Source: Myxococcota bacterium (GTDB lineage Bacteria > Myxococcota_A > Polyangia > Polyangiales > Houyiibacteriaceae). From it: 64,000 bases of DNA. Shown here piece after piece: positions 1 through 64,000 of the stretch. How positions within the stretch are numbered: the first letter of the stretch is position 1; the number at the start of each line of letters is the position of its first letter. The position numbers were made by a program, and so were the translations under genes. The notes under the pieces were generated by a model. The model worked only from the letters and a program-made list of their open reading frames with translations. It did not search any database and was not told the origin of the DNA. Location of the stretch: NCBI GenBank assembly GCA_028284955.1, contig JANQQS010000005.1, positions 70,007-134,006 on the forward strand, in the 5' to 3' direction.

Positions 1-858
1 CGTGGGACCTGGCGGCCACGTGTACATGAGCTGGTACCCAAACTGCTGGTAGCCCAACTGTGGATTGCTTGGTTCGACAATGGTGACGCTAGCGTGATGG
101 TAGTACACCGCCACGGGTGGCTCCGCGCCCGAACAACGCGCAGGATCCAGCGCCGAACTCAACGTATGAGGCGAATCTAGGTTGATGGATTGCGTAATCG
201 TCGTTGAAAATTTGCACTCGAATGTGCCCTCCCATTGCGTGTCCATGACTTGAATCACATCATCGCGAAGAATCTTGTTGAACGAGTTAAGCTCGACCGC
301 GCGATGAACGGCCTTGAGCGCGCCGAAGATCGGGGTGTTCGAATGCTTCGAGACCAATTGAAGATACAGGTCGTACCAGCACGCGCTGAGCGCGAGAATA
401 GCCGCCGCCATGTAGCCGGCCTCGTTGGGACTCAGCACGTACGCGGCGACTTTGTTCACTTCAATCACAGCCGGAGAACTCAGGGGTTTGTATGAACCAA
501 ACACCTGCACCATGCCGCACTCTCGGTTCCCGCGACGGTCCTTCGAGCGACGGAGATTTTCTTGCTGTAGCTTCTCTGCTGCTTCGTAGGTAGTTTTTCG
601 AACAAGCTCGGATAGCTCGGCGTCGACGCTACTGGATTCAGACCCCGAACCAGAAAAAACGCCCGTTGCGATCGCCGTCAAAATGTTCCGAAACCAAGCC
701 GCGATATCAACCTTGGTTTCCGTTTCGCTCGGCAGATCAATAAGAAACTTCTGAGATTCTTCGCCTCGAGATGCGTCGCCGCCTGGAGAAACCTCCGCCG
801 CACAGCCCCACAAGGCGACCGCGACAACCATCGCGCCTGCGCAACTCCGCCCAAACAT
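1..858 (-). CDS. Lipoprotein of unknown function, partial (runs off left edge; not in ORF track)
   Basis: Manual translation: ATG at 858, MFGRSCAGAMVVAVALWGC-AAEVSPGGDASRGEESQK..., open to base 1 (...QLGYQQFGYQLMYTWPPGPT); lipobox LWGC. Confidence 0.8.
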   Translation of the reverse strand, partial: MFGRSCAGAMVVAVALWGCAAEVSPGGDASRGEESQKFLIDLPSETETKVDIAAWFRNILTAIATGVFSGSGSESSSVDAELSELVRKTTYEAAEKLQQENLRRSKDRRGNRECGMVQVFGSYKPLSSPAVIEVNKVAAYVLSPNEAGYMAAAILALSACWYDLYLQLVSKHSNTPIFGALKAVHRAVELNSFNKILRDDVIQVMDTQWEGTFECKFSTTITQSINLDSPHTLSSALDPARCSGAEPPVAVYYHHASVTIVEPSNPQLGYQQFGYQLMYTWPPGPT

Positions 859-979
859 ATTCGCCAACCCCAGCTCCGATACAACTCTGACACAACAATG
901 ACACATCGCTATCGCGCCGTGTTTGACACCGTCCTCCCAAAGTCGTCAAGTGGAGGTCGCTTTCGAACCAAGCCTCGAC

Positions 980-1792
980 TCAAGAGCCACCGTTCCAACG
1001 AACGAAGTGAGTTTCGTATGGTTGGAGACTCCCATCCTTGAGCGGCAGGTCAAAAAACATCTGTACGAACCCAAAGGCCGGATTGCGAGACCAGCGTTGG
1101 CCACCCCAAATACCCACCAGGCGACCGGTTTCATCGTGAACAACCGCCCCGCCGCGCATACTCAACAAGCGCTCTTTTCGCCACACGAACGCCGCTACGT
1201 TGGGCACCCATGTGAGCTCTCCGTCGCGCGTGCTCAGCACGCAGCTTCCGTCACGACAGATGACCCCCGCGTTCTCCACTCGGCGCCCGTCAATCCAGCG
1301 TCCGTGATCGAGATACGGCGGCGACGCAGGCGGTAAAGTGCCCGAGGTATGCTTCGTTTGGAGAATCGCGAAGTCCTTCGTCTGCTCCCGCGAAATCGCG
1401 CGGCTCTTTTTGTAGAAGCCGTTGACCGCGACCACGACTCGCACACAGGCGCTGGTCGAGTCGCGCTCAGAAGCAAACGGCCAATGAATCGCCCGCACTT
1501 GCTGGCATGCGGGCTCGCTGTCGCGGGTCGCACGGGTCACACTGCCCAAAACGCACGTCGCCGACGTCGCCACCAAACTTCCGCCATCTAAATCGGCGAT
1601 GCGAATCGCAGAGCACGTATCATGTCGATTCGTCAAACTCACCCAGCCCAGCGAGGCGTACTCAAACGCACGGTGCCTCGACTTGGTTTCCAACGCTTCC
1701 GTTTGCGCCGATTCAACGCGCGCCGCGCAGGCTCCCGATGCATTTACCACGACTAAAATGAACAAAACAAAGTAGAAAAACCGAAACATCAC
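980..1792 (-). CDS. Lipoprotein with degenerate trypsin-like (S1) fold, probably inactive
   Basis: Signal + SGAC; CSAIRI..LVATSATCV (TAAHC His replaced), DFAIL, SMRGGAV in place of GDSGGP. Confidence 0.6.
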   Translation of the reverse strand: MMFRFFYFVLFILVVVNASGACAARVESAQTEALETKSRHRAFEYASLGWVSLTNRHDTCSAIRIADLDGGSLVATSATCVLGSVTRATRDSEPACQQVRAIHWPFASERDSTSACVRVVVAVNGFYKKSRAISREQTKDFAILQTKHTSGTLPPASPPYLDHGRWIDGRRVENAGVICRDGSCVLSTRDGELTWVPNVAAFVWRKERLLSMRGGAVVHDETGRLVGIWGGQRWSRNPAFGFVQMFFDLPLKDGSLQPYETHFVRWNGGS

Positions 1793-1801
1793 GGATTCTC
1801 G

Positions 1802-2383
1802 CTAATGACATATCCACTGCCAGCCCCAGTGACCTCCCGTGCATAGGCAGGTCATACCGCTGTTCTTCTCACATTTCTTCCCCGGCGCAGTGCAGGTCGT
1901 GCCCGTTGCCACCGTCGAATCACAATCACGCGTCCCCGTCGCCCTGGCCGCCGTAGCCACCACTGTAGAAATCAGGACTACCGAAACACCGGCGGCGTCC
2001 AATGTTGCTCGCTGCTCCGGCGACGGCTCGGGAATGCGAATCGTTCGCCGACGAGAAAATGCCTGTCCGAGTTGATCGACACCCCATTGAAGCCCCGTAT
2101 ACATCGCCGCCACTGCCGACGCGCACTTCGCCGCGCCGACTGGCGAGGAGCAGTACGCAACCACCATGGTCGCCGCCCCTTTTTCTTGAACGTCAGGCTC
2201 GGGCGGCACATCAGCCGCGCAACCCGCCAGCGCAAAGCAGGAGAAGCCGAGTAGTAACGAGGCGCTAACTGCAGACATCGAAACGATCATACCGCCTATC
2301 AATGCTCTCCCGCCTACTATTGATTGAAACCCTGCGGAGTCAAGGCGTACGGGCGCAGCGAAGGTCGCCTCCGAAACCGACAT
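1802..2383 (-). CDS. Lipoprotein with small Cys-rich C-terminal domain (true start probably ~30 codons downstream)
   Basis: Lipobox LAGC-AADVPPEPDVQEK; C-terminus CDSTVATGTTCTAPGKKCEKNSGMTCLCTGGHWGWQWICH. Confidence 0.7.
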   Translation of the reverse strand: MSVSEATFAAPVRLDSAGFQSIVGGRALIGGMIVSMSAVSASLLLGFSCFALAGCAADVPPEPDVQEKGAATMVVAYCSSPVGAAKCASAVAAMYTGLQWGVDQLGQAFSRRRTIRIPEPSPEQRATLDAAGVSVVLISTVVATAARATGTRDCDSTVATGTTCTAPGKKCEKNSGMTCLCTGGHWGWQWICH

Positions 2384-2389
2384 TATGGG

Positions 2390-3055
2390 CTAATGAACTC
2401 TGCAAATACCCCGAGCGAATTTGACCCACCACTCGTTGAGATGGGGAGAGAAGCTATTCGAGTAATGCGTCATGCAGTACACAACGTTGCGGTCTGAGCC
2501 AGCTGGATTCGGCAAAACGAGCGCCTCAAGCGCCATCAAGCCCGCTCGGTCGCGTCCTCTGTGCGCAATTCCTTCGAGGGAAGTTCGGAATGCTTGGTAT
2601 CGACTTCCACCAGGCCCGAACGCTTGCTCGTCACGGCGACTCGTCTGCGTTCCGCCACGAAGATCACTCAGCCGGCGATAGGGACAAACCGGTTCTTTTT
2701 CCGCGATCCCGACTCGAGGATACTGCGGCGCACGCTCAGTCGAATCGTACGATTGCGCCAACCCGTTCGAAAATTGGACGAGCGTCTCCTCTGGAAACCA
2801 CTGGCTACCAAAACTCTTTTTTGTTTCGACCTTGACCTCTGTTTCTTTTGCCCACCCAATCAAAGCGCCATTTACGGAGATCGCGTGACGGATGATTTCG
2901 TATGTCCATTGGCCGTCGCCGGACTTCAACATACAAGTTGGCGAGCTCTTCTCCACGGCTTCTGCCGAATCCGCGAGTTCCGCGGCGCATCCGAGAGTCG
3001 AAGCGATTACGAAGGCCAGCGCGATGCGCGCGAGGTGTGCTGAATACTGCTGCAT
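2390..3055 (-). CDS. Lipoprotein of unknown function
   Basis: Signal peptide + TLGC-AAELADSAEAVEK; tightly packed with neighbouring lipoprotein genes. Confidence 0.75.
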   Translation of the reverse strand: MQQYSAHLARIALAFVIASTLGCAAELADSAEAVEKSSPTCMLKSGDGQWTYEIIRHAISVNGALIGWAKETEVKVETKKSFGSQWFPEETLVQFSNGLAQSYDSTERAPQYPRVGIAEKEPVCPYRRLSDLRGGTQTSRRDEQAFGPGGSRYQAFRTSLEGIAHRGRDRAGLMALEALVLPNPAGSDRNVVYCMTHYSNSFSPHLNEWWVKFARGICRVH

Positions 3056-3093
3056 GATGTCTGGGGCGCGGTCCTAGCGATACTCGGCTCTCG

Positions 3094-4083
3094 GTGCAAC
3101 CCGAAACGACGCAGTCGGTTGGAGCAGATCGCTGCGCGTGGTACTGTTTATCTAGTCGCGTGGCGTATGTAGAGCGGAGGTTGGCGCGGTGGCCGCACTG
3201 CCCTGAAAGACAGGGAGCCGGGAGGCTGAAGCGCTTCTCGGGGCAGGCTTTGGCGACTGCGCTCTCTGCGGCATGCCTGGCGCTTGGCTTGGGCCTGCCC
3301 TCGACCGGGCACGCGCAGCGGCGAGGGACGCTTCGCGCGGATGCAAAGGCCAGCGAGACGGAAATGGCGACGGCGCGAACCCTCTTCGAATCGGGGCTCG
3401 ACGCGGCGAAGAAAAAGGAGTGGGCTCAGGCGCGCGATTTATTCGCGCGGTCGTACGCGATCGCCGAAGTTCCCGCGACGCTCTTGAACCTCGCCAGCGC
3501 GCAGGTGCATACCGGGCAGCTCGTCGCCGGAGCAGAAAACTATCAGCGCTTTCTTTCCCGCGCGCACACTGGGCCCGCCGCGCGTTATCGTGCAGAGGCA
3601 GAGTCCGCGCGCGCCAAAGTGCTGGCGCGGATTCCCCATGTGCGCATCGAGCTGCAAGGCGGCGGCCCGGATGATCGCGTAGAAATCGACGACCGCGCCG
3701 TCGCCCGCGCCGTGGTCGGCACAAGGATTCCCCTCGATCCGGGGCCGCATACGGTGCGCGTGATGCGCGGCGCAAACGAGGTCGACCGAGCATCGTTTGC
3801 GCTCGAAGAACGAGACGAGCATTCGGTGCGCCTGGTCGCTCCTCCACCATCGATTCGCCAACCCGTTGACTCACCACACTCAGCCTCTGAATCTCCAGCG
3901 CGCGACGCATCGAGCGCCCGCGCTTCGCGCCGTCGATGGATCGGTATCTCGATCGGCGTCGCGGTGGTTATCGGCGGCGTGCTCGCCGCGGTCTTGCTCA
4001 CGCGCGATCGCGACGACGGCCACACCGGCAACTTGGGGCCGGGCCGAGTCAGCTACGGATTTGACCCGGGTCTATCATGGTAG
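3094..4083 (+). CDS. Secreted TPR + PEGA-like protein with C-terminal TM (myxobacterial kinase-associated type)
   Basis: ARTLFESGLDAAKKKEWAQARDLFARSY..TLLNLA TPR; LDPGPHTVRV PEGA-like; C-terminal hydrophobic helix; real start may be downstream. Confidence 0.8.
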   Translation: MQPETTQSVGADRCAWYCLSSRVAYVERRLARWPHCPERQGAGRLKRFSGQALATALSAACLALGLGLPSTGHAQRRGTLRADAKASETEMATARTLFESGLDAAKKKEWAQARDLFARSYAIAEVPATLLNLASAQVHTGQLVAGAENYQRFLSRAHTGPAARYRAEAESARAKVLARIPHVRIELQGGGPDDRVEIDDRAVARAVVGTRIPLDPGPHTVRVMRGANEVDRASFALEERDEHSVRLVAPPPSIRQPVDSPHSASESPARDASSARASRRRWIGISIGVAVVIGGVLAAVLLTRDRDDGHTGNLGPGRVSYGFDPGLSW

Positions 4084-5330
4084 CGCGCGCGTCGATAGAC
4101 TCCGCGAAGTGGTGGGTCTGTGTGGCCAGCTTGCTTTGCGCCTGCTCATCTTCGCCGACCGAGTTGGTGCTCGCGATTCAAAGCGACTTGACGGTCCCCG
4201 ATGAGCTTGACGAAATCGAGGTCACGATTCAGGGGCCGAGCGCGATGCGCACCATCAACCAGTCGCTCTCCGAACCGGGTGCACCGAGCCTTCCCCTGAC
4301 TTTGAGCCTTACTCCATCGGGAGAGCTCGGGGTGGTCGATATCGTCGTGGTCGGCAAGAAAGGGGGCGCATCGATTGTCGGCCGACGGGTTCGAACCTCG
4401 GCGATCCGGGGGCAAAGCCGAGCCGTCTCGGTGTGGCTGCTTCGCTCGTGTGTCAATGTGATGTGCCCCGGCGAGCAAACCTGCGCCGAGCGAGGATGCA
4501 TCCCGATCGATATCGATCCCGAAGAGTTGCCGCCCTGGACAGGGCAGCCGCCGGCTCGCGAAGGTTCGACCGAACGAGACGGGGGCGTCACCGATGCAGG
4601 TGCGGGAGACGGCAGTACGGTCGTTGGTTCGGAATGCACCGACGATCGCGAATGCAATGATGAAGTCGCATGCACCGAAGATTCCTGCAGGGACGATGGC
4701 CGATGTGTGTTCGCGCCTCGCGATGAGAACTGCACGGCTGGACCCGGAGGCGTATGCGACCCCGCGCTAGATTGCCAATACGACGAATGCACCGAAGTCA
4801 CCTGCACCGCGGGTCCCTGCCAAGTCGCTGAATGCCAAGGGAACCGATGCGTGCGCACGTCGACATGCGCCGACAATCAAATGTGCTGCAACGACTCGTG
4901 CGTCCCTGCGGGATGCGAAGATGGCAACTTCTGCACGGAAAACCTCTGCGATCCAGACCAGGGATGCATTTCCGAACCGGTTGACTGCGACGACAACAAC
5001 CCCTGCACCGACGACTCGTGCGAACCGACTTCAGGCTGCGAGCGAACCCCGCGAAGCGGGTCCTGCACGGACGCCGACCCGTGTACCACAGGCGAGCAAT
5101 GCATGGCCGGTCAATGCGTGGGCACGGGAACCATCGATTGTACCGACACGAACCCTTGCACCAACGACCGCTGCGTGCCCTTTTTCGGATGCAGCAACTC
5201 GCCCGACATCAACGCAACGTGCGACGACGGGCTCGACTGCACAACCAACGACCGCTGCTTCGGAACTATGTGCACCGGAACCAGCACGTGTCCTTTGCTC
5301 ATGACGTGCACAGCCAGCGGCTGTTCGTAA
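4077..5330 (+). CDS. Cys-rich lipoprotein with CxDxNxCTxDxC repeats
   Basis: Lipobox LCAC; TELVLAIQSDL N-domain; repeats CDDNNPCTDDSC, CTDTNPCTNDRC; overlaps upstream stop. Confidence 0.85.
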   Translation: MVARASIDSAKWWVCVASLLCACSSSPTELVLAIQSDLTVPDELDEIEVTIQGPSAMRTINQSLSEPGAPSLPLTLSLTPSGELGVVDIVVVGKKGGASIVGRRVRTSAIRGQSRAVSVWLLRSCVNVMCPGEQTCAERGCIPIDIDPEELPPWTGQPPAREGSTERDGGVTDAGAGDGSTVVGSECTDDRECNDEVACTEDSCRDDGRCVFAPRDENCTAGPGGVCDPALDCQYDECTEVTCTAGPCQVAECQGNRCVRTSTCADNQMCCNDSCVPAGCEDGNFCTENLCDPDQGCISEPVDCDDNNPCTDDSCEPTSGCERTPRSGSCTDADPCTTGEQCMAGQCVGTGTIDCTDTNPCTNDRCVPFFGCSNSPDINATCDDGLDCTTNDRCFGTMCTGTSTCPLLMTCTASGCS

Positions 5331-5572
5331 CGCCGAAGCCGAATCGGAATCCAGAGGCTGACGCCGAACCCGAGTCTGACGCCGAACCTGAACTCGGTGC
5401 TGAACCAGCAGCTGAGTCCGATCCAGATCCGGATCCTGCATCGGGATCGGGTGCAGATGCGGGTTCGGCGTCGGGTTCAGGTTCAGGTTCAGGTTCGGCA
5501 TCTGAATCGGGTTAAATCGGGTCCCGCTTCGGCGTCAGGTTCCGACTCTGCGTCTGGTTCCGCAACGGTTCT
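5331..5572. repeat. Hexanucleotide-period quasi-palindromic repeat tract between convergent genes
   Basis: gacgccgaacccgagtct/gccgaacctgaa units followed by their inverse gggttcggcgtc/ggttcaggttca; sits between stops at 5330 and 5576. Confidence 0.7.
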
Positions 5573-5575
5573 TGA

Positions 5576-7159
5576 CTAGTAGATAAACTCGTCGGCAAGC
5601 GGCAGTTCGCTGGAGCCTGTCGAGTTTCCAGTCGCCGGCTTGGCGCGCTTCGAAGGCGTACGCTTTTTGACAGACTTTCTGATTCGGCGCGGCCGGGTAA
5701 TCTTTCGCACAGCGCGCTTGCTCGATAGGCGCGGCTTTGCTTCCACGCCTGCGTCCGCCGACGCATCAAGGTCGCTCGCTCTAGTGAGGTCGCTCACTCG
5801 AGTGAGGTCGCTCGTTTTCGAAGTGAGAGTCTTCGGCTCCCGCGATGGTGCAGCGCTTTTTGATGGCGAACTCGGCGCCGGACTCAACTCTCGATCCAGA
5901 GACGGACCCGGAGTCGCGTCAGAAACGACCGTGGGCTCCTCTGAACGACGGGTAGCGCGCGCCTCGGGCTCGGGCCGGGCAAACGCAAACACGGCGAGGC
6001 TGCCCACCACCACTGCGCTCGCGACCACCCACGCCCAGCGGCTCGAGACCGAGTCGCGAACCGTTTTTCTGAGCCAACTCTCAGGCAAGCGCGGCGCCGA
6101 ATCATCCGCCCCCGCCAGCAAAACCTCCGAGGTACTGATCGTCATATTGCGCATCACGTCGTCGGGTGCGTGCTTTGATATCTCAGGAACCGCCTGCGCC
6201 TCTGGGGGAACAAGGGATTTCGCGCCGCGGATCTGCTCGGCCATCGCGGTTTGCAACAGCTCGGCGAGGTGAGACTCATCAAGCATCAGCCCATTCGGCA
6301 TGACTTCGCCGAGATGGCGTCGAAACGCCTGCGCGGAGGGGTGGCGTTTTTCTGGGTCTGCCGATAACGCTTTCATCACGACTGCGTCGAGCGCTTTCGG
6401 AACTCCGGGCATGATGGCACTCGGCGGGTCGACTTTGGGGTTGATGACTTTTTTCACCAACGCCGCCACATTGTTTTCGGCGCGAAACAGGCGACGCATG
6501 GTGAGCATTTCCCAAAGCACGATGCCCAGCGCGTAAATATCGGTTCGGCGATCGACTTCGCGGCCTTCGACTTGCTCTGGCGCCATGTAGCGGACTTTGC
6601 CTTTGAGCGAAGTGCTGGTGGTCTCTTGGAGGCGGCGACTCGCTTTGGCGACCCCGAAGTCGATAAGCTTGACGAAGCCATCATAGGCGAGCAGCACGTT
6701 TTGCGGGCTTACGTCGCGATGGACGACCGAGAGCAAATTGCCTTCTTGATCCTTGAGCTCGTGGGCAGCGTGCAGCCCGTTGCAAATCCGCGACGCAATG
6801 TGCACTGCGAGCTCTGGCGTGAGGCGTCGTTTTCTACGCGCCAGCTCGTGAAGCAGCTGGGCGAGCGAGCAGCCGTGCACATACTCCATGACGAGCACGT
6901 TCTGCCCACCGATTTCCCGCAGCTCTTCGATATGAACCACGTTGGGATGGTGGATACGCGCCGATAGATGGGCTTCGTCGACGAACATCCGCACGAAGTG
7001 TGGGTCCTGTGCGAGATGTGGATGCACTACCTTGAGCACCACGTGCTTCGAAAACCCAGACGCACCTTTGCGCCGGCCTAGATACAACGTCGCCATCCCG
7101 CCCGACTTCAGCTGGGCGATGATCTCCAAATCGCCCAACTGTTCTCCAACTTGGACCAT
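5576..7159 (-). CDS. Hanks-type Ser/Thr protein kinase with TM segment
   Basis: SGGMATLY, VVLK, VHRDVSPQN, DFG, YMAPE, DIYALG motifs intact. Confidence 0.95.
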   Translation of the reverse strand: MVQVGEQLGDLEIIAQLKSGGMATLYLGRRKGASGFSKHVVLKVVHPHLAQDPHFVRMFVDEAHLSARIHHPNVVHIEELREIGGQNVLVMEYVHGCSLAQLLHELARRKRRLTPELAVHIASRICNGLHAAHELKDQEGNLLSVVHRDVSPQNVLLAYDGFVKLIDFGVAKASRRLQETTSTSLKGKVRYMAPEQVEGREVDRRTDIYALGIVLWEMLTMRRLFRAENNVAALVKKVINPKVDPPSAIMPGVPKALDAVVMKALSADPEKRHPSAQAFRRHLGEVMPNGLMLDESHLAELLQTAMAEQIRGAKSLVPPEAQAVPEISKHAPDDVMRNMTISTSEVLLAGADDSAPRLPESWLRKTVRDSVSSRWAWVVASAVVVGSLAVFAFARPEPEARATRRSEEPTVVSDATPGPSLDRELSPAPSSPSKSAAPSREPKTLTSKTSDLTRVSDLTRASDLDASADAGVEAKPRLSSKRAVRKITRPRRIRKSVKKRTPSKRAKPATGNSTGSSELPLADEFIY

Positions 7160-7285
7160 GAACGGCGAACCTTGAAATAGTCCCCAAAGCCGGACGTTGG
7201 CTCCAAAGACCCAAAGAACGCTCCAAATTTACCCCAAACTGGTGCTGCCATCCACTGTGGTCGATCGAGCCGAAAATCCGAGGCC

Positions 7286-8170
7286 CTATCGGCAAAAGGG
7301 CGATCCGGAGAGGCAATCGTCGATCCATGGCCGGAATGCCGAAACCCGGGTGTACACATCAGGTATCGCGCCGTTGCAGGCTCCAGTGTTCGCATCGGTG
7401 GCGCCGAAACTCACTACGCCAACCTGAACGCCGCCAAAGTGCAGGGGGCCGCCGCTATCGCCGCGACACGATCCTTGGACCGAGGTGGCCGATGCGCAGA
7501 GTTGCGAGCCTTGAATCACCTGCAGGGGCCTCCATTTCTCGGCGCACTGCTGGTTGGAGACAATGGGATAGTCCAAGCGCTGAAGCACCGAGCTCACCGA
7601 GGCTTGGTTGGTCGCGCCCCATCCGCGGAGCTGCGCGTTATCTCCCGCATCTGGGTCACGATCCTTGGTGGCAAGCGCCGTGGTGGGGGCAGTGGTCGGC
7701 GCAGAAAGCTTCATGAGCGCGATATCGTGCGCCGGGCTCGTTCCGCCTGCGTAGAGATAGTGGCGTTTGATTTCAGAGAAGCGAATCGTGTTCGCGCTCG
7801 TACACTGGTTCAAGTTCTGCACGCCCACGCAGCCACGCAACGAAGTGAGCGGAATGCCGAAGAGGCCGCCAAATTCTTTGACGCAGTGCGCGGCGGTGAG
7901 CATCCATTCCTCATCGATCAGAGTGCCTGCGCAGTGGTGCCTCCAGGTGCCATCTTTAAAGAGCACTTGCATCGACACGAGCCACGGCTCAGCCGCCGCG
8001 TCGGTGCCTCCGCGGACCTCGTTCGATGAGCTCTCCACTTCGGTAATCACTTCATCCGAAAGCGGTTCGATATCACCCGTGCAGCCGATCAGCCCATGCG
8101 CTGCCAGCGCGATTGCGCTGATGGTGCTCGCTCGGCTCCAAGAAAAGATCTTCGTTTCGGGTTTCTTCAC
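7286..8170 (-). CDS. Lipid-anchored chymotrypsin-family (S1) serine protease
   Basis: Lipobox LIGC; activation site NE|VRGG; triad motifs LTAAHC, DIAL, GDSGGP. Confidence 0.92.
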   Translation of the reverse strand: MKKPETKIFSWSRASTISAIALAAHGLIGCTGDIEPLSDEVITEVESSSNEVRGGTDAAAEPWLVSMQVLFKDGTWRHHCAGTLIDEEWMLTAAHCVKEFGGLFGIPLTSLRGCVGVQNLNQCTSANTIRFSEIKRHYLYAGGTSPAHDIALMKLSAPTTAPTTALATKDRDPDAGDNAQLRGWGATNQASVSSVLQRLDYPIVSNQQCAEKWRPLQVIQGSQLCASATSVQGSCRGDSGGPLHFGGVQVGVVSFGATDANTGACNGAIPDVYTRVSAFRPWIDDCLSGSPFCR

Positions 8171-8196
8171 TGCAAACCTCCTACTTCAACGAACTT

Positions 8197-8475
8197 TCAC
8201 ATCCCAAACGCGACCCACGCGACGATCGAAGCCACCGCCACCGCCACCGCGCCAATCACGATCACGAACCGACGACGGCGGCGACGAGCTCGCTGTACAA
8301 CGGATCGCGCAATCGAATACGACTGCTCTTCCGACAACCATTCCGCAGGGCCCTGACCCTCTGTGAGCGGCTCCCACAACAGGCCCGCGCCCTCTTCGGT
8401 CTCATGCTCGCTAGCCGCCCGTTCTGCCGGAGCAGCTAAATCCGTTTCGCGATCTGATTTCGATGCTGGACTCAC
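8197..8475 (-). CDS. Short single-TM protein coupled to ECF sigma (anti-sigma-like, possibly truncated)
   Basis: GTG overlaps sigma TGA (GTGA); RRRRRR followed by hydrophobic helix then stop, 92 aa. Confidence 0.55.
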   Translation of the reverse strand: MSPASKSDRETDLAAPAERAASEHETEEGAGLLWEPLTEGQGPAEWLSEEQSYSIARSVVQRARRRRRRFVIVIGAVAVAVASIVAWVAFGM

Positions 8476-9089
8476 GGTGCACCTTCCCCCGCGCACGATC
8501 GCACCCGCAGATGGGAAACACCATGCCGAATCCGGCTGCGTACCGTCTCCGTCGGGATCGACAGCTCGGAAGCGATTTCCGCGATGCTCATGCCAAGCAC
8601 GTGGTGCATGACGACCGCGATGCGTTGTTTTCCAGGTAGCTCGTCAAGGCGATCGACCAACCGACGGCGCGTGAGATAGCGCTCGCCGGGCGCCTCGCGG
8701 CTCGGCAGCTCCTCCGAAGGCACAAGTGAAGAACGCTGTCGTTCACGCGCTCGTTTGCGCTGGCTCGCGAGCGTTACGCGGAGCACGATGCCATCCACCC
8801 ACGACGCAAAGCGCCCTTCGCCTCGAAAACTCGGAAGTCGTTCGATGACTTTCACCAGCGCGTCCTGAGCAATATCGTCCACCGATTGATCTCCCCGCAC
8901 CAAATAGCGCACCAGATTGCGTACGCGAGGAAGCAGCTCGACCACCAGCGATTCGGTCGCCTTCGTGTCTCCCTTCGCGGCCGCGAGCACGCGCGGGTCG
9001 ATGCCCCCCGGCGCATCCACCCGGCCGCGCGCGCGTTCCCGACCCGTCACGGTCAGTTGAAATCCCCTCGCATAAACATCAGCGTACAT
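8472..9089 (-). CDS. ECF-type RNA polymerase sigma-70 factor
   Basis: DDIAQDALVKV..SFRGEGRFASWV region 2; LPGKQRIAVVMHHVLGMSIAEIASELSIPTETVRSRI region 4. Confidence 0.93.
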   Translation of the reverse strand: MYADVYARGFQLTVTGRERARGRVDAPGGIDPRVLAAAKGDTKATESLVVELLPRVRNLVRYLVRGDQSVDDIAQDALVKVIERLPSFRGEGRFASWVDGIVLRVTLASQRKRARERQRSSLVPSEELPSREAPGERYLTRRRLVDRLDELPGKQRIAVVMHHVLGMSIAEIASELSIPTETVRSRIRHGVSHLRVRSCAGEGAP

Positions 9090-9169
9090 CGGTTTCCATC
9101 ATTGCGGCCGCCCCATCGCTACGCGACGAGGCCCCGGCAGTTCGACGTATGGATTTCTGTTCATGTGCA

Positions 9170-9240
9170 TCCTGGCGGGGGAGTTTGGGTGAATCGGCGG
9201 GGTCGTACCCCGACGAGAGGGTCTGGGTGCCAGACCCTAA
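9170..9240. repeat. REP-like double-hairpin element (reverse complement of 23935-24006)
   Basis: cggggtcgtaccccg and agggtctgggtgccagaccct hairpins; near-identical inverted copy at ~23.94 kb. Confidence 0.75.
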
Positions 9241-9244
9241 AAAA

Positions 9245-10723
9245 CTAAAGCAATAGACTCTCGCATCTGCCCTCTACGCATACCAGCGGGTCGCAACAAT
9301 CAGAATCCCCTTCGCACGCGCCACAAGCGCCATCCATGCAGGCTTGGCTGCTGTCGCACATGCCGCAGGTTTCACACGTGGTGGTGGTGGGAGGCGCTTC
9401 GCAGGTCTTGCCCGCTTCGAGAATCGCTCGGTCGTAGTGAATGGTGGCGCGGCCCGCGGCGGCGAAATCTTTCGCGAACACCGACCCGAACACTTCCAGC
9501 GCTCCGGCTCCGGTCACCACCGCTTGCGGCGCATAGAGATTGCCTACGAACGCGCTCCTCCCCGCCAAAGCAATCGCTTGGTCTCCGGCAACGTATACGC
9601 GCGTCGCGGCAGGGCGCTCTTCGGAACCGAACGTGATCGTTCCTGCGGAAACCAAGTTTCCTTTGATGAACACATCGAGCTCGCCTTTCGTGCCGAGCTC
9701 AACTTCGAGCGACCCGGCCATGGCGACGTTCTTTTCGACAAAGAGCGCGGTGCGACCGTTGACAACGAGTGTAAGCGCGCCGGCTCCCCCTACCGAATCG
9801 ACATAGAACCGACCGCAGGGCAGCTCCACGCGCTCTTCGCCTGCCACGTTGGTTAGCGCATCAGCATCGAGATCTGCTTCGTCGTTGTCGTTGTTTTCAG
9901 CTGCCGCGGCTACGAGCGCTGAAACATCGAGCAAATCCTCGGCATCACAGGCGCAGGGAGCGTCTACCTGAACGTCTTCACGCACAACCTCGCCGGCTAC
10001 CTCCAGCGAACCCGTGAAAGCCTGTAGCTCGCCCGGCGTTTGAATCAAATCGCGCCCGATAGACAGAGTCCCAGCTCCTACAAGAGTGCCATCGAGAGAA
10101 AAATCTCGTGAGATGTCCATCCCCCCCGCGGCGCCAAACCTCCCCGACGCAGAAACATCGCCGAGCACTTCGTGGTCTCCGCCGGCGAGGAACAGCCCCT
10201 TCGATCCAGCGACCGTCAACGACCCGCCCACGCTTATTTTGCCGCCAACACTGAACACATCGTTGGTTCCCACCGCACCGCCGCCCATATCGTCGGCGGC
10301 AAACGAACTATCGCTCGAATCCCCCGCATCGGTCGTGAGCGCGCCGGCCACCGACACCGTTCGACACGCGCAGAGCGCAGAGCGAAACGTGCGCGCGGCG
10401 ATTTCTCCGGCACACGTTTTGGTGATGCTCGTGCTGTCGCCGACCACCACGGGCGCTCCTGTCCCAGCGCAAAACGATTCGCGCGTGCCCCCGATCGTCG
10501 ACGCGCTCGCTTCCGCCGATTCTTCGCTGGCGCTCACCCCATCTACGCCCCCGTCTACGTCAGCCTGGGGCGCGGTGTCGCCGCATCCGCCAAACCCCAA
10601 GAGCGCCCCGGCAAACGCCACCAGCACCAAAGCGTCGCTTCGACACTGATTCCCTCGCTGATGTCTGCCGTTTGTGGAGAAAAAACCCGCGAAATAGCCC
10701 ACGCCAAGCTCCTCTGCCCGCAC
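9245..10723 (-). CDS. Lipoprotein with Gly/Ala-rich beta-solenoid-like domain and Cys-rich tail
   Basis: FGGC lipobox; repeated xAGxLxV strands, GNLYAPQA motif; C-terminal CETCGMC..CCDPLVC; start uncertain. Confidence 0.75.
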   Translation of the reverse strand: MRAEELGVGYFAGFFSTNGRHQRGNQCRSDALVLVAFAGALLGFGGCGDTAPQADVDGGVDGVSASEESAEASASTIGGTRESFCAGTGAPVVVGDSTSITKTCAGEIAARTFRSALCACRTVSVAGALTTDAGDSSDSSFAADDMGGGAVGTNDVFSVGGKISVGGSLTVAGSKGLFLAGGDHEVLGDVSASGRFGAAGGMDISRDFSLDGTLVGAGTLSIGRDLIQTPGELQAFTGSLEVAGEVVREDVQVDAPCACDAEDLLDVSALVAAAAENNDNDEADLDADALTNVAGEERVELPCGRFYVDSVGGAGALTLVVNGRTALFVEKNVAMAGSLEVELGTKGELDVFIKGNLVSAGTITFGSEERPAATRVYVAGDQAIALAGRSAFVGNLYAPQAVVTGAGALEVFGSVFAKDFAAAGRATIHYDRAILEAGKTCEAPPTTTTCETCGMCDSSQACMDGACGACEGDSDCCDPLVCVEGRCESLLL

Positions 10724-10821
10724 CGATCCCGCCGATCCAAACGGCGGCCTTCCGGGCTGTCGTACTGTGTAGGTGCGCGGACCCTCCCGAACGGGTCAAA
10801 GAAAGTTCAAACTTTTTCGAG

Positions 10822-12438
10822 CTACGCGTACGTCCACACGAGCCAAGCTGAAAGCGCAAGCAATGCGCCAGCTTGCACGCGAAACTGAGAATACCGAAAC
10901 TGAGAATACCGAAACTGAAAAAAACACGGTCGCGGCGCGGCGAGGCTCGGTTTCTCCTCAGGAATCGCTCGCGACGCTTCAGTCGACCGCGCGGGAGTCG
11001 CGAGCGCTCGCGCCGGTGGAGGCTCGGTCGCCAAGCTGACCGCAGCAATCACCACACACGTCAATGCAAAGAAGATTCCGCCAAGAATCGTCTCGTGAAT
11101 TTGGGGCCACCGCAAGAAGGTCCGCGAAACAAACGTCGCGACCGATATCGCCTGCCCGAACACCAACCCACAGAGTGCCCCGCGGGCGTTCGCGCGAGGC
11201 CAAAAGATACCCAGCACAAACAATGCGACGACAGGAGGAAACGCAAACGACAGCGCGGTTTGAAGATACGCAAAAATGTTCGCCGAGCGCGCCACCACGG
11301 GTACCCACACCACGCTGATCACCATGAACATCACGGTCACCACACGCCCGATTCTCGTCAGCGCGGCGTCGCTGGTATAGGGACGAAGCTTCTTGACAAA
11401 ATCCATGGTGACGAGGGTCGACGCAGAATTCAGCGTCGAGTCTATGCTGGACATGATCGCAGCCACCAGCGTCGCCAACACAAGCCCCCGAAGCCCGGTT
11501 GGCAAGATCTCAGTCACCAGGGTTGGAAACGCAAGGTCTGGGCGCGCCAAGTCGGGATAGAGATGGCGCGCAATGATGCCAGGAAAGATCATGGTAAAGA
11601 GCACCGACAGCTTGAGCAATCCATTGAGCAGCGCGCCCTTGCGCGCATGGTCCACATCCCGCGCGGCAAGCACGCGCTGCACCACAAACTGGTTGGTGGT
11701 CCAGAAGTACAAGTTGATGATGGGAATGCCCGTCAGCGCGCCGAGCCACGGCATGGTCGGATCGTCGCTCGGCTGAAAGAGCCGCAGCTTGGACGGCGGT
11801 GTGGCTTCGACCACCGCCTCCCACGAGCCCGCCGCCTCGAGAGCGAACAACGCAAGCACGCTCGTTCCAACAATCAAGACGACGGACTGAAACGTATCGG
11901 TATACACCACCGCCGAGAGCCCCCCTGCGGCGGTATAGAGCCCGGCAATCAATGCAAGCGTCGTGCTGGATAACCAAAGCGGAACGGATGGAAAAAAGAG
12001 CTGGATGACCAACGCACCCGCGTACAGCGTGGCCGCGGTATCGATGAGAATGTTGCCGGCAATAGTCAGCGCCGAAAAATAGTAGCGACAGACGGGGGAA
12101 AAGCGCTGCTCGAGATATTCCGGAATGGTGTAGAGTCTGGATTCTAGGTAGCGCGGCACAAAAAACGCCGCGAACACCACCATCACTACGGCGACCATCC
12201 ACTCGTAGTTGGCGACGGAAATACCCGAATCATAGGCCGCGCCAGCCAACCCGACGAGCGTAGTGCTCGACACGTTCGACGCGAAGAGCGAAAGCCCGAC
12301 CACAGGCCAGCCCAGGCGCCGGCTCGCGAGAAAATATTCTTCGGGGTTGTTCTGGCGCCTGGCAAAGCGAACACCAATCACCAACACGACCGCGAGATAC
12401 AGACCGACCAGCCCTAGGTCGATAGGATGCAGGTTCAA
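10822..12438 (-). CDS. Sodium:solute symporter (SSS/SLC5, sugar-type)
   Basis: EEYFLASRRLGW, SLFASNVSSTTLVGLAG, YTIPEYLEQRF, YTAAGGLSAVVYTD, AAIMSSIDSTLNS. Confidence 0.95.
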   Translation of the reverse strand: MNLHPIDLGLVGLYLAVVLVIGVRFARRQNNPEEYFLASRRLGWPVVGLSLFASNVSSTTLVGLAGAAYDSGISVANYEWMVAVVMVVFAAFFVPRYLESRLYTIPEYLEQRFSPVCRYYFSALTIAGNILIDTAATLYAGALVIQLFFPSVPLWLSSTTLALIAGLYTAAGGLSAVVYTDTFQSVVLIVGTSVLALFALEAAGSWEAVVEATPPSKLRLFQPSDDPTMPWLGALTGIPIINLYFWTTNQFVVQRVLAARDVDHARKGALLNGLLKLSVLFTMIFPGIIARHLYPDLARPDLAFPTLVTEILPTGLRGLVLATLVAAIMSSIDSTLNSASTLVTMDFVKKLRPYTSDAALTRIGRVVTVMFMVISVVWVPVVARSANIFAYLQTALSFAFPPVVALFVLGIFWPRANARGALCGLVFGQAISVATFVSRTFLRWPQIHETILGGIFFALTCVVIAAVSLATEPPPARALATPARSTEASRAIPEEKPSLAAPRPCFFQFRYSQFRYSQFRVQAGALLALSAWLVWTYA

Positions 12439-12461
12439 GTCAACGTACCTTCGCGCTCAAG

Positions 12462-12525
12462 TTCCCTGCAGCCATATCCCTGGCAGCCATATCCCTGGCA
12501 GCCATGTCCCTGGCGACCATGTCCC
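12462..12525. repeat. 15-bp tandem repeat (gcagccatatccctg) x~4, intergenic
   Basis: Directly visible between ligase stop and symporter start. Confidence 0.8.
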
Positions 12526-12546
12526 ACCGAGGCATATCTCTTAGAA

Positions 12547-13968
12547 TCAGGCAGCACTTGATTCGCGCGTGTATCGCACCATCTTACCGGGTGCATGCAG
12601 CCTTTCGACACGACGAACATGAAGTTCGAGGTTGCCAAACCGAGACCATATGTCGCGACGAATGCGCCGTTCGAATTCGTCGCGCGCATGGCCACCGTAA
12701 TCGGGCGGCGGAACCCAATCGATGTGGATCGCGCCGCATGGCTGGCCGCGCTGGCTTCCGTGGCTGTGCTGTATCATCGGACTGCACTGCCTCATCTGGT
12801 AGTGGAACGCGCCACCGCGCTCCATGATCGCCCCTAGTTCACGAGGATCGAACCGCTGGGTCTCGTCGCCGTCGGGGTGCTCAAAGAAATGATGCCCTAC
12901 GCGACCCGCGATATCGGTGATGGTCTGGCCCTTTGTTCCATCGGAACGTTCCGACCGCTCGAGCGTCCCCCAATCACCCGTCCGATAGCGGACGAGAGGC
13001 GTCAGCCAATTCAGCATACTGGTCACCACAAACTCCCCAGTGCCTTCATCCGATAGGGTGCCGTCTTCTCGCAACACTTCCACGTACATGCCGGGAAGCA
13101 CACGGAGCCCCCCTTTTGGTTGTTCTTCCTCTGCCACCCCTCCGGTTTCTGTGAGCCCATACACGTCGAGCACCGGGCAACAAAAGTGCTCGGCGAGGAA
13201 CGATCGGTAGTTGTCGTAGAGCGGCGAACTGCTGAGGCACAAAACAGCAGGCTGAATCCGCTGATCTGCTGGCCCCATTTCTTGGTCGAGCTCGGCAAGC
13301 GCCACCGCATGCCACGTCGAGGTGCTGATGATGGCCGGAGCATGTTTTCGTAATACGGCGACGGTTTCCCGATCCTCTTCATCGGTGCTGATGCCTGCGG
13401 CTTCCTCTTGGTTGGTCGGCGTGCGATTTCGTGAGAACTTGAACGCCTGAATCAACGCGAGCTCGTTCGCGGGCATGACGATCGCAGGCTTCGATCCTGC
13501 TACTTGATCGTCGAAGTGAGAGACGCGATTGTAGAGCTTCGCGACGCCCAACTGGCGTGACCTCAAGCGTTTCGCGGCGTTTGGATGCCGCGCAAAAATG
13601 CGGTCCCAGAACCCGTAGACCCTCGCATACATCGCGACCGAGTCGTACGCGACGTGAATCGAGCACCCGGTAAACGCGCTCGTTTCGGAAATCATCGTGC
13701 TCGAAGTCTCAGCTCCTCGGGCGACAAAGCTATCCCCATCGCGCTCCAAATCGGCGCGCGACACCAGTGGAAAATCCTGAACATGCAGTGCTGTCTCTCT
13801 GTGGGTGCGGGCAACATGCGCATAAAACGGCACGCGGTTGGCTACGTACTCAAGAAATCGGTTCGATCCTTCTTCGGTACTCAACAGGTGCATGCGATCC
13901 TGAAACTCCGAATACGCGTCGATCGAAGCCTTTAGATGAACCACCCTTCGGACATTCTCGTTTTGCAC
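12547..13968 (-). CDS. Phenylacetate-CoA ligase-like (PaaK/F390 synthetase, ANL superfamily) adenylating enzyme
   Basis: VPFY N-motif, P-loop ETSAFTG (variant of TSGxTG), DVYGLTETG, PLVRYRTGDWG, AGR hinge, PGKMVRY C-terminal Lys. Confidence 0.85.
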   Translation of the reverse strand: MQNENVRRVVHLKASIDAYSEFQDRMHLLSTEEGSNRFLEYVANRVPFYAHVARTHRETALHVQDFPLVSRADLERDGDSFVARGAETSSTMISETSAFTGCSIHVAYDSVAMYARVYGFWDRIFARHPNAAKRLRSRQLGVAKLYNRVSHFDDQVAGSKPAIVMPANELALIQAFKFSRNRTPTNQEEAAGISTDEEDRETVAVLRKHAPAIISTSTWHAVALAELDQEMGPADQRIQPAVLCLSSSPLYDNYRSFLAEHFCCPVLDVYGLTETGGVAEEEQPKGGLRVLPGMYVEVLREDGTLSDEGTGEFVVTSMLNWLTPLVRYRTGDWGTLERSERSDGTKGQTITDIAGRVGHHFFEHPDGDETQRFDPRELGAIMERGGAFHYQMRQCSPMIQHSHGSQRGQPCGAIHIDWVPPPDYGGHARDEFERRIRRDIWSRFGNLELHVRRVERLHAPGKMVRYTRESSAA

Positions 13969-13980
13969 CGCAGCATCCTT

Positions 13981-14084
13981 CGACAGTGTTCGGCGACATC
14001 ATTCAGCGACATCATTCAGCGACATCATTCAGCGACATCGTTCAGCGACATCGTTCAACGATGTGGTCTTGCGACATCGTCCTG
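13981..14084. repeat. 13-bp tandem repeat (cgacatcRttcag) x~8
   Basis: Five near-perfect and three degenerate units between the peptide gene and the ligase gene. Confidence 0.85.
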
Positions 14085-14138
14085 CGACCGTTCGAACTCG
14101 ATGAAGGCTCGGTCGAACGATCACAGGACCTCCTGAAA

Positions 14139-14291
14139 CTAGGCATCGACGGCAAGCAGGTCGCATTTTTGCAGAGTACCTTCGCCTCCGACGACTTGGC
14201 GTTTCTCTGTTTCGGTCAGCGCTTCGCCCAGGGATTCGAGAAGCTCTTTGGCGCGCTCGACTGATTCCATTTGCTTTTTCTTTCGGTCCAT
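14139..14291 (-). CDS. Putative RiPP precursor peptide (50 aa) with double-glycine-type leader
   Basis: AAGGAG RBS 5 nt before ATG; MDRKKKQMESVERAKELLESLGEALTETEKRQVVGG|EGTLQKCDLLAVDA. Confidence 0.65.
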   Translation of the reverse strand: MDRKKKQMESVERAKELLESLGEALTETEKRQVVGGEGTLQKCDLLAVDA

Positions 14292-14635
14292 CATGTCTCC
14301 TTGCAAACGATTCACGTGTGACCCGCGACTCGCTCCCCAGAGCGCCGCAAGCCCACGCAGCATGACTCTCTGAGCTTCGAGCGAGCGAAACAAGTCATCA
14401 ATCCGAACGCAAAGGTCAGCTCTGATGACCTTTGCCGCTCGGCCAATCTGTCGGCGGCCGACCCGTTGATGGACTAGCCCGGATATTTCACAAGATCCGC
14501 GAAGATCGCGCAGCGATTCGGAATCACAAACGGTTTTCGGATCGAAGGGAATACACTTTGTATTTTCGAGATTCGAAAACCGTTTGTGGTTTCGAAGGGC
14601 AAGCGAGGTTCATGGATTCTTGTGAAATATCCGGG

Positions 14636-16726
14636 CTAATCGTCGACGGGGTGGTCGCTCGCTGCCGTCAACACGGCCCATACTGCTTCGGATCGAGCGT
14701 TCATGACGCTCCCCGATCGCCGCACAACAAAAATGCCCATTTCAGGAGCTGTCGCAGATTCTGCAGAGTCGCCTGTTCGTTCCCCGTTTTGGTCATTGAT
14801 GACGGTCAGACCAGCGCCGTATACGCGCACAAACGTCGCAGGAAAGACGGCCGCGGCCAGATGGTTGCGCACCAGCAGAAGCGCTACATCGGCGTTCTCA
14901 ACCGGCCGTAACGTAGGTCCGGACGGTTCATCCGTGCGTCCCCACGCTGACCGCAGCCACGCCTGTTCGAGCTCGTCGTCTGTATGGTACGTCGCAAAGC
15001 AAAGCGCGCTCGGCACGCCCCCTGAGTCGCCGCATCGAGCAAGATATTCCCGCGTTGCAACGGCTACGAGCTTCTCTCGACGGATCAATATCGACTCAAA
15101 AAGATTCGAGCGCGCGTCGTCACACCAAATCGCAATGTCCACCGTTCCGTTCGCGAGGGCCGCGTGCGCTTCTCGGTCATTCATCGATGCACATTGAACG
15201 TCGATATCGGGGTGTGCTTTCGCGAGCTCGATTTGCTGCGCGCGCATCCACAGCGGCGCCACCGCGCCACACAGCGCCAGCGCCACCGGGCCCTCTTTAT
15301 CTCGATGAACGGCCACGACCTCTCGAAGCGCATCGTCGATGCGCCGAAACTCCCGAGTGATCGAGGCATGCAAAGCCCGTCCTGAACGCGTGGGTCGAGC
15401 TTGGCGGCCGACCCGCTCGAAAAGCGGAACGCCGAGTTGGCCTTCGAGCGTTTTGATCTGCTGACTCAATGCCGTGCGCGCAATGCCGCAGCGTGCCGCC
15501 GCGAGATCAAAGGTAGGCCCATGCGCCGCCTCCACGAACGTACGAAGCAAATCGTAGTTCACGGGCACGGGCTCAGCTCGCCGCCTCCGTGGCATAAACA
15601 CTTTGGATTTTCGCCCCTCGCCCTTCTCGAAGAGCATTCGCTGGTCGCAAAGATGATGATAGAGCGTCGGGTCTGGCCGAGTCAGCGCCGAAAAGTCTTG
15701 CGGATCCGCAAACCCAAACCGACACAGCGCAGCGAGTACGCCCGCCGACGCGGGAAGCTCAGACCGGAAGAGGTGGTGAGGATAGCGGCGGTCGTCGCGT
15801 CGCACAGCCGGCGCGCTTGCCACGGAGTTACCATGCCGCAGCACGTCTTGCTCCACGTTGCGCGGAACCGCACGAATGTTGAATGCACTGGTCAAGGCGG
15901 AGAAATCCAAGCCGCTGTCCCCGAAGTAGAACTTCCGCGCAGTCGCTCTGTGATCTGCGGGCGAACCCGTTTTTTGATCCGACGAAGCTCGCGCGCGTAG
16001 CACCGCGCTGGCATACACAAATGCGTTTTCTTTGCCCCCATGCATCGGCAAAAAATCGATATTGTGCTGCCCGGCAAATGGCTCCTCATGTTTGATGTCG
16101 GAGCAGGTCACCAGCACGTCGACCCCTTCGAGCGCCCGTACTGCGCGCTGTAGAGAAGCCAGTAGCCTCTGCAGATGCGCCCGATCAAAACCGCGCGTGT
16201 CCGCGTAGAAGCTCTGCTTGAGCTCGTGACATCGATCGTCGCCGGCGCGGATATTTTCCGCGTATTCATCGTGGGGCACCGCGCGAATGCCCGCGTCGCG
16301 AAACGCGCGAAACGCCGCGTCTCGAATGGCCTTATAGTCGAACTGCTTCAGCAGTTCGCGGCGCCAAGCCTTGTCGAGCCGATAGCCCCCCTTGCCATCG
16401 GCAAAGCGCACCGAAGAGCCGATGTCGCAGATGACAAAATCCATGGCCGGGATGCCAAAACGTTGCCAATCCCGTTTGAGCATCTTCCAGGAGCGCGCGG
16501 TCACGATCCCCACTCGTGCACCTCGCTCGCGTGCACGCTGTAGCGAAACGCATACTTCGGGCAAGCAAAGCTGTGACTGGTCGACGTCTTCAGACGAGAA
16601 GAAGTCGATATCTTCAGATGAGAGAAAATCGTCTCGCGGAGCCACCAAGGTCCAATCGAAACTCAATCCCAGCATGTCCTGCGCCGGTTCCACCGAATGG
16701 AACCGTAGCCGAAAAACTGCCGCCAT
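14636..16726 (-). CDS. Fusion: HAD IIB (sucrose-phosphatase-like) domain + LysR-type regulator
   Basis: HAD motifs SFDWTL, VTARS, DFLP..GK, FGDSGLD; LysR HTH LRTFVEAAHGPTFDLAAARCGIARTALSQQIKTLEGQLGVPLFER + substrate-binding domain. Confidence 0.85.
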   Translation of the reverse strand: MAAVFRLRFHSVEPAQDMLGLSFDWTLVAPRDDFLSSEDIDFFSSEDVDQSQLCLPEVCVSLQRARERGARVGIVTARSWKMLKRDWQRFGIPAMDFVICDIGSSVRFADGKGGYRLDKAWRRELLKQFDYKAIRDAAFRAFRDAGIRAVPHDEYAENIRAGDDRCHELKQSFYADTRGFDRAHLQRLLASLQRAVRALEGVDVLVTCSDIKHEEPFAGQHNIDFLPMHGGKENAFVYASAVLRARASSDQKTGSPADHRATARKFYFGDSGLDFSALTSAFNIRAVPRNVEQDVLRHGNSVASAPAVRRDDRRYPHHLFRSELPASAGVLAALCRFGFADPQDFSALTRPDPTLYHHLCDQRMLFEKGEGRKSKVFMPRRRRAEPVPVNYDLLRTFVEAAHGPTFDLAAARCGIARTALSQQIKTLEGQLGVPLFERVGRQARPTRSGRALHASITREFRRIDDALREVVAVHRDKEGPVALALCGAVAPLWMRAQQIELAKAHPDIDVQCASMNDREAHAALANGTVDIAIWCDDARSNLFESILIRREKLVAVATREYLARCGDSGGVPSALCFATYHTDDELEQAWLRSAWGRTDEPSGPTLRPVENADVALLLVRNHLAAAVFPATFVRVYGAGLTVINDQNGERTGDSAESATAPEMGIFVVRRSGSVMNARSEAVWAVLTAASDHPVDD

Positions 16727-16819
16727 GGCCGAGATTTTCGAATCGCCGAGCCGTCATATTCCCAGGGCCGATGAGCTCGTAGGCAAACGATCGGTCAGCC
16801 GAGCAACTCGCACGATCAC

Positions 16820-16885
16820 CCGTTGCATAACCGACGGTCGCATAACCGACAGTCGCATAACCGCCCGTTGCATAACGACAGTCGC
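16820..16885. repeat. 15-bp tandem repeat (gcataaccgacrgtc) x4 upstream of HAD-LysR
   Basis: Directly visible. Confidence 0.75.
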
Positions 16886-16886
16886 G

Positions 16887-18398
16887 CTATCGACGACGAC
16901 GTCGCCGCAGCGCAAACCCTACCGCCACACAAGCCATCCCCCAGACTCCGAACGCCACGGAGTGTGACTTGCGTCCGCTCGACTGCAGACCAACTGCGCA
17001 GCCGCCTCCCGAATCGCCCGAACCATCGGCTGACCCCGCCCCGCTTCCTCCATCCACGCCAGACGAACCGTTTTCTCCCGACTCGCCAGGCGATCCAGGG
17101 TTGCGCGCACTGCAGTCGGCGCGACATCGCCCTGATTCAGAATCGGAGTTGAGCGAACCGTCGTCGCATGCTTCACCATCATCGGTGACCGCATCGCCGC
17201 AAGACGGATTGCGACAAGTGGAGCGACAGCGGTCAGGATCGAAATCGCTGATGTCCGCGCCGCTATCGCATTCTTCGTCGCCTTCGACCTTGCCATCGCC
17301 GCAGCGAACGCAGCTGCCCTCTCCGGGCGCGCAAAACCGTGAGCCTACCCGTTCGGCGCAGAACTGACCCGTCGGACAGTCGCAATCGCCAGCGCATCGT
17401 GAAGTGCATGCCCCCATCAAGCACACATGACTTTCGCAATCCTTGCCCGTAGAACAGGCTGCGCCGACCGCCCCCGGCCCGGGCGGCCAACAGACTCCCG
17501 CCGGCGCCGCACCCACCGGCAAACACGAAGTGCCCCCGCCGCATTGCGACGCCGCGCCGGTACGGTCACACGCGCGCGAACAATACTGCCGAGGCGCACC
17601 GGTGACGCCCTGACACACCAGCCCCGTAGCGCAACGCATCATGGCATTGCATTCCGTACCGATGCCGCCCGGCGGAACAGGCATACAGCTCATGCCCGTG
17701 CACGCCGATCGGTAACATTGTGTATCTGCAGAACATAACGCCGCGCCCACAGGATAGTTCGCCACCGCGCCCGCCTTGTCGGCATCGCTCAGCGAAGCTC
17801 GGTCGCCCACCTGAGCAAACATCATCGCATCGGCTCGTGCGCTATGGCCAAGCCCGAGCGCATGACCCAACTCATGCAGCAGCACGCCCTCCAGATTGGC
17901 GCCACTGCCCCATTGGTGGTCGACGCCGTTGATCACAATGTCGGTTTCGATCAGCGTCGTATTGTCGTTGGGGTTGAGAAAGCGAATCGCCGCCCCCAGC
18001 GCCCCCGCCCCCGAATGCGCGCTCGCGCCCGGCGGATTCCATGCGCTTTGTTCCCACGACACCACGTTTCGACCATCGCGTACGCTGAGCGACGACGACG
18101 CTGCCGCCTCGCCTGCATACGACGCGCGAAACCCGCTCCCCGCCGCGTTCCACTGCTCGATCGCTCGCTGAAGCGCCGCCACCGCTCGATCGGCGCCCTC
18201 CTCCGCGTTCGTCAGGTCGATATAAAACGGCACCGGCGTGGCGCGCCATTTGCGGTTGTCGAGTTTGAAATCTTGAGCGGCCGACTGAAGCGGAAGGAGG
18301 CACCCCAACCACGCGACCGCGATCCAAATGAAGCGAGAACGCTCGAACGCTCGCGCCAGGCGCTTGGCCCATCGATTCGCAACTTCTGATCGATCCAT
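16887..18398 (-). CDS. Matrixin (M10) metalloprotease with Cys-rich/DUF4215-type repeats and MYXO-CTERM
   Basis: HELGHALGLGH + Met-turn AMM; CGDGKVEGDEECD repeats; GGGCAV..TM..LRRRRRR. Confidence 0.92.
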   Translation of the reverse strand: MDRSEVANRWAKRLARAFERSRFIWIAVAWLGCLLPLQSAAQDFKLDNRKWRATPVPFYIDLTNAEEGADRAVAALQRAIEQWNAAGSGFRASYAGEAAASSSLSVRDGRNVVSWEQSAWNPPGASAHSGAGALGAAIRFLNPNDNTTLIETDIVINGVDHQWGSGANLEGVLLHELGHALGLGHSARADAMMFAQVGDRASLSDADKAGAVANYPVGAALCSADTQCYRSACTGMSCMPVPPGGIGTECNAMMRCATGLVCQGVTGAPRQYCSRACDRTGAASQCGGGTSCLPVGAAPAGVCWPPGPGAVGAACSTGKDCESHVCLMGACTSRCAGDCDCPTGQFCAERVGSRFCAPGEGSCVRCGDGKVEGDEECDSGADISDFDPDRCRSTCRNPSCGDAVTDDGEACDDGSLNSDSESGRCRADCSARNPGSPGESGENGSSGVDGGSGAGSADGSGDSGGGCAVGLQSSGRKSHSVAFGVWGMACVAVGFALRRRRRR

Positions 18399-18484
18399 GA
18401 CAACTCCCGGCGCAAGGGAGTTAAGCTAGCACGTTTGCACAAACGCGCCGGCAGACCCCTCACGCGAACCGCCGGGGAACCACA

Positions 18485-19354
18485 CTACAGGTCTTGTACG
18501 CCTTCCGGTTTTGTCGCAATTCGGACAGCGGGCGGTCTTGCGACATCGGGGTTGCATTCCTTGAACGTTACTGGCTTTCCGTCGCATGTATCGTTTGGAT
18601 CGAGCATCGCTGTTGATAGCGTAACGTCTACCGACTGTGGCCGATAGTACTGCCCCGTCGTGCCCGCGCGCAGCGTGATATTTCCTCCGAGCGAAAACGT
18701 GATTCCAAACACCGAAACAGATGACGCTTTCTGCGCCTGACTACTAGTCAACGCCCGTCCGACCACATTACGGTGCGCGGCGGGTACGAGGCTTGGTTCC
18801 GCGACCGACAATTTGATTCTGCGAATGTATGCGGCGTGTTGCGTTGGGTCCACGTCAACTTGCCAACCCTGAGAAAGCTCGTTTAACAGGCGGTTGCTCG
18901 ACTCAATGCTGATGGAGAGCACGCCAAGCCACGTATTGGCCCTCGTGGCCTGCGGTTCTGTGCTGCTGAGCTGTTGGTTCGCTCGTGTCTGCATGTTGAC
19001 GAGCGTCTGCTGCAGCGTGGCCAAGGAGTTATCAAACGGCTGGGTTGCCCCCGTCGTGCCTCGGAACGTATCGCTTTGCACTAAGTCGTCACATAACACC
19101 GCGTGTGTGGCGGTGAAAAATTCAAACGCCAATTTTTTGACCGAGTCACTACACGCAGCTCTCTCGAATTGCCGGACGGTCAACGGAGACGTCGCCTGCT
19201 TCGCGACTTCACCTTCGCCCTCACCTGTCTGCGCGGCGCATCCGACGCAAGCCATCGCCACCAACGCTCCGCACCATCCCGATGCGCGGACACGCGACAT
19301 ACGTTGCTGAATGAACGAACGTGGATGAATGAAAGAAGCTCGTTCGATGCGCAT
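18485..19354 (-). CDS. Lipoprotein of unknown function
   Basis: CVGC-AAQTGEGEGEVAK. Confidence 0.75.
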   Translation of the reverse strand: MRIERASFIHPRSFIQQRMSRVRASGWCGALVAMACVGCAAQTGEGEGEVAKQATSPLTVRQFERAACSDSVKKLAFEFFTATHAVLCDDLVQSDTFRGTTGATQPFDNSLATLQQTLVNMQTRANQQLSSTEPQATRANTWLGVLSISIESSNRLLNELSQGWQVDVDPTQHAAYIRRIKLSVAEPSLVPAAHRNVVGRALTSSQAQKASSVSVFGITFSLGGNITLRAGTTGQYYRPQSVDVTLSTAMLDPNDTCDGKPVTFKECNPDVARPPAVRIATKPEGVQDL

Positions 19355-19614
19355 TGCGCTCTCCCCTGAAAAGTAAGCTGCCCGGCGCGCTAAACGTAGT
19401 CGCGCGATCGTTTGAGATCAAGCTCCCGGCGCTCGGGTAACCATAGACTTTTGTGCGTTGTCTGACGCTTTGTCCCTGTCTTGAGACAAAACAAACCTCG
19501 CTACAGGACCACCACTGCGCAGCCCTTCCGCGCGACCTTTCCGCACAAGTGAGACGCGTTGTAGAAGTCTTCGCGCGAAAAACTTCAATGTCCAATTTCA
19601 GTCGTCGAAATTTG

Positions 19615-19648
19615 CCTTCGACAAATCGTCTTTTCGGTTTGTCGAAGG
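19615..19648. promoter_or_regulatory. 11-bp inverted repeat in AT-richer divergent intergenic region
   Basis: ccttcgacaaa-N12-tttgtcgaagg. Confidence 0.35.
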
Positions 19649-19785
19649 TTCTAAAAACTTTGCGGTTCAGTGAAACAAAGTGTGGATTACGCGCTTTCCG
19701 CACGGTAGGTTGATGGCCCTTTGCGCAAGCGACGCGCAAAGCGATCAGCGTTTGGACACATACCCGTTTGGACAGGAGGAGTTAG

Positions 19786-20247
19786 ATGCATTCCGTAGTA
19801 GATACCAAACCGATGAGCCAACACACCCACCGTGGACCGTTCGCAGGCCTTGTAGCGGCATGCGCCCTCGCCCTGAGCGTGGCCGGCTGCGCAGGTGAAG
19901 TCGTCGAGCCCACCGACGAATCGATCACCGGATCAGCCGAAGAACTTACCGCCAGGCAGTCTTCGGTAAGCCGCTCGTCGATTCTCGAGTCGCGAAGAAA
20001 CTTCGTCAGCCGAAGCTCGACAAGCTCCTCGAGCTCGAGCAGCAGCAGCAGTGTTACCTCGACCAACGGTTCCAGCTCCAGCGCTCGCAGCTGCGCCAGC
20101 TCGACCGCCGATCTCCGCGTCACCTGCTTCACCGACGCGACCGGCGCCTACAACTGCACCTGCATGTTCCCCCTTGAGCGGCGAACCACCACCTGCACGC
20201 AAGAGCCCGTGGCGGATGCGTGTACTTCCGGCTGCTGCTTCAACTAG
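19786..20247 (+). CDS. Ser-rich lipoprotein with small Cys-rich C-terminal domain
   Basis: AGGAGG RBS; VAGC; poly-Ser linker; ends CTSGCCFN. Confidence 0.75.
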   Translation: MHSVVDTKPMSQHTHRGPFAGLVAACALALSVAGCAGEVVEPTDESITGSAEELTARQSSVSRSSILESRRNFVSRSSTSSSSSSSSSSVTSTNGSSSSARSCASSTADLRVTCFTDATGAYNCTCMFPLERRTTTCTQEPVADACTSGCCFN

Positions 20248-20367
20248 CGCAGGGGGAACGGTATTGAACACGGCGCTCGCGCTCTGTGGTCGCCGTGTTT
20301 CGTGTTGCTCTCCGCACGATTAGAGCTAGTTTCGAGGCGAAGCAAAAACCCGAATCGACAAGGAAGT

Positions 20368-20946
20368 ACGATGATTCGATTTACCTTTGCCCTCGCGCTC
20401 GCGGGCTTCGCCTGGGGATGCACCTCTTCGGTGACCGATTCCTCCGCCGATGAGAATAACGAAAAGCAAACTCTGACGTCCTTGAGTTGCACCGCGCTCT
20501 ACTCCTCGCAAAGCAGCAGCTCCCAGTGCAGCATTCGGTTTGTCGAAGGCGAAAAGAGAGTCGCCGCGCAGCCAAGCACGGTCAGAGCCACGACCCTCGC
20601 CCTGCGAACCGGCGACCAGTTTTATTGTGAACACCAGGTCGTAGGAACAACCGCAGTGTCAGACTCCCTCAGTTTGTCTCAGCAGCGCCAGTTTGGGACA
20701 GTCAGCGTTCCATGCGGCGCGGCAATCCAAGTCTACGTCTTTGACAAGACCGGACACGGGGTACGCCTGGTGTCCTCGGACGGGACGATTCACCTTGAGG
20801 CCAGCGCCGAGTTGATAAGCCAATTGACCGTCGCCTCGATGCGTCTCACCACTAGCGAACACGCGCGAATAGGTTTGGATATCTGCCCGATAGGCCACGC
20901 GAAAACCGACTGCTTCGACGAACAAGTGGCAGGCAATCCACGCTAG
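20368..20946 (+). CDS. Lipoprotein of unknown function
   Basis: MIRFTFALALAGFAWGC-TSSVTDSSADENNEK; ORF track start 20302, probable start ~20370. Confidence 0.7.
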   Translation, partial: TMIRFTFALALAGFAWGCTSSVTDSSADENNEKQTLTSLSCTALYSSQSSSSQCSIRFVEGEKRVAAQPSTVRATTLALRTGDQFYCEHQVVGTTAVSDSLSLSQQRQFGTVSVPCGAAIQVYVFDKTGHGVRLVSSDGTIHLEASAELISQLTVASMRLTTSEHARIGLDICPIGHAKTDCFDEQVAGNPR

Positions 20947-21198
20947 CTTCACCAAGTAAGCGAGGGCACAAATCCACAATCTGACTGCGGATCGATGCCC
21001 GATCCGTACTACGGCCGCTCGCTGCGTGCGCAGCTTCAGCGTGCGACTCCGTTCGCCAACTGGCTCACTGGCTCTCCGCGGTCCGAACTTAATCCACGTC
21101 CGCGCGTTGTTTCTTGTCGAACCCGGCTTGCCTTAGTTGTGATGTAGAAATAAAATTGAAACATTGCTGCGTTTCAAGAGGATCGCAGGTAGGGGGGC

Positions 21199-23049
21199 AT
21201 GGTCTCGAAGCGAACGCGGAAGCGGACCCGCTATGGGTTCGGTAGCGCAGGATGTGTGCGCGCAGGTTTTTTCGGTTCTGAGTGTTTCCATTCTGGGTTT
21301 CTCAGTTCGGGATTTCTCACATGGTTTCTCTTCGCCGTCGCAAGCAGCGCATGTTCGCCGAGTTCGGGTCATGTGTTGGCGGTCGAGCTGCGTACCGATC
21401 TCGTGGCCGAAGAAGAGTTCGACCAGCTTCGACTGACTCTATTTCCCCTCGGTGACGACGGTCGCTCGACACGAGAAACGTTTTCGGCGCAACCAGGCGG
21501 CTACTTGCCGGCCGCGCGGGTCGGCGACCTCGAAGGCATCACGCCCGGCAACTATCGACTCGAAATGAGCGTGTCGAACTCGTCGAACGGGCGCATCGTG
21601 ACCGAACGACCGGTGCTCGTGCAGGTCGAGAGCAATCTCAGCGTGACGGTGCCGATCACCCGCTCGTGTGTCGAAGTGGCGTGCCCGCCGCGGGACGATC
21701 CCGAGAAAATCGCATGCCTGGGGGGACAATGCGTCGACCCCCGCTGTAGCGTGGAGGCGCCTCAGTTTTGCGGCGATGCGCTCTGCACGAACGACGCAGA
21801 CTGCGCGATCGAATCTTCATGCGCGCAGGGCGAATGCGTGCTCGGAGTGTGCTGGGCCGTATCGACCGGCGAAACTTGCCCAGACCCCGCCGAATGGTGC
21901 CATCCCGAACGCGGCTGCTCGATGCGCACGGTGCTTGAGGACGGTGGCATGAGCATCGTGGACGGCGGAACCATGATGGATGCCAGCGTCGGTGACGGAG
22001 GCATGACGGTCGACGGGGGCATGGCCGAATGGACTCCCACCAACTTTCCTGAACACCTTCTTCTTGCCGGGACCGGACCGCTAGAAATCGCCGGCGCGAT
22101 GATGCTCGATACCGATACTGGCGAAGTGCTCAATGCGAGCATGACGCCGGTCGCCACGCCGGGGGTGGTGTTCTCCCCCATTCAACAAAGCGTCACCCCT
22201 GGCGTAAAAGAGCTGGGCGTGTTTTCGGCGCGGTCGTTTTCCATTTTGGGCGGCGGCTCGCTTCGCGTTCGAGGTTCTCGAGCGCTTGTCATCGCGACTT
22301 CAGGCGACATCATCGTCGATGGCGTCATCGACGCCAGCGGAGGCTTGCCGTCGCAGTGGTCGCCAGGGCCGGGCGGCTATCGTGGCGGACGCCCCGGCCA
22401 GCCCGCAGAAGGGCCCGGCGCGACTCCGGGCGCAGGCGCAGGCGCGGGCCACGTGCACGCCGGCGGCGCGTCGCCCGGCAGCCCGGGCGGACCGATCGCC
22501 GGATCCCCCGCGCTTAATCCGCTCGCGGGCGGGTCGGGCGGGTCGTTTGGATCGGCCAATGACGACAGCCTAAGCGGCGGTGGAGGTGGCGGCGCGGTGC
22601 AGCTTTCGGCCCTCGGTCGCGTGCGCGTAACGGCTATTGGAGGCATCAACGTCGGCGGCGCAGGCGGGGGCGGCTTGTCTGGCGTCATGGGTCGATGCTC
22701 AGGCGGAGGCGCAGGCGGCTCAGTGCTCATCGAAGGTAGCGACGTCGAAATCCTAGGCACCGTCGCCGCCAATGGGGGCGGCGGTGGAGGAAACGCGTTT
22801 TTCGAGCCCGCAGTCGGTCAAAGCGGTCAGCTGAGCGGAACGCCCGCCGTAGGCGGCATGGGCCTTGTCGTCAATGGCGGCAACGGCGGCGCAGGCGCGA
22901 CGGCGCCTACGGACGGCACCCGCGAGATCGATTCTATAGGCGGCGGAGGCGGCAGCGGCGGGCGCGTTCGCGTGCGCTCGGTCAATCCGCCTGCCCTCAG
23001 CGGCACGATCTCACCGACCGCCGGGCTGCAAGTCGACACGATTCCCTAG
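21199..23049 (+). CDS. Cys-rich / Gly-rich lipoprotein
   Basis: SSAC; LAVELRTDL N-domain (as in 4077-5330); GGGGGGAVQLSA..GGGAGGSVLIEG Gly-rich repeats. Confidence 0.85.
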   Translation: MVSKRTRKRTRYGFGSAGCVRAGFFGSECFHSGFLSSGFLTWFLFAVASSACSPSSGHVLAVELRTDLVAEEEFDQLRLTLFPLGDDGRSTRETFSAQPGGYLPAARVGDLEGITPGNYRLEMSVSNSSNGRIVTERPVLVQVESNLSVTVPITRSCVEVACPPRDDPEKIACLGGQCVDPRCSVEAPQFCGDALCTNDADCAIESSCAQGECVLGVCWAVSTGETCPDPAEWCHPERGCSMRTVLEDGGMSIVDGGTMMDASVGDGGMTVDGGMAEWTPTNFPEHLLLAGTGPLEIAGAMMLDTDTGEVLNASMTPVATPGVVFSPIQQSVTPGVKELGVFSARSFSILGGGSLRVRGSRALVIATSGDIIVDGVIDASGGLPSQWSPGPGGYRGGRPGQPAEGPGATPGAGAGAGHVHAGGASPGSPGGPIAGSPALNPLAGGSGGSFGSANDDSLSGGGGGGAVQLSALGRVRVTAIGGINVGGAGGGGLSGVMGRCSGGGAGGSVLIEGSDVEILGTVAANGGGGGGNAFFEPAVGQSGQLSGTPAVGGMGLVVNGGNGGAGATAPTDGTREIDSIGGGGGSGGRVRVRSVNPPALSGTISPTAGLQVDTIP

Positions 23050-23104
23050 GCCGACGCGATATTGCCGAACGCGATTCGCATTGTGCTACCGAGAATCCAC
23101 CGCG

Positions 23105-23836
23105 CTATGGAGTGAAGTACGCGCTGCATATCGAGTGACTCGACACGGAGCCGCCGGTGAATATGTGATAGCCAGCCTTGCACATCTCGCGCACTTCGGC
23201 AGCGGTGAACGAGCATGTTCCTTCAGCGAGTGCCGCGTTGCTCCAATAATCTCGCCCGTTGGCCGACGCGATGAACGTGTCCGAAGCGCTGGCGCCGCGT
23301 AGCTGGTGAATCACAACGAACTTGTACTCCTCGGGCGATACCGGCGGATTGTGTTTCGTGGACCACCGCTTGCGCCCGATTTCGACGATGAACGGCAAGT
23401 CCATTCCCGTCGACTCCTGAATGACTGTCCAAGGCAGTTCCTGCCACCTTTTCTTAGAAACCGTCCAGTTTCCAGGGGACTGACCCGCAGCGTCTGGGAA
23501 CGTCCGTGTTCCCCATCCTTGGGGCAGATGACCGTTGAAATCTCCCGTCAACGCAAGCACTGGCACCTTGCCAGCGGATTCTCCCAGCTCACCAATCGGC
23601 TCCCGCATGCGAAGCGAATAGACGAACGGACTCCGGCTCGTCTCAGCCCGACATCGACCCTGGTCCTCGTATAGGTACTCGAGTGGAGACCCGTCGAACG
23701 CAAATTTATCGGTCGCGTCACCGGCCGCGTCCCCTTGCTCCGCAACGCAACCCGCCGACATCGCAACGAATACCGAGGCGACCAACGCCCCCCGAATCTG
23801 CGCATTCCAAACCAACTGATTGCCAACCAACATCAT
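23105..23836 (-). CDS. Lipoprotein of unknown function
   Basis: SAGC-VAEQGDAAGDATDK. Confidence 0.72.
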   Translation of the reverse strand: MMLVGNQLVWNAQIRGALVASVFVAMSAGCVAEQGDAAGDATDKFAFDGSPLEYLYEDQGRCRAETSRSPFVYSLRMREPIGELGESAGKVPVLALTGDFNGHLPQGWGTRTFPDAAGQSPGNWTVSKKRWQELPWTVIQESTGMDLPFIVEIGRKRWSTKHNPPVSPEEYKFVVIHQLRGASASDTFIASANGRDYWSNAALAEGTCSFTAAEVREMCKAGYHIFTGGSVSSHSICSAYFTP

Positions 23837-23934
23837 TCCCTACCTAACTCGTCTCCCGCCGATTTCGGCGCCCTCCCCGGCAGCCGCGCGGAGTATTCCA
23901 CAAAGTCGCCAGGACGCTACCGAGCTAGTTTGTC

Positions 23935-24318
23935 TAGGGTCTGGCACCCAGACCCTCTCGTTCGGGATACGATCCCGAACGATTCACCCAAGCTCCCCCG
24001 CCAGGAACCACGTGACCTGGTTGCGTGAGGGTAATCTGCTGGGGCCCCGCCGCTCCGCGGTGGGGCGGACGCGAAGCGGCCGGAGTTGGGAGAGGGACCC
24101 GCGCGGGTCGTACCCGCGGGGGGGAGGGTTTGCCTCAAACCCTCCGAACAACACAGTCACCCAAGCTCCCCCGCCAGGAGGCACGTGACATGGTTGCGTG
24201 GGGTCAAACTGCTGGGGCCCCGTCGCGGAGCGATGGGGCGGCCGCGAAGCGGCCGGAGTTGGGAGGGGGGCCCCGCGGAATCGTATTCCGCGGGGGGAGG
24301 GTTTGCTTCAAACCCTCC
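23935..24318. repeat. Composite REP/BIME-like element: inverted hairpin pair + two 173-bp direct units
   Basis: Units start at 23984 and 24157 (tcacccaagctcccccgccagga...gagggtttgcYtcaaaccctcc); multiple GC-rich stem-loops. Confidence 0.85.
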
Positions 24319-24331
24319 AGAAATACTGCAG

Positions 24332-26002
24332 CTACAGCCGAATGACGGGGTCGTCAGCCTCGTTCGTGTCGCGGGAGCTCGAGCAGCCGCGGTCCGCTTC
24401 GTCGATGTTGCCGTCGCCGTCGTTGTCTACGCCGTCGCTGCAATGCGGGTTCGGCGACTCGAACGCGTCAAAGGAGTCAAAGCAACCCGGGTCGTCGGTG
24501 TCGACGTCGCCATCTCCATCGTTGTCGATGCCGTCGCTACACTGCGGGGGATTGGGGAACTCGGTGTTGTCGAAGCGGCTGGTGCACCCCGGATCAGGAT
24601 CGGTGCGGTCGCCCTCGGCAACGCCTCCCTCTTCACCACCATCGTGGTCGATGAAGCCGTCGCCATCGTTGTCGATGCCGTCGCTGCACTGCGGCATGAA
24701 CGACCCGCCTTCGGATGTGTCTCGCTCCTGCTCGCAATCAGGATCGTTCGGGAAGTCGGTCAGCCCGTCGCCGTCATTGTCGAGCCCGTCGAAGCACGCC
24801 GGCTCCGGGAACTCGAAATCGCTCGGGAAGTCGCACCCGGGGTCGTCCGGGAAGTCGATCAGCTCGTCGCCATCGTTGTCGATGCCGTCGTTGCACTGAT
24901 TCTTGAACTCGGTCGGGTCGTCGGGGCTTTCGCAGCCGCGGTCGCCGGGGAAATCCATGTTGCCGTCGCCATCGTTGTCGATGCCGTCGCTGCACTGCGC
25001 GACCGCTGACCCAGCTTCTGAAGAATCGAACGGCGATTCGCAGTCCGGGTCTTCGCCGAAGTCCGTAAGCCCATCGCCATCGTTGTCCGCGCCGTCGCTG
25101 CACTCACGCGAACCTTCGCGATCGAACGGGCTGGTGCATCCCGGGTCGTTCGGGAAGTCGGTGAGCCCGTCGCCGTCGTTGTCTTGGCCATCGGAACACT
25201 CGGGGCCGTCTTCGGAGCTATCGTTGCGACTGCTGCACCCGCGGTCCTCCGGGAAATCGACCAGGCCGTCGCCGTCATTGTCGACCCCGTCGGCGCACTG
25301 GCGCGGCGACTCGGAGCCATCGCTGGGGCTCGAGCAACCGAGGTCGTCGGGGAAATCGATCAAGCCGTTGCCGTCGTTGTCTGCGCCGTCGGAACACTGC
25401 GGGTCGTCTTCGCGCGAATCAGTGGGGCTTGAGCAGCCCGTATCTTCCGGGAAGTCAGTCTTGCCGTCGCCATCGTTGTCGATGCCGTCGATGCACTGCG
25501 GCGTATCTTCCTGGGTATCGGAACGGCTCGAACAGCCCGGGTCCTGCGGAAAATCAGTGCGGCCATCGCCATCGTTGTCTTGGCCATCCGAGCACGCCGG
25601 TTCAGGCGACTCGGCAAGGTCGGTGCGGCTCGCGCAGCCTGGGTCTTCAGGAAAGTCAGTCTTGCCGTCGCCATCGTTGTCCTGGCCGTCTGCACATTCA
25701 GGATCGGGCGCCTCGGTAGGATTGAATCGGTCGTTGAGGCAGCCCGGATCGCTGGTGTCGATCAGACCATCTCCATCGTTGTCTTCCCCGTCCGAACACT
25801 GGGGGTCGGGCTCTTCGGTAAGATTGAAGGGTTCGCCGCGACAGCCGGGATCTTCCAAATCCACCAAGCCATCTTCATCGTTGTCTTTGCCGTCGGCGCA
25901 AACCAAGTCGCCAACCTGCAGCGCGTCTACGCAGCCGCCCGCAAACACGAGCGCAAAGAGCCCCAGCCACACGAATCGCTTATGCAAAGAAGATCGTCGC
26001 AT
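24332..26002 (-). CDS. Lipoprotein made of 15 Asp/Cys-rich CxDGxDNDGDG..D..DPGC repeats (probable Ca2+-binding)
   Basis: AGGC lipobox; ~34-aa repeats counted in the translation. Confidence 0.9.
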   Translation of the reverse strand: MRRSSLHKRFVWLGLFALVFAGGCVDALQVGDLVCADGKDNDEDGLVDLEDPGCRGEPFNLTEEPDPQCSDGEDNDGDGLIDTSDPGCLNDRFNPTEAPDPECADGQDNDGDGKTDFPEDPGCASRTDLAESPEPACSDGQDNDGDGRTDFPQDPGCSSRSDTQEDTPQCIDGIDNDGDGKTDFPEDTGCSSPTDSREDDPQCSDGADNDGNGLIDFPDDLGCSSPSDGSESPRQCADGVDNDGDGLVDFPEDRGCSSRNDSSEDGPECSDGQDNDGDGLTDFPNDPGCTSPFDREGSRECSDGADNDGDGLTDFGEDPDCESPFDSSEAGSAVAQCSDGIDNDGDGNMDFPGDRGCESPDDPTEFKNQCNDGIDNDGDELIDFPDDPGCDFPSDFEFPEPACFDGLDNDGDGLTDFPNDPDCEQERDTSEGGSFMPQCSDGIDNDGDGFIDHDGGEEGGVAEGDRTDPDPGCTSRFDNTEFPNPPQCSDGIDNDGDGDVDTDDPGCFDSFDAFESPNPHCSDGVDNDGDGNIDEADRGCSSSRDTNEADDPVIRL

Positions 26003-26205
26003 CGTCCCCCCCCAACGTTGGTACGAACCCGCAGGCCGGAGCAGATGTCTCGGCCCAATCTGCGAATACGGCCCGCGACGTAATCACGGGCGCGAGAGGA
26101 AATCAATAGAATCGCGACGCCGGGTTGAGATCAGCCGCGTTTTGCAAAATCACCCTCGAGGCTGTCCTCATTGACGATGATGTCACAAAAACCCAACAGA
26201 TAAGA

Positions 26206-26245
26206 CAAAATCGTCACAAATTTGGATATATTTGTGACGATTTTG
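26206..26245. promoter_or_regulatory. Perfect 16-bp inverted repeat, candidate operator between divergent genes
   Basis: caaaatcgtcacaaat-ttggatat-atttgtgacgattttg. Confidence 0.55.
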
Positions 26246-26402
26246 CCGAGGACTGCGCGAAGTCCCAAAGCTTCTTCGACGACCGGACGATCGAATTTGC
26301 CTTACGCGCTCCACCGGCCCGGTTTTGTCTTGTACCCGAATCGTTGCGATTGATATGAGCATCATTCGGGAACCACATGATTCGGGGATCAAGGAGGGCG
26401 TG

Positions 26403-26960
26403 ATGCGACGAATAAACAAGAGGCTGAACGACAAGAAACATCTGCTGGTCGGGCTTATCGTGATTGGGGTGCTCGCCTTGGGCGCGGTCGCGGGCGCACA
26501 ATACGGATGGAAGCCGGGCGGAATGCCGAGCAGCGAAGCGATCGCGTTTGCCGAGCGCACTAGCGATTTGATGACCAACACGGTCGTCGCGGCGCTGGTT
26601 CAGGAGATCAACGAGACCACGCCCGAGAACGTGCAGGAGGGAAACCTTTCGATCGGTTTGATCTTCGACGACCGCAACCCAAGCATGCGACTCGTCGGAA
26701 CCCTCGGGCCGCTTCGCCAGAACGACCGCCCCCGGGACGGGTTCGAGCGCGACGCATTGGCCGCCGCGCTCGAAGGCGAGCCCTACACCGACGTCGACCG
26801 AATCCGCGGCCGCTGGTTCTATCGGCGCTCGATTCCGCTGAGCAACTTCGCGCCGCAATGCGCGCTATGCCACACCAACTTCGCCGGCCTTCCGTCGACC
26901 GAATACGTCGGCGCGCTCATGTTGCGCATCCCCATCAGACCCAGGTACGGGCGCCCCTAG
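26403..26960 (+). CDS. Periplasmic c-type heme protein (DUF3365/Tll0287-like)
   Basis: AAGGAGG RBS; signal peptide; PRDGFERDAL; CALCH heme motif followed by VGALMLRIP. Confidence 0.82.
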   Translation: MRRINKRLNDKKHLLVGLIVIGVLALGAVAGAQYGWKPGGMPSSEAIAFAERTSDLMTNTVVAALVQEINETTPENVQEGNLSIGLIFDDRNPSMRLVGTLGPLRQNDRPRDGFERDALAAALEGEPYTDVDRIRGRWFYRRSIPLSNFAPQCALCHTNFAGLPSTEYVGALMLRIPIRPRYGRP

Positions 26961-27144
26961 TAGACTGGTGTCAAACACTCTGACGACCTTTTGTGACACT
27001 TTTCTGACGATAAGTTTTCAGTATTCCTGAGGTCAATTCGACGGAAAACAGGCGCTTCGGCTGGCGCCAATGGACGAATTCGCCCATATCCCAGACGTCT
27101 GAGAGAGCTTGAATCGCTATGGCGAACAATCCAGGAAGAAGTAG

Positions 27145-27678
27145 ATGTTCCGTTCCACAGCCGCCCGACTCGCTTTTGTCTTAGTTTTCGCCGCGCCCGG
27201 TCTTATCGGTTGCTCCGCCGAGGTCGCAGAGACCGAAGAGACGATTGAGGAGAAGCACACTGGGCGTGCGCTACTCGCCAGCTGCCGAACAGCGAAGCTC
27301 TTCGTGGACCAGTATCACGACATCGTTGGCCAGATATACGATCCCGGAACGGGGATCAATCACCCTGTTCGCCTGGTTCCGCGGAAAGCCAAAGGGGGCT
27401 GCTGGCATCGCGCGCCGGGCAGCGTGAACAACCAGTGGGCTCATTTCGACCAAACGAAGCACGAGTACAAGGCAGGTCCGTTCTACGACAACACAGTCAC
27501 CACCACGATACAGCTGTGGAAAGACGTCGAAACCAACGGGCATGCGCTAGGAACGTGCAAACCGCCAGCCGACAACCGTGGCGAGTTGGCGATATACGGA
27601 CCGGTTTCAGCGGTTACGTCATGTCACTTTCTCAACATGTCGCTCCTTACGCAGCTTCACTCCCACACATGGCGCTAG
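27145..27678 (+). CDS. Lipoprotein of unknown function
   Basis: LIGC-SAEVAETEETIEEK. Confidence 0.75.
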   Translation: MFRSTAARLAFVLVFAAPGLIGCSAEVAETEETIEEKHTGRALLASCRTAKLFVDQYHDIVGQIYDPGTGINHPVRLVPRKAKGGCWHRAPGSVNNQWAHFDQTKHEYKAGPFYDNTVTTTIQLWKDVETNGHALGTCKPPADNRGELAIYGPVSAVTSCHFLNMSLLTQLHSHTWR

Positions 27679-27738
27679 TGGGCCGCGACGTAGTCCGCAG
27701 CCGCCGCGTTTGACCAAAGAGCATCGCGGATCGACACT

Positions 27739-28491
27739 GTGGTGGTGGCGCTTCGCAGTTGTCTCTTATCGATGGCCATGCTCAGCGTGTTTGGTTGTCG
27801 AACGGGCCTTGAACAGCTCGTGACCAACGATGCGGCGGTAATCGTCGTGGTCTCCGATGCTGGAAGCTCAAACCGCGACGCAGCGCTGAGCGACGCGCAG
27901 CCAAACGATGCCTCAATGGGAGGCGATTCTTCGATCGGGTCAGACGCGGGAGCACGCGACGGCGGGTCGGGAATGGATAGCGCGACGTGTCCCGGAACGA
28001 GGAGTGCGACGCCGAGTTTTGTGAGAAGCGTTGCATCCGGGGACCAATCCGTCTGGACGAACCTCGACACGCTCGATGCGTCCGACGACGACGCTGCGCA
28101 AACGAGCCTCACGTTTTTCGAACGCGAGAGCGAGCGCCTCGAAGCGACTTCATTCGGATTGGATATTCCCCCGCAGGCCACGGTCACCGGCATATCGGTC
28201 GCCGTGCGCCGACGGGCGTCGTTCATGGGCGTCATCGATTCCCAAGTTCGTTTGATTCGAGACGGCGCACCGGTAGGTCAAAACCGAGCCTTGCTCGCCG
28301 AATGGCCCAACGCGTTCGCCGAACAAACCTACGGAAACCCCGGCGACACCTGGGGCCTCACCTGGACCCGAGAGCAAATCCGTGCTCCCGGATTCGGAGT
28401 CGGCATTCGCGCGGTGACAGACCTCGGCCTGGGCATCGACATCGCGATCGACTTGGTTCGCGTCACCGTGCACTACACCTGCAACAACTAG
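27739..28491 (+). CDS. Lipoprotein, DAG-rich linker + beta-sandwich C-domain
   Basis: VFGC-RTGLE; FGLDIPPQATVTGISV..YGNPGDTWGLTWT. Confidence 0.75.
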   Translation: MVVALRSCLLSMAMLSVFGCRTGLEQLVTNDAAVIVVVSDAGSSNRDAALSDAQPNDASMGGDSSIGSDAGARDGGSGMDSATCPGTRSATPSFVRSVASGDQSVWTNLDTLDASDDDAAQTSLTFFERESERLEATSFGLDIPPQATVTGISVAVRRRASFMGVIDSQVRLIRDGAPVGQNRALLAEWPNAFAEQTYGNPGDTWGLTWTREQIRAPGFGVGIRAVTDLGLGIDIAIDLVRVTVHYTCNN

Positions 28492-28514
28492 ATTGCGGCG
28501 GTCGCAAGCGCTCC

Positions 28515-28600
28515 GCCCGCAGCGGGATCGGGACCAGGAGCGGGAGCCGGAACGGGATCAGGAACGGCGTCGGGATCGGGCGGCAGGTTTGGGTTCGGGA
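28515..28600. repeat. Short 6-nt-period repeat tract between convergent genes
   Basis: cgggatcgggaccaggagcgggagccggaacgggatcaggaa. Confidence 0.5.
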
Positions 28601-28606
28601 GAGGCG

Positions 28607-30331
28607 CTAGCGCTCGGAAAGGTCGACAGCCATCGTCGTCGGATGACTGCTCGACGGTTTTTTAGGCCGAGCCGCGCTGATCTCTTTGCCACATCGCTGC
28701 CACCATGTATCCGCGTCTTGTTGGGTCCAGTGCGGTATGGGTACGCGCTCGAGGGCTTCGGCCAGGGCTCGTCCGGAAGGCGGACGGTCGCCAGGGCGCT
28801 TTTGAAGGCAGGCCATAATTACCGCCTCGAGCTCTGGGGGAATCGATTCGCCACCTCCTGATAACGGGCGTTCTGAACACAGAAGTTCTGAAAACGGACG
28901 CGGCGTCGACTGAAGATGGTGCGAGCAGACCTCCATGATGGTGTCCCCATCAAAGACGTGACGGCCTGCTAAAAGATAGTAGCCCACCGCGCCGAGCGCG
29001 TAGAGATCGCTTCGGGGAGACACTTTGCCGGGAACTTGAATCGCTTCGGGGCTCAGATAGTGGGGCGTTCCCATCACGAGATTTGGGTCGGTGCGATCTG
29101 TAGCGTCGGCGTCGATGCTTTTGACGAGACCGAAATCGAGGACTTTGGTCACATCGCGCTCGCCTCCCTGGTCGACGAGCATGATGTTGCTGGGTTTGAT
29201 GTCTCGGTGGATCAAGCCGGCCGCATGCGCCTCGTCGAGCGCACCCGCGGCGTGCCGAAGGATGTGTACGACGCGGGCGGGAGGCTGCCGGCCGATAGCG
29301 TCGACGATCTCCTGCACCGTCGCACCGTGTAAGAGCTCCATCGCGTAATAAAGGAGCCCATCGGGGGTCTTTCCATAGTCATAAATCCTGACGGTATGGG
29401 GATGGGTGAGTTTTGCAGTGAGCTGAACCTCGCGGCGAAATCGTTCTTGTGCCGTGACGCTCACGCGTTCTTTTCGCAGCAGCTTGATCGCTGTGGGGCG
29501 TTTCAGCATCCCATGGGTAGCCTGAAACACGACCCCCATTCCGCCTTCACCGAGCTTGTGCTCGAGGATGTACTGCCCGAGGCGTTTGATGTCGCGAACT
29601 TCTTCGCGAAGCCCGTGAATGACTCGAGAGGCCAGCGAGGCAAGGGCAATGACCAACGTCCACCACATCGTCGTGACGGAAGCCGAAGTGATCGCCACGA
29701 CTTGATTCGACTCGGGAGGCTGCTCCCAGCCGAGCGCCCTCCAATCGATCTGCGTGTCCGAATGAAGATAGTGCAGGTACATCGCGATCACGAGCGGAAC
29801 CCCCATCGCGACCCCGAGCAGGAGCGTATGCCGGGCGGAGCTCGGCACGAAGACCGCGCGAGCAAACAAAAGAAACGAAAGGACGAAGGCGGTGCTGGTG
29901 TCAGCTCCCGCCTCCGTGGGGATATGCACCCCCACCGCGATGTACAGCCCTGTCGTCGCCAGTACTCCCGCGGTTTCAATAACGACGATGGTTTTGACCC
30001 CGTGCGCGCCTTCCCGGCAAACCAACCACATCTGAGCGCAGGGGAGAATCGCAAACAACTGAAACAAAAAATCGGGGCTCCCAAGTTCATCGACTAGCGT
30101 GCCGAAAGCGAGCGCAATCAAAAGCCGACACGCAATCGCAGTCACTCCGATCAGCGCGCCGACCTGTCCGAACGCTGCCACTCGCTTTTGCAGGAACGCC
30201 CGCGACTCTACTTGCTGCAGCTCTGCTTGCTGCAGCTCTGCTTGCTGCAGCTCTGCTTGCTGCAACTCTGCTTGCTGCGACTCTGCTTGCTCTCCATGCA
30301 TCCCGATTCTCTGGTTCTCGGAAGAGGTCAC
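28607..30331 (-). CDS. Multi-TM Ser/Thr protein kinase
   Basis: LGEGGMGVV, AIK, IHRDIKPSN, DFG, YLSPE; N-terminal TM helices; (AELQQ)n repeat; GTG at 30331 overlaps upstream TGA. Confidence 0.93.
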   Translation of the reverse strand: MTSSENQRIGMHGEQAESQQAELQQAELQQAELQQAELQQVESRAFLQKRVAAFGQVGALIGVTAIACRLLIALAFGTLVDELGSPDFLFQLFAILPCAQMWLVCREGAHGVKTIVVIETAGVLATTGLYIAVGVHIPTEAGADTSTAFVLSFLLFARAVFVPSSARHTLLLGVAMGVPLVIAMYLHYLHSDTQIDWRALGWEQPPESNQVVAITSASVTTMWWTLVIALASLASRVIHGLREEVRDIKRLGQYILEHKLGEGGMGVVFQATHGMLKRPTAIKLLRKERVSVTAQERFRREVQLTAKLTHPHTVRIYDYGKTPDGLLYYAMELLHGATVQEIVDAIGRQPPARVVHILRHAAGALDEAHAAGLIHRDIKPSNIMLVDQGGERDVTKVLDFGLVKSIDADATDRTDPNLVMGTPHYLSPEAIQVPGKVSPRSDLYALGAVGYYLLAGRHVFDGDTIMEVCSHHLQSTPRPFSELLCSERPLSGGGESIPPELEAVIMACLQKRPGDRPPSGRALAEALERVPIPHWTQQDADTWWQRCGKEISAARPKKPSSSHPTTMAVDLSER

Positions 30332-31299
30332 GACTCGGGAATTCTCCACGCGATCCCGAAGCGGAAGAAGAACTCCCTCGGGAACGAGTCGATGTCAATC
30401 GAGTCGCCGGCTGCGTTCTTGGGTTCGAACCGGCGAAAGAATGCGTAGGCTCCGTAAGCCTCGAACCACAGCGACTCGTACACACGAACGCCCAAGGTAA
30501 GCCCGGCGCTGCCCACCGAGTAGGCAAGGTTGTCGAGGCAGCGGGCTGGATCGGCTGACGCGTCCGGGCCATCGACGCACGGCGGCTCGTCTCGAATGCC
30601 CGAGAAGCGAACGCCGTACTGGTTGCCGGCAAGCTCCGCCCGCCCGCCGATCTCGACGCGATGATGAGGAATGTACGTGGCGGAGAGGAACGCAGGAACA
30701 AACGTTTCTAGCCGAAACTGCGTGATAGGTTCCCACGCGAAGTAGAGCGCAGGAAGCGGAAAAAACGCGCCGAAGCTATATCCCGCAAGCCCGCCAAACC
30801 CGAAGACGAAGCGTTCTGAAAACGTTTTCGAAGCGAGAATCATTCCGCTCAGGCGAAGAAGGTCGGCATCGACAGCATGAAAATCGCCGGCGAGCCCCGC
30901 CGCAAACCGAAGCGCGAGAGACCAATCGCTCGGAAGGAGCTGAACGTACATGACGGGAATCTCGATCGAATGAAAAGCGCGCGGCGCCGTGAAGTCATCC
31001 GGTTGATTCGAAAACGAAACCGAATCGACATGATAAGCGAGACCGGGAATCAAAAACGCCCGTTCGGTAAGGCGCACCGGAACATTCAGCGCGGCATCGT
31101 AGGACGCGACTTGGGAAGACAACGGCGCCTGCTCTGGAATCTCGGTGCTCGGCATGTACTGCCCGCGAACCTCCACCAGATTCGGAAGCTGAGCCTGTGT
31201 GCTCGCAGAATCGACCACCCACAAAACACCAAGCGTAAGCACACCAAGCATGAATACTCGGTGCGCTCGCTTGAAACGGCTGCCTGAATCATCGTGCAT
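30328..31299 (-). CDS. Outer-membrane beta-barrel protein (DUF6268-like)
   Basis: Signal peptide, alternating aromatic strands, PLPALYFAW motif, C-terminal FFRFGIAWRI. Confidence 0.75.
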   Translation of the reverse strand: MHDDSGSRFKRAHRVFMLGVLTLGVLWVVDSASTQAQLPNLVEVRGQYMPSTEIPEQAPLSSQVASYDAALNVPVRLTERAFLIPGLAYHVDSVSFSNQPDDFTAPRAFHSIEIPVMYVQLLPSDWSLALRFAAGLAGDFHAVDADLLRLSGMILASKTFSERFVFGFGGLAGYSFGAFFPLPALYFAWEPITQFRLETFVPAFLSATYIPHHRVEIGGRAELAGNQYGVRFSGIRDEPPCVDGPDASADPARCLDNLAYSVGSAGLTLGVRVYESLWFEAYGAYAFFRRFEPKNAAGDSIDIDSFPREFFFRFGIAWRIPES

Positions 31300-31368
31300 C
31301 GATTGCGGTTTCGGAGTATATCGGCCTGCGACACGAGGTCCCCACGAAGTTTCTGAGGAGGTGTCCGA

Positions 31369-31932
31369 ATGACCGCTCGCCGTTCGCGCTTGTCTGGTTC
31401 CATCTTCGTTGGCTGGTTGCTGGTTGGAAGTCTCCTCGCCGCTTGCTCAGCCGAAGTTCCCGAAGCGGCGGAGGAAGAGGTCAAACGTCTTCCGACCAAC
31501 CGGTCGGTCACTAAGTGGCGGTGCTCAGATAATCTCGGCACCGCGTTTCTTTTGTCATTTGACTACGGCAGACCTACGCAATCACCGCCTGGCACCAGCG
31601 CGCGCACGTTCGTCTTCACAGAAAGCGGAGACTACGCCACCGAGACCAACGCCGCGTTTCGCGAAACTGGCGCACTCCCACCAACAGGCAGACTCATTCT
31701 CGTCACCGTGACCGTTCACGTCGCCATCGACCCTTCAAGCATTGCACTCGAATACTTTTCGAAGCCGACCCTGCTCCCCCAGAAGTCTGTGGCGATACAA
31801 AAAAGCAAAATCGACCTCGAAAACGGTGTCAAGACCGTGACGGCCTGGGAAGTTGTTTCCCGCGACAGCTTCGAGGTCCAAATCGGCGACACCGGAAATC
31901 CCTGGACATGCGTCAGGGCATTGACCGTGTGA
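31369..31932 (+). CDS. Lipoprotein of unknown function
   Basis: GAGGAGG RBS; LAAC-SAEVPEAAEEEVK. Confidence 0.8.
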   Translation: MTARRSRLSGSIFVGWLLVGSLLAACSAEVPEAAEEEVKRLPTNRSVTKWRCSDNLGTAFLLSFDYGRPTQSPPGTSARTFVFTESGDYATETNAAFRETGALPPTGRLILVTVTVHVAIDPSSIALEYFSKPTLLPQKSVAIQKSKIDLENGVKTVTAWEVVSRDSFEVQIGDTGNPWTCVRALTV

Positions 31933-31984
31933 CCGAAGCGATGACCCCTGGGACACTGCGAGCCGCTGCAAGTTCGACATAAAA

Positions 31985-33421
31985 CTACCGCAAGCGGTTC
32001 GGAACGAGCCGTTCGGGGCTCTCGACCAACCGAAGGTACGCCGGCTCGCTGATAGAAGGCGAAGAGAGCGATTCGTCTTCCACAGTGACGAAGCGACCCC
32101 ATTGCGTCTTGTCTGCTCCAGCGCGAGATGGCGTTCTCGAACGTATTCCATCGAAGAGCAAGGCGTCGCCCGAGCCCCAGTAGAGCGCGATGTGAAGACG
32201 ATGTTGGCGATCGAGCACGGGTATCGGGCGCGTGCCCCAGATTTCTCCGCCGCACATCGGTTCGTAGTAGGGCTCTGCGCGCACGACGTGGGCCTCGAGT
32301 TGCGCGCCCGTGATGCGATCGTGAAACGAGACGCCGAGACGCAACGCGGCTTGGTCCCAAACCCAGAGCATGAGTCGCGCGCCAGTATCTTCCACTCCGC
32401 TCTGCAGCTCATCACCGCTCAGATGCCAGTCGCGTTCGAAGTCGAAGGCATGCACGCGCGTCATCGTTTCTTGTTTCGCAATCGTTTTCTGTTTCGCGAT
32501 CGTTTCTTGTGTCGCTATGTGCTTGAGCGAAAAGCGAAGCGTCTCTGGCTCGAAGTCAAACTCGCCATTCGATCGCGCAGGCCTGTCTGCGCGCATGAGG
32601 TGAATGCGCTCATGCAGCTCAACTGAACGCGTGGATGCATGAAGGCCAGGTTCGCGAAACTCCACTCTCGCAGTCTCGCGCGATTTCTCATGGACCAAAG
32701 AAAACCCTCCTGGAGGTTCGAAGGGGTCGATGGCTGCGGATACATCGTTTGGCGCGCCGAACAGCAAACACGTACGCAACGCCTGCGGGCAGGTTTTCAT
32801 CCAGCGCAGCGCCGCGGTGTACCCGGCGGCCACGCCGGCTGACGAGGTCTGCCGAGATGCATTCGCCCACTCCAGCGGAAATCGCTCCACCAGGTTGGGA
32901 TCGGCGGCCGGATGGGTATCGACGAGCCATGCGTGGCGACCAAACGCCAGCGCGAACACCATGCCCGGATATTCGTGCACCGGAAGCAGGCGCACAGAGT
33001 AACCAGAAAACGAATGTGCGCCGCAGCGCGACGGGCCCGAGGGTTGCGCTACGCATAGCGAAACTTGCTCCCACTGGCCCTCGCTCCACGAAACCCACAG
33101 CGCTCGGCCATCGGGCGCAAACACATAGCGCTCGTTGCGCTCGTCGTCCGCGTACATGCTTGCACGCAAACGATGCGGCGGCGGCGCAGCCTCGATCGTC
33201 ACGTACGCCGCCGATACCATCCGCTCAACCGCCGTAACCTCGTCGCCAGATGCATCCACGCGCCACATCGGTGCGCTCGGCAGCTCGCCCGACGCCGAAT
33301 CAGTCGGCAGAGCGCAGCTGGCCATCCAAAGACTCAAGGCCCCACCGACTGACGTGCAGCGGCGACCAAGAAGACGGCGCAACGTGCAAAACCCAAAGGC
33401 CTTCGAGCTTGGTGTGGACAT
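31985..33421 (-). CDS. Probable lipoprotein of unknown function
   Basis: 478-aa ORF, MASC lipobox-like; in-frame 18-bp repeat (IAxQxT)x3. Confidence 0.65.
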   Translation of the reverse strand: MSTPSSKAFGFCTLRRLLGRRCTSVGGALSLWMASCALPTDSASGELPSAPMWRVDASGDEVTAVERMVSAAYVTIEAAPPPHRLRASMYADDERNERYVFAPDGRALWVSWSEGQWEQVSLCVAQPSGPSRCGAHSFSGYSVRLLPVHEYPGMVFALAFGRHAWLVDTHPAADPNLVERFPLEWANASRQTSSAGVAAGYTAALRWMKTCPQALRTCLLFGAPNDVSAAIDPFEPPGGFSLVHEKSRETARVEFREPGLHASTRSVELHERIHLMRADRPARSNGEFDFEPETLRFSLKHIATQETIAKQKTIAKQETMTRVHAFDFERDWHLSGDELQSGVEDTGARLMLWVWDQAALRLGVSFHDRITGAQLEAHVVRAEPYYEPMCGGEIWGTRPIPVLDRQHRLHIALYWGSGDALLFDGIRSRTPSRAGADKTQWGRFVTVEDESLSSPSISEPAYLRLVESPERLVPNRLR

Positions 33422-33603
33422 GAGCGGCCCACTTCGCAGAAAGCAGGCCGACCAAATTCACGAATCATTTCAACAGCGCTTGGCGCGCGCTGTGTCTCTT
33501 CTCACGCGGCAGCGTGGCCAGGATCCCTCGATGCCCGGAAAACTCAAGGTCTTTCAAGAATTCCATTGGCGCGGATTGTGCTTTCAACCCCTGCGCAGTG
33601 ACC

Positions 33604-34257
33604 ATGCTTCACGTCACGCGGTTTCTCGCGCCAATCATGCTGGGCATCAGCGCGTGCGCGGCTCAGGCCGACCCTCCCGCCGAAAGCGCGCCGCAAGAAA
33701 AAAACGCGGCCGCATTTTTCGCCACGATCCAGTGCGCCACAGGGGGCCTCGACGAATGCTTGTCGCTGATGATTACGACGGCGTATATCGTCAGCCAATC
33801 CATCGAATCAGCTGCAACGGCTCACGACGAGAAGCCTACCTTCCAAGTCACCGCCACCAAAGACCAGCTTTTCGATCTTGCGGCGGCAGGGTTTCGAGTT
33901 GTCGCGGCCGGAATCGCCATTGTGACGCTTCCCAAAGACACCACAGACGAGGAAAAAAAAGTCGCCGACGATGTTGCGGAAGGCATCGAACGCAGCGCGA
34001 CAGTAAAAGCCGCCCAGGAGCTCGGCAAGATCAGCGAAGCCACCCTCGACCATATCTGCAAAATCATGCGAACGCTTGTTGAAACCATTGGGGCCGAGAA
34101 CGAAGGTTCGATTTCCGTTGGACGCACCACGAGGGCGGCCAACCACTATCTGCAGCAGAGGTTGCACCATCTCAACCTCGACATGCGGCCGTGCCTGCCC
34201 TGGGAGCCGGGAGCTAGAGTTCCGCTAGATCCTCAAGACGACGACCGTCGCCGCTAG
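33604..34257 (+). CDS. Lipoprotein, helical payload with hydrophobic segments
   Basis: MLHVTRFLAPIMLGISAC-AAQADPPAESAPQEK. Confidence 0.72.
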   Translation: MLHVTRFLAPIMLGISACAAQADPPAESAPQEKNAAAFFATIQCATGGLDECLSLMITTAYIVSQSIESAATAHDEKPTFQVTATKDQLFDLAAAGFRVVAAGIAIVTLPKDTTDEEKKVADDVAEGIERSATVKAAQELGKISEATLDHICKIMRTLVETIGAENEGSISVGRTTRAANHYLQQRLHHLNLDMRPCLPWEPGARVPLDPQDDDRRR

Positions 34258-34279
34258 ACAAGCCGCTACCGTAAAGCCG

Positions 34280-35854
34280 CTACTGTAAATCTGATTGGCC
34301 GCCGTCTGGGGGCACGAGGATGTAGGCGATGCGTTCGTCGACGGTGAACTGGTTGTCTCCCACGATCACGATGCGCGCTTTGAAAAACTGTGGCTCGTCG
34401 GCTGGTGGACGCACGTCGTTTTCAAACTCGACCGTGAACTCGAGCTCGGTCCCCGCTTCGGGGCGGTCGTATCGCTCTGGGGTCAGCGATTTGATGAACT
34501 GGGTAGCGTCGAAGTCGTCCGGATTGCCGGCTACGTTTTCGAGGCGGGTGGTGATGTCGAAGGTGGTGTTGTCGACCAGTTCAGCAATCGCATCGACCAC
34601 CGTTTGATCAATACCCGTTCCGTCTTCCCGCACGGTATACACTAGCGGCTCGCCTGCATTGTTGACCGCGCCCGTATCGCGCGCGATGGCGTGGTAGTCT
34701 GGGCGCGCTCTGCCGCTGTTGTTGCTTTCGATGCTGATGACCCGTGCGCCAATCTCTTTGAGTGACGCCAGTGCCTGGGCGTAGGTCGGTGCGCCAGGAA
34801 GCGCCCCATATCGGTCGCCCCCGGTCGGACCATTGTGGAACGGGAATTCGGCGATCAGCACCACAATAGGAAGTACCCCTGGACGAAAGCACGCCACCCC
34901 AACCCGCGACCCGTCACACGAGGCCGCCTCGGTCGTTCCCCTCGGCCACATCAACGCCTGGCCACTCACCGTCGACCATAGCGCGGGAACGTGGCTTTCC
35001 GCGTCGTCTCTGCCGTTCTTGCAAGGCAGCCCCTGCACCGCGTCGACGATATCGGGAACGCCGTTGGCGCTGCCCGATATCGTCCCCACATCCGCTCCGT
35101 TCTCATCCACCGGAGGGCATTTCTCCGCCGTCGAAGCCAGCGACCACGCGCCCACGTCTTCATTGATGGGCGCGACCCTTCGAAGGAGGAAAAACGGCAG
35201 ATCGGCGGCTGCTCCCGGCACCGCCTGGTCTGTGCCGTAGCCTTTATAGGGATAATCCGAAAACCCACCAAGCCCGACCTCGGCATCGCGGATGCGCTCT
35301 TTGATGCCGGGAATCACCGTGCTCACCATGCCTTTGATCAGCACCGTGCGCTCGAGGCGCATCGAATGCGACGTGTCCATGAGCAAGAAAACATCGGCGA
35401 CGTTGGCCCGCGTTTTGACTTTGAACATGCGCGTTTCGCGGTCACCTTCGAACGGAAGCTCAAGGTAGAAGTCACCGTCCGGAAGAGCGCTATTCGGGTC
35501 GGTCGGGTTGCTTTGAAAGCCGCGTACTTCGGCGAAATCTGAGTAGCCATCGCCATCGCTATCCACCGCGTTGGGATCGGTGCCGAGCTGCGCTTCTTCT
35601 TCGTTCGAGAGATAGTCTCCGTCGGAATCGATGTCCGAGGGTACTCGCACCGGGCCGCTGGCGGTTCCGTTTCCGCTCGCCGCGCTGCCCGGCGAGCGAT
35701 CGGATATCGACGTACCGCTCGCGCAGCCGGCCAAGAACGCCATGGTCATCAAGAATGCAGCCCGGGACCCGGGACAAGGCAAAGAGATCGAAAAGAATCC
35801 ATTCACGGTTAGACAAGTTCTCCAGGGTTTTCTTGGTTGCTGGGCGGTACACAC
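34280..35854 (-). CDS. vWA-domain lipoprotein with TSP3-like Ca-binding motif
   Basis: FLAGC; DSDGDYLS..GTDPNAVDSDGDG; MIDAS DVFLLMDTSHSM; true start probably ~35750. Confidence 0.85.
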   Translation of the reverse strand: MCTAQQPRKPWRTCLTVNGFFSISLPCPGSRAAFLMTMAFLAGCASGTSISDRSPGSAASGNGTASGPVRVPSDIDSDGDYLSNEEEAQLGTDPNAVDSDGDGYSDFAEVRGFQSNPTDPNSALPDGDFYLELPFEGDRETRMFKVKTRANVADVFLLMDTSHSMRLERTVLIKGMVSTVIPGIKERIRDAEVGLGGFSDYPYKGYGTDQAVPGAAADLPFFLLRRVAPINEDVGAWSLASTAEKCPPVDENGADVGTISGSANGVPDIVDAVQGLPCKNGRDDAESHVPALWSTVSGQALMWPRGTTEAASCDGSRVGVACFRPGVLPIVVLIAEFPFHNGPTGGDRYGALPGAPTYAQALASLKEIGARVISIESNNSGRARPDYHAIARDTGAVNNAGEPLVYTVREDGTGIDQTVVDAIAELVDNTTFDITTRLENVAGNPDDFDATQFIKSLTPERYDRPEAGTELEFTVEFENDVRPPADEPQFFKARIVIVGDNQFTVDERIAYILVPPDGGQSDLQ

Positions 35855-36138
35855 AATTCACGCAAGAAACGTTCCCTTTCTCAGCCGCACCCCTGGACTC
35901 GCCCCGACTTCGCCTATGCCCCCAGAATCCTGAAGTTTTTTGCATGCCCCATGCACCTCAGCCTCAGCAAACGTCGAAGTATGAGGACAACTCGCCTGAG
36001 TCCTCTGTCTCCAGCGCCGGGGCCATCGTTCCCCTCTCCTCCCGAAAAGCGCACCCAAAAAACAAAATAAATTCGGCGGTTTGCCGATTTCAGCGCGCAA
36101 TGGAAGTCGGAGGCGCGGATATTGCTTCGAATGACCAC

Positions 36139-38208
36139 ATGGCTAGACGCGAACACAACCCCCGGACGCACGTTGGCGCTCATCGCCATGCACCGTTCCG
36201 CTTGAGCCTTCCTTTGCTCGCAGGCTCGCTGCTCGCCGGGCTCACGATGGTCTCGTGCTCAAGCTCGCCGGCCGCGGTCGAACGGGTGGCGATGCCGGAA
36301 GAGCCTTCCTGCACCAGCAACAAAGATTGCGACCCGGGCTTCTATTGCGAAACGTCGGTTGGCGAATGTCTCTCCGCGGTGCTCGAGCGGTGTGAATACC
36401 GACCGTTGACGGATGGCTTTCGCATTCGCGAGGAATGGGCCTGGTCTCAAGACGCAGAGGTATTGCCCGAGTACAACCAGATCATGATGACCCCGATGGT
36501 CGCGAATCTCACCGACGACAATGGCGACGGCGAAATCAATGCCGATGACGTGCCCGACGTCGTGTTCCATACCTTCACCGGTTTCAACTACTTGACCGAC
36601 GGCGTGATTCGAGCGGTTTCGGGAGATAGCGGAGCGCGGGTGTGGCCGGCGGCGGAGCCCGGCTTCCGGACGAACCCCGGCTCGCATATCGCCATCGCTG
36701 ATGTCGACCCCGCCTCACCAGGCCCCGAAGTGATGGCGTGTGAAGTGTGGGCTCCGAATCCCGCGATGCCGGGAGCCACCCAGGGAGCGCTGGTGATTCT
36801 GAAGGCCGACGGGTCGGTGCTCCATCGCACGCGCGAAGTGACCGGCCAGAACTGCTTCGCTCCGTCGGTAGCCGATCTCGACGGCGACGGAAACCCAGAA
36901 ATCGTCGATGGGCGAAAGATTTTCCGCGGCGACGGCACTGAGCTTCGCTCTCTTCCTGCCGGCGCCAGCACCAGCGCACTGGTCAACATTGACGACGACG
37001 AAGATCTTGAAATCATCTTCTCCGATCGCGCCTACAACCACGATGGTTCGCTCGTCTGGGAACGAGCCGCTGGCGAACCGGGCCCCGTGCGCGGCATCGT
37101 TGCCATAGCCGACCTCGACGCCACCGGAGACGGCGCGGAGCCCGAGCTCATCGTCATGGATGGAAGCACCCATTCTCTCTGGGCATTCGACGCCGGCACC
37201 GGCGCGCATCGCTGGGGCCCCTCAGATATCAACCCCGCTGGAGTGTCGCACGAGAAAGGCATCCATGGCGGCGGGCCACCACTCATCGCCAACTTCGACG
37301 ACGACCCCAACCCTGAAATCGGCGTCGCGGGCGGCTTCGCCTACACAGTATTCGGACACGATGGAGCGCGGCAGTGGCTGAAAAACACCAACGATCTTTC
37401 GTCGCGGGGTACCGGATCGAGCGTGTTTGATTTCGAGGGCGATGGCGTTGCCGAGGTGCTCTACAACGACGAACTCAACTTTCACGTGTACAAGGGCCTC
37501 GATGGTGCCGATTTGCTCAAACAGTGCAATACGAGCGGCACGCTCAGCGAATTTCCCATCGTCGTCGACGTCGACAACGATGCACGCGCCGAGGTTGTGC
37601 TCATGGGCAACAACTACGGCAATCAATCGTGCGCCGATGGAAACCCGTCGGGCAACGGCATTCGGGTACTCGGTCATCCGGAGGGCGAATGGGTCGGCTC
37701 ACGACGCATCTACAACCAGTTCTCGTACCATGTCACCAACATCAACGAGGATGGCACCGTGCCTAAGCGAGAAGATCCCCACTATCGACTTCCGCTCACC
37801 AATAGCTTTCGCCAAAACATCGCGCTTTTTGATGTTCCCGATCTGATCGCGGAGGACATCGAAGTCGGTACAGGCATGTGCCCTGAGCACCTCGACGTCT
37901 CGGTCAATATCATCAATCGCGGCGCAGCCGTATCGGCGCCCAACGTGCCTGTCAGTTTCTTTATCGTCGGCGACGACAACACGAGAACGTTCGCCGGACA
38001 AGGCAAGACATCGAAGCGTCTGAAGCCAGGAGAATTCGAGCGTGTCTCATTCGCCTACCCAGTGCCGGAGGAGCAACTCGACGCCGAGCTCCGCTTCATC
38101 GCCGCAATCAACCATCCCGACCACGAGCCGCTGACTGAGTTTCGGGAATGCCACACCGACAACAACGACTCCGACACCGCCGCAAACGAATGCAAGGCAC
38201 TCTTCTAG
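36139..38208 (+). CDS. FG-GAP/VCBS repeat lipoprotein with C-terminal CARDB
   Basis: MVSC; ADLDGDGNPEIV, FDFEGDGVAEV, DVDNDARAEV; PDLIA..NRGA..ECHTDNN; ORF track start 35755. Confidence 0.88.
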   Translation: MARREHNPRTHVGAHRHAPFRLSLPLLAGSLLAGLTMVSCSSSPAAVERVAMPEEPSCTSNKDCDPGFYCETSVGECLSAVLERCEYRPLTDGFRIREEWAWSQDAEVLPEYNQIMMTPMVANLTDDNGDGEINADDVPDVVFHTFTGFNYLTDGVIRAVSGDSGARVWPAAEPGFRTNPGSHIAIADVDPASPGPEVMACEVWAPNPAMPGATQGALVILKADGSVLHRTREVTGQNCFAPSVADLDGDGNPEIVDGRKIFRGDGTELRSLPAGASTSALVNIDDDEDLEIIFSDRAYNHDGSLVWERAAGEPGPVRGIVAIADLDATGDGAEPELIVMDGSTHSLWAFDAGTGAHRWGPSDINPAGVSHEKGIHGGGPPLIANFDDDPNPEIGVAGGFAYTVFGHDGARQWLKNTNDLSSRGTGSSVFDFEGDGVAEVLYNDELNFHVYKGLDGADLLKQCNTSGTLSEFPIVVDVDNDARAEVVLMGNNYGNQSCADGNPSGNGIRVLGHPEGEWVGSRRIYNQFSYHVTNINEDGTVPKREDPHYRLPLTNSFRQNIALFDVPDLIAEDIEVGTGMCPEHLDVSVNIINRGAAVSAPNVPVSFFIVGDDNTRTFAGQGKTSKRLKPGEFERVSFAYPVPEEQLDAELRFIAAINHPDHEPLTEFRECHTDNNDSDTAANECKALF

Positions 38209-38224
38209 GCCCTGACGACCCGGC

Positions 38225-39955
38225 CTAGCGCTCTGACCGATCGAGTCGAACCACGATCCGCGCCCGACCAACTTTCGAAATGTTGACGGTCTTTTTGATG
38301 GCCGGCTCTTTTCCGTATGGCAAGAGCGTGAGCACGTGGCGGCCATTGGTCAGCTGAAACGTGATCGGCGAGCGGCCGATATGGGTGCTACCTAGGAAAA
38401 TTTCCGCCCACCCGGGGGGCGTGACCACGCTGACCGGAACTGAAACCCGTCCAGCTTGGGACGATTTGGTCTGAGATTCTGTCGTAGCTTTGGTCGTACG
38501 AATCTTTCTGACACGACCCCTCTTCGCGCGTTTTCGTCGAACGGTTCGCTTCACGTCGACAGATTGCTCTGCGGCGAGGGGAGTCTTTAGAGTATCGCCG
38601 CGAGCCTTTGAGGACTGATGGCGTGTTCGATCGCCGGCCGTTCGCGCTGCGACATCGGTCGGCGCCCGATGCCCGTTTTCCTCCTCGGGCTGTCTAACTG
38701 CCGGCTCGTCTGCAGGCGTGTCGAAACGTGGCTCTTGCCTGAGTAAAAGGCTCAGCGCGCCGCCCAAAACCAAACCTCCAGCTCCCCATATCCACCAGCT
38801 TCTTGTCCGCTGATTCGTTACTTTTTTCAGCGCTTGCGTGGCGTCTCCTTCAGACCACGCCTCATCGCGAGGAAAGTGAAGAATACTTGGCGTGGGCTGG
38901 TGGCTCGGACGCACACGACGGAGAGCGCGCTCTAGCGTTTTGCGACGACTCGCGAGCCGTCGAGCAAACGCCTCCTGCATCCACTCCGCGAGCTCTGAGA
39001 GGTTCAGTCCGCCTTGGGCAGAAATATAACGATCAAGGTCTCTCGCGAAATCGCGGGCGGAACCGTAGCGCCGTCCGCGATAGGGTGACAGCGCGCGCAT
39101 GACGATGGCGTCAAGCTCAGGAGGGAGCTCGGGCCGAACTTCTGACGGAGGCTTGATAGGATGGCGCAACAAAAGATTGGTTACCTGCGCGCGCGTCCCC
39201 TGCGGGATCAAACGCCGAAGGGTGAGCATTTCGTAGAGGCATACGCCGAGCGACCAAATATCGGCTCGGCGATCAATCGGATGCCGTTGCAACAGCTCGG
39301 GGGCCATGTAGCCAATGTTCTCGCGAAATGATTCTGCGGTTGCAAATCGCTCATCTCCGGTCACGCGGGCGATGCCAAAATCCATGACCCGGACGCCGCC
39401 GTCATAGCTGACCATCAAGTTCCGAGGGGCGACGCTGCAATGGACGAGTTCAGTGGTCGTTCCTTCCAACCCACGCAGCTCATGCCCGGCATGGAGACCC
39501 TCACAAGCTTCGGCCAAGAAACGACTCACGATGAGCGCATGTGTTTGCGCACGGGCTTTGGTTCGTTGCTTGGCGAGCTTTCCTGCGATGGTCGTCAGCG
39601 TTTCGCCGAACACGTAGTCCATTACAAGATAATAGGTCCCGTTGTCGTGGCCGAAATCGTACACCGGACACACGTTGGGATGGGTCAAGCGTGCTGCGAA
39701 GCGCGCCTCGTCATGAAGCATCTGCACGAACGCTTCGTCGGCCGCCAGATGCGGGTGGAGCGCCTTGACAGCACAGAGTTTGTGGAACCCGCTTGAGCTC
39801 TCGGCACTCGCCAAATACACCACCGCCGACGGCCCCGAAGCGATTTCACTACACACGGTATAGCGGCCGAAGCGATGCGGAACGCCAGTCGAACCACGGC
39901 GCGACTTGGCTCGAAACGATGTCGTAGCTACATCGTCTGGGTCAACCCTCTTCAC
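38225..39955 (-). CDS. Ser/Thr kinase-like protein (probable pseudokinase) with TM and PEGA domain
   Basis: Kinase fold with HCSVAPRN in place of HRDxxPxN and ASGPSA G-loop; DFG and APE retained; TPPGWAEIF..IGRSP PEGA. Confidence 0.85.
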   Translation of the reverse strand: MKRVDPDDVATTSFRAKSRRGSTGVPHRFGRYTVCSEIASGPSAVVYLASAESSSGFHKLCAVKALHPHLAADEAFVQMLHDEARFAARLTHPNVCPVYDFGHDNGTYYLVMDYVFGETLTTIAGKLAKQRTKARAQTHALIVSRFLAEACEGLHAGHELRGLEGTTTELVHCSVAPRNLMVSYDGGVRVMDFGIARVTGDERFATAESFRENIGYMAPELLQRHPIDRRADIWSLGVCLYEMLTLRRLIPQGTRAQVTNLLLRHPIKPPSEVRPELPPELDAIVMRALSPYRGRRYGSARDFARDLDRYISAQGGLNLSELAEWMQEAFARRLASRRKTLERALRRVRPSHQPTPSILHFPRDEAWSEGDATQALKKVTNQRTRSWWIWGAGGLVLGGALSLLLRQEPRFDTPADEPAVRQPEEENGHRAPTDVAARTAGDRTRHQSSKARGDTLKTPLAAEQSVDVKRTVRRKRAKRGRVRKIRTTKATTESQTKSSQAGRVSVPVSVVTPPGWAEIFLGSTHIGRSPITFQLTNGRHVLTLLPYGKEPAIKKTVNISKVGRARIVVRLDRSER

Positions 39956-40067
39956 AGCCTGCCGCCTTCAGCATCCACCGCCCTCAGCCCTGTGTGAGCG
40001 TGTCACATCGTGGGCCGCTTATAGTCTAGCGGACGTTGGAGGGCGAAGCTGGTCACGAGACGGGAAC

Positions 40068-42044
40068 CTAGCGGACGCTATAGCCAAGCTGCGCGCCTTC
40101 GAGGTACCCCGGGCTACCATTTGAAAGCTCCGCGCCGCTTCTGAGCGCGCCTTCTCGTACCCCGAAGAATACGTAGGCCTTGCCCTCTTCGACGATGGTT
40201 TGGCTGTTGTAGCTCCATCTGCCGACCACGATGTCGCGAAACCCATCGCCGTTGACGTCTCCAACCGCCGACACCGAAGCCGAACTCAGTCGAAGCGGCG
40301 AACGCGCGCCTACCTCGGGCGACTCGAGCGCGTTCGAATCTTCCGGGGCAAGGCCTTCCACCGACCCGAAGAGCACGGCGATGGCGGCGTCGGTCTTGCT
40401 GCGAAGCGCAAACGAAGACGCGCGCGCAACCAAATCGCCGAACCCATCGCCATTGACGTCGCCGCCCGATAGGGCAAGCGAACTGCTCGGTCGCAGAAAC
40501 TCGGAAAGGTCTTGCGCCGGCGACATCGACGCGCCCGAGCGCCCGCCATGAAAGACAAACGCTCCTGCAATGACATCGCCAAACCCATCGCCATTCACAT
40601 CGCCAAGGCCCGAAACCTTTCCTGCATCCTCCGGCGCAATCACGCTGGGGAGCGACAACTCCACATCAGGAGTGTTCGACAAAACATCTGGCGCCCCGTA
40701 GATCAGATACGCCGGAGGCGAAGAATCTGTCGATCTCTTGTGCCCGACGACGATGTCTGCGTACCCGTCGCCATTGACGTCGCCTGCGGACGATAGCGTT
40801 CCGCCAAACGTCGCCTCCACCTCTTCGAACGGACCTTGCGTCGAAAAGGATGGCTGTTCGCTCAGTCCGCTCGCGGCACCGAGATACACAAACACTTTTC
40901 CTTGTGCCTCAACGCGCTGGTGATGGCGCGGCTGACCCACCACGACATCGGAAAACCCATCCCCGTTGACGTCGCCGGCTGAGGCCACCGCGTAACCAAA
41001 CTCTCCAAACGCCTGACGGTCGGGATTTTCGAACACCAACGACGGCGTCTCGGCAAGACCGCGTTCGCTTCCGAAATATACATAAGCGTAGCCTTGTTCT
41101 TCGACTCCGCGTGATTCGAGCGGGGAGCCCACGATAAGATCGGCAAAGCCATCGCCGTTCACGTCGCCAGCTTCTGAAACCGAGGTTCCGAAGCGCGCCC
41201 CCCCCTCGTCGGCGGGGCTATCGAGAATCAAATCCTGAGTTCGAGAAAGCGCGCCGTTTCCCGTGCCGTAGTGAATATGCACTTGCCCTTCGTCGGCCTC
41301 GCTTGCCGAGGTTCCGCCGCCCGGCGACCCCAGCGCGATATCGCTGAACCCGTCACCATTGTAGTCGCTGGGCAATCGACCCACGTCTACATACCGAACC
41401 CGACTCCAGGTCGAACACGCCCGCTCGTCTCGGCACGCCCGCACACGCCAGAAATATCGCCGCCCGACCGGAGGTGTATCAGCGACCAGGAGCGCCTCTT
41501 CGGGAACGAACCCGATCACATCGTCGGGAGCGCCTCGATCTCGAATTGCATCTGACGATTCGGTCACGCCCACGTCAAGCTCAGGACTCTCAAATGCGCA
41601 TTCCCCGAAATCGCCAGCACACGAATCATCAAGCTGAAGCTGATAAAACTCCGCTTCGCCGACCGGCTCCCACAAAAACTTAGGGCGAAGCGGGTGATGA
41701 ACCGGAGCTTCCCCATGCTCGCGAGCATCCCGCGCATGCATCGCGCCCGTGGAAAACCCATTCCACGGAAATCGAACCGCGGGGGAAGAAAGCGAACCCG
41801 CTGTTGCACCATCCAAATCGACGCATCGCCCATCAACATCGACCAAACCTTCGTCGCATACGCACACCTCACCATCAAACGCGCTGCCATCAGGACAGCG
41901 CGCAGTCGCGCACGCGCCCAACGTCAGGAGGGGAACGATCGAACGCATGAACACCGCCCCAGCGCGTGAAACACGCTGTACCGTGCGCACTGTTCTTCCC
42001 GAGCGCACTGTTCTTCCCGAGCGCACTGTTCCCCCCGCTGGCAA
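40068..42044 (-). CDS. FG-GAP (integrin-like) repeat lipoprotein, paralog A
   Basis: LGAC; FN3-like LRPKFLWEP..RYFWRVRAC; repeated AGDVNGDGFxD; start probably near MRSIVP. Confidence 0.9.
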   Translation of the reverse strand: MPAGGTVRSGRTVRSGRTVRTVQRVSRAGAVFMRSIVPLLTLGACATARCPDGSAFDGEVCVCDEGLVDVDGRCVDLDGATAGSLSSPAVRFPWNGFSTGAMHARDAREHGEAPVHHPLRPKFLWEPVGEAEFYQLQLDDSCAGDFGECAFESPELDVGVTESSDAIRDRGAPDDVIGFVPEEALLVADTPPVGRRYFWRVRACRDERACSTWSRVRYVDVGRLPSDYNGDGFSDIALGSPGGGTSASEADEGQVHIHYGTGNGALSRTQDLILDSPADEGGARFGTSVSEAGDVNGDGFADLIVGSPLESRGVEEQGYAYVYFGSERGLAETPSLVFENPDRQAFGEFGYAVASAGDVNGDGFSDVVVGQPRHHQRVEAQGKVFVYLGAASGLSEQPSFSTQGPFEEVEATFGGTLSSAGDVNGDGYADIVVGHKRSTDSSPPAYLIYGAPDVLSNTPDVELSLPSVIAPEDAGKVSGLGDVNGDGFGDVIAGAFVFHGGRSGASMSPAQDLSEFLRPSSSLALSGGDVNGDGFGDLVARASSFALRSKTDAAIAVLFGSVEGLAPEDSNALESPEVGARSPLRLSSASVSAVGDVNGDGFRDIVVGRWSYNSQTIVEEGKAYVFFGVREGALRSGAELSNGSPGYLEGAQLGYSVR

Positions 42045-42312
42045 CGACTCCCCTCCGCGATCGATGCAGCCCGCACTACGTTGCTGCGGTCGGCAGTGTG
42101 TTTACTTTGGTCGATAAGGGCTGATCCGCGCAACCCGACCGCGTTTGTATGGAATCGGCCATGAAGTGGGGCCTCACGACCCTTGCATGCGCTGCGCCAC
42201 AACAAATGCACCACAGGCACCGCTATTTCGAATTGAATCGCGACCAGTCGTCAACCATCGCCGGTGACCACCCTTTGGCAAGAATGGCGACAAATCACCT
42301 TTCGAGGTACTA

Positions 42313-44364
42313 GTGGTTGGTTGGTACGCCTGTTGTCCGGTTGCTTCGCCTCGCTTGTGGAGGTCTGACGTGAACGATGTATCGAAGGTTTTTCCAGAAG
42401 CCGCGCGGAGCCACAGCATTGCTTGTCGATCGTGGCGGCGGTTGGTCAATGACGGGAGCGCACTGCTCGCGCTAAACATGATTCTTGCAGGCTGCGGTGG
42501 GGCCCGTTGTCCAGATGGACGCATGTTTTTGGATGGTAGATGCTCATGCGGCGAAGGACTGGTCGACGTAGACGACCAATGCCTCTCGGCCGATGGAGGT
42601 ATGAATTCAGACGCGCAACCAATCGAACCGCCCGCTTCTGATGTGGTCGTGCGATTTCCTTGGAACGGGTACGCGACCGGCAGCATCCACGCGGCCGGTG
42701 AACGCACGGGTGATTCCGCGCCGATGACCAATCCTCTGCGCCCTAAGTTTCTCTGGGAGCAGGTGGATGATGCGGTGTTCTACCAGTTTCAGGCAGATGA
42801 TTCATGCGATACCGCAGCGTTCGCGGAATGCGCATTTGAAAGCCCGGAGCTCGATACACAAGTTGCTGAGTCTTCCGAAGACGCTCCCTCAGGAGACATC
42901 CCGGAGTCGACCCTTGGTTTCATTCCGGATGAAGAGCTGCCTGTGGAGGAGAGAACCGAGGCACCGGTGGGCACGCGCTACTACTGGCGCGTGCGCGCGT
43001 GCACCGAAGAAGATGTGTGTTCGGCGTGGAGCCGTGTGCGCTATCTGAATGTGGGTCGATTGCCGAATGACTACGACGGCGACGGGTTCAGCGATGTGGT
43101 GGCTGGAGCGCCGGATGGACAGAGCACCACGAGAGCCGCGGAAAACGGTGAGGGCATCGTGCAAGTTCACTACGGGCTCAGCTCCGGCATGCTCTCTTCG
43201 ACGCAGGACCTGCTGCTCGACAACCCCGTGGATCAGATGGACGGTGCGTTCGGAAGATCCGTGTCAGAAGCAGGTGACGTGAACGGCGACGGCTTTGCTG
43301 ATCTCATTGTGGGGGCGCCCAGCCAATCCAACGGTGCAAACGGAGAAGGTGTTGCATACGTATTTCTGGGCTCGGAATCTGGTCTTTCTGAAGAGCCTGA
43401 TCTGATTTTGGACAACCCAGAAAACCAAGCAGGTGGCGGTTTTGGCAGCGCGGTCGCGACCGCCGGCGATATCAACGGGGACGGCTTTGCTGATGTCTTG
43501 GTCGGAGCGCCTTTTCAGGACGACGCTTTTTCGGCACAAGGGAAGGTATTCCTCTATTCAGGCTCAGCGAATGGGCTGATCACCGAACCGGCCCGTTCGC
43601 TGGTGAGCCCCACGGCGGCAGAGCGCGCGGAGTTCGGAGGGAGCCTGTCAAGTGCCGGCGATGTCGACGGGGACGGCTATCCGGATGTCGTGATAGGCCA
43701 CTCCCGAGACGCCTCGGATGAGATTGATCCTCCCGTCTTCGTTTTTCATGGGAGCCCGAACGGTTTGTTGGATGAACCAAGCACCACGATGATGCTTCCT
43801 GAGCAAACACCTACTTCTCAGAACTTCGGAACGGTATCCCGCGCAGGAGACGTGAACGGCGATGGATACGGAGACATCACCGTCGGGCTTTTCGTCTATC
43901 ACGGAGGCCCAACCGGTATTGGAACTGTCCCCGCTGCAGACGCATCCGCAGAACTGCGAGAACGCTACGTCCAATTTGCGTCTACCAGCGGAGACTTCAA
44001 CGGCGATGGGTTTCACGACGTACTGATGATCATCGGCCGCTTTCCTTCGTTTCGCGTTACCGCCTTCTTCGGTTCCACTGCTGGAATTGATCTGTCATCT
44101 TTTCAGGATATTCCCCCGCCCACCGATTCGCAGTATGTATCTGCCGGCTCCGGCATTGGAGATATCAACGGCGATGGGTTCAATGACATTGTGTTGGGAG
44201 ACCCTATTTACGGACCTCCTCCGGGCAGCTCCGCGATTAACGTAGGTCGCGCTCACGTATTTCTAGGCTCTTCGACCAGCATCAACACCGTCGCGAGCAG
44301 CACACTCGAAAATCGAGGTGTTCGAATCCTAGATCGCGCGCTTCTCGGATTTAGCGTCCGCTAA
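42313..44364 (+). CDS. FG-GAP repeat lipoprotein, paralog B (divergent from A)
   Basis: LAGC; same domain order and shared motifs VRFPWNG, VGRLPxDYxGDGFSD; start uncertain. Confidence 0.9.
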   Translation: MVGWYACCPVASPRLWRSDVNDVSKVFPEAARSHSIACRSWRRLVNDGSALLALNMILAGCGGARCPDGRMFLDGRCSCGEGLVDVDDQCLSADGGMNSDAQPIEPPASDVVVRFPWNGYATGSIHAAGERTGDSAPMTNPLRPKFLWEQVDDAVFYQFQADDSCDTAAFAECAFESPELDTQVAESSEDAPSGDIPESTLGFIPDEELPVEERTEAPVGTRYYWRVRACTEEDVCSAWSRVRYLNVGRLPNDYDGDGFSDVVAGAPDGQSTTRAAENGEGIVQVHYGLSSGMLSSTQDLLLDNPVDQMDGAFGRSVSEAGDVNGDGFADLIVGAPSQSNGANGEGVAYVFLGSESGLSEEPDLILDNPENQAGGGFGSAVATAGDINGDGFADVLVGAPFQDDAFSAQGKVFLYSGSANGLITEPARSLVSPTAAERAEFGGSLSSAGDVDGDGYPDVVIGHSRDASDEIDPPVFVFHGSPNGLLDEPSTTMMLPEQTPTSQNFGTVSRAGDVNGDGYGDITVGLFVYHGGPTGIGTVPAADASAELRERYVQFASTSGDFNGDGFHDVLMIIGRFPSFRVTAFFGSTAGIDLSSFQDIPPPTDSQYVSAGSGIGDINGDGFNDIVLGDPIYGPPPGSSAINVGRAHVFLGSSTSINTVASSTLENRGVRILDRALLGFSVR

Positions 44365-44462
44365 GATCGGCCTCTTCATGAGTTTTTGTCAGCGTAACCC
44401 CAGAAAAGTTGCGCATCCCACGCATTCGGCAGCGCGCAAACTCCAATGCGATGACTCGGAGC

Positions 44463-44597
44463 TTAGTCGCCGGCGGCAATCACAGCGCGTACTGAATCGG
44501 CGGTGACCGCTTCGCGGATCCATCGTTCAAGTACTTCGGAATCTCCGCACGACCCAATGCGCGCGCGATCTGCATCGGACAGCGCCAGCCCGCGAGC
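44463..44597 (-). pseudogene. Orphan C-terminal fragment of Rpn-like gene
   Basis: ARGLALSDADRARIGSCGDSEVLERWIREAVTADS matches the tail of 46303-46440. Confidence 0.75.
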
Positions 44598-45214
44598 TAC
44601 GGTCGCTGTCTCCAATAGCGCTCCGCTTCTTCGTAGGAAATCACTGAGTAGTCTTCTGGACGACGTTCTGGGGCACGCGAAAAATGTTTGTTGAGCCATT
44701 CATTGAGATATTCGATTTCCTTCGGAGCCCAGTTCTTAGTGAACACGCTCTTTCGTTTCCCGCCTGCGATCACTGTGGTGATAGCCCTCCAGCCATCCTC
44801 CAACAGCACATTGACGTACTCTTCGGAAAGCTCGGGAAAACGTATCGCGACCAGCAGAGCTTTGAGCTCTTCGAGCTCTCGTGGCGCTAGCCGAAACGAA
44901 CCCCTACGCCACTCCACTAAGATCCCCGTTGGAGTGATGGTCCTATCTGGAATCACGTGAATCACGTTCCCCTCGGCATCCACAGACGTCACCCAATAGC
45001 CACCCGCCTCCCAGTCATCGCTCGATTTGTAGAAAACAAAATCACGGGCGCTTCGAATGGGAAAATCCTCGGTTCGATATCTTTCCGAACCGAAGCGCTC
45101 GGACCTTCCGCGAACTGCGTTGCTCACCCAGCGCGGGTAATTTCCGAGCACAGCTCCCGAAACTGCCAGCGCAACCGCAAATGCGATGGCCCATGCTCGA
45201 CGCGGGTAGGTCAC
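44597..45214 (-). CDS. N-terminally anchored protein, putative immunity partner 1
   Basis: GTG overlaps protease TGA; TM helix; paralog of 48587-49255. Confidence 0.75.
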   Translation of the reverse strand: MTYPRRAWAIAFAVALAVSGAVLGNYPRWVSNAVRGRSERFGSERYRTEDFPIRSARDFVFYKSSDDWEAGGYWVTSVDAEGNVIHVIPDRTITPTGILVEWRRGSFRLAPRELEELKALLVAIRFPELSEEYVNVLLEDGWRAITTVIAGGKRKSVFTKNWAPKEIEYLNEWLNKHFSRAPERRPEDYSVISYEEAERYWRQRP

Positions 45215-46119
45215 GTGCCACCCTTTGGCCAGGGAAAATGAACGCCCCCATCGGGTGGATTTCCCCACGGAAGACGCCGAAAATAACCGCGCCGCCCTTG
45301 AACCGTCGCCTCGAACTGCGGAGGTGGCCGAAAACGGGATCCGCGCCACTTTACCGAACGGACTGAAACTCGCCGGTCAGAAACTGCGCCAATCGGATCG
45401 TCGAGGAAGTGATGTTTTATGCGACGGATCCAGGGGTACGCATGCCATGCGTCAAAGCGCATGCCCCGCCCCATGACATCAGACTTTTGATAGCCGCGAC
45501 CATAACCGTCGTACTTGTCGGGATCGCGACGCGCAGCTTTCGCATTTACGTGGTCGAGCCCCAAGTAGTGCCCCATCTCATGCACCGCTGGGATTTGGCC
45601 TCGAGCCATGGGATCTTTGCGTGCATCTAAATCCAGATGGTCTAGGTAGCCGTCCTCGCTGTCAAAGATGCTCTGGAGACGGCCTCCGAACGTATCCATT
45701 CGCATTTCAGACCGGCTGAATGTCATGTCATCTCGCAGCCGAACCACCGTGCAATTCATGTGCGCGTGATCGGGTCGCGATACAAACCCGATCGTTAGCT
45801 GACATCGGATATTGGGATAGCGCGCTCCTCTCCAAACGATACTCGGAGGCTCAATCGGCACGAGCCAAAGCTTGTTGTTCCAGCCGAATTCGACAACCTC
45901 TTTGAAGCGCCGTTTCCACCGCTCCCACTCTTGAGGCGACCACCGTACCAAGACCACATCTCGCTCGTCTTGTTTCACGATTTCCTCGGCCTCGTCGAGC
46001 CGATAGGGGTTGAGGTAAGTCGCGACACGTATATCCAGAGTCGCATACCCATCCCCATCTCGTGGTGAAACGCTAAGCACCGAGTTAAACCAATGGCCAT
46101 TCACGCGACGCAGGATCAT
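45211..46119 (-). CDS. Zinc metallopeptidase (metzincin) without signal peptide, copy 1
   Basis: HEMGHYLGLDH + DVMG Met-turn; start chosen by alignment with copy 2. Confidence 0.85.
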   Translation of the reverse strand: MILRRVNGHWFNSVLSVSPRDGDGYATLDIRVATYLNPYRLDEAEEIVKQDERDVVLVRWSPQEWERWKRRFKEVVEFGWNNKLWLVPIEPPSIVWRGARYPNIRCQLTIGFVSRPDHAHMNCTVVRLRDDMTFSRSEMRMDTFGGRLQSIFDSEDGYLDHLDLDARKDPMARGQIPAVHEMGHYLGLDHVNAKAARRDPDKYDGYGRGYQKSDVMGRGMRFDAWHAYPWIRRIKHHFLDDPIGAVSDRRVSVRSVKWRGSRFRPPPQFEATVQGRRGYFRRLPWGNPPDGGVHFPWPKGGT

Positions 46120-46302
46120 CGAACGCAGCCGATCTTGGACGACGCAACATTTCGAACCAAACAATACGGCTCGTCTACAATACGCGCGAAATTCACGGCA
46201 GTCGCCAGAGGCACGACTGATTATCGGCTGCGCCAACCCGAAAGTTGCGTCCGAATCCAAGAAATCACCTGGAGCGATGCCTTGCTCAACGGTATCGCGA
46301 AT

Positions 46303-46599
46303 TCAGTCGTCCGCAGCAAAGACATCGCGCGTAGAATTCGCGGTAGCGGCTACGCGGATCCATCGATCGAGTACATCTGAGTCTCCGCATGACTCGATGC
46401 GTGCGCGATCTGCATCGGACAGCGACAGCCCGCGAGCTTCGAAAATATTCCGCAAAGCAGCTCGTTGAGCCTCCACCTGCCCTGCTGCAACGCCTCGAAC
46501 GTGCCCTTCTTGAACCCCGGCGGCATGCCCTTTCTCGAGCCCCCGGGCGTAGTGCCCCTTAGCCCATTCGCTTTGCAGTTCGTATCCTTCCGATTCCAT
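46303..46599 (-). CDS. Internal-start small C-terminal Rpn product (RpnS-like antitoxin candidate, 98 aa)
   Basis: GGAGG-5nt-ATG inside the gene; MESEGYELQSEWAKGHYARG-LEKG-HAAG-VQEG-HVRG 4-residue Gly repeats. Confidence 0.6.
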   Translation of the reverse strand: MESEGYELQSEWAKGHYARGLEKGHAAGVQEGHVRGVAAGQVEAQRAALRNIFEARGLSLSDADRARIESCGDSDVLDRWIRVAATANSTRDVFAADD

Positions 46600-46817
46600 G
46601 TACGCCTCCAAAGCTTCCTGGGCTGCCGCGTTGAGCTGCGAAAGCACCATGTCTGAGTATAGCCTACCTCGCTCTGCGTCGAGGAGCTCAAGTCCCCGTA
46701 GCGCGGTCAGCGCCAGCTGAGCAGAATCAACTGCGGAGCTATGACGGGCATGCGCAAGCACCGAGAGAACACCGAGCTCCGGTGCTTTTTGCGCAGCATC
46801 CGAGCCCACGACTCTAG

Positions 46818-46978
46818 GAGGCTGGTGTCAAACGCGGACCGAGGATCGCGCAGCGCCGGTAGGCCAGTCGTCGCGTCCGCGAACCGAGGAAATGCTGAAG
46901 CATTTTCGAGCGTGAGGGGATGGCGGCGAATGGCCTGCCGCCGCAAGCGAGCCGACGGGAGCGTTTGACACCAGCCTC
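46818..46978. mobile_element. 161-bp MITE, IS5-family-like ends
   Basis: Perfect 18-bp TIR GAGGCTGGTGTCAAACGC; flanks CTAG / CTGG (4-bp TSD with one mismatch). Confidence 0.88.
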
Positions 46979-47488
46979 CTGGGGACGGCCTCCGGGCCAA
47001 CCACCCACGGCTGCACGAAACTTCCACCTCCAAGCGAAATTCGCTCGCGGCACCAAGCGGCTACGTGCTCAAACGGCGTCACGACCAGCAACAGGGCATC
47101 GCACTGCAAACGAGCGCGTAGATTCGTGACGTAGACTGGCCAGGTGTAGCGCTTTTGCGGATCACGACGAAGCTGAACTTCGACCACCAGCCCCATCACT
47201 GGCCCTCGATCATCAGCCAGCTGCACAACCAAATCTGCCCGATACTCAGTCGGTAGCGCCTCAGTAAAGTCAGTCGACTGCTCATGAATCACAGAATACT
47301 CGGGCAGCTTCACCCCGAGCGACTCTCGCATCAGCTGCGGAGCAAGTTCAGGGCAGTTTCGAAAGAGCAGCGGTAGTGCTTCGTGGGAAAGCGACGGCAA
47401 AGCAACAGCCTCGCCTCCGTTATCGGTAGCTGTAATCGGAAGTTGCTCTCAAAACGTCGCGTAACTCCCGACCGCAACCACGGCCGCC

Positions 47489-47558
47489 GTCTCCAATAGC
47501 GCTCCGCTTCTTCGTAAGAGATCACTGCGTAGTCTTCTGGACGACGTTCTGGAGCGCG
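47489..47558 (-). pseudogene. Duplicated 3' tail of the immunity-like gene
   Basis: RAPERRPEDYAVISYEEAERYWR nearly identical to 44608-44680. Confidence 0.75.
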
Positions 47559-47690
47559 CTTTTCGTCTAAATTCCAAATCAGGCGCAACTGAGTGTTGCG
47601 ATGACCGATAAGAACGCATGACTCGGACAATCAGATGAACCTACCCGGGCGATCCAACATGGTACACTACCCCGTGTTCGGAGACGTTTG

Positions 47691-48590
47691 ATGTTCCGCC
47701 GTCGCGTAAACAGCCGATGGTTTAACTCACTGCTTCGCACTTCGCCGCGAGACGGGGATGGATACGCAACCCTCGACATTCGAATCGCGACCTACCTCAA
47801 TCCTTATCAGCCTGCTGATGCAGAAGAAACCGTGAATCAAGACAAACAAAAAGTCGTTCTGGTGCAGTGGTCTTCAGAGGAATGGGAGCGATGGAAATCA
47901 CGGTTCAAGATGGTTGTCGAATCAAACTGGAACAACAAGCTCTGGCTTGTGCCCATCGAATCTCGCAGTGTCGTTTGGAACGGGGCACGCTATCCCAACA
48001 TCCGATGTCAGCTGACGATCGAGTTGATGCCACAACCCGAGCATGCGCATATGAACTGCACGGTGGTTCGGCTACGAGACGACATGGAATTCAGCCGATC
48101 CAGCATGCGGCTCGGAGGTTACCGCGTAAACGTTGACAAGAAAGCGGACGGCTATTTAGACCACAAGGACCTCGATCCACGCGATGATTCTGCGGCACGA
48201 GGTCAAATCCCGGTCGTGCACGAAGTCGGGCACTACTTGGGGCTCGACCACGTGAACGCAGCAGCCGCACGACGCAACCCCGATCAATACGATGGCTATG
48301 GTAAGGGCTACCAAGGGTCTGACGTCATGGGCGGAGGCATGCGTTTCGACCGTTGGCACGCTTCTCCTTGGATCCACCGCATAAAGCTTCATCTCGTTGA
48401 TGACTCGAGTGGCTCTCTTTCGAGTGGGCGCGCGTCGAACGGAACCGTGAAGTGGCGCGGATCCCGATTTCGACCACCTCCACAGTTTGAGGCGACAGTA
48501 TTGGGCCAACGGGGATACTTTCGACGTTTTCCCTGGGGAGATCCCCCGGACGGCGGCGTTCCGTTTCCTTGGCCGAAAGGCGGCTCGTGA
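47691..48590 (+). CDS. Zinc metallopeptidase (metzincin), copy 2
   Basis: HEVGHYLGLDH + DVMG; end-to-end paralog of 45211-46119. Confidence 0.87.
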   Translation: MFRRRVNSRWFNSLLRTSPRDGDGYATLDIRIATYLNPYQPADAEETVNQDKQKVVLVQWSSEEWERWKSRFKMVVESNWNNKLWLVPIESRSVVWNGARYPNIRCQLTIELMPQPEHAHMNCTVVRLRDDMEFSRSSMRLGGYRVNVDKKADGYLDHKDLDPRDDSAARGQIPVVHEVGHYLGLDHVNAAAARRNPDQYDGYGKGYQGSDVMGGGMRFDRWHASPWIHRIKLHLVDDSSGSLSSGRASNGTVKWRGSRFRPPPQFEATVLGQRGYFRRFPWGDPPDGGVPFPWPKGGS

Positions 48591-49255
48591 AGCTTCCGAG
48601 TCGGAGAGTGAAAATCATCGCAGTGGGAGTGACGCTCATCGCCATCGCTGTGCTTATCGCACTGGCAGCGATCGGAAACCGTCCAAGCAAACCCAAAAAC
48701 GCAACATCGGCGAACGCGAAGCGAGCGGATTCAGAAAGCCAGACGAAAGTCGAACGCACTGGCTCGAAACGGTATCGAACCGAGGACTTCCCGATTCGGA
48801 GCGCTCGTGACTTTCTGTTTTACAGCACGAGCTACAACTGGGAAGCCGCGGGCAGCTATGTCACCTCCATAGACGCCAAGGGAAACGTGATTCACGTAAC
48901 TCCCGACAGAATCGACACCCCGACTGGCTTCCGAGTGGAATGGCGCCGAGGCTCGTTTCGACTTACGCCACAAGAGCTCAAAGCGTTCAAAGACCTTCTG
49001 ATTGAAATCCGCTTTCCCGAACTATCCGACGAATATATCGACACCGCGTGGGCCGACGGCTGGCAGTCTATCGATACGGTCATCGCGGGCGGAAAGCGCA
49101 AGAGTGTATTCACAAAAAACTGGGCCCCGAAGGAAATCGAACGACTTAATGATTGGCTGAGAGAACATATTTCGAGAGCTCCCGATCGCCAGCCTGAAGA
49201 CTACACCGTGATCTCTTACGAAGAAGCGGAACGCTATTGGAAGGAGAAACCATAG
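48587..49255 (+). CDS. N-terminally anchored protein, putative immunity partner 2
   Basis: GTGA overlap; TM helix; RYRTEDFPIRSARDF..KNWAPKEIE shared with partner 1. Confidence 0.78.
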   Translation: MKLPSRRVKIIAVGVTLIAIAVLIALAAIGNRPSKPKNATSANAKRADSESQTKVERTGSKRYRTEDFPIRSARDFLFYSTSYNWEAAGSYVTSIDAKGNVIHVTPDRIDTPTGFRVEWRRGSFRLTPQELKAFKDLLIEIRFPELSDEYIDTAWADGWQSIDTVIAGGKRKSVFTKNWAPKEIERLNDWLREHISRAPDRQPEDYTVISYEEAERYWKEKP

Positions 49256-49341
49256 CGTCGCTCAAGGAGGCGAGGAGTTGCGTACAATCTAAGGCTTCTC
49301 AAGTCCGGCAAAATCGCTTTCCGGTCCCATTCTTTTCTTCT

Positions 49342-49872
49342 CTATTCGATGATGAAGTAGACCACGGGAATGGCGAAGATGCCCAGAAGTAGCCCACAGA
49401 AAAGCGTCAAGAAGAAGTGTTTTACGGTAGTTCCTAGCGAGAGACGACCTTCGGAGCGGCGTAGCAAAAGCCACGCGCTCGCGGTGGCAACGGCCACACA
49501 AATACTCACCACGATGCCCGACGCTTGCACCCAGCAATCAGGGCAATGGGCAAACGCCGTGCGCGGAATGAGCCAGAGTGCCGCGACGTAGACACCAGCC
49601 ACGGCGATCACGCCGCTGGTACCTTTGGAGGCGATATCACCTTGGCTACCGAACGTCGTGCCTTCCAGCGCAACGGGCTGACCATTGATCTTGACGGCCT
49701 TGGAGTAGCCCTTGGGTGAAAGACCGCTGCGGCCAACGTTGGGCAGCGGAGTCGGCACAAAGGGCGCCGGAGGCCCCGGCATCTTGCACACATTCGGCGT
49801 CGTCGCCGCCGCTACGCCGTTCGAGCCTTTGGTAACTGGAGTCTTCGGGCCGTTGATGGTGACCTTGCCCAT
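49342..49872 (-). pseudogene. Truncated DUF4150 (PAAR-like) N-terminus fused in frame to a small membrane protein
   Basis: First ~87 aa near-identical to 52992-53984; breaks at ASKGTSG, then three hydrophobic helices. Confidence 0.7.
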
Positions 49873-49982
49873 GATGCGGGGCTTATCGGTCGGAAGCGCG
49901 GAGAGTTGCGTGCGAAATCAGTCTTCTCAGGTCCGGGAAATTTCTTTCCCCGTCCCCGTTCTTTCCGTCCCCGTTCTTTCCC

Positions 49983-52091
49983 TCAACCGCGCTGAAACTT
50001 CGAGCCTTTGGCACGACGGGTTTTCTTGCGCTCGGCTCGGAACGCGCGCACGGCGCTGACAAGGAATCGAATTTGTTCGCGTCGATCGACTACACCAGCG
50101 TCATGAAGCTCAGTTAGCGACGACGCCAGGCAAAGCAGGTAGGATAGTGAACTCGTGTTCGCGTCGTAGCTGCAAGGGATTTCGGGGAACGTCACGCGCT
50201 CTCCGGCGCGAACGCCATAGAGACGATTGCGAACTCCGCCTGGCCAAAGCACTTCCACAACTCCTCTCTGGGCATGCCCCATGCCGAAAGACGCGATCAA
50301 ACTATCCTGCGACGCGTAGCTCGATCCTCCGAGCACTGGCGCCATGACGGCCTGGCCTCCCTTGGGTTTGAACGCTACCACCGCACCGATGCCGTCTCTA
50401 TTTGCTTTTCCGTGTCGTGTTAGCCCGGCGCCACCGACTAGTTCAACCTGCGCCCATTGATTGTGATTGTCCGCGCTGTTGATTTCGACCGAAAGCGTAC
50501 CATCAGGAAAAACCAACCCATTCCAAGTAAACATGAACGTGCTTGGGTCGCCGAACACTACATCGCCGAGAGGAGTGAACGTCGGAACGATGCGAGCGTC
50601 GACGTCAAACTCGCCGCCAAATGTCGGTACCCCTACGAGCGGCAATGGCTCTGGGATATCGAAGTTTGAAACGGAGACGATGTCGACAAAACCATCATTG
50701 TTCAAATCACCAACCGCCATTCCATGCACGGTTCGCCGATTGTGGTCGGTTGACCCAGCCAGCGCGTCTACATCGCGAACGAAGTTCGCGCTCCCGTCGT
50801 TGCTCCAAACAACCCCTGGCGATGTCTCGACGAACGGGCCTGCGTCCAAACCACCATGAAAGACGATATCGGTGTCGCCGTCGTTGTCGTAGTCGAATGA
50901 CGACGTTCCCCAACCAAACGGGCTATATACTCGACCGTCACTCTCGCTATCTGTGAAAAACCCATCGTCCTGTTGCAAGAACCATCGGGAGTCTAGGTTG
51001 TATACGCTCGACAACTCCGGCGGCACACCCTGCACCGCGCCCGCAAACGGGCCAAAGTTCGTGACGAACAGATCAAGCGTGCCGCTTCGGTCGTAATCAC
51101 CAAACGCGAGCCCCATCCAGGTTCCAGCTTTCGCCATTCCCTTCTCCGAAGTCACGTTGGTGAAGTAGCCAGTCCCATCGTTTTCAAACAACTGAAGAAA
51201 GCCGCGGTCGATACCCCCCGCCACCGCTGGAGGAAACCCCGCCTGGTCGTCGGCTTGGACGATATCGACATCTCCATCCAAATCGTAGTCCACCAAGGAA
51301 ACCGCCCACGTAATTGTGTTGCTCCCAGGAGGTGCACCCGGTGACCGGTATAGATCGAGAATGCCCGACGACTCAGACACATCTGCGAATCGGTTGCGTC
51401 CTACATTGAGCAACAGCTGATTGGGTTGAATCCCTTCAAACGGCTCGACGAAGATCTGCGCTTGCTGGCTTTGGTCGAACACGTTTGCCACGAAAATATC
51501 GAGCAACCCATCTCCATTGACATCACCCATCGCGCACGAACTTGAATGAGAAAAGCCGGCCGCCCCCGCCGGAGCGGTCACATCGACAAACATGCCACCT
51601 TGGTTCTCATAGAGACGATTGCTCCCGAACGTCGACAGCACCATCAAATCAGGATCGCCATCGTTGTCCAAGTCGCCATAGCAAACGCCGGAAGAGTCCT
51701 GCTCGATGGCATCGACTCCAACATCGGCGGCGACGTCGACAAACTGAACAACACCGGTCTGAACAAACTGATTGGCGTAAAGACTATTCGCAGCGCCCGG
51801 ACCGTTTGTGACGTAGATGTCAAGGTCGCCATCGCTGTCGTAATCAAAAACAGCGACTCCCGGCGCACCGCGACTCTTCGTTGGCGACGCTACCAACGCG
51901 TCGAATGTGAACAATGGCAATTGCTTTTGTGCTTGCCAAATAGCCTCACTAGCCGACGGCGCACGACGGTACGTCACACCGGCTTGATCGCCGACCACAA
52001 TGTCGTCGAACACGACCCCCTGCGCATACGTGACCCACGGCGACACAAGAACAAGCGCAGCGGAGAAACCGCTTTTGACTCGTACATCCAT
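49983..52091 (-). CDS. CRTAC1-family protein (FG-GAP/VCBS repeats + ASPIC/UnbV)
   Basis: FDYDSDGDLDIYV repeats; NRDGIGAVV..GGSSYASQ..FGMG..VEVLWPGG. Confidence 0.92.
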   Translation of the reverse strand: MDVRVKSGFSAALVLVSPWVTYAQGVVFDDIVVGDQAGVTYRRAPSASEAIWQAQKQLPLFTFDALVASPTKSRGAPGVAVFDYDSDGDLDIYVTNGPGAANSLYANQFVQTGVVQFVDVAADVGVDAIEQDSSGVCYGDLDNDGDPDLMVLSTFGSNRLYENQGGMFVDVTAPAGAAGFSHSSSCAMGDVNGDGLLDIFVANVFDQSQQAQIFVEPFEGIQPNQLLLNVGRNRFADVSESSGILDLYRSPGAPPGSNTITWAVSLVDYDLDGDVDIVQADDQAGFPPAVAGGIDRGFLQLFENDGTGYFTNVTSEKGMAKAGTWMGLAFGDYDRSGTLDLFVTNFGPFAGAVQGVPPELSSVYNLDSRWFLQQDDGFFTDSESDGRVYSPFGWGTSSFDYDNDGDTDIVFHGGLDAGPFVETSPGVVWSNDGSANFVRDVDALAGSTDHNRRTVHGMAVGDLNNDGFVDIVSVSNFDIPEPLPLVGVPTFGGEFDVDARIVPTFTPLGDVVFGDPSTFMFTWNGLVFPDGTLSVEINSADNHNQWAQVELVGGAGLTRHGKANRDGIGAVVAFKPKGGQAVMAPVLGGSSYASQDSLIASFGMGHAQRGVVEVLWPGGVRNRLYGVRAGERVTFPEIPCSYDANTSSLSYLLCLASSLTELHDAGVVDRREQIRFLVSAVRAFRAERKKTRRAKGSKFQRG

Positions 52092-52224
52092 AATACCCCC
52101 TATTTTTGGACCCCGAACCGCCTATGGATATGTCGCCTCTTAACACACCTCCCACATTCGTTGTTGATAAAAACAAACGCCTTGGAGACCCCCGATCACA
52201 CCCCGAACGTCTTCTCCAGTTGAT

Positions 52225-52330
52225 CTACAGATTGTGGGCACTCGAACGCATGACCCAGCGTTCCTCGACGACCCCGATTCGGTATCCAAGATTTGGGACG
52301 ACGGTTTACTGTTTGGATCGGTGGCTTCTT
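52225..52330 (-). pseudogene. Degenerate paralogous immunity-gene tail
   Basis: TVVPNLGYRIGVVEERWVMRSSAHNL* versus TVVPDLGHRIGVIRGDWVMISSIHD* just upstream. Confidence 0.7.
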
Positions 52331-52336
52331 GTCGAA

Positions 52337-52978
52337 TCAGTCGTGGATGCTTGAAATCATCACCCAGTCTCCACGGATGACACCGATTCGATGTCCAAGA
52401 TCCGGCACCACAGTCCACAGTTCTGGATCAACGGTCTCGTGTCGAAACAACGCGAGAAGCGGAAACCCAAGATCAGTTTTCCCAAGCGCGCGGTCGTGAA
52501 CGATATCGACCAACGATTCGCCATTCTTTCGCCTCTGCTCCGTATCGTATTCTTCCTGATCGATCGAAAGGAGCGCGGAACACTCCAAGTCGAGCGCCAC
52601 AACGAGGTCTCCCATGATTCGGGTGAGCCATCTTGGACCCGGTTGCTGGACGGCGTTGCCAGAAAACTGAAGTCCGTACCGCACAGGAGCGAACGTTCGA
52701 CGAACAGACAGCACGAACTCGTGCGCTTCGATCCAAAATGGAAACTCGGCAACGTTGTACAAGCTCTCATCTTCGACCACGCTCGGAAACTCGTCTCGCG
52801 ACAAGCCAGATACATCCGCGATGGTTTTCGTATCTTCCGCGTCACCGAGCCAATGCAAGGCGTACTCTCCTCCGCCCTTCGCACCTCGAGCACGCAGGCA
52901 TGACCAAAATCGCTCCAGCACCTCCAGGTTGGACAGTGATGGTCGTGAAAACGCAATCGAATGAGCTTCTCGTGGCAT
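52337..52978 (-). CDS. Putative immunity protein
   Basis: Acidic 213-aa ORF 13 bp downstream of the toxin gene. Confidence 0.7.
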   Translation of the reverse strand: MPREAHSIAFSRPSLSNLEVLERFWSCLRARGAKGGGEYALHWLGDAEDTKTIADVSGLSRDEFPSVVEDESLYNVAEFPFWIEAHEFVLSVRRTFAPVRYGLQFSGNAVQQPGPRWLTRIMGDLVVALDLECSALLSIDQEEYDTEQRRKNGESLVDIVHDRALGKTDLGFPLLALFRHETVDPELWTVVPDLGHRIGVIRGDWVMISSIHD

Positions 52979-52991
52979 CGTGTTCTCAACA

Positions 52992-53984
52992 CTAAATTTG
53001 AATTACTTGGAGCTTACCAGGAGGCATACCCAACCCTCCGGCAAGTTTCCTGATTTGCTGCTCTGCTTTGTCATGACCACCTGGAATCTTGTAGATCACA
53101 CCCATGTCAGCATTTCGAGCGAGCATCACATTGCGCTTCATCTGTCTTCTATTGCGGCCGGTCTCATCCTCGCTCTTTGCTGGATAGAAATCCGCTCCGC
53201 TCTTGGCTTCAACCGCATGCATGGTGCCGCTTCGATCCTGACCGACATGATCGATTTCGGCTCCCATAGGCGCTCCGCAGTGTTTGCAAGAATGCGTCAC
53301 CTTGTGGTCATTCCCAGTCGACAAACAACTGCGCGACTCGCCGTGGGCGCGTTTCATCTCGCCTTCGGCCCGCAAGATCTCCGGCTCATTATGTTTCGCC
53401 GCCGCGTGCTCGTGGCGACCGCCAGGGCTCCGGTCACGAGCAAGCTGGTTTCTCCGATCTTTGAACTCTTCATCCGTCGGCGGACAATACGGCTCCCCTC
53501 CCTCTTCATGCCCAGGACGTGGATCCGCCTGGGACGCAGTCCCGTATCCGGGCTCCTGCACGATGCCCATCATCGTCGCCGCGTTCGGCGGGCTACCTCC
53601 GGGCCCGCAGTTGTTGAGCATCGGGTCGCCTAGCAAGTGCACCCGCTTGCCTTCGATTTTGACGTTCATCGAACCGGGACCGATGAACTTCGTGATGCCA
53701 TGCGCCGCGGAAGACACGATCCCGCCGCCAGTACCTTTAGAGGCGACATCACCTTGGCTACCGAATGTCGCGCCTTCTAGCGCAACGGGCTGACCATTGA
53801 TCTTGACGGTCTTGGAGTAGCCCTCGGGTGAAAGACCGCTGCGGCCAACATTGGGCAGCGGAGTCGGCACAAAAGGCGCGGGAGGCCCCGGCATCTTGCA
53901 CACGTTCGGCGTCGTCGCCGCCGCTACACCATTCGAGCCTCTAGTAACCGGAGTTTTCGGGCCGTTGATGGTGACCTTGCCCAT
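52992..53984 (-). CDS. DUF4150 (PAAR-like) polymorphic toxin with C-terminal PD-(D/E)XK-type nuclease
   Basis: PNVCKMPGPPAPFVPTPLPN..GSMNVKIEGK..DPMLNN; toxin EIDHV..VEAKSG with CKHC. Confidence 0.87.
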   Translation of the reverse strand: MGKVTINGPKTPVTRGSNGVAAATTPNVCKMPGPPAPFVPTPLPNVGRSGLSPEGYSKTVKINGQPVALEGATFGSQGDVASKGTGGGIVSSAAHGITKFIGPGSMNVKIEGKRVHLLGDPMLNNCGPGGSPPNAATMMGIVQEPGYGTASQADPRPGHEEGGEPYCPPTDEEFKDRRNQLARDRSPGGRHEHAAAKHNEPEILRAEGEMKRAHGESRSCLSTGNDHKVTHSCKHCGAPMGAEIDHVGQDRSGTMHAVEAKSGADFYPAKSEDETGRNRRQMKRNVMLARNADMGVIYKIPGGHDKAEQQIRKLAGGLGMPPGKLQVIQI

Positions 53985-54343
53985 GACGCGGGGCTTATCG
54001 GTTGGAGGTGCGGAGAGTTGAGAGTTGCGTGCGAAATCAGTCTTCTCAGGTCCGGGAAATTTCTTTCCCCGCCCCTCTCGTCCCCGCTCACACGATGAGT
54101 AGAACGGTAACGAAGAGCTTCGGGCTCCGAATAGCGATTAGGCCTATCGCGTGCCGAACAACGACCGTGCGCTAAGCGGAGCAACGAATGGGATCGTCAA
54201 CCACTCCTCCGACGCATGAAACCCCTTGTCACTATGTGTCGCGCCGAGTCCACTGTGGTCACGCCCAGACCCGCAACGAGTCGGGACCGTGATCGCATCC
54301 AACTCACCGAAATCACAAGGGGTTCGTCACATCCGCTTGGTGC

Positions 54344-54389
54344 GCTCACAACCCGAAGGTCGTCGGTTCAAATCCGGCCCCCGCAACCA
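54344..54389 (+). other. 3' half of tRNA-fMet (att-site-like fragment, not an intact tRNA)
   Basis: GCTCACAACCCGAAGGTCGTCGGTTCAAATCCGGCCCCCGCAACCA; no 5' acceptor or D arm upstream. Confidence 0.8.
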
Positions 54390-54394
54390 TGGTC

Positions 54395-54425
54395 AAGGGC
54401 GGACCTATTCGGGCCCACCCTTTTT
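54395..54425 (+). terminator. Hairpin + U-tract after the tRNA fragment
   Basis: aagggcggacc-tattc-gggcccaccc-ttttt, imperfect stem. Confidence 0.45.
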
Positions 54426-54494
54426 CCTTTTGGCCGGATTTCGTTGTTTATTGTGCGTTCGCTGACGCGAACGCGCGGCCCCCGCTGGTGTTGT

Positions 54495-54522
54495 TGGTTG
54501 CGGGGGCCGGATTTGAACCGAC
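54495..54522 (-). other. Second, inverted 28-bp tRNA-fMet 3' end
   Basis: Exact reverse complement of 54362-54389. Confidence 0.8.
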
Positions 54523-54659
54523 TTGTTTTGGTGCGCATCGGATTTGGGTGAGGACAGTCCGCACCTATCGAACTTATTGTTCTCAAGGTCCACGCCCAGT
54601 CGCTCTGGTAGAGTTCGACTTCTGGGCCGGGTGCCGGCCCGCCTTCGGGGGAGCGTCGA

Positions 54660-56333
54660 ATGTTGGAGCAAGAGGTGGTCAGGCGGTGGCCGATTCCCCT
54701 GACCGAGGGCGGCAACAAAAATATTGAGATCAAAAACAGCGACCGGCTATTCATCGTCGGGGCAAATGGCACGGGGAAGTCGGCCCTGATTCAACACGGG
54801 CTGGAGAGACTCGGAAAACCGATCCGCCGGATGTCGGCTCATCGTCAGAACTGGATGGTGTCCAGCCACATTGAGCTTAACTCTCGTTCTCGGCGCGAGA
54901 TGGAGACCCGCCTCCACCAGAGAGATGTTCAGCACGAGGGTCGCTGGAAGGATGACCAAGCTGGCCAGCGGCTCGCAGCAATTCTGTTCGACCTGGTCGC
55001 AGCAGAGAATGAACGGTCTCGTCGCGTCACCGAGCTCATCGACGCCAAGAAAGCCGATGCGGCAGTAAAGCAAGCCGCCGATACCCCGTCGCCATTCTTG
55101 AAAATCAACGACCTGCTGGCAGCGGGGAACTTTAGTGTCAGGCTCCGGGCAAAGAGGGGGGAAGAGATACTGGCTGAACATCGGGACGGGCAGCTTTTCG
55201 GCATGGCAAAGCTCTCGGATGGGGAAAGGAACGCCGCGATCCTGGGTGCAACGGTGCTCACCGTGGATCCCGGCACACTTCTTCTGATTGACGAGCCTGA
55301 GCGCCACCTGCACCGCTCCATCATCGAGCCATTTCTCACAGCGCTCTTTGACTGTCGCCCCGACTGTCCGTTCATCGTTTCCACACATGAGTTGTCGCTT
55401 CCTGTGGCGGCGAAGGACGCAAGGGTTCTGCTTCCCCGAGGCTGCGAGTGGTCGGGTGAGAGTGTGCATTCTTGGACGTTGGATGTGTTAACGGCAGGGG
55501 CCGAACTACCGGACGACCTTCGGCACTCAATCCTCGGCTCTAGGCGCAAGATCCTCTTCGTGGAAGGCGAGCACAGCAGCCTGGACTTGCCCGTCTACGA
55601 AGCCCTCTTTAACGACGTGTCCGTGGTTCCGAAGGGTGGTTGTTCCGAGGTGATCCGAGCGGTGAAAGGGCTGCGGTCCGCTGAGAGCCTGCACTGGGTC
55701 GAAGCCACGGGCCTGATTGATCGGGATGACCGAGAAGAGAAGGAACTGTCCTCTCTGCGTGATGGTGGCATCCACGGGCTCAACGTGCATTCGGTTGAGT
55801 CCCTCTACTTCTCCAAGCCAATGAGGGTTGCCGTAGCGAAGCGGCAGGCTGAAACTTACGATGTCGATCCTGACGATATGCTGAAGCAGGCCGAGGAAGC
55901 GGCGATGAAGGAGCTAGGCCAGCTCGAGACAAAGAAGCACCTCAGCGCCCGCAGGATCGAGCGCAAAGTGAGAGATGCCGTGATGTCACAGATCCCTGGC
56001 TGCAAGGAGATCAAGGGTGGCACAGGCGCTCCGATCACGATCCAGGTTGACTCGGGGCTGCCGGAAGAAATCGACCGCTACGAGGCGCTGCTTCAGGCCA
56101 AGGATTTCGACGGCCTCATTGCCCGCTACCCGGTAAGGGAGACGAACGCGCTGACCAACCTCGCGGCCAAGCTGAAGTTCAGGCCCAAAGAGAATTACGA
56201 GCAGGCAGCGCGGGCGCAGCTTGCCAAAGATGATGAGCTAGTAGCTGAGTTGCGGAAGCTGCTCGGCACTCTCACCGAGGCGCTGACGGGACAGTCGAAA
56301 GCCGAGGTCGATTCTTCTCCGTCCCCTCCGTAG
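54660..56333 (+). CDS. ABC-type ATPase fused to TOPRIM/DUF4435-like domain (fused PARIS-like defence protein)
   Basis: GANGTGKS, LSDGE, LLIDEPERHLH, STH; ILFVEG..SLD, GGC, GLIDRD. Confidence 0.82.
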   Translation: MLEQEVVRRWPIPLTEGGNKNIEIKNSDRLFIVGANGTGKSALIQHGLERLGKPIRRMSAHRQNWMVSSHIELNSRSRREMETRLHQRDVQHEGRWKDDQAGQRLAAILFDLVAAENERSRRVTELIDAKKADAAVKQAADTPSPFLKINDLLAAGNFSVRLRAKRGEEILAEHRDGQLFGMAKLSDGERNAAILGATVLTVDPGTLLLIDEPERHLHRSIIEPFLTALFDCRPDCPFIVSTHELSLPVAAKDARVLLPRGCEWSGESVHSWTLDVLTAGAELPDDLRHSILGSRRKILFVEGEHSSLDLPVYEALFNDVSVVPKGGCSEVIRAVKGLRSAESLHWVEATGLIDRDDREEKELSSLRDGGIHGLNVHSVESLYFSKPMRVAVAKRQAETYDVDPDDMLKQAEEAAMKELGQLETKKHLSARRIERKVRDAVMSQIPGCKEIKGGTGAPITIQVDSGLPEEIDRYEALLQAKDFDGLIARYPVRETNALTNLAAKLKFRPKENYEQAARAQLAKDDELVAELRKLLGTLTEALTGQSKAEVDSSPSPP

Positions 56334-56509
56334 TACCCCGATGGCCTACGCATACGAGCCAATCTCCGTCTGAAAATCCTTCCTCAAGAACACCGAATCC
56401 CAGACTCCACCCCGGCCATCACCTTGGCTCTGAGCACCAGGGCCGAAGCAGTTTTGGAAGATGGTCGGACGTCCCCCCTGGCTCAACTTTGCCGATGTGG
56501 AGACGAGCG

Positions 56510-56632
56510 GATACGGCTCCTCCTTCGCTCACCACCAGGCCCGAAGGGCAAGAAGCCGATCCGCATGCTGCAATGAAGACGGAGGTCATACTCAATGCAA
56601 GCGATGTGGTTGGTCGCTGGTCGTTGCGTTCC
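56510..56632 (-). pseudogene. Truncated third copy (5' end) of the Cys-rich lipoprotein
   Basis: LALSMTSVFIAACGSASCPSGLVVSEGG matches N-terminus of 56639-57568. Confidence 0.7.
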
Positions 56633-56638
56633 ATTCTA

Positions 56639-57568
56639 TCAAAACGGATTGCAGGTTTCCGGGTCGCCATCACAAGCTGCCCCGTTTCGGCAATCATTTG
56701 ATCCAGCACATTCATACGTGCAGGCAAAGGTCGATCCCATTTGCCGACACACTCCATCATCGAGCCCGGGGACACCACAGTCATCGGTGGCCGTATCCTC
56801 GGCGCATGCGTCGCGAAAACTGAGAATCGCTTCGCACGTTGTGTCTGCCTCAGCGATCACACAATAGAGCGCCTCAACTCCACCCAAACTCGTGCGCATG
56901 CGTTGAGCAAACTGCCGCGGGGGACAATTGGCGCTAGGATCGTCAGTGGCTGTTTGATGGCTTGCAAGGTCGAGCATGCAGTAGTTACCTCGGCTTGCTC
57001 CGTTGAATTCGAGTGGCACACAGCGCCGAACCCCCACTTCATCGGTGGTTATGCACTCTTCGTCGGACACGCATGGCTGACAAAAACCGAGCGTTCCCTG
57101 GCACTCAAACGTGCTCAGATTGCACATCCGGTTTCCGATAGGCCGACCGACTTCGATGGGAGGACAAGAGGTCTCTTGAGTCGCTTCGGTACATTCGACA
57201 CAAACCCCCGTCCCGGTCTCACATACCGGCGTATCCGAAAACCGAGCGCACTGGTCGTCATCCATACACGGTGAGCACGTGTTGCTCTCCGTATTGCATC
57301 TCGGTGCCGCAGGGTCCGTACATTGCGTGTCTTGCACGCATCCCACGCAGCGGTTGCTCGTCTCATCGCACACCGGCGTATCCCCGCTGCAGCCTCCGCA
57401 CGGGCCCGCGTCCGCTTCCCCATCAGGTCGTGCATCAGCGCCTGCATCGAGCGCGAGGCACCACCCGCCTTCGCTCGCCACGAAGCCTGAAGGACACGAG
57501 GCAGATCCGCATGCGGCGGCGAAGAGGAAGATCATACTCAGAGCGAGCAACGTGATCGATTGAGGCAT
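56639..57568 (-). CDS. Cys-rich lipoprotein, tandem paralog 1
   Basis: AAAC; CGGCSGDTPVCD..RCVGC..CVECT repeats. Confidence 0.85.
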   Translation of the reverse strand: MPQSITLLALSMIFLFAAACGSASCPSGFVASEGGWCLALDAGADARPDGEADAGPCGGCSGDTPVCDETSNRCVGCVQDTQCTDPAAPRCNTESNTCSPCMDDDQCARFSDTPVCETGTGVCVECTEATQETSCPPIEVGRPIGNRMCNLSTFECQGTLGFCQPCVSDEECITTDEVGVRRCVPLEFNGASRGNYCMLDLASHQTATDDPSANCPPRQFAQRMRTSLGGVEALYCVIAEADTTCEAILSFRDACAEDTATDDCGVPGLDDGVCRQMGSTFACTYECAGSNDCRNGAACDGDPETCNPF

Positions 57569-57577
57569 CCTAATTCG

Positions 57578-58504
57578 TCAAAACGGATTGCAGGTTCTCG
57601 GTGCATTGTCGCAAGCTACCCCATCCGGGCAATCACTTGGTCCAGCGCATTCATAAGTACAGGCAAATCCACGCCCCATTTGCCGACACACCCCATCATC
57701 AAGCCCGGAGGCGCCACAGTCCTCGGCGACGGTATCCTCGGCGCATACCGATCCAAAACTGAGAACTGCTTCACAAGTTGTATTCGCTTCTCGAACCACG
57801 CAATAGAGCGCCTCGACTCCACCCAAACTCGTGCGCATGCGTTGAGCAAACTGTTGCGGAGGACAATTGGCGCTGGGATCGTCCAGGGCTGCTCGATGGC
57901 TTTCAAGATCGAGCATGCAGTAGTTGTCTCGTGGCATTCCGTCGAACTCGAGAGGAATACAACGAAACGTGCCAACTTGGTCGTTGCTCAGGCACTCCTC
58001 ATCCGATACGCACCGCTGGCAGAAGCCGAGCGTACCCTCGCACTCAAACGTCTCCACATTGCACACCCGGTTTACGGCAGGCCTGTCGTTTTCGATGGGG
58101 GGACATGCCGCTTCTTGAGTCGCTTCGGTACATTCGACGCACACTCCGGTGCCCGTCTCGCACACCGGCGTATCCGAAAACCGAGCGCACTGGTCGTCAT
58201 CCATGCAAGGGGAGCAAGTGTTGCTCTCGGTGTTGCACCTTGGCGCCGCAGGGTCCGTACATTGCGTATCTTGCAAACACCCGACGCATCGGTTGGTTGC
58301 TTCGTCGCAAACGGGCGTATCCCCGCTGCATCCTCCGCAAGGGCCTGCGTCCGCTTGCCCATCAGTCTGCGCATCAGCGCCAGCATCGAGCGCGAGGCAC
58401 GCTGGGTCGTTAGGTTTGGATTCGCAGAAAGGGACGCTTTCGGTGGGGCAAGCGGAGAGGAGGACAACGGGAACGAGAAAGGCGAAGGCGGGTTTAATGG
58501 TCAT
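57578..58504 (-). CDS. Cys-rich lipoprotein, tandem paralog 2
   Basis: LSAC; core near-identical to paralog 1, different N-terminus. Confidence 0.85.
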   Translation of the reverse strand: MTIKPAFAFLVPVVLLSACPTESVPFCESKPNDPACLALDAGADAQTDGQADAGPCGGCSGDTPVCDEATNRCVGCLQDTQCTDPAAPRCNTESNTCSPCMDDDQCARFSDTPVCETGTGVCVECTEATQEAACPPIENDRPAVNRVCNVETFECEGTLGFCQRCVSDEECLSNDQVGTFRCIPLEFDGMPRDNYCMLDLESHRAALDDPSANCPPQQFAQRMRTSLGGVEALYCVVREANTTCEAVLSFGSVCAEDTVAEDCGASGLDDGVCRQMGRGFACTYECAGPSDCPDGVACDNAPRTCNPF

Positions 58505-58752
58505 GATAAGTGGCTCTCTTACTGCGGGCTTCAGGGGCTGTTACGTTGGGTAGTCGAAGGTCGTTGATTCACCAATGCGCTCTGGGGGTGATCAACCGGA
58601 CCTACTTTACTTTTCTGGCCTCGGTGGCCTTATCGGGTCAAGGCGACGCCAGTTGCGTTCTATTTTGCATTTCGCGCATCGATGGCTCTATTAGCGCCCA
58701 AACCCCTGATATGTCAATGGAAAGCCGTGCGCCGGCGAAGGCTTCGATGGGT

Positions 58753-59196
58753 TTATTCCACCCAGAGTGCTTCCTTCGGAACGGCACGCACGATGTCGTT
58801 CCATGCGCCTTCGACGTCAATCGGGTGAGTCGAGACTTCGCTGAGCCATTTCAGAGCTTTTTTAGGCGCGGAGAATACTTCTTCGCGAAAGGGTTTGTCC
58901 GTGAACCAGTTGAGCGCGGTAATGACGCCTCGCATTGGGATGGAATCGGTCACGAACGCGTGCGCAACGAGCCCCGGCAAGCCACGCTCAGATTTGAACA
59001 CGTCGTTGAGCGCGCGGCGTTGCACGGCAGACGGCGGCTGTGCCTGATACGTAATCGTGAGCGCGACCTCCCCTTGTTTGGGGTTGGTTCCGATCGCCCG
59101 GATATGCTCAACGAGCTCAGCCCATTCCGAATCGCTCGCCGTTCGATACTGATATACCCACGACAACCGGGTATCTCGATTCAACCACATCGCCAT
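58753..59196 (-). CDS. STAS/SEC14(SpoIIAA)-like small protein, copy C
   Basis: PPSAVQRRAL..AHAFVTDS..RGVITALNWF..VFSAPKKALKWL. Confidence 0.78.
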   Translation of the reverse strand: MAMWLNRDTRLSWVYQYRTASDSEWAELVEHIRAIGTNPKQGEVALTITYQAQPPSAVQRRALNDVFKSERGLPGLVAHAFVTDSIPMRGVITALNWFTDKPFREEVFSAPKKALKWLSEVSTHPIDVEGAWNDIVRAVPKEALWVE

Positions 59197-59247
59197 ATAA
59201 AAACTCCACTACTCCGCTTCGCCCAAACACACCTGCGTACTACGCGC

Positions 59248-59310
59248 TTACTCCACCCAGAGCGCCTCTTCTGGCACCGTGCGCACGATTTCATTCCACA
59301 CGCGTTCGGT
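59248..59310 (-). pseudogene. Duplicated 3' tail of copy B
   Basis: ERVWNEIVRTVPEEALWVE* repeated. Confidence 0.7.
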
Positions 59311-59401
59311 GCATCACGCCGATGCGTCATCCTAGAAGATTCGCCCCATTATCGATCCCCATCAGGGAAAGTTGCGACCCGCGCATCGATTTTATTGAGA
59401 A

Positions 59402-59851
59402 TCACGCCTCCTGAGGTGATTCCCACAGCAAGTCTTCGTCCACGGCACGGACCACAGCGTTCCATACCCGCCGTACGTCCAATCCGGACTTCTTCTCAGC
59501 TAGCCAAACCAGCCCACCTATCGGATCGTCGAAGACTTTTTCTTCGAACTTCTTCGCGGAAAACCAACCGAGCGCGGTCAACACTCCGCGCGTCACCCGA
59601 GAGTTTGAAACGAAGGCATGGGCCGCTAGACGTCGCGCGCCCGATCGTTCGAGCAACTCTGCAAGCCTTTTTCTCTGAATGGCGGAGGGCGCGTCAGCCT
59701 TGTAGGTGACCGTATAGACCACCTTTCCCGTACGATTCTCAGAAAGAAACGCGCTAAGCCCTTCAATGAACGCATCCCAATCCGAGGACGCGACCCCACC
59801 GCAATGGTATGACCAAAAACAGCCGTCTACTTCTCCACTCCAAATCGACAT
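59402..59851 (-). CDS. STAS/SEC14-like small protein, copy A
   Basis: APSAIQRKRL..AHAFVSNSRVTRGVLTALGWF. Confidence 0.78.
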   Translation of the reverse strand: MSIWSGEVDGCFWSYHCGGVASSDWDAFIEGLSAFLSENRTGKVVYTVTYKADAPSAIQRKRLAELLERSGARRLAAHAFVSNSRVTRGVLTALGWFSAKKFEEKVFDDPIGGLVWLAEKKSGLDVRRVWNAVVRAVDEDLLWESPQEA

Positions 59852-59942
59852 TGCAGACCTCTCGCGCCTTCCGATTCAGACGTATCGCCATACCGAAAAC
59901 CCCGCTGCTTCGCTTCGCCCAAACACACAGGGACCAGACAAC

Positions 59943-60386
59943 TTACTCCACCCAGAGCGCCTCCTCCGGCACCGTGCGCACGATTTCATTCCACACACGC
60001 TCCGTGTCGATGGGTTGCGCCGAGACTTCGCTCAGCCATTTCAACGCGTTCTTCGGGCTTGAGAACACTTCTTCGCGAAAGGGCTTCTTGGTAACCCAGT
60101 TGACCGCGGTGATGACTCCGCGGATGCGCGCCGAATCAGTGACGAACGCGTGGCCAGCCAATCGCGAAAAACGGCGCTCGTTCAAAAAAGCATCCGAGAG
60201 AGACCGACGCTGCAACGCGGAAGGGGTCGTTGTTTTGAATGCAATAGTGAGTGCCACACCCCCGTCACCCACCGTTTTCCCAGTCTCGCGAACGAACTCT
60301 ACGTACCCCGACCAGTCGTCTTCACTACGAGGGCCGTGATGGTACGACCAAGAACAGCTCGAGGTAACGTTGAACCATATGCTCAT
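59943..60386 (-). CDS. STAS/SEC14-like small protein, copy B
   Basis: TPSALQRRSL..GHAFVTDSARIRGVITAVNWV. Confidence 0.78.
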   Translation of the reverse strand: MSIWFNVTSSCSWSYHHGPRSEDDWSGYVEFVRETGKTVGDGGVALTIAFKTTTPSALQRRSLSDAFLNERRFSRLAGHAFVTDSARIRGVITAVNWVTKKPFREEVFSSPKNALKWLSEVSAQPIDTERVWNEIVRTVPEEALWVE

Positions 60387-60524
60387 GCGACGATGTCCTA
60401 GTCTGAGTGCGCCGCGGATACCGTACTATGACAGGTACTGTGCGAACGCTTGAGACCTTATCGTGCACATTCGCTGCGAGTTGCGAAAAAAAGCAACCTC
60501 GTTGGCCCTACCCGCCAACCCTAT

Positions 60525-60822
60525 TGCACGAAAAATCGACCGAGCGCGGTCAACACTCCGCGCGTCACCCGAGAATTTGAAAATGAAGGCTTGGGCCGCC
60601 TGACGTCGCGCGCTCGATCGTTCGAGCAGCTCCGTGAGCCTTTTTCTCTAGATGGCGGAACGCGCATCAGCCTTGTAGGTGACCGTATAAACCACCTTTC
60701 CGTGCGATTTCAGAGAGAAACGCGCTGTGCCCCTCGACGCACACATCCCAATCCAAGGACGCGACCTCATCCCAGTGGTACGGCCAGAAACAGCTGTCTA
60801 CTTCTCCACGCCAAATCGACAT
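60525..60822 (-). pseudogene. Frameshifted, truncated duplicate of copy A
   Basis: ATG at 60822 MSIWRGEVDSCFW..; frameshift after FLSE; CAG>TAG stop. Confidence 0.8.
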
Positions 60823-60899
60823 TGCAAACTTCTCGCGCCTCCAGACTCACACGCGCTTGCCTGCGTAATCACCCCTGCGTCGATCCGCAAGGTGTGAAA

Positions 60900-61655
60900 T
60901 CAGGCGCGTATGAGCTCTTGTTTGGCAATGCGCAAACAATCGCCAAGAAATCCCGTATACGCCTCAAGCGCTTTGCTGCCTGTATCAGCAAGAACTTCGA
61001 CGGCGTCTTCATTTTTCGCAAGGAACGCCTCCAGCTCTCGCTCGTTGTACGCGGTGTGGCCGACGTCGAGTGCAACGTGCTCTTCAATGAAACTCATGCA
61101 GGAAGCGATATCGTCTCCCAGTTTTCTCTTGAGCTGGCCAACCAGCTTAGGACCCAAGGATACAGAAAGTCCTTCTATTTCATACTCGATAGCGATCTGG
61201 GCAAACGGGTGGTCGCTTCGAATCACTGACTCGTGGAGCTCGATATAGTCTTTCATCGAATCGGTTGGTGGCTGAGCTACGAGCGGTGCCACAACGAGCT
61301 TTGGTTCGTACTTCTCGTTCCAGCGTTTGGTCAATCGCTCCGCATCTTCGAGCATCATCTTGTGGTGGCCTGCTTCGTGGGAGCTATGGCGTATTAGACC
61401 GTTGCCTAGTTCTGCGTGGCCGAGCTCTACGCAACGTTGGCCGGCACGAGAAATCCACTTGTCGACCGGTTCGGTCATCTGAACGCCCAGAGCACTGAAC
61501 TGAATCAAGAAACCCTCCAGGAGCTTAGGAGAAGTCTTCTTGTTCAGTATCTCGCGAATTGCCTCATCGCGAAGGACCTGCTCCCGCGCCGCACGCACTC
61601 GTGGTTCGTACGCATTGCGGATTCTCTCGTGCTCTTTCTTCATGCCTTCCCCCAA
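60900..61655 (-). CDS. Heme-oxygenase-like diiron oxidase (HDO; CADD/PqqC/UndA-like fold)
   Basis: Candidate ligands HEAGH, EYEIE, FIEEHVALDVGH; helical, 251 aa. Confidence 0.82.
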   Translation of the reverse strand: MGEGMKKEHERIRNAYEPRVRAAREQVLRDEAIREILNKKTSPKLLEGFLIQFSALGVQMTEPVDKWISRAGQRCVELGHAELGNGLIRHSSHEAGHHKMMLEDAERLTKRWNEKYEPKLVVAPLVAQPPTDSMKDYIELHESVIRSDHPFAQIAIEYEIEGLSVSLGPKLVGQLKRKLGDDIASCMSFIEEHVALDVGHTAYNERELEAFLAKNEDAVEVLADTGSKALEAYTGFLGDCLRIAKQELIRA

Positions 61656-61690
61656 TCAATCATCGTGATTTTCAAAACAGCTTGTTCAGT

Positions 61691-63421
61691 TTACGCGACC
61701 GGTGTCTGCGCCGCGTCCGCGCGCGTAGCTTTCATTTCCCCAAAACGAAAATCAACGAAATCTTCGTAACATCTGAGGGCTCGTTTAGACCAGATCACAG
61801 ATCCCATAGTCTCCGCCAAACGCAAGCGTGAACCATCTCCCACATTGACGGTTTTCGGTGGCGCAACAATGAGCGGCACTTCAATTTCCTGGCGCGTGTA
61901 GAACGCTTCGATCGCCCGTAGAACACGCGCGTGGTTTTCGGGTGGAAGCTCTATTCCTCGATCGTTTAGATAGAGCTGAGCTTGGTTGAATATGTTGAAC
62001 AGAGATAGTGCCTTGGAGCCAGTCTCGCACAACACGAAACCTATCTTTTCTCCGTCCATGACGACCGTTTTTACGTTCCGGAAACGATTGTATTTCCGAG
62101 CGAGCGACGTAGGGTGAATGAGGGGTCCATTCAACTGCGCTTCGGATAGGTCAAACGCATCGATCGCCAGCTGGGGAAGCACCTGTCGCATCCGCGCGAC
62201 CACGCTTGCCAGATCTTCCGCGCTCGCTTCTTCTAGGTATACGTCGTCGCATGATTTGATCTCGCAGTCTGGTTCATCGTGCGCTTCGAATCGGTCCCAC
62301 TTCACCAATACGGAGTCGCTCGGCTCAGTCCATTGAACAAACGACTCAAAGTAGGCCTGGTGCCACGGCCGCGATCGATTGAAATACCCATACAAGTACG
62401 TGGGCTCTGTTCCCAGCAGCCTCGGCCACACAGCGAAATATCGATAGAGCGCTTGCCGACATTCCATCGATTCATCGTGGCCGCGAAGCGTTGCCAGTTG
62501 ATGCCCCAGCCACGCCTTCGAATACCCCCGGGTGACCGACACGTGACCGAGCAACTCGTCATCACGGGAACGATAGAGCACATCCGTGGACACCTTGTCG
62601 GACCAAGACGCGCCGTACCACTGAGGGCTGGGGTTACAGCTACTTCGCAGATCAAGGTAGCCCGAACGATCAAACAACTTCTCGATCGCTGTGGAAGTAA
62701 ACGAGCGGCGAGGCGCGAGCGAAGGAAACAACTGCGCCTGATAAGCCCTTGCCAAAGCAGTGTCGCTGCCATTAATCTCGGAAAGTCGAACTCCGCATTC
62801 ACCGTCCGATTGATGTGCCAGCGTTGCGAAGCATTCGACACGCTCAGATCGGCCGAGCTGCAGCGTCGCTTCCAGCGTAGTCTCGGCCGGCGGCACAAGA
62901 CTACGACCCACACGGAATCGAGCACCCGAAGGACTCAGATCAACAACTTCCCATTCGCCTCTCGAACCGGAACCGGAGATCGACGACCACTGGATTTGCA
63001 ACGAAACGCTCGCATCATGAATCGCAACTCTGCGATCCTGTCGACGGCACACGCAGTGAACCGAGCTTGGGCTGCGCAATAGAACCTGTCCGTTTCGGTC
63101 GAGATCGAACACGCCACCAATTTCGAAACGAACCCCATGCAAGTCGGCGATCACCTTCCCTTTAAGGGGAAAGGACGAAGAGAGTTCGTCAAATGAAGAG
63201 CCAAGCGTCTCAAGAGCAAGCTGCTTGGTCGAGCTGGCATAGCTGGCGCATCGAACTGGTAGAAGTAGACGCTGTGTCTCCAGCAACGCTTCGCAGCGCT
63301 GCTCGGAGCAACGCGTAAGAATCATTTCGACATCACTCTGCGAACGCAGAGGAAAAACCCCACCATACCTCGCTGCGGTCGCTCCCAACTCTTTGACCCC
63401 CCAAAAAGCTGCGGGCACCAC
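61691..63421 (-). CDS. PilZ-domain protein with C-terminal GNAT-like acyltransferase region
   Basis: RRQDRR and DLSPSG c-di-GMP motifs; LLGHVSVTRGYSKAWLGHQLA..YLYGYF GNAT-like strands (fold call is inference); start uncertain. Confidence 0.72.
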   Translation of the reverse strand: MVPAAFWGVKELGATAARYGGVFPLRSQSDVEMILTRCSEQRCEALLETQRLLLPVRCASYASSTKQLALETLGSSFDELSSSFPLKGKVIADLHGVRFEIGGVFDLDRNGQVLLRSPSSVHCVCRRQDRRVAIHDASVSLQIQWSSISGSGSRGEWEVVDLSPSGARFRVGRSLVPPAETTLEATLQLGRSERVECFATLAHQSDGECGVRLSEINGSDTALARAYQAQLFPSLAPRRSFTSTAIEKLFDRSGYLDLRSSCNPSPQWYGASWSDKVSTDVLYRSRDDELLGHVSVTRGYSKAWLGHQLATLRGHDESMECRQALYRYFAVWPRLLGTEPTYLYGYFNRSRPWHQAYFESFVQWTEPSDSVLVKWDRFEAHDEPDCEIKSCDDVYLEEASAEDLASVVARMRQVLPQLAIDAFDLSEAQLNGPLIHPTSLARKYNRFRNVKTVVMDGEKIGFVLCETGSKALSLFNIFNQAQLYLNDRGIELPPENHARVLRAIEAFYTRQEIEVPLIVAPPKTVNVGDGSRLRLAETMGSVIWSKRALRCYEDFVDFRFGEMKATRADAAQTPVA

Positions 63422-63481
63422 CAGGATCTTCGCGGAACGTACAACGATCCTTAATCCATGTGGTTACTCACCGTTCAAGGA

Positions 63482-63510
63482 CGGATACGCCTGATAGCGC
63501 TATCTGTCAA
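63482..63510 (-). promoter_or_regulatory. Sigma70-like promoter with palindromic operator in the spacer
   Basis: TTGACA-17 bp-TATCCG; GATAGCGCTATC palindrome at 63493-63504; second half-site CTGATAGCG at ~63528-63536. Confidence 0.45.
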
Positions 63511-63849
63511 CGTATCGAGGTGGTCACCGCTATCAGCAAGTAGACAACGATCCGGGACAAAGCCCATCGATACAGTGGAACATTGTCAAAAGAGGTCGTT
63601 TCGATCGCTCGTTGGTGATGTGACAGATGATGCGATCATTTGTCGGTCGCGGGCTTCGAGGCCGCACACGCCATCTCCAACGTCCGCAAATCTGACACCT
63701 TCAGTTTCTTCGAAAGTCGACGTTGAGTTTATCTCGGTCCCTCGAGCCAAATGTCACGATGCGGACGTGCACTTTGTGGCAATGCCACCGCTCTCGCAAA
63801 CCTGTCGCTCCTGGATTCCTAGCGGATTCACCGGTCCCGGTGCCGGAGT

Positions 63850-64000
63850 TTAGCCAGCTTCCTTTTCCGAAACCGAACGCCGAACACAGTCAACGCTCGC
63901 GACGATTCGGTCCGCGTCGCCCTGAAACGGGAACGGGTCGTGATTCGCAATCCACTGTGCTCCGTCTTCGACGGTGCTGACGATATTCATCGGATAGGGA
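63850..64000 (-). CDS. C-terminal end of another STAS/SEC14-like protein (partial)
   Basis: Manual translation ..PYPMNIVSTVEDGAQWIANHDPF..DRIVASVDCVRRSVSEKEAG*, parallels PF..VFS....LxWL of copies A-C. Confidence 0.55.
   Translation of the reverse strand, partial: PYPMNIVSTVEDGAQWIANHDPFPFQGDADRIVASVDCVRRSVSEKEAG

What the first reader, a model, noticed from the sequence alone, without database searches (positions are those of the whole stretch)
10822..16726. Candidate new RiPP system: double-Gly precursor peptide + stand-alone PaaK-like adenylating enzyme
Seen: a 50-aa ORF with a strong RBS has leader EALTETEKRQVVGG, resembling the ELSxxELxxVxGG consensus, then a 14-aa core EGTLQKCDLLAVDA. 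It is directly followed by an ANL/PaaK-like ligase with a variant P-loop (TSAFTG), and no paa catabolic genes are nearby. A co-oriented HAD-LysR regulator lies upstream and an SSS transporter downstream. Known: ANL enzymes adenylate carboxylates; GG leaders are removed by C39 peptidase transporters (none in this window). Inference: the ligase activates a core carboxylate (Glu, Asp or C-terminus) for macrolactam or thioester formation with the N-terminus, Lys or Cys, or it acylates the peptide. I know of no established RiPP class with this as sole maturase.
Basis: partly seen in the sequence, partly recalled or inferred. Interest (0 to 1): 0.85.

Follow-up and report, generated by a model that had tools for sequence, protein, structure and literature searches.

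The report
Double-glycine peptide paired with PaaK-like ligase
A short secretion-leader peptide gene sits directly in front of an unusual ATP-using ligase gene, the pair is repeated about a dozen times in this genome and recurs in unrelated soil bacteria, so it looks like an undescribed way of making modified peptides.

Summary
On the minus strand lie a HAD-LysR fusion (14636-16726), a 50/51-aa ORF with an AGGAG site (14139-14294), a PaaK-like ligase (12547-13968) and an SSS symporter (10822-12438).

The pair is not a chance neighbourhood:
- This genome has 12 ligase paralogs (23-32% identical to the window copy). Eleven have a co-oriented upstream 49-68-aa ORF with a Shine-Dalgarno site, a textbook double-glycine leader and an 8-20-aa variable tail. 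The twelfth lies 1.3 kb from one.
- A peptide profile finds only these 11 ORFs genome-wide.
- Family-level ligases on metagenome contigs carry the same kind of upstream ORF, there with 6-residue tails, under purifying selection.
- Distant PaaK-like loci do not: 5 of 148.

LysR regulators flank 6 of 12 loci and SSS symporters 4 of 12. One complete C39 exporter lies elsewhere.

An acidic residue sits at tail position 8 in 7 of 11 peptides. I infer leader-guided adenylation of a tail carboxylate. My seven searches found no paper describing such a pairing.

The parts
14636..16726 (-). HAD (sucrose-6-phosphate-phosphatase-like) domain fused to a LysR-type regulator, one 696-aa frame. It is the likely regulator of the cassette.
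   Evidence: LysR genes flank 6 of 12 paralogous loci. The other five are plain 309-349-aa LysRs, so the HAD fusion is unique to this copy.
14297..14301 (-). Shine-Dalgarno-like AGGAG, 5 nt before the second ATG of the peptide ORF
   Evidence: All 11 peptide ORFs have such a site before one start codon.
14184..14294 (-). Leader part of the precursor peptide: a basic N-terminus, a helix-like stretch, then ...LTETEKRQVVGG, the double-glycine motif
   Evidence: alignment A5 of 11 paralogous peptides: G37 invariant, G36 and A15 nearly invariant. GC by codon position is 0.62/0.41/0.62, like the ligases at 0.65/0.48/0.66.
14139..14183 (-). 14-residue variable tail (core) EGTLQKCDLLAVDA plus the stop codon. 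Asp is at tail position 8 and Ala at the C-terminus.
13989..14061 (.). 13-bp tandem repeat (5.6 copies) in the 170-bp spacer between peptide and ligase. It is probably a genome-wide habit and not part of the mechanism.
   Evidence: There are 1272 such arrays genome-wide, mostly of period 15 or 18.
12547..13968 (-). PaaK/F390-synthetase-like adenylate-forming (ANL) ligase, 473 aa, with a variant P-loop TSAFTG. The YRTGD, GR and C-terminal catalytic Lys (K462) positions are kept.
10822..12438 (-). Sodium:solute symporter (SSS family), co-oriented downstream. Membership in the system is uncertain.

Best explanation
This is one cassette of a previously undescribed ribosomal-peptide system. A roughly 50-aa precursor carries a double-glycine leader and a short tail. 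A dedicated PaaK-type adenylate-forming ligase is encoded immediately downstream.

The proposed steps are all inferred:
1. The ligase binds the conserved leader.
2. It uses ATP to adenylate a carboxylate that sits a fixed number of residues after the GG. In this genome that is mostly the Asp or Glu side chain at tail position 8. In the 8-residue tail here and the 6-residue tails of relatives it is the C-terminal carboxylate.
3. The acyl-adenylate is captured by an amine, giving an amide. The amine could be a small-molecule partner, or the new N-terminus after leader removal, which would give a 6- or 8-residue macrolactam.
4. The GG leader is cut off and the product exported by the genome's single C39-peptidase ABC exporter, which is encoded elsewhere with its membrane-fusion and outer-membrane partners.
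5. The adjacent LysR-type regulator controls each cassette.

Shown: the gene pairing, its repetition, its conservation and selection, the leader motif, the ANL catalytic motifs, the position bias in the tails, and the presence of the exporter.

Inferred: binding, the site of adenylation, the nucleophile, and the role of the product (signal or antibiotic).
For: Repetition within the genome:
- There are 12 ligase paralogs (14 matched stretches, 12 genes). They are 23-32% identical to the window copy.
- On a quick tree they form one side of a branch, SH-aLRT 98, against 52 other family members.
- 11 of 12 have a co-oriented upstream ORF with a Shine-Dalgarno site, a leader of the form [LMI][ST]xx[ED][LM]xx[IVLM]xGG and an 8-20-aa tail.
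- The twelfth ligase lies 1282 bp from the peptide of its closest paralog.

Specificity:
- A profile of the 11 peptides, run on 113,874 open frames of the genome, returns exactly these 11 at E <= 1.4e-14. The next hit has E = 0.053.
- The same GG-ORF rule is met at 5 of 148 distant PaaK-like loci.

Other organisms:
- Of 13 assessable metagenome loci whose ligase scores >= 200 bits, 8 carry a GG-type ORF upstream. These are L132, L133, L134/L135, L136, L137 and L139/L140. Four pass the fixed rule and the rest were judged by eye. All their tails have 6 residues.
- Three more (L142, L144, L145) carry roughly 100-aa upstream ORFs. In two of them (L144, L145) the C-terminal region has a related NLRxG-like motif. 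L142 has only ...FNNLG....

Selection: between L132 and L133, 41 tail codons split into 15 identical, 14 synonymous-only and 12 amino-acid-changing. The 90 nt after the stop are 30% identical.

Enzyme:
- ANL motifs are kept. Y328-R-T-G-D332, G355 and K462 are invariant in the 12 paralogs.
- The profile matches solved PaaK (4r1l, E = 1.4e-29) and the PaaK-like ligases 6siw and 6wuq.

Tail pattern:
- Asp or Glu is at tail position 8 in 7 of 11. Shuffling within tails gives p = 0.00014 for that position and 0.0014 after taking the best of 12 positions.
- An eighth tail is exactly 8 residues long.
- The C-terminal residue is Ala in 6 of 11 (p = 0.004) and Ala or Gly in 8 of 11 (p = 0.0014).
- The 6-residue tails of relatives contain no Asp, Glu, Lys or Cys, so their only carboxylate is the C-terminus.

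Export: there is one complete outer-membrane factor, C39-ABC and HlyD locus. Its C39 domain has the Q-x5-C-G stretch. That this stretch holds the catalytic Cys is recalled.

Fusions: some relatives fuse the ligase to a WD40 propeller, a protein- or peptide-binding fold.
Against: - No direct evidence of binding or modification.
- Three of 11 tails here lack a carboxylate at position 8. The position-8 and C-terminal patterns were noticed first and tested afterwards, on 11 related sequences.
- Ligase and leader divergence are not significantly correlated (Mantel r = 0.18, p = 0.13).
- The P-loop is degenerate in the window copy and in several paralogs, so some copies could be inactive.
- No leader protease is encoded at any locus. 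A macrolactam with the new N-terminus would need cleavage before the cytoplasmic ligase acts, which fits poorly with cleavage coupled to export.
- Two family-level metagenome loci (L138, L141) show no small ORF and instead have radical-SAM neighbours.
- LysR plus importer plus ligase is also the usual layout for uptake and CoA activation of an organic acid.
Confidence: 0.55

Rival explanations
1. The ligase activates a small carboxylic acid, for example an aryl-acetic or fatty acid taken up by the neighbouring symporter and sensed by the LysR. It transfers that acid onto the peptide, most plausibly onto the N-terminal amine exposed after GG cleavage. The product would be an N-acylated short peptide.
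For: - PaaK-family enzymes normally activate small acids. The closest solved relatives are PaaK and small-molecule ester- or amide-forming PaaK-like ligases.
- SSS or amino-acid permeases flank 5 of 12 loci and LysR or RpiR regulators 7 of 12.
- At L132 and L133 the pair sits beside a radical-SAM enzyme (a lysine-2,3-aminomutase-like enzyme by my reading of its sequence; Pfam names only Radical_SAM) and an adenylation-carrier didomain, which suggests that a small building block is supplied.
Against: - No nucleophilic side chain is conserved in the tails. The 6-residue tails have no Lys, Cys or Ser, and only some have Thr.
- It does not explain the acidic residue at tail position 8, nor the fixed tail length of 6 in relatives.
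- N-terminal acylation needs leader removal inside the cell, and no protease is at the loci.
- The window's SSS belongs to a ubiquitous family.
Confidence: 0.15
2. Ubiquitin- or Pup-like tagging. The variable tail is a pro-piece that is cut off after GG. The ligase adenylates the exposed C-terminal glycine of the conserved part and joins it to a lysine or an amine of a target.
For: - The conserved part is the leader, and the part after GG is short and hypervariable in this genome.
- Relatives end in GG-Q plus five hydrophobic residues.
- Some ligases are fused to a WD40 protein-binding propeller.
- That ubiquitin precursors carry tails after GG, and that Pup ends in GGQ or GGE, is recalled knowledge.
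Against: - The leader matches the export-type double-glycine consensus at positions -4, -7, -8 and -12 (the consensus is recalled).
- The only C39 domain in the genome is part of an exporter.
- The tails are not neutral. Position 8 is acidic and the last residue small more often than shuffling gives. In relatives the tail length is fixed, and the tail is identical between loci whose DNA has diverged.
- Twelve separate modifiers, each with its own regulator, would be odd.
Confidence: 0.07
3. There is no enzymatic link. The peptides are unmodified exported pheromones or bacteriocin-like peptides, the ligases are ordinary acyl-CoA ligases of a catabolic or regulatory module, and the two are kept together only by shared regulation or duplication as a block.
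For: - Block duplication alone would keep neighbours together.
- The Mantel test shows no significant co-divergence.
- The genome also has a second, orphan family of GG peptides without ligases, so GG peptides can stand alone here.
Against: - The paralogs are only 23-32% identical to the window copy, and the flanks differ at every locus, yet the pair stays adjacent and co-oriented.
- The pairing also holds in unrelated metagenome contigs of 47-70% GC with different flanks.
- Tails of 6-14 residues are too short for unmodified bacteriocins. This is a judgement, not a test.
- No CoA-dependent follow-up enzymes lie at the loci.
Confidence: 0.13
4. The small ORF is not translated, and the conserved stretch is a regulatory element or chance.
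For: No RNA or protein data exist for this genome. No RNA-holding run was listed, which is no evidence either way.
Against: - Eleven paralogous ORFs share a motif at the protein level, a Shine-Dalgarno site and coding-type GC periodicity.
- Synonymous changes dominate in the conserved part between L132 and L133, while the spacer is randomised.
Confidence: 0.03

Closest known systems
Phenylacetate-CoA ligase PaaK (solved structures 4r1l, 2y4n/2y27)
   Same: Same fold family by sequence: the profile of the 12 paralogs matches 4r1l at E = 1.4e-29 and 2y27 over profile positions 54-459. It shares the N-terminal ...VPFYR... region, the YRTGD motif and the C-terminal Lys.
   Different: It scores 36-42 bits against PaaK models whose cut-offs are 646-700 bits. 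The P-loop is degenerate. No paa catabolic genes lie at any of the 12 loci. It is always paired with a peptide gene.
PaaK-like ligases that form esters or amides without CoA: NatL2 (6siw), AjiA1 (6wuq), BagE/FevW
   Same: These are the next best solved or curated relatives. They show that PaaK-type enzymes can pass the acyl-adenylate to a non-CoA nucleophile. This rests on the title and abstract start of PMC7204872 in the listing; the rest is recalled.
   Different: Those enzymes act on small aromatic acids in polyketide-like or shikimate-derived pathways. None is known to use a ribosomal peptide. The scores here are far below their family cut-offs (29-71 bits against 800).
Lasso-peptide cyclases (asparagine-synthetase-like, McjC type) with their B protease and RRE
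   Same: The logic is the same: ATP-dependent adenylation of an Asp or Glu side chain 7-9 residues after the leader cleavage site (recalled). Here Asp or Glu is at position 8 in 7 of 11 tails.
   Different: The enzyme superfamily differs (ANL, not asparagine synthetase). No B-type protease or PqqD-like RRE lies at the loci. The genome's single weak Transglut_core3 match and its single PqqD match are on other contigs. The part after the acid is only 2-12 residues, mostly too short to thread. The leader is of the GG type.
Other RiPP enzymes that activate a peptide carboxylate: ThiF-like MccB/PaaA, asparagine-synthetase-like C-terminal nitrile or amide synthetases (PesC), PEARLs, and ATP-grasp ligases of graspetides
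   Same: These use ATP to activate the C-terminal or a side-chain carboxylate of a leader-bearing precursor. For PesC I read the abstract of 10.64898/2026.03.11.711119. For the others I saw only titles in the listing; the rest is recalled.
   Different: None belongs to the ANL/PaaK superfamily. My searches found no paper that pairs an ANL or PaaK-like ligase with a precursor peptide.
Double-glycine leader peptides processed by C39-peptidase ABC exporters (class II bacteriocins, ComC-type pheromones, type II lantibiotic leaders)
   Same: The leader has hydrophobic residues at -4, -7 and -12, an acidic residue at -8 or -9, and GG at -2 and -1. Weak sub-threshold hits of two family peptides fall on the leader parts of the ComC and Mersacidin models. 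A complete exporter is present in the genome.
   Different: The exporter is not at the loci. The tails are far shorter (6-20 residues) than unmodified bacteriocins. No curated peptide family matches.

Membership tests
ANL (adenylate-forming) superfamily, PaaK/F390-synthetase branch | Significant sequence match to solved or curated members over both domains | tested here: met
   The profile of the 12 paralogs hits PaaK 4r1l at E = 1.4e-29 and 2y27 over positions 54-459. For the single window protein, Pfam AMP-binding scores 27.8 bits, below the 29.9 cut-off.
ANL (adenylate-forming) superfamily, PaaK/F390-synthetase branch | Core motifs: Ser/Thr/Gly-rich P-loop, YxxTE, YRTGD, GR hinge, C-terminal catalytic Lys (motif names recalled) | tested here: inconclusive
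   YRTGD, E274, G355 and K462 are invariant and R356 is nearly invariant. The P-loop is degenerate in the window copy (TSAFTG) and in several paralogs, but canonical (TSGTTGxP) in metagenome relatives.
Phenylacetate-CoA ligase PaaK (enzyme of the paa pathway) | Score above the equivalog cut-off of TIGR02155 or NF041878 | tested here: not met
   36.2 bits against a cut-off of 646.3, and 42.3 against 700.
Phenylacetate-CoA ligase PaaK (enzyme of the paa pathway) | Neighbouring paaABCDE-type catabolic genes | tested here: not met
   There is one PaaA_PaaC match in the genome (36.6 bits) on contig C109, which carries no ligase. The neighbours of all 12 loci are listed. Caveat: the control search did not ring in E. 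coli.
Double-glycine (GG) leader peptides | Leader consensus with hydrophobic residues at -4/-7/-12, acidic at -8/-9, and G-G (or A-G) at -2/-1 | tested here: met
   11 of 11 family peptides pass one fixed rule.
Double-glycine (GG) leader peptides | Cleavage and export by a C39-peptidase ABC transporter | not testable with these tools
   One complete OMF/C39-ABC/HlyD locus exists on contig C97, and its C39 domain has the Q-x5-C-G stretch. Whether it cleaves these peptides needs an experiment.
RiPP (ribosomally synthesised, post-translationally modified peptide) system | Precursor gene with leader and core next to a modifying enzyme, conserved across homologous loci | tested here: met
   Own genome: 11 of 12. 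Family-level metagenome loci: 8 of 13 with a GG-type ORF, plus 3 with a longer small ORF. Distant PaaK-like loci: 5 of 148.
RiPP (ribosomally synthesised, post-translationally modified peptide) system | The enzyme modifies the core in a leader-dependent way | not testable with these tools
Mass spectrometry is needed.
RiPP (ribosomally synthesised, post-translationally modified peptide) system | RiPP recognition element (PqqD-like) in the enzyme or a neighbour. This is common but not obligatory. | tested here: not met
   The ligase and the HAD-LysR give no PqqD hit. The genome's only PqqD match is on contig C178. Pfam detects only part of the known RREs.
Lasso peptides | Asp or Glu at core position 7-9 | tested here: inconclusive
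   7 of 11 tails have Asp or Glu at position 8, and 3 of 11 have no carboxylate there. Relatives have 6-residue tails without acids.
Lasso peptides | Asparagine-synthetase-like cyclase, plus a transglutaminase-like leader protease and an RRE in the cluster | tested here: not met
   None occurs at the 12 loci. The single weak Transglut_core3 match (26.6 bits) and the single PqqD match lie on other contigs.

The most novel reading that the evidence does not exclude
A new RiPP class in which a PaaK-type ANL ligase is the only maturase. Guided by a double-glycine leader, it closes a small macrolactam between the residue right after the GG site and a carboxylate 6 or 8 residues on: the Asp or Glu-8 side chain, or the C-terminus of 6- and 8-residue cores. 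That would be a convergent, lasso-like ring made by a different enzyme superfamily. The twelve diverged cassettes in this one genome, each with its own core and half of them with their own LysR regulator, would then be a set of orthogonal peptide signals or antibiotics.
Probability: 0.15. Interest if true: 0.9.

Novelty: new variant of a known kind. Interest (0 to 1): 0.72.

Why it matters
- **New enzyme chemistry for peptides.** Adenylate-forming ligases of the PaaK type are known for small acids. If one acts on a leader-bearing ribosomal peptide, it adds a new enzyme superfamily to peptide maturation. It would also offer a simple two-gene route to C-terminally or side-chain-modified, possibly cyclic, short peptides.
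- **A ready-made comparison set.** The twelve diverged cassettes in one genome allow study of how leader, core and enzyme specificity diverge.
- **Scope.** The family has at least 141 further cluster representatives in public data, all annotated as phenylacetate-CoA ligase or hypothetical. The finding would therefore re-annotate a sizeable group.
- **Biology.** The per-cassette LysR regulators hint at peptide-based signalling in Gram-negative-type bacteria, where such systems are little known.

Tried and rejected
**Searches for the family in other genomes**
- No match at family level in 40 relatives. The best hit was 143.5 bits and partial, and I saw no GG ORF upstream of those hits.
- No match at E <= 1e-60 in 400 genomes of the same phylum, 400 other genomes (401 searched, counting G428 itself) of the phylum of G428, or 300 other genomes (301 searched) of the phylum of G429. 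Only 4-5 candidates per genome were scored in those three searches, so this means 'not found in those searched'.
- The genome-contig scan returned only distant PaaK-like genes, with a best score of 178.7 bits against the paralog profile. I used them as the control set.
- The word-based protein search found only 5 weak relatives.

**Tests that gave nothing**
- Mantel test of ligase against leader divergence: r = 0.18, p = 0.13, not significant.
- Promoter and terminator scans of 10700-16900: counts no higher than in shuffles.
- Expression: no RNA holder listed.

**Ideas considered and dropped**
- Tandem repeats as part of the system. They are genome-wide: 1272 arrays, 2.1 per 10 kb. Near the cassettes there are 13 arrays in 27,246 bp, 4.8 per 10 kb, which is too few to build on.
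- A LysW-like amino-group carrier. No follow-up enzymes lie at the loci.
- A microcin-C-like stable adenylate. An ANL acyl-adenylate is a labile anhydride (recalled chemistry).

**Literature.** Seven searches gave no paper that links a PaaK-like or ANL ligase to a precursor or GG-leader peptide. I read the outline and abstract of 10.64898/2026.03.11.711119 and three passages of PMC9811515. All other papers I saw only as search listings. Supplementary files were not consulted and could hold genome-mining tables that list such pairs.

- The search of earlier findings.
- Complex prediction.
- The protein-atlas search, which did not hold the sequence.
- Structure prediction.
- The look-up of encoding contigs, declared closed and not called.

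Full report
**What is in the window.** Four co-oriented genes lie on the minus strand.
- A 696-aa frame at 14636-16726 joins a HAD/sucrose-6-phosphate-phosphatase-like domain to a LysR regulator.
- A small ORF lies at 14139-14294.
- A 473-aa PaaK-like ligase lies at 12547-13968.
- An SSS symporter lies at 10822-12438.

The small ORF has AGGAG 5 nt before its second ATG. It encodes a basic N-terminus, a helix-like stretch ending ...LTETEKRQVVGG, and the 14-residue tail EGTLQKCDLLAVDA.

The ligase is a weak match to every curated model: Pfam AMP-binding 27.8 bits against a cut-off of 29.9, the NCBIfam DVU_1553 family 71 bits against 300, and PaaK 36-42 bits against 646-700. Its P-loop reads TSAFTG. 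The one addition is a 170-bp spacer between peptide and ligase, which holds a 13-bp tandem repeat.

**The pair is repeated in the same genome.** The window lies in a 6.07-Mb assembly of 223 contigs, 96.6% complete.
- The ligase has 11 paralogs there, on contigs C108, C146, C188, C26, C166, C165, C72 and C112, and three on C198. They are 23-32% identical to the window copy.
- Eleven of the 12 ligase genes have a co-oriented small ORF ending 0-170 bp before the longest ligase frame.
- Each small ORF has one start codon preceded by a Shine-Dalgarno-like site, giving products of 49-68 aa.
- All share the layout MKK...AExLLxxLExxLSxEELxxxxGG followed by 8-20 variable residues.
- GC by codon position in the 11 ORFs (0.62/0.41/0.62) follows that of the ligases (0.65/0.48/0.66).
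- The twelfth ligase, on C198, has no peptide of its own. It lies 1282 bp from, and divergent to, the peptide of its closest paralog. An RpiR-type regulator sits between them and an amino-acid permease beyond.

**The pairing is specific.** A profile of the 11 peptides, run on all 113,874 open frames of the genome, returns exactly these 11 at E <= 1.4e-14. The next hit has E = 0.053 and belongs to a different GG-peptide family. I then fixed one rule: G at -1, G/A/D at -2, two of three hydrophobic residues at -4/-7/-12, an acid at -8 or -9, a tail of 5-22 residues, and a frame ending within 450 nt upstream on the same strand. The rule is met at 11 of 12 own ligases and at 5 of 148 assessable distant PaaK-like loci from the two collection scans. 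A stricter pattern gave 0 of 148.

**Other organisms.**
- A profile search of 1.84 billion cluster representatives listed 9 of this genome's copies at 510-601 bits. It then listed 141 further proteins from 410.7 down to 203.4 bits, mostly full-length matches.
- The named ones come from Pyrinomonadaceae, Longimicrobiaceae and Proteobacteria assemblies and are called hypothetical, AMP-binding or phenylacetate-CoA ligase.
- Several carry a C-terminal WD40 propeller (P0016, P0019, P0025, P0039, P0059), some are tandem double ligases, and one is fused to a PEP-mutase domain.
- A metagenome scan gave 14 ORFs scoring >= 200 bits against the paralog profile, of which 13 have upstream sequence.
- Eight of the 13 (six distinct loci, since L134/L135 and L139/L140 are near-duplicates) have an upstream co-oriented ORF of the same kind. 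These end ...DLKNLRGG or ...DLKNFRGG then QILLVA (L132, L133)...DLQKFQGG then RLTIIA (L136)...DLQKVRGG then QVVLFQ (L137)...KLKNLRDG then QLTVIL (L134/L135), and ...FRGG then QLTVIL (L139/L140). Four pass the fixed rule and the others were judged by eye.
- Three more loci (L142, L144, L145) have ORFs of about 100 aa. In L144 and L145 the C-terminal region carries a related NLRxG-like motif; L142 has only ...FNNLG....
- Two loci (L138, L141) show none, and have radical-SAM neighbours.
- Between L132 and L133 (ligases 71% identical) the last 41 peptide codons are 15 identical, 14 different but synonymous and 12 amino-acid-changing. The 90 nt after the stop are 30% identical. So the peptide is under purifying selection.

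The family was not found in 40 relatives, 400 genomes of the same phylum, or 700 genomes of two other phyla (with limited scoring depth). On a quick tree the 12 copies form one side of a branch with SH-aLRT 98 against 52 other members. This fits an expansion within this lineage. The tree is unrooted, drawn at its midpoint, and the careful search did not finish.

**Neighbours.**
- LysR regulators flank 6 of 12 loci, divergent to the peptide in three and in the same direction as the pair in three. Only the window's copy is fused to HAD.
- Five of these six LysRs (not the C72 copy) are each other's near relatives, together with three LysRs elsewhere in the genome.
- SSS symporters flank 4 of 12 loci and an amino-acid permease one. 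The window's SSS has homologs 47-61% identical among the 120 listed, in several named phyla. I therefore treat it as a doubtful member.
- No other enzyme recurs at the loci.
- At L132 and L133 the pair sits with a radical-SAM enzyme (lysine-2,3-aminomutase-like by my reading of its sequence; Pfam names only Radical_SAM) and an adenylation-carrier didomain, in different arrangements.
- The genome has one C39 peptidase domain, inside a complete outer-membrane-factor/C39-ABC/HlyD locus on contig C97. Its C39 domain has the Q-x5-C-G stretch.

**What the ligase is.**
- The profile of the paralogs matches solved PaaK structures (4r1l, E = 1.4e-29; 2y27 over nearly the whole length) and the PaaK-like ligases 6siw and 6wuq.
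- Relatives score best, but far below cut-off, on DVU_1553-family, BagE/FevW, FlxY and F390-synthetase models.
- YRTGD, the glutamate of the TE motif, the GR hinge and the C-terminal lysine are invariant or nearly so.
- The P-loop is degenerate in this genome's copies but canonical (TSGTTGxP) in relatives.

It is thus an adenylate-forming enzyme of the PaaK branch, but not a PaaK. The equivalog cut-offs and the paa gene context are both not met.

**What the tails say.** The tails are hypervariable but not random. Asp or Glu stands at tail position 8 in 7 of 11. Shuffling each tail gives p = 0.00014 for that position and 0.0014 when the best of 12 positions is taken. One more tail is exactly 8 residues long. 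The last residue is Ala in 6 of 11 (p = 0.004) and Ala or Gly in 8 of 11 (p = 0.0014). These patterns were seen first and tested afterwards, on related sequences, so they are suggestive only. In the metagenome relatives every GG-type tail has 6 residues and no Asp, Glu, Lys or Cys, so the C-terminus is its only carboxylate. The common theme is a carboxylate at a fixed distance (6 or 8 residues) from the GG site.

**Mechanism.** I commit to leader-guided adenylation of that carboxylate by the ligase, followed by amide formation, then leader removal and export by the C39 exporter in trans, under LysR control. All of these steps are inferred. The nucleophile is open. One option is an external amine, which the aminomutase and carrier genes at L132 and L133 would fit. 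The other is the new N-terminus, which would give 6- or 8-residue macrolactams reminiscent of lasso rings. The second option needs cleavage before cyclisation, and no protease is at the loci. The rivals, each weighed in its own entry, are N-acylation with a small acid, ubiquitin/Pup-like tagging through the GG end, no enzymatic link, and a non-translated ORF.

**Comparison with what is known.** Carboxylate activation on ribosomal peptides is known for four enzyme types.
- Asparagine-synthetase-like enzymes: lasso cyclases (recalled) and C-terminal nitrile formation (abstract read).
- ThiF-like enzymes (listing only).
- PEARLs (listing only).
- ATP-grasp ligases (listing only).

I found no report of an ANL or PaaK-type enzyme in this role in seven full-text searches. 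I did not see supplementary tables. No curated Pfam or NCBIfam model matches the peptides. The only hints are sub-threshold hits of two family peptides to the leader parts of the ComC and Mersacidin models.

**Limits.**
- No structure, co-fold or expression data could be obtained.
- The census outside this genome rests on 13 loci.
- The chemistry is inference from sequence patterns.

Noticed in passing
window 10880-10918, 12463-12525, 13989-14061, 16825-16885: Short tandem repeats (periods 13-15, 2.6-5.6 copies) sit in the intergenic spacers between each gene of the cassette. Genome-wide there are 1272 such arrays, mostly of period 15 or 18. Some lie in frame inside ligase paralogs, for example a repeated five-residue insert in the C112 copy and repeats in the N-termini of the C166 and C165 copies.
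   Followed up: partly
G000 contigs C164:14658-14909, C205:28331-28531, C188:12195-12419, C153:96614-96847, C179:26602-26967 and 28792-29046: A second, different family of double-glycine-leader small ORFs. Four of the six have Cys-containing tails of 17-19 residues; the two on C179 lack Cys, and one of those has a 27-residue tail. No ligase and no recurrent neighbour was found between contigs (the two C179 sites lie 2 kb apart and overlap). They may be further cargo of the single C39 exporter.
   Followed up: partly
P0016, P0019, P0025, P0039, P0059; loci L134/L135 and L139/L140: Family ligases fused to a C-terminal WD40 beta-propeller. The two fused ligases whose loci could be inspected also have a GG peptide upstream.
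   Followed up: partly
L132:14-2533 and L133:4361-7216: A radical-SAM enzyme (lysine-2,3-aminomutase-like by my reading of its sequence; Pfam names only Radical_SAM) and a 644-648-aa adenylation-carrier didomain accompany the peptide-ligase pair on two contigs, in different gene orders. A TIR-domain gene (L132) and an AraC regulator (L133) are also next door.
   Followed up: partly
L142:2576-2878, L144:2174-2503 and 2541-2858, L145:1259-1603: More distant family ligases are preceded by ORFs of about 100 aa, two in tandem at L144. These share a helical N-terminal part. Those at L144 and L145 carry an NLRxG-like motif before a 10-13-residue tail (L142 has only ...NNLG...). No Pfam or NCBIfam family matches them.
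   Followed up: partly
window 14636-16726: The HAD/S6PP-like domain fused to LysR is a single frame and is unique among the six cassette-linked LysRs, which are otherwise 309-349 aa. An internal Met just before the LysR part could also allow separate translation.
   Followed up: no
window 9245-10723 and 16887-18398: The cassette is flanked by two large frames with Cys-rich C-terminal parts and no NCBIfam match. The second contains an HELGHALGLGH stretch that looks like a zinc-metalloprotease motif (the motif is recalled).
   Followed up: no
P0093, P0099, P0101 and other 850-1010-aa representatives: These proteins match the ligase profile in 3-4 stretches, apparently as two ligases in tandem. 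This echoes the two neighbouring ligases that share one peptide on contig C198.
   Followed up: no
control: The PaaA_PaaC family search did not ring in the E. coli control genome, so absence calls from that search should be read with care.
   Followed up: no

Follow-up and report, generated by a model that had tools for sequence, protein, structure and literature searches.

A predicted PilZ-acyltransferase and diiron oxidase gene pair beside STAS-fold paralogues in a myxobacterial genome

Related PilZ proteins, acyltransferases and diiron oxidases

PixB (MXAN_2604) of Myxococcus xanthus is a PilZ protein that ends in a GNAT-type acetyltransferase domain (PilZ-PilZ-AT). It binds c-di-GMP in vitro, and its authors propose that c-di-GMP raises the acetyltransferase activity (PMC8316039). 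Its published description places the RxxxR arginines at positions 121 and 331, with a second motif that lacks the serine, and names no partner of the heme-oxygenase-like diiron oxidase (HDO) class (PMC8316039). According to the same source, only those of plpA, pixA, pixB and pkn1 among 24 M. xanthus PilZ gene deletions caused motility or developmental defects (PMC8316039).

A two-domain PilZN-PilZ fold with RxxxR and DxSxxG motifs is found in YcgR, MotI, MrkH and PP4397. They work through binding to motors or to DNA. Double GNATs, which include HisAT/NAT16, glycine N-acyltransferases, N-myristoyltransferases, VipF and the tandem GNAT of the clavulanate pathway, share a tandem fold in which the active site lies between the halves and usually one half is active (PMC12219266). 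The FeeM-type N-acyl amino acid synthases (Pfam PF21926) have the GNAT superfamily fold in a single domain of about 200 aa. HDOs such as UndA, BesC, SznF, RohS, AetD and CADD have PF14518-type sequences, and the ligand pattern E..H, E, HxxxDxxH is described for the class (PMC13133933).

The locus described here lies at the end of a 64,000-nt stretch of a Myxococcota genome (GCA_028284955.1, contig JANQQS010000005.1), which is called the window, and contains the following features.

61691..63421, minus strand: PilZN-PilZ-double-GNAT gene, 576 aa
63047..63364, minus strand: its PilZN (YcgR-N-like) domain, residues 20-125, by fold match
62762..63046, minus strand: its PilZ domain, residues 126-220, by Pfam, fold and motifs
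61706..62725, minus strand: its double (tandem) GNAT-fold acyltransferase domain, residues 233-572, by fold matches
60900..61655, minus strand: HDO gene, 251 aa (Pfam PF14518, 27.6 bits)
about 60400..60830, minus strand: pseudogene of the 149-aa paralogue (copy B), truncated, with indels and an in-frame TAG
59943..60386, minus strand: copy C, 147-aa STAS-fold paralogue, by AF2 model and fold matches
59402..59851, minus strand: copy B, 149-aa STAS-fold paralogue
59251..59322, minus strand: fragment corresponding to the 3'-terminal 21-24 codons of copy C
58753..59196, minus strand: copy A, 147-aa STAS-fold paralogue
63850..64000, minus strand: 3' end (last ~50 codons) of upSTAS, a ~180-aa STAS-like gene

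The gene set listed in an earlier note on this DNA, namely a PilZ protein, an HDO, three intact paralogues, a pseudogene and a fragment, was thus recovered. The HDO gene lies downstream of the PilZ-GNAT gene on the same minus strand, and the 35-nt gap that the note had given holds with a TTG start, in which case it spans 61656-61690. The surroundings look variable, with PAAR-like toxin genes, an AAA_21/DUF4435 ATPase and the contig end.

The predicted sensor-acyltransferase and its diiron oxidase partner

The full-length PilZ-GNAT protein is encoded once in the genome and was modelled by AF2 with a pLDDT of 90.8 and a pTM of 0.91. In fold comparisons, residues 19-126 matched the YcgR-N domain of 5y6h (VIA Z 11.9), residues 19-233 matched YcgR, MrkH and PP4397 at Z about 12 (Z 10.8-12.3 with MotI included), and the PilZ domain matched the c-di-GMP-bound PilZ of Alg44 (4rt0, 4xrn; Z 10.8-10.9). 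The Pfam PilZ score for residues 126-220 is marginal (22.7 bits, with the cut-off at 22.5). Both motifs are intact, as had been read from the sequence earlier: RRQDRR at 126-131 and DLSPSG at 161-166. RxxxR is kept in 64 of the 71 family members that have the region, the strict DxSxxG in only 26 of these 71. Among all 81 members, D161 occurs in 59 and G166 in 64, and the serine position is occupied by S in 31, T in 17, A in 10 and G in 9. In the model, a PilZN-PilZ sensor resembling YcgR is joined to a double-GNAT acyltransferase, and the protein is a predicted c-di-GMP receptor. It resembles PixB as a myxobacterial PilZ protein with a C-terminal GNAT-type domain, and differs from YcgR, MotI, MrkH and PP4397 in that its PilZN-PilZ part is joined to an enzyme domain.

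The assignment of the C-terminal region to the GNAT fold was borne out, since residues 232-551 match double GNATs, best of all the histidine N-acyltransferase HisAT (9emd; Z 13.4, 261 residues aligned). VipF, N-myristoyltransferases, the clavulanate-pathway tandem GNAT and MAB_4324 followed with Z 10.3-11.6, and residues 224-380 alone matched GNA1 (2vez, Z 10.4). The sequence identity to known double GNATs is 8-12%. None of the Pfam or NCBIfam GNAT models matches the 576-aa protein, Acetyltransf_1 is matched weakly by a single one of the 81 family members, and inspection by eye revealed no canonical Q/RxxGxG/A acyl-CoA loop in either half. The dense set of near-invariant polar residues in the family of 81 (R238, Y255, H293, S295, H307, Q308, Y326, Y346, H354, R377, R446, E466, S473, Y508 and E537), together with R448, invariant in 81/81 members, argues that the GNAT domain is an active enzyme. 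The earlier proposal that it is of the FeeM type did not hold at the sequence level: the protein has no Pfam FeeM match, and a profile-profile comparison with the FeeM-like neighbours of related HDOs gave a probability of 1%. The GNAT family of the 576-aa protein, for which 205 homologues were found at E<=1e-3, is termed tGNAT below.

The 251-aa protein was assigned to the HDO class from its ligand motif together with a Haem_oxygenas_2 (PF14518) score just below the cut-off of 28.9 bits (E 3e-6). Its six ligand positions, E94, H97, E157, H193, D197 and H200, are invariant in 42/42 HDO sequences, in agreement with the earlier HDO call, and are the same as the E/H, E, HxxxDxxH set reported for HDOs (PMC13133933). 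An acidic residue, D/E65, is likewise conserved in all 42 and could be a seventh ligand. Comparison with PDB profiles yielded weak best matches (E 0.13-0.66) and no close solved relative; 246 homologues were found.

Among 80 HDO loci from public genomes, 66 have a tGNAT protein directly upstream that ends at the HDO start. Viewed from the PilZ-GNAT side, a close HDO lies directly downstream in three of four relatives and a distant HDO in the fourth. Fusions of GNAT and HDO were found in at least 5 homologues: P0041, P0069 and P0070 by Pfam (3/81), and P0029 and P0112 by a custom HDO profile, in total five of the six long members checked. In 8 of the 14 HDO loci without tGNAT, a FeeM- or Acetyltransf_5-type GNAT adjoins the HDO instead, and five of these eight substitutes exceed the FeeM cut-off. 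FeeM-type synthases thus occupy the same place beside orthologous HDOs, in Acidimicrobiales, cyanobacteria and some Myxococcota, although they are single-domain proteins and no sequence relation to the window's double GNAT was detectable by Pfam or profile comparison. In three of the eight loci (L084, L096, L105) the next gene on the same strand encodes a GAF-GGDEF-EAL protein, which apparently ties the pathway to c-di-GMP a second time and independently. Linkage, fusions, partner substitution and these neighbours support a c-di-GMP-linked pathway to a small molecule that is both acylated and oxidised, and the sensor-GNAT/HDO pair is the solid core of the locus.

The tGNAT-HDO pairing is kept in many myxobacteria, including M. 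xanthus, and tGNAT paralogues without an HDO neighbour occur as well (L142/L145 in M. xanthus, and G000:C184). The tGNAT proteins of M. xanthus AM003, of 758 aa (beside the HDO) and 693 aa, have the DxSxxG serine and lack arginines at positions 121/331 when compared with PixB as published. PilZ-GNAT was not found in 36 genomes of the same family as the window, and the module is therefore patchy here.

The STAS-fold proteins

Copies C and B are 56% and 39% identical to copy A. The pseudogene shares 87% DNA identity with the first ~295 nt of copy B, and the fragment 92% with the last 64 nt of copy C. The AF2 model of copy C (pLDDT 94.3) confirmed the suspected STAS/SEC14-like fold: it matched the STAS protein 4xs5 (Z 10.4) and the DUF3478 protein 2q3l (Z 10.2; Foldseek E 1.6e-4), anti-sigma antagonists with Z 8.2-9.2, and Sec14-type modules with Z 7.9-8.2 over longer alignments. 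The copies thus share the fold of STAS/SpoIIAA-like proteins, RsbS and SiaC among them, and resemble the Sec14/CRAL-TRIO lipid-binding modules too. The Pfam SpoIIAA-like score, only 15.9 bits, stays below the cut-off of 25. At the site of the phosphorylated serine the residue varies (S/N/T/G), and the locus has no partner kinase or phosphatase gene.

The probable family member upstream is real and distant. In the genome sequence its reading frame extends past the window end to G000:C211:134398 (whole ORF G000:C211:133856-134398); it has no Pfam match, and the profiles of upSTAS and the 147-aa copies cross-match. Of the three families, the two enzymes co-occur widely, and the STAS-like genes accompany them only in part. 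An upSTAS homologue adjoins the pair in only 7/13 close loci, which come from different families (upSTAS-bearing loci: L022, L023, L024, L025, L028 with two copies, L044), and is missing from the other 6 and from every Myxococcaceae and Archangiaceae locus; the majority of the pair-bearing loci lack a STAS gene. The 147-aa profile has matches in 29/36 same-family genomes, at most 17 in any one of them, and none of these 36 carries PilZ-GNAT. In the present genome, four of the five intact superfamily members sit at this locus, and all copies of the 147-aa (sm147) type are located here, shortly behind the HDO gene and on its strand. Elsewhere, the best 147-aa relatives have differing neighbours (Ser/Thr kinases, an RCC1 protein and a PilZ protein of another kind), and the domain is also found at the C-terminus of larger proteins. 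The STAS genes are only loosely tied to the enzyme pair, and the suggestion that they form a set of receptors is weak. Another STAS-like gene of the genome adjoins a gene judged by eye to be sigma-70-like.

Proposed pathway and alternatives

The gene pair probably makes a small molecule under second-messenger control. The model we favour, with about even confidence, is that the core of the locus is a two-enzyme module under the control of c-di-GMP and that the STAS-fold proteins are accessory. The analysis directly demonstrates the folds, motifs, gene linkage, fusions and partner substitution; c-di-GMP binding, coupling of the enzymes, the order of steps, the product class and whatever the STAS proteins do are inferred. 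The PilZ module, on binding c-di-GMP, would turn the acyltransferase on or off, the double GNAT would act as an N-acyltransferase, and the adjacent HDO would oxidise the acylated product with its diiron centre and O2; alternatively, the HDO would supply an amine or amino acid for acylation. The product would most likely be an N-acyl amino acid, or a related N-acyl amine, in oxidised form (by hydroxylation, desaturation or decarboxylation). The earlier idea of an N-acyl amino acid gains indirect support from the FeeM-type synthases beside related HDOs and from the predicted likeness to a histidine N-acyltransferase, so that the earlier interpretation is partly supported. upSTAS would be a facultative partner of the module, and the 147-aa copies a local expansion within the same superfamily, marked by recent duplication and decay, which might serve as partner, carrier or regulator. 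If the M. xanthus tGNAT counterparts were among the 24 deleted PilZ genes, no motility or developmental phenotype would exist for them, which would count against the two-enzyme module.

That the 147-aa array, and perhaps upSTAS, is functionally unlinked to the pair is a real possibility, held at clearly less than even confidence. The array would then be a lineage-specific multi-copy family in a variable region, with partner-switch or protein-binding roles of its own. Its distribution apart from PilZ-GNAT, the varying neighbours and C-terminal occurrences, the surroundings (toxin genes, ATPase, contig end) and the STAS-like gene beside the sigma-70-like gene would fit; the clustering of all sm147 copies behind the HDO and the recurrence of upSTAS beside the pair argue against it. 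It is unlikely that the double GNAT acylates a protein or another macromolecule, with the STAS-like proteins as targets or partner-switch regulators and the HDO modifying something else or the acyl donor. Such a role would be in line with proposals for PixB or Pat-type enzymes, with the protein-acting N-myristoyltransferases and VipF among the fold matches, and with the classic role of STAS proteins as switches that act by protein-protein contact (their fold matches include anti-sigma antagonists and SiaC); moreover, GNAT substrates are described as not readable from sequence (PMC8316039). However, the strict pairing and fusion with the HDO, the FeeM-type small-molecule acyltransferases that take the partner's place in other lineages, the many pairs without a STAS gene and the description of characterised HDOs as acting mostly on small molecules (PMC13133933) argue against it.

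A reversed order, in which the HDO first converts an amino acid into a reactive or unusual product (an amine or amino acid) and the GNAT then N-acylates this for protection or tailoring, is improbable in our estimate. In its favour, BesC, SznF, AetD and SktA are described as acting directly on free amino acids (PMC13133933), and double GNATs such as HisAT use free amino acids (PMC12219266). On the other side, the present data do not discriminate the order of steps, and the FeeM-type family, by its Pfam name, is one for N-acyl amino acids made from ordinary amino acids. There is also little chance that the PilZ module has lost c-di-GMP sensing and now has a purely structural or protein-docking function. 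The marginal Pfam score, the replaced serine in many relatives and the report that the PixB acetyltransferase domain alone is enough for function during growth (PMC8316039) could be taken in its favour. Against it stand the two motifs kept in the 576-aa protein, the conservation of RxxxR in the family, the match of the two-domain fold to c-di-GMP-bound YcgR, PP4397 and MrkH, and the independent link to c-di-GMP given by the GGDEF-EAL neighbour in FeeM-type loci.

Gene layout at the locus

The enzyme pair consists of PilZ-GNAT, a PilZN-PilZ-double-GNAT protein, and HDO, a heme-oxygenase-like diiron oxidase. It is accompanied by small STAS-fold paralogues of 147-149 aa (copies A, B and C) and, upstream, by a distant relative of these (upSTAS).

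Features of the locus (ORF, open reading frame)
63850-64000 (-): last ~50 codons of upSTAS, a ~180-aa ORF whose remainder lies past the window edge (ORF reading)
61691-63421 (-): PilZ-GNAT, 576-aa ORF (ORF reading)
60900-61655 (-): HDO, 251-aa ORF, starting 35 nt downstream of the PilZ-GNAT ORF
~60400-60830 (-): pseudogene of a small STAS-like gene (DNA comparison)
59943-60386 (-): copy C, intact (ORF reading)
59402-59851 (-): copy B, intact (ORF reading)
59251-59322 (-): fragment of 72 nt, resembling the 3' end of copy C
58753-59196 (-): copy A, intact (ORF reading)

The ORF, pseudogene and fragment findings bear out the layout described in the earlier note, namely a gene pair with a 35-nt gap, three intact paralogues, a pseudogene, a fragment and an upstream family member. 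The pseudogene, which has indels and an in-frame TAG, shares 87% DNA identity with the first ~295 nt of copy B, and the fragment matches the 3' end of copy C with 92% identity. A scan of positions 56000-64000 revealed no promoters above the number in shuffled sequences (0) and seven terminator-like sites against a shuffle mean of 8.1, hence none above shuffles. The contig, C211, stops 1.7 kb past the end of the window.

Domain structure of PilZ-GNAT and HDO

An AlphaFold2 model of PilZ-GNAT built from an 81-sequence alignment reached a pLDDT of 90.8 and a pTM of 0.91. In structure comparisons of this model, residues 19-233 have the same fold as the two-domain c-di-GMP receptors YcgR, PP4397, MrkH and MotI (Z 10.8-12.3; 12.1 for whole YcgR, 5y6f). 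Residues 19-126 correspond to the isolated YcgR-N domain (5y6h, Z 11.9), which places a PilZN barrel before the PilZ domain. The Pfam match to PilZ (PF07238) at residues 126-220 is marginal, with 22.7 bits relative to a cut-off of 22.5, and the same model matches 28 of 81 family members, with a best E of 5.2e-13. The two motifs that had been reported as intact are both present, as R127-R131 in RRQDRR (126-131) and as D161...G166 in DLSPSG (161-166). Among the 71 family sequences that include this region, RxxxR is retained in 64 and the strict (D/N)xSxxG in 26, the serine often being swapped for Thr, Ala or Gly.

The C-terminal part, residues 232-551, matches double-GNAT enzymes, so that the original PilZ-GNAT call holds at the level of the fold. 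The best match is the histidine acetyltransferase HisAT/NAT16 (9emd; Z 13.4, rmsd 4.5, 261 residues aligned), followed at Z 10.3-11.6 by 3tt2, VipF, the clavulanate-pathway tandem GNAT, MAB_4324 and N-myristoyltransferases. Alignments of 261-281 residues to HisAT, 3tt2, VipF and MAB_4324 reveal two GNAT folds in one chain; GNA1 is matched by residues 224-380 alone (Z 10.4), and many single GNATs match the model at Z 10-12. According to PMC12219266, beta-6 and beta-7 of the first fold of a double GNAT flank the inserted second fold, and the two halves, of which usually one is active, have the active site between them; glycine N-acyltransferases have this fold too. About 16 polar residues of the GNAT part are nearly invariant in the family alignment, which argues for a working active site. 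Inspection by eye of the region after beta-4 for the acyl-CoA pyrophosphate loop Q/RxxGxG/A revealed none in either half, in the query or in the consensus. No GNAT model of Pfam or NCBIfam matched PilZ-GNAT at E<=1, and Acetyltransf_1 matched one of 81 relatives (E 6.4e-4).

The suggestion that the GNAT part is of the type of FeeM, an N-acyl amino acid synthase that uses acyl-ACP, received no support from sequence. The FeeM model PF21926 did not match PilZ-GNAT, and hhalign comparison of its GNAT part with eight FeeM-like HDO neighbours yielded a probability of 1%, hence no relation by sequence.

An exhaustive search with PilZ-GNAT recovered 205 homologues at E<=1e-3, with 92 still present at E<=1e-30. 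The alignments mostly run from about residue 90-130 through the C-terminus; 81 of the 205 were taken into the family counts. The exhaustive search and genome profile searches were needed because word-based searching was nearly blind, finding two homologues of PilZ-GNAT and, for copy C, two matches, both on its own contig. PDB sequence searches with PilZ-GNAT gave no meaningful match, and NCBIfam gave nothing for the five locus proteins searched. Judged by sequence, the family is large and unannotated, its 205 homologues carrying an enzyme domain that lacks a Pfam model. It comprises a predicted YcgR-like sensor fused to a double GNAT that in nearly all cases has an HDO as its gene neighbour or fusion partner. 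The genome studied encodes a second, distant double-GNAT protein outside the window, in a 799-aa frame at 67615-70014 (+) of contig C184 (E 1.4e-19).

HDO scored 27.6 bits with Haem_oxygenas_2 (PF14518), just below the cut-off of 28.9, and many of its close homologues carry a precomputed PF14518 assignment. Its 246 homologues, with identities of 40-55%, are mostly unnamed and occur in Myxococcus, Corallococcus, Archangium, Polyangia and others. In an alignment of 42 sequences, E94, H97, E157, H193, D197 and H200 are invariant (42/42); H90 never varies either, and position 65 is always acidic. These ligand positions equal the E/H, E, HxxxDxxH set described in the RohS paper (PMC13133933) as common to HDOs, to which the SznF/RohS subgroup adds an optional seventh Glu ligand. 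The predicted diiron ligand set of HDO is complete; the assignment of the ligands to helices (E and H on core helix 1, E on helix 2, HxxxDxxH on helix 3) is derived from motif spacing only. Against the PDB the HDO profile gave weak matches, to a TenA/Thi-4-like protein (E 0.13) and CADD-type proteins (E 0.51-0.66). With our own profiles no HDO was found in the genome other than that of the window locus.

Pairing of the two enzymes across genomes

Profile searches did not find PilZ-GNAT in 36 genomes of the same family and found it in 4 of 24 genomes from other families of the order. In three of these four an HDO with 42-54% identity lies directly downstream; the fourth genome, in which the locus is on a short contig, has only a distantly related HDO. 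A scan for HDO that used one genome per species yielded 182 relatives, of which the best 80 loci were analysed. In 66 of the 80 a double-GNAT protein, identified with our own profile, ends where HDO begins. The PilZN-PilZ profile also matched in 51 of the 66, and of the 15 loci without such a match seven were tested with Pfam, which revealed a PilZ domain in four. A C-terminal HDO fusion was detected by Pfam in 3 of 81 PilZ-GNAT family members, and five of six long members checked with our own HDO profile are fusions. The linkage of PilZ-GNAT and HDO is tight, ancient and sometimes covalent. In P0036, a family member of 821 aa, the PilZ-double-GNAT part is followed by a C-terminal SAM-dependent methyltransferase instead of HDO.

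Fourteen of the best 80 loci contain no double GNAT. A different GNAT adjoins HDO in eight of the 14; HDO thus retains a partner of the GNAT superfamily, but of varying kind. FeeM (PF21926) is above the cut-off in five HDO loci from public genomes (L056, L073, L084, L096, L105) and Acetyltransf_5 in two (L054, L103); in L048 the GNAT just reaches the cut-off of Acetyltransf_1 and matches FeeM weakly. The loci with another GNAT belong to Acidimicrobiales, other Actinomycetota, one cyanobacterium and two Myxococcota MAGs. In a quick tree of HDO the partner types cluster, and well-supported branches force at least 2-3 partner changes; the HDO of the window forms a long branch of uncertain placement. 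A GAF-GGDEF-EAL gene is next on the same strand only in L084, L096 and L105 among the 80 loci. In these Acidimicrobiales it comes after HDO and the FeeM-like GNAT (L084:7396-9267, L096:7177-9294, L105:7399-9273), and the three proteins are mutually 52-53% identical. The pathway thus appears to meet c-di-GMP signalling in two unrelated ways, through a fused PilZ and through a GGDEF-EAL neighbour.

Two side observations concern individual loci. In the quick tree, HDO and PilZ-GNAT of L046, a record titled Comamonas sp. KCTC 72670, fall inside the Myxococcus clade with a branch of 0.053, which points to a wrong label or contamination of the record, or else to a recent transfer. Near the pair, a cytochrome P450 gene occurs in 3 of 13 close loci:

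L041:2488-4038: cytochrome P450 gene (Pfam)
L080:8344-9573: cytochrome P450 gene (Pfam)
L093:8350-9585: cytochrome P450 gene (BLAST clustering)

Myxococcus xanthus AM003, one of the 66, encodes two proteins with this double-GNAT domain, both with an extra N-terminal PilZ-like segment.

L035:3725-6753: pair of a 758-aa double-GNAT protein (3725-6001) directly upstream of HDO (6001-6753)
L145:3634-5715: second double-GNAT protein, 693 aa, with no HDO within ~4 kb

PixB is a PilZ-PilZ-acetyltransferase, and PilZ-enzyme fusions, HDOs, double GNATs and STAS proteins are likewise already known; HfsK of Caulobacter is reportedly a GNAT-type c-di-GMP effector. The two AM003 paralogues do not fit the PixB motif positions R121/R331. 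Searches of AM003 with the PilZ and Acetyltransf_1 families did not locate PixB, and the candidates that they offered, a PilZ-DnaK protein, an Eis-like GNAT and a Pat-like enzyme, were each rejected. Neither the PilZN-PilZ-double-GNAT/HDO pair nor the HDO-FeeM pairing was found in print in a search of largely open-access articles, and none of the PilZ/GNAT articles listed there deals with this architecture.

STAS-like proteins and the proposed module

An AlphaFold2 model of copy C with 30 relatives had a pLDDT of 94.3. Foldseek placed the DUF3478 SpoIIAA-like protein 2q3l first (E 1.6e-4), followed by anti-sigma antagonists, RsbS and SiaC. A second structure search ranked STAS 4xs5 (Z 10.4) and 2q3l (Z 10.2) above the antagonists (Z 8.2-9.2). 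With longer alignments, the Sec14-type lipid-binding modules of NF1-Sec14, Sfh5 and alpha-TTP followed (Z 7.9-8.2), and the STAS domain of YchM, of which a structure with ACP exists, had Z 7.8. The label STAS/SEC14-like is thus justified, STAS being a closer fit (Z 10.4) than the Sec14 modules (Z 7.9-8.2). The SpoIIAA-like model PF11964 reached 15.9 bits on copy C, below its cut-off of 25, and did not match copies A and B; a PDB sequence search with the STAS profile gave no meaningful match. The position at the start of helix 2 is S56 in copies A-C and S, N, T or G across the 30-sequence alignment.

The 147-aa and upSTAS types form one superfamily, as their profiles cross-match. An upSTAS homologue adjoins the PilZ-GNAT/HDO pair in 7 of 13 close-subfamily loci, the window included, and lies on each side of the pair in L028; none was found beside the pair in any Myxococcaceae or Archangiaceae locus of the set. 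The upSTAS type is a facultative companion of the enzyme pair; the STAS-like proteins could be carriers, receptors, regulators or recruiters of ACP. Of the expected co-occurrence of the three families, the enzyme pair was recovered in 66 of the best 80 loci, but a STAS-like neighbour in only 7 of the 13 close loci. The 147-aa profile matches 29 of the 36 same-family genomes, in some as often as 17 times, and none of those 36 has PilZ-GNAT. Its best relatives have heterogeneous neighbour genes, and the domain is also found at the C-terminus of larger proteins. Every 147-aa copy of the genome studied is at the window locus. The sole other superfamily gene, at 5474-6286 (-) of contig C99 and outside the window, is oriented convergently to a gene for a 587-aa protein that looks sigma-70-like by eye.

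The idea of a c-di-GMP-gated synthase with an array of receptors, proposed in the earlier note, fared differently in its two halves. The synthase half is supported and extended to a widespread, unannotated family that M. xanthus also has. The receptor half stays hypothetical, and the way in which the 147-aa family is distributed speaks partly against it. For the synthase, the double GNAT would N-acylate a small amine or amino acid, and HDO would oxidise the N-acylated product or else make the GNAT substrate. c-di-GMP bound by the PilZ module would set the activity of the GNAT, in line with the model put forward for PixB in PMC8316039. We give a small-molecule module of PilZ-GNAT and HDO in this form an even chance. 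That the product is an oxidised N-acyl amino acid is less probable than the module; it is proposed because FeeM-type GNATs substitute beside HDOs, because the best fold match acts on a free amino acid, and because of the HDO chemistry listed in PMC13133933. A wider reading, in which GNAT and HDO together would synthesise undescribed, oxidised lipo-amino-acid-like signals wired to cyclic nucleotides in several phyla, is improbable as a whole. It would include direct gating of synthesis in Myxococcota by c-di-GMP via the fused PilZN-PilZ, reading of the Acidimicrobiales product by the GAF domain of the adjacent GGDEF-EAL enzyme, and, in the lineage of the window, STAS/Sec14-like proteins acting as carriers or receptors, the local array diversifying.

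The PilZ-GNAT/HDO unit offers two genes for expression and assay, also in the genetically tractable M. xanthus. A c-di-GMP-controlled metabolite and an HDO reaction of a new kind might come to light in this way, and the theme seems to be general, judging by the FeeM and GGDEF-EAL variants of other phyla. To our knowledge, few enzymes are switched directly by c-di-GMP, and we know of no substrate for PilZ-acetyltransferase fusions such as PixB.

The array might instead encode immunity proteins, given PAAR-like toxin genes 5-9 kb away. This reading is rated low because the array does not follow a toxin gene and its proteins have the STAS fold. The Tox-PAAR-like ORFs, at 52992-53984 (-) (E 3.2e-15) and 49342-49872 (-) (E 9.4e-7), have small ORFs downstream that are possible immunity genes, and the region looks polymorphic-toxin-like. 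Three large FG-GAP/ASPIC-UnbV repeat proteins are encoded at 40068-42044 (-), 42313-44364 (+) and 49983-52091 (-). The ORF at 54660-56333 (+) specifies a 557-aa ATPase with AAA_21 and DUF4435 (Pfam), an architecture that, going by Pfam name, occurs in OLD/AbiEii-like defence ATPases. Tandem paralogous Cys-rich putative lipoproteins of 309 and 308 aa, encoded at 56639-57568 (-) and 57578-58504 (-), had no Pfam or NCBIfam match. Past the end of the window, a 240-aa ORF lies at the contig end (C211:134977-135699, -).
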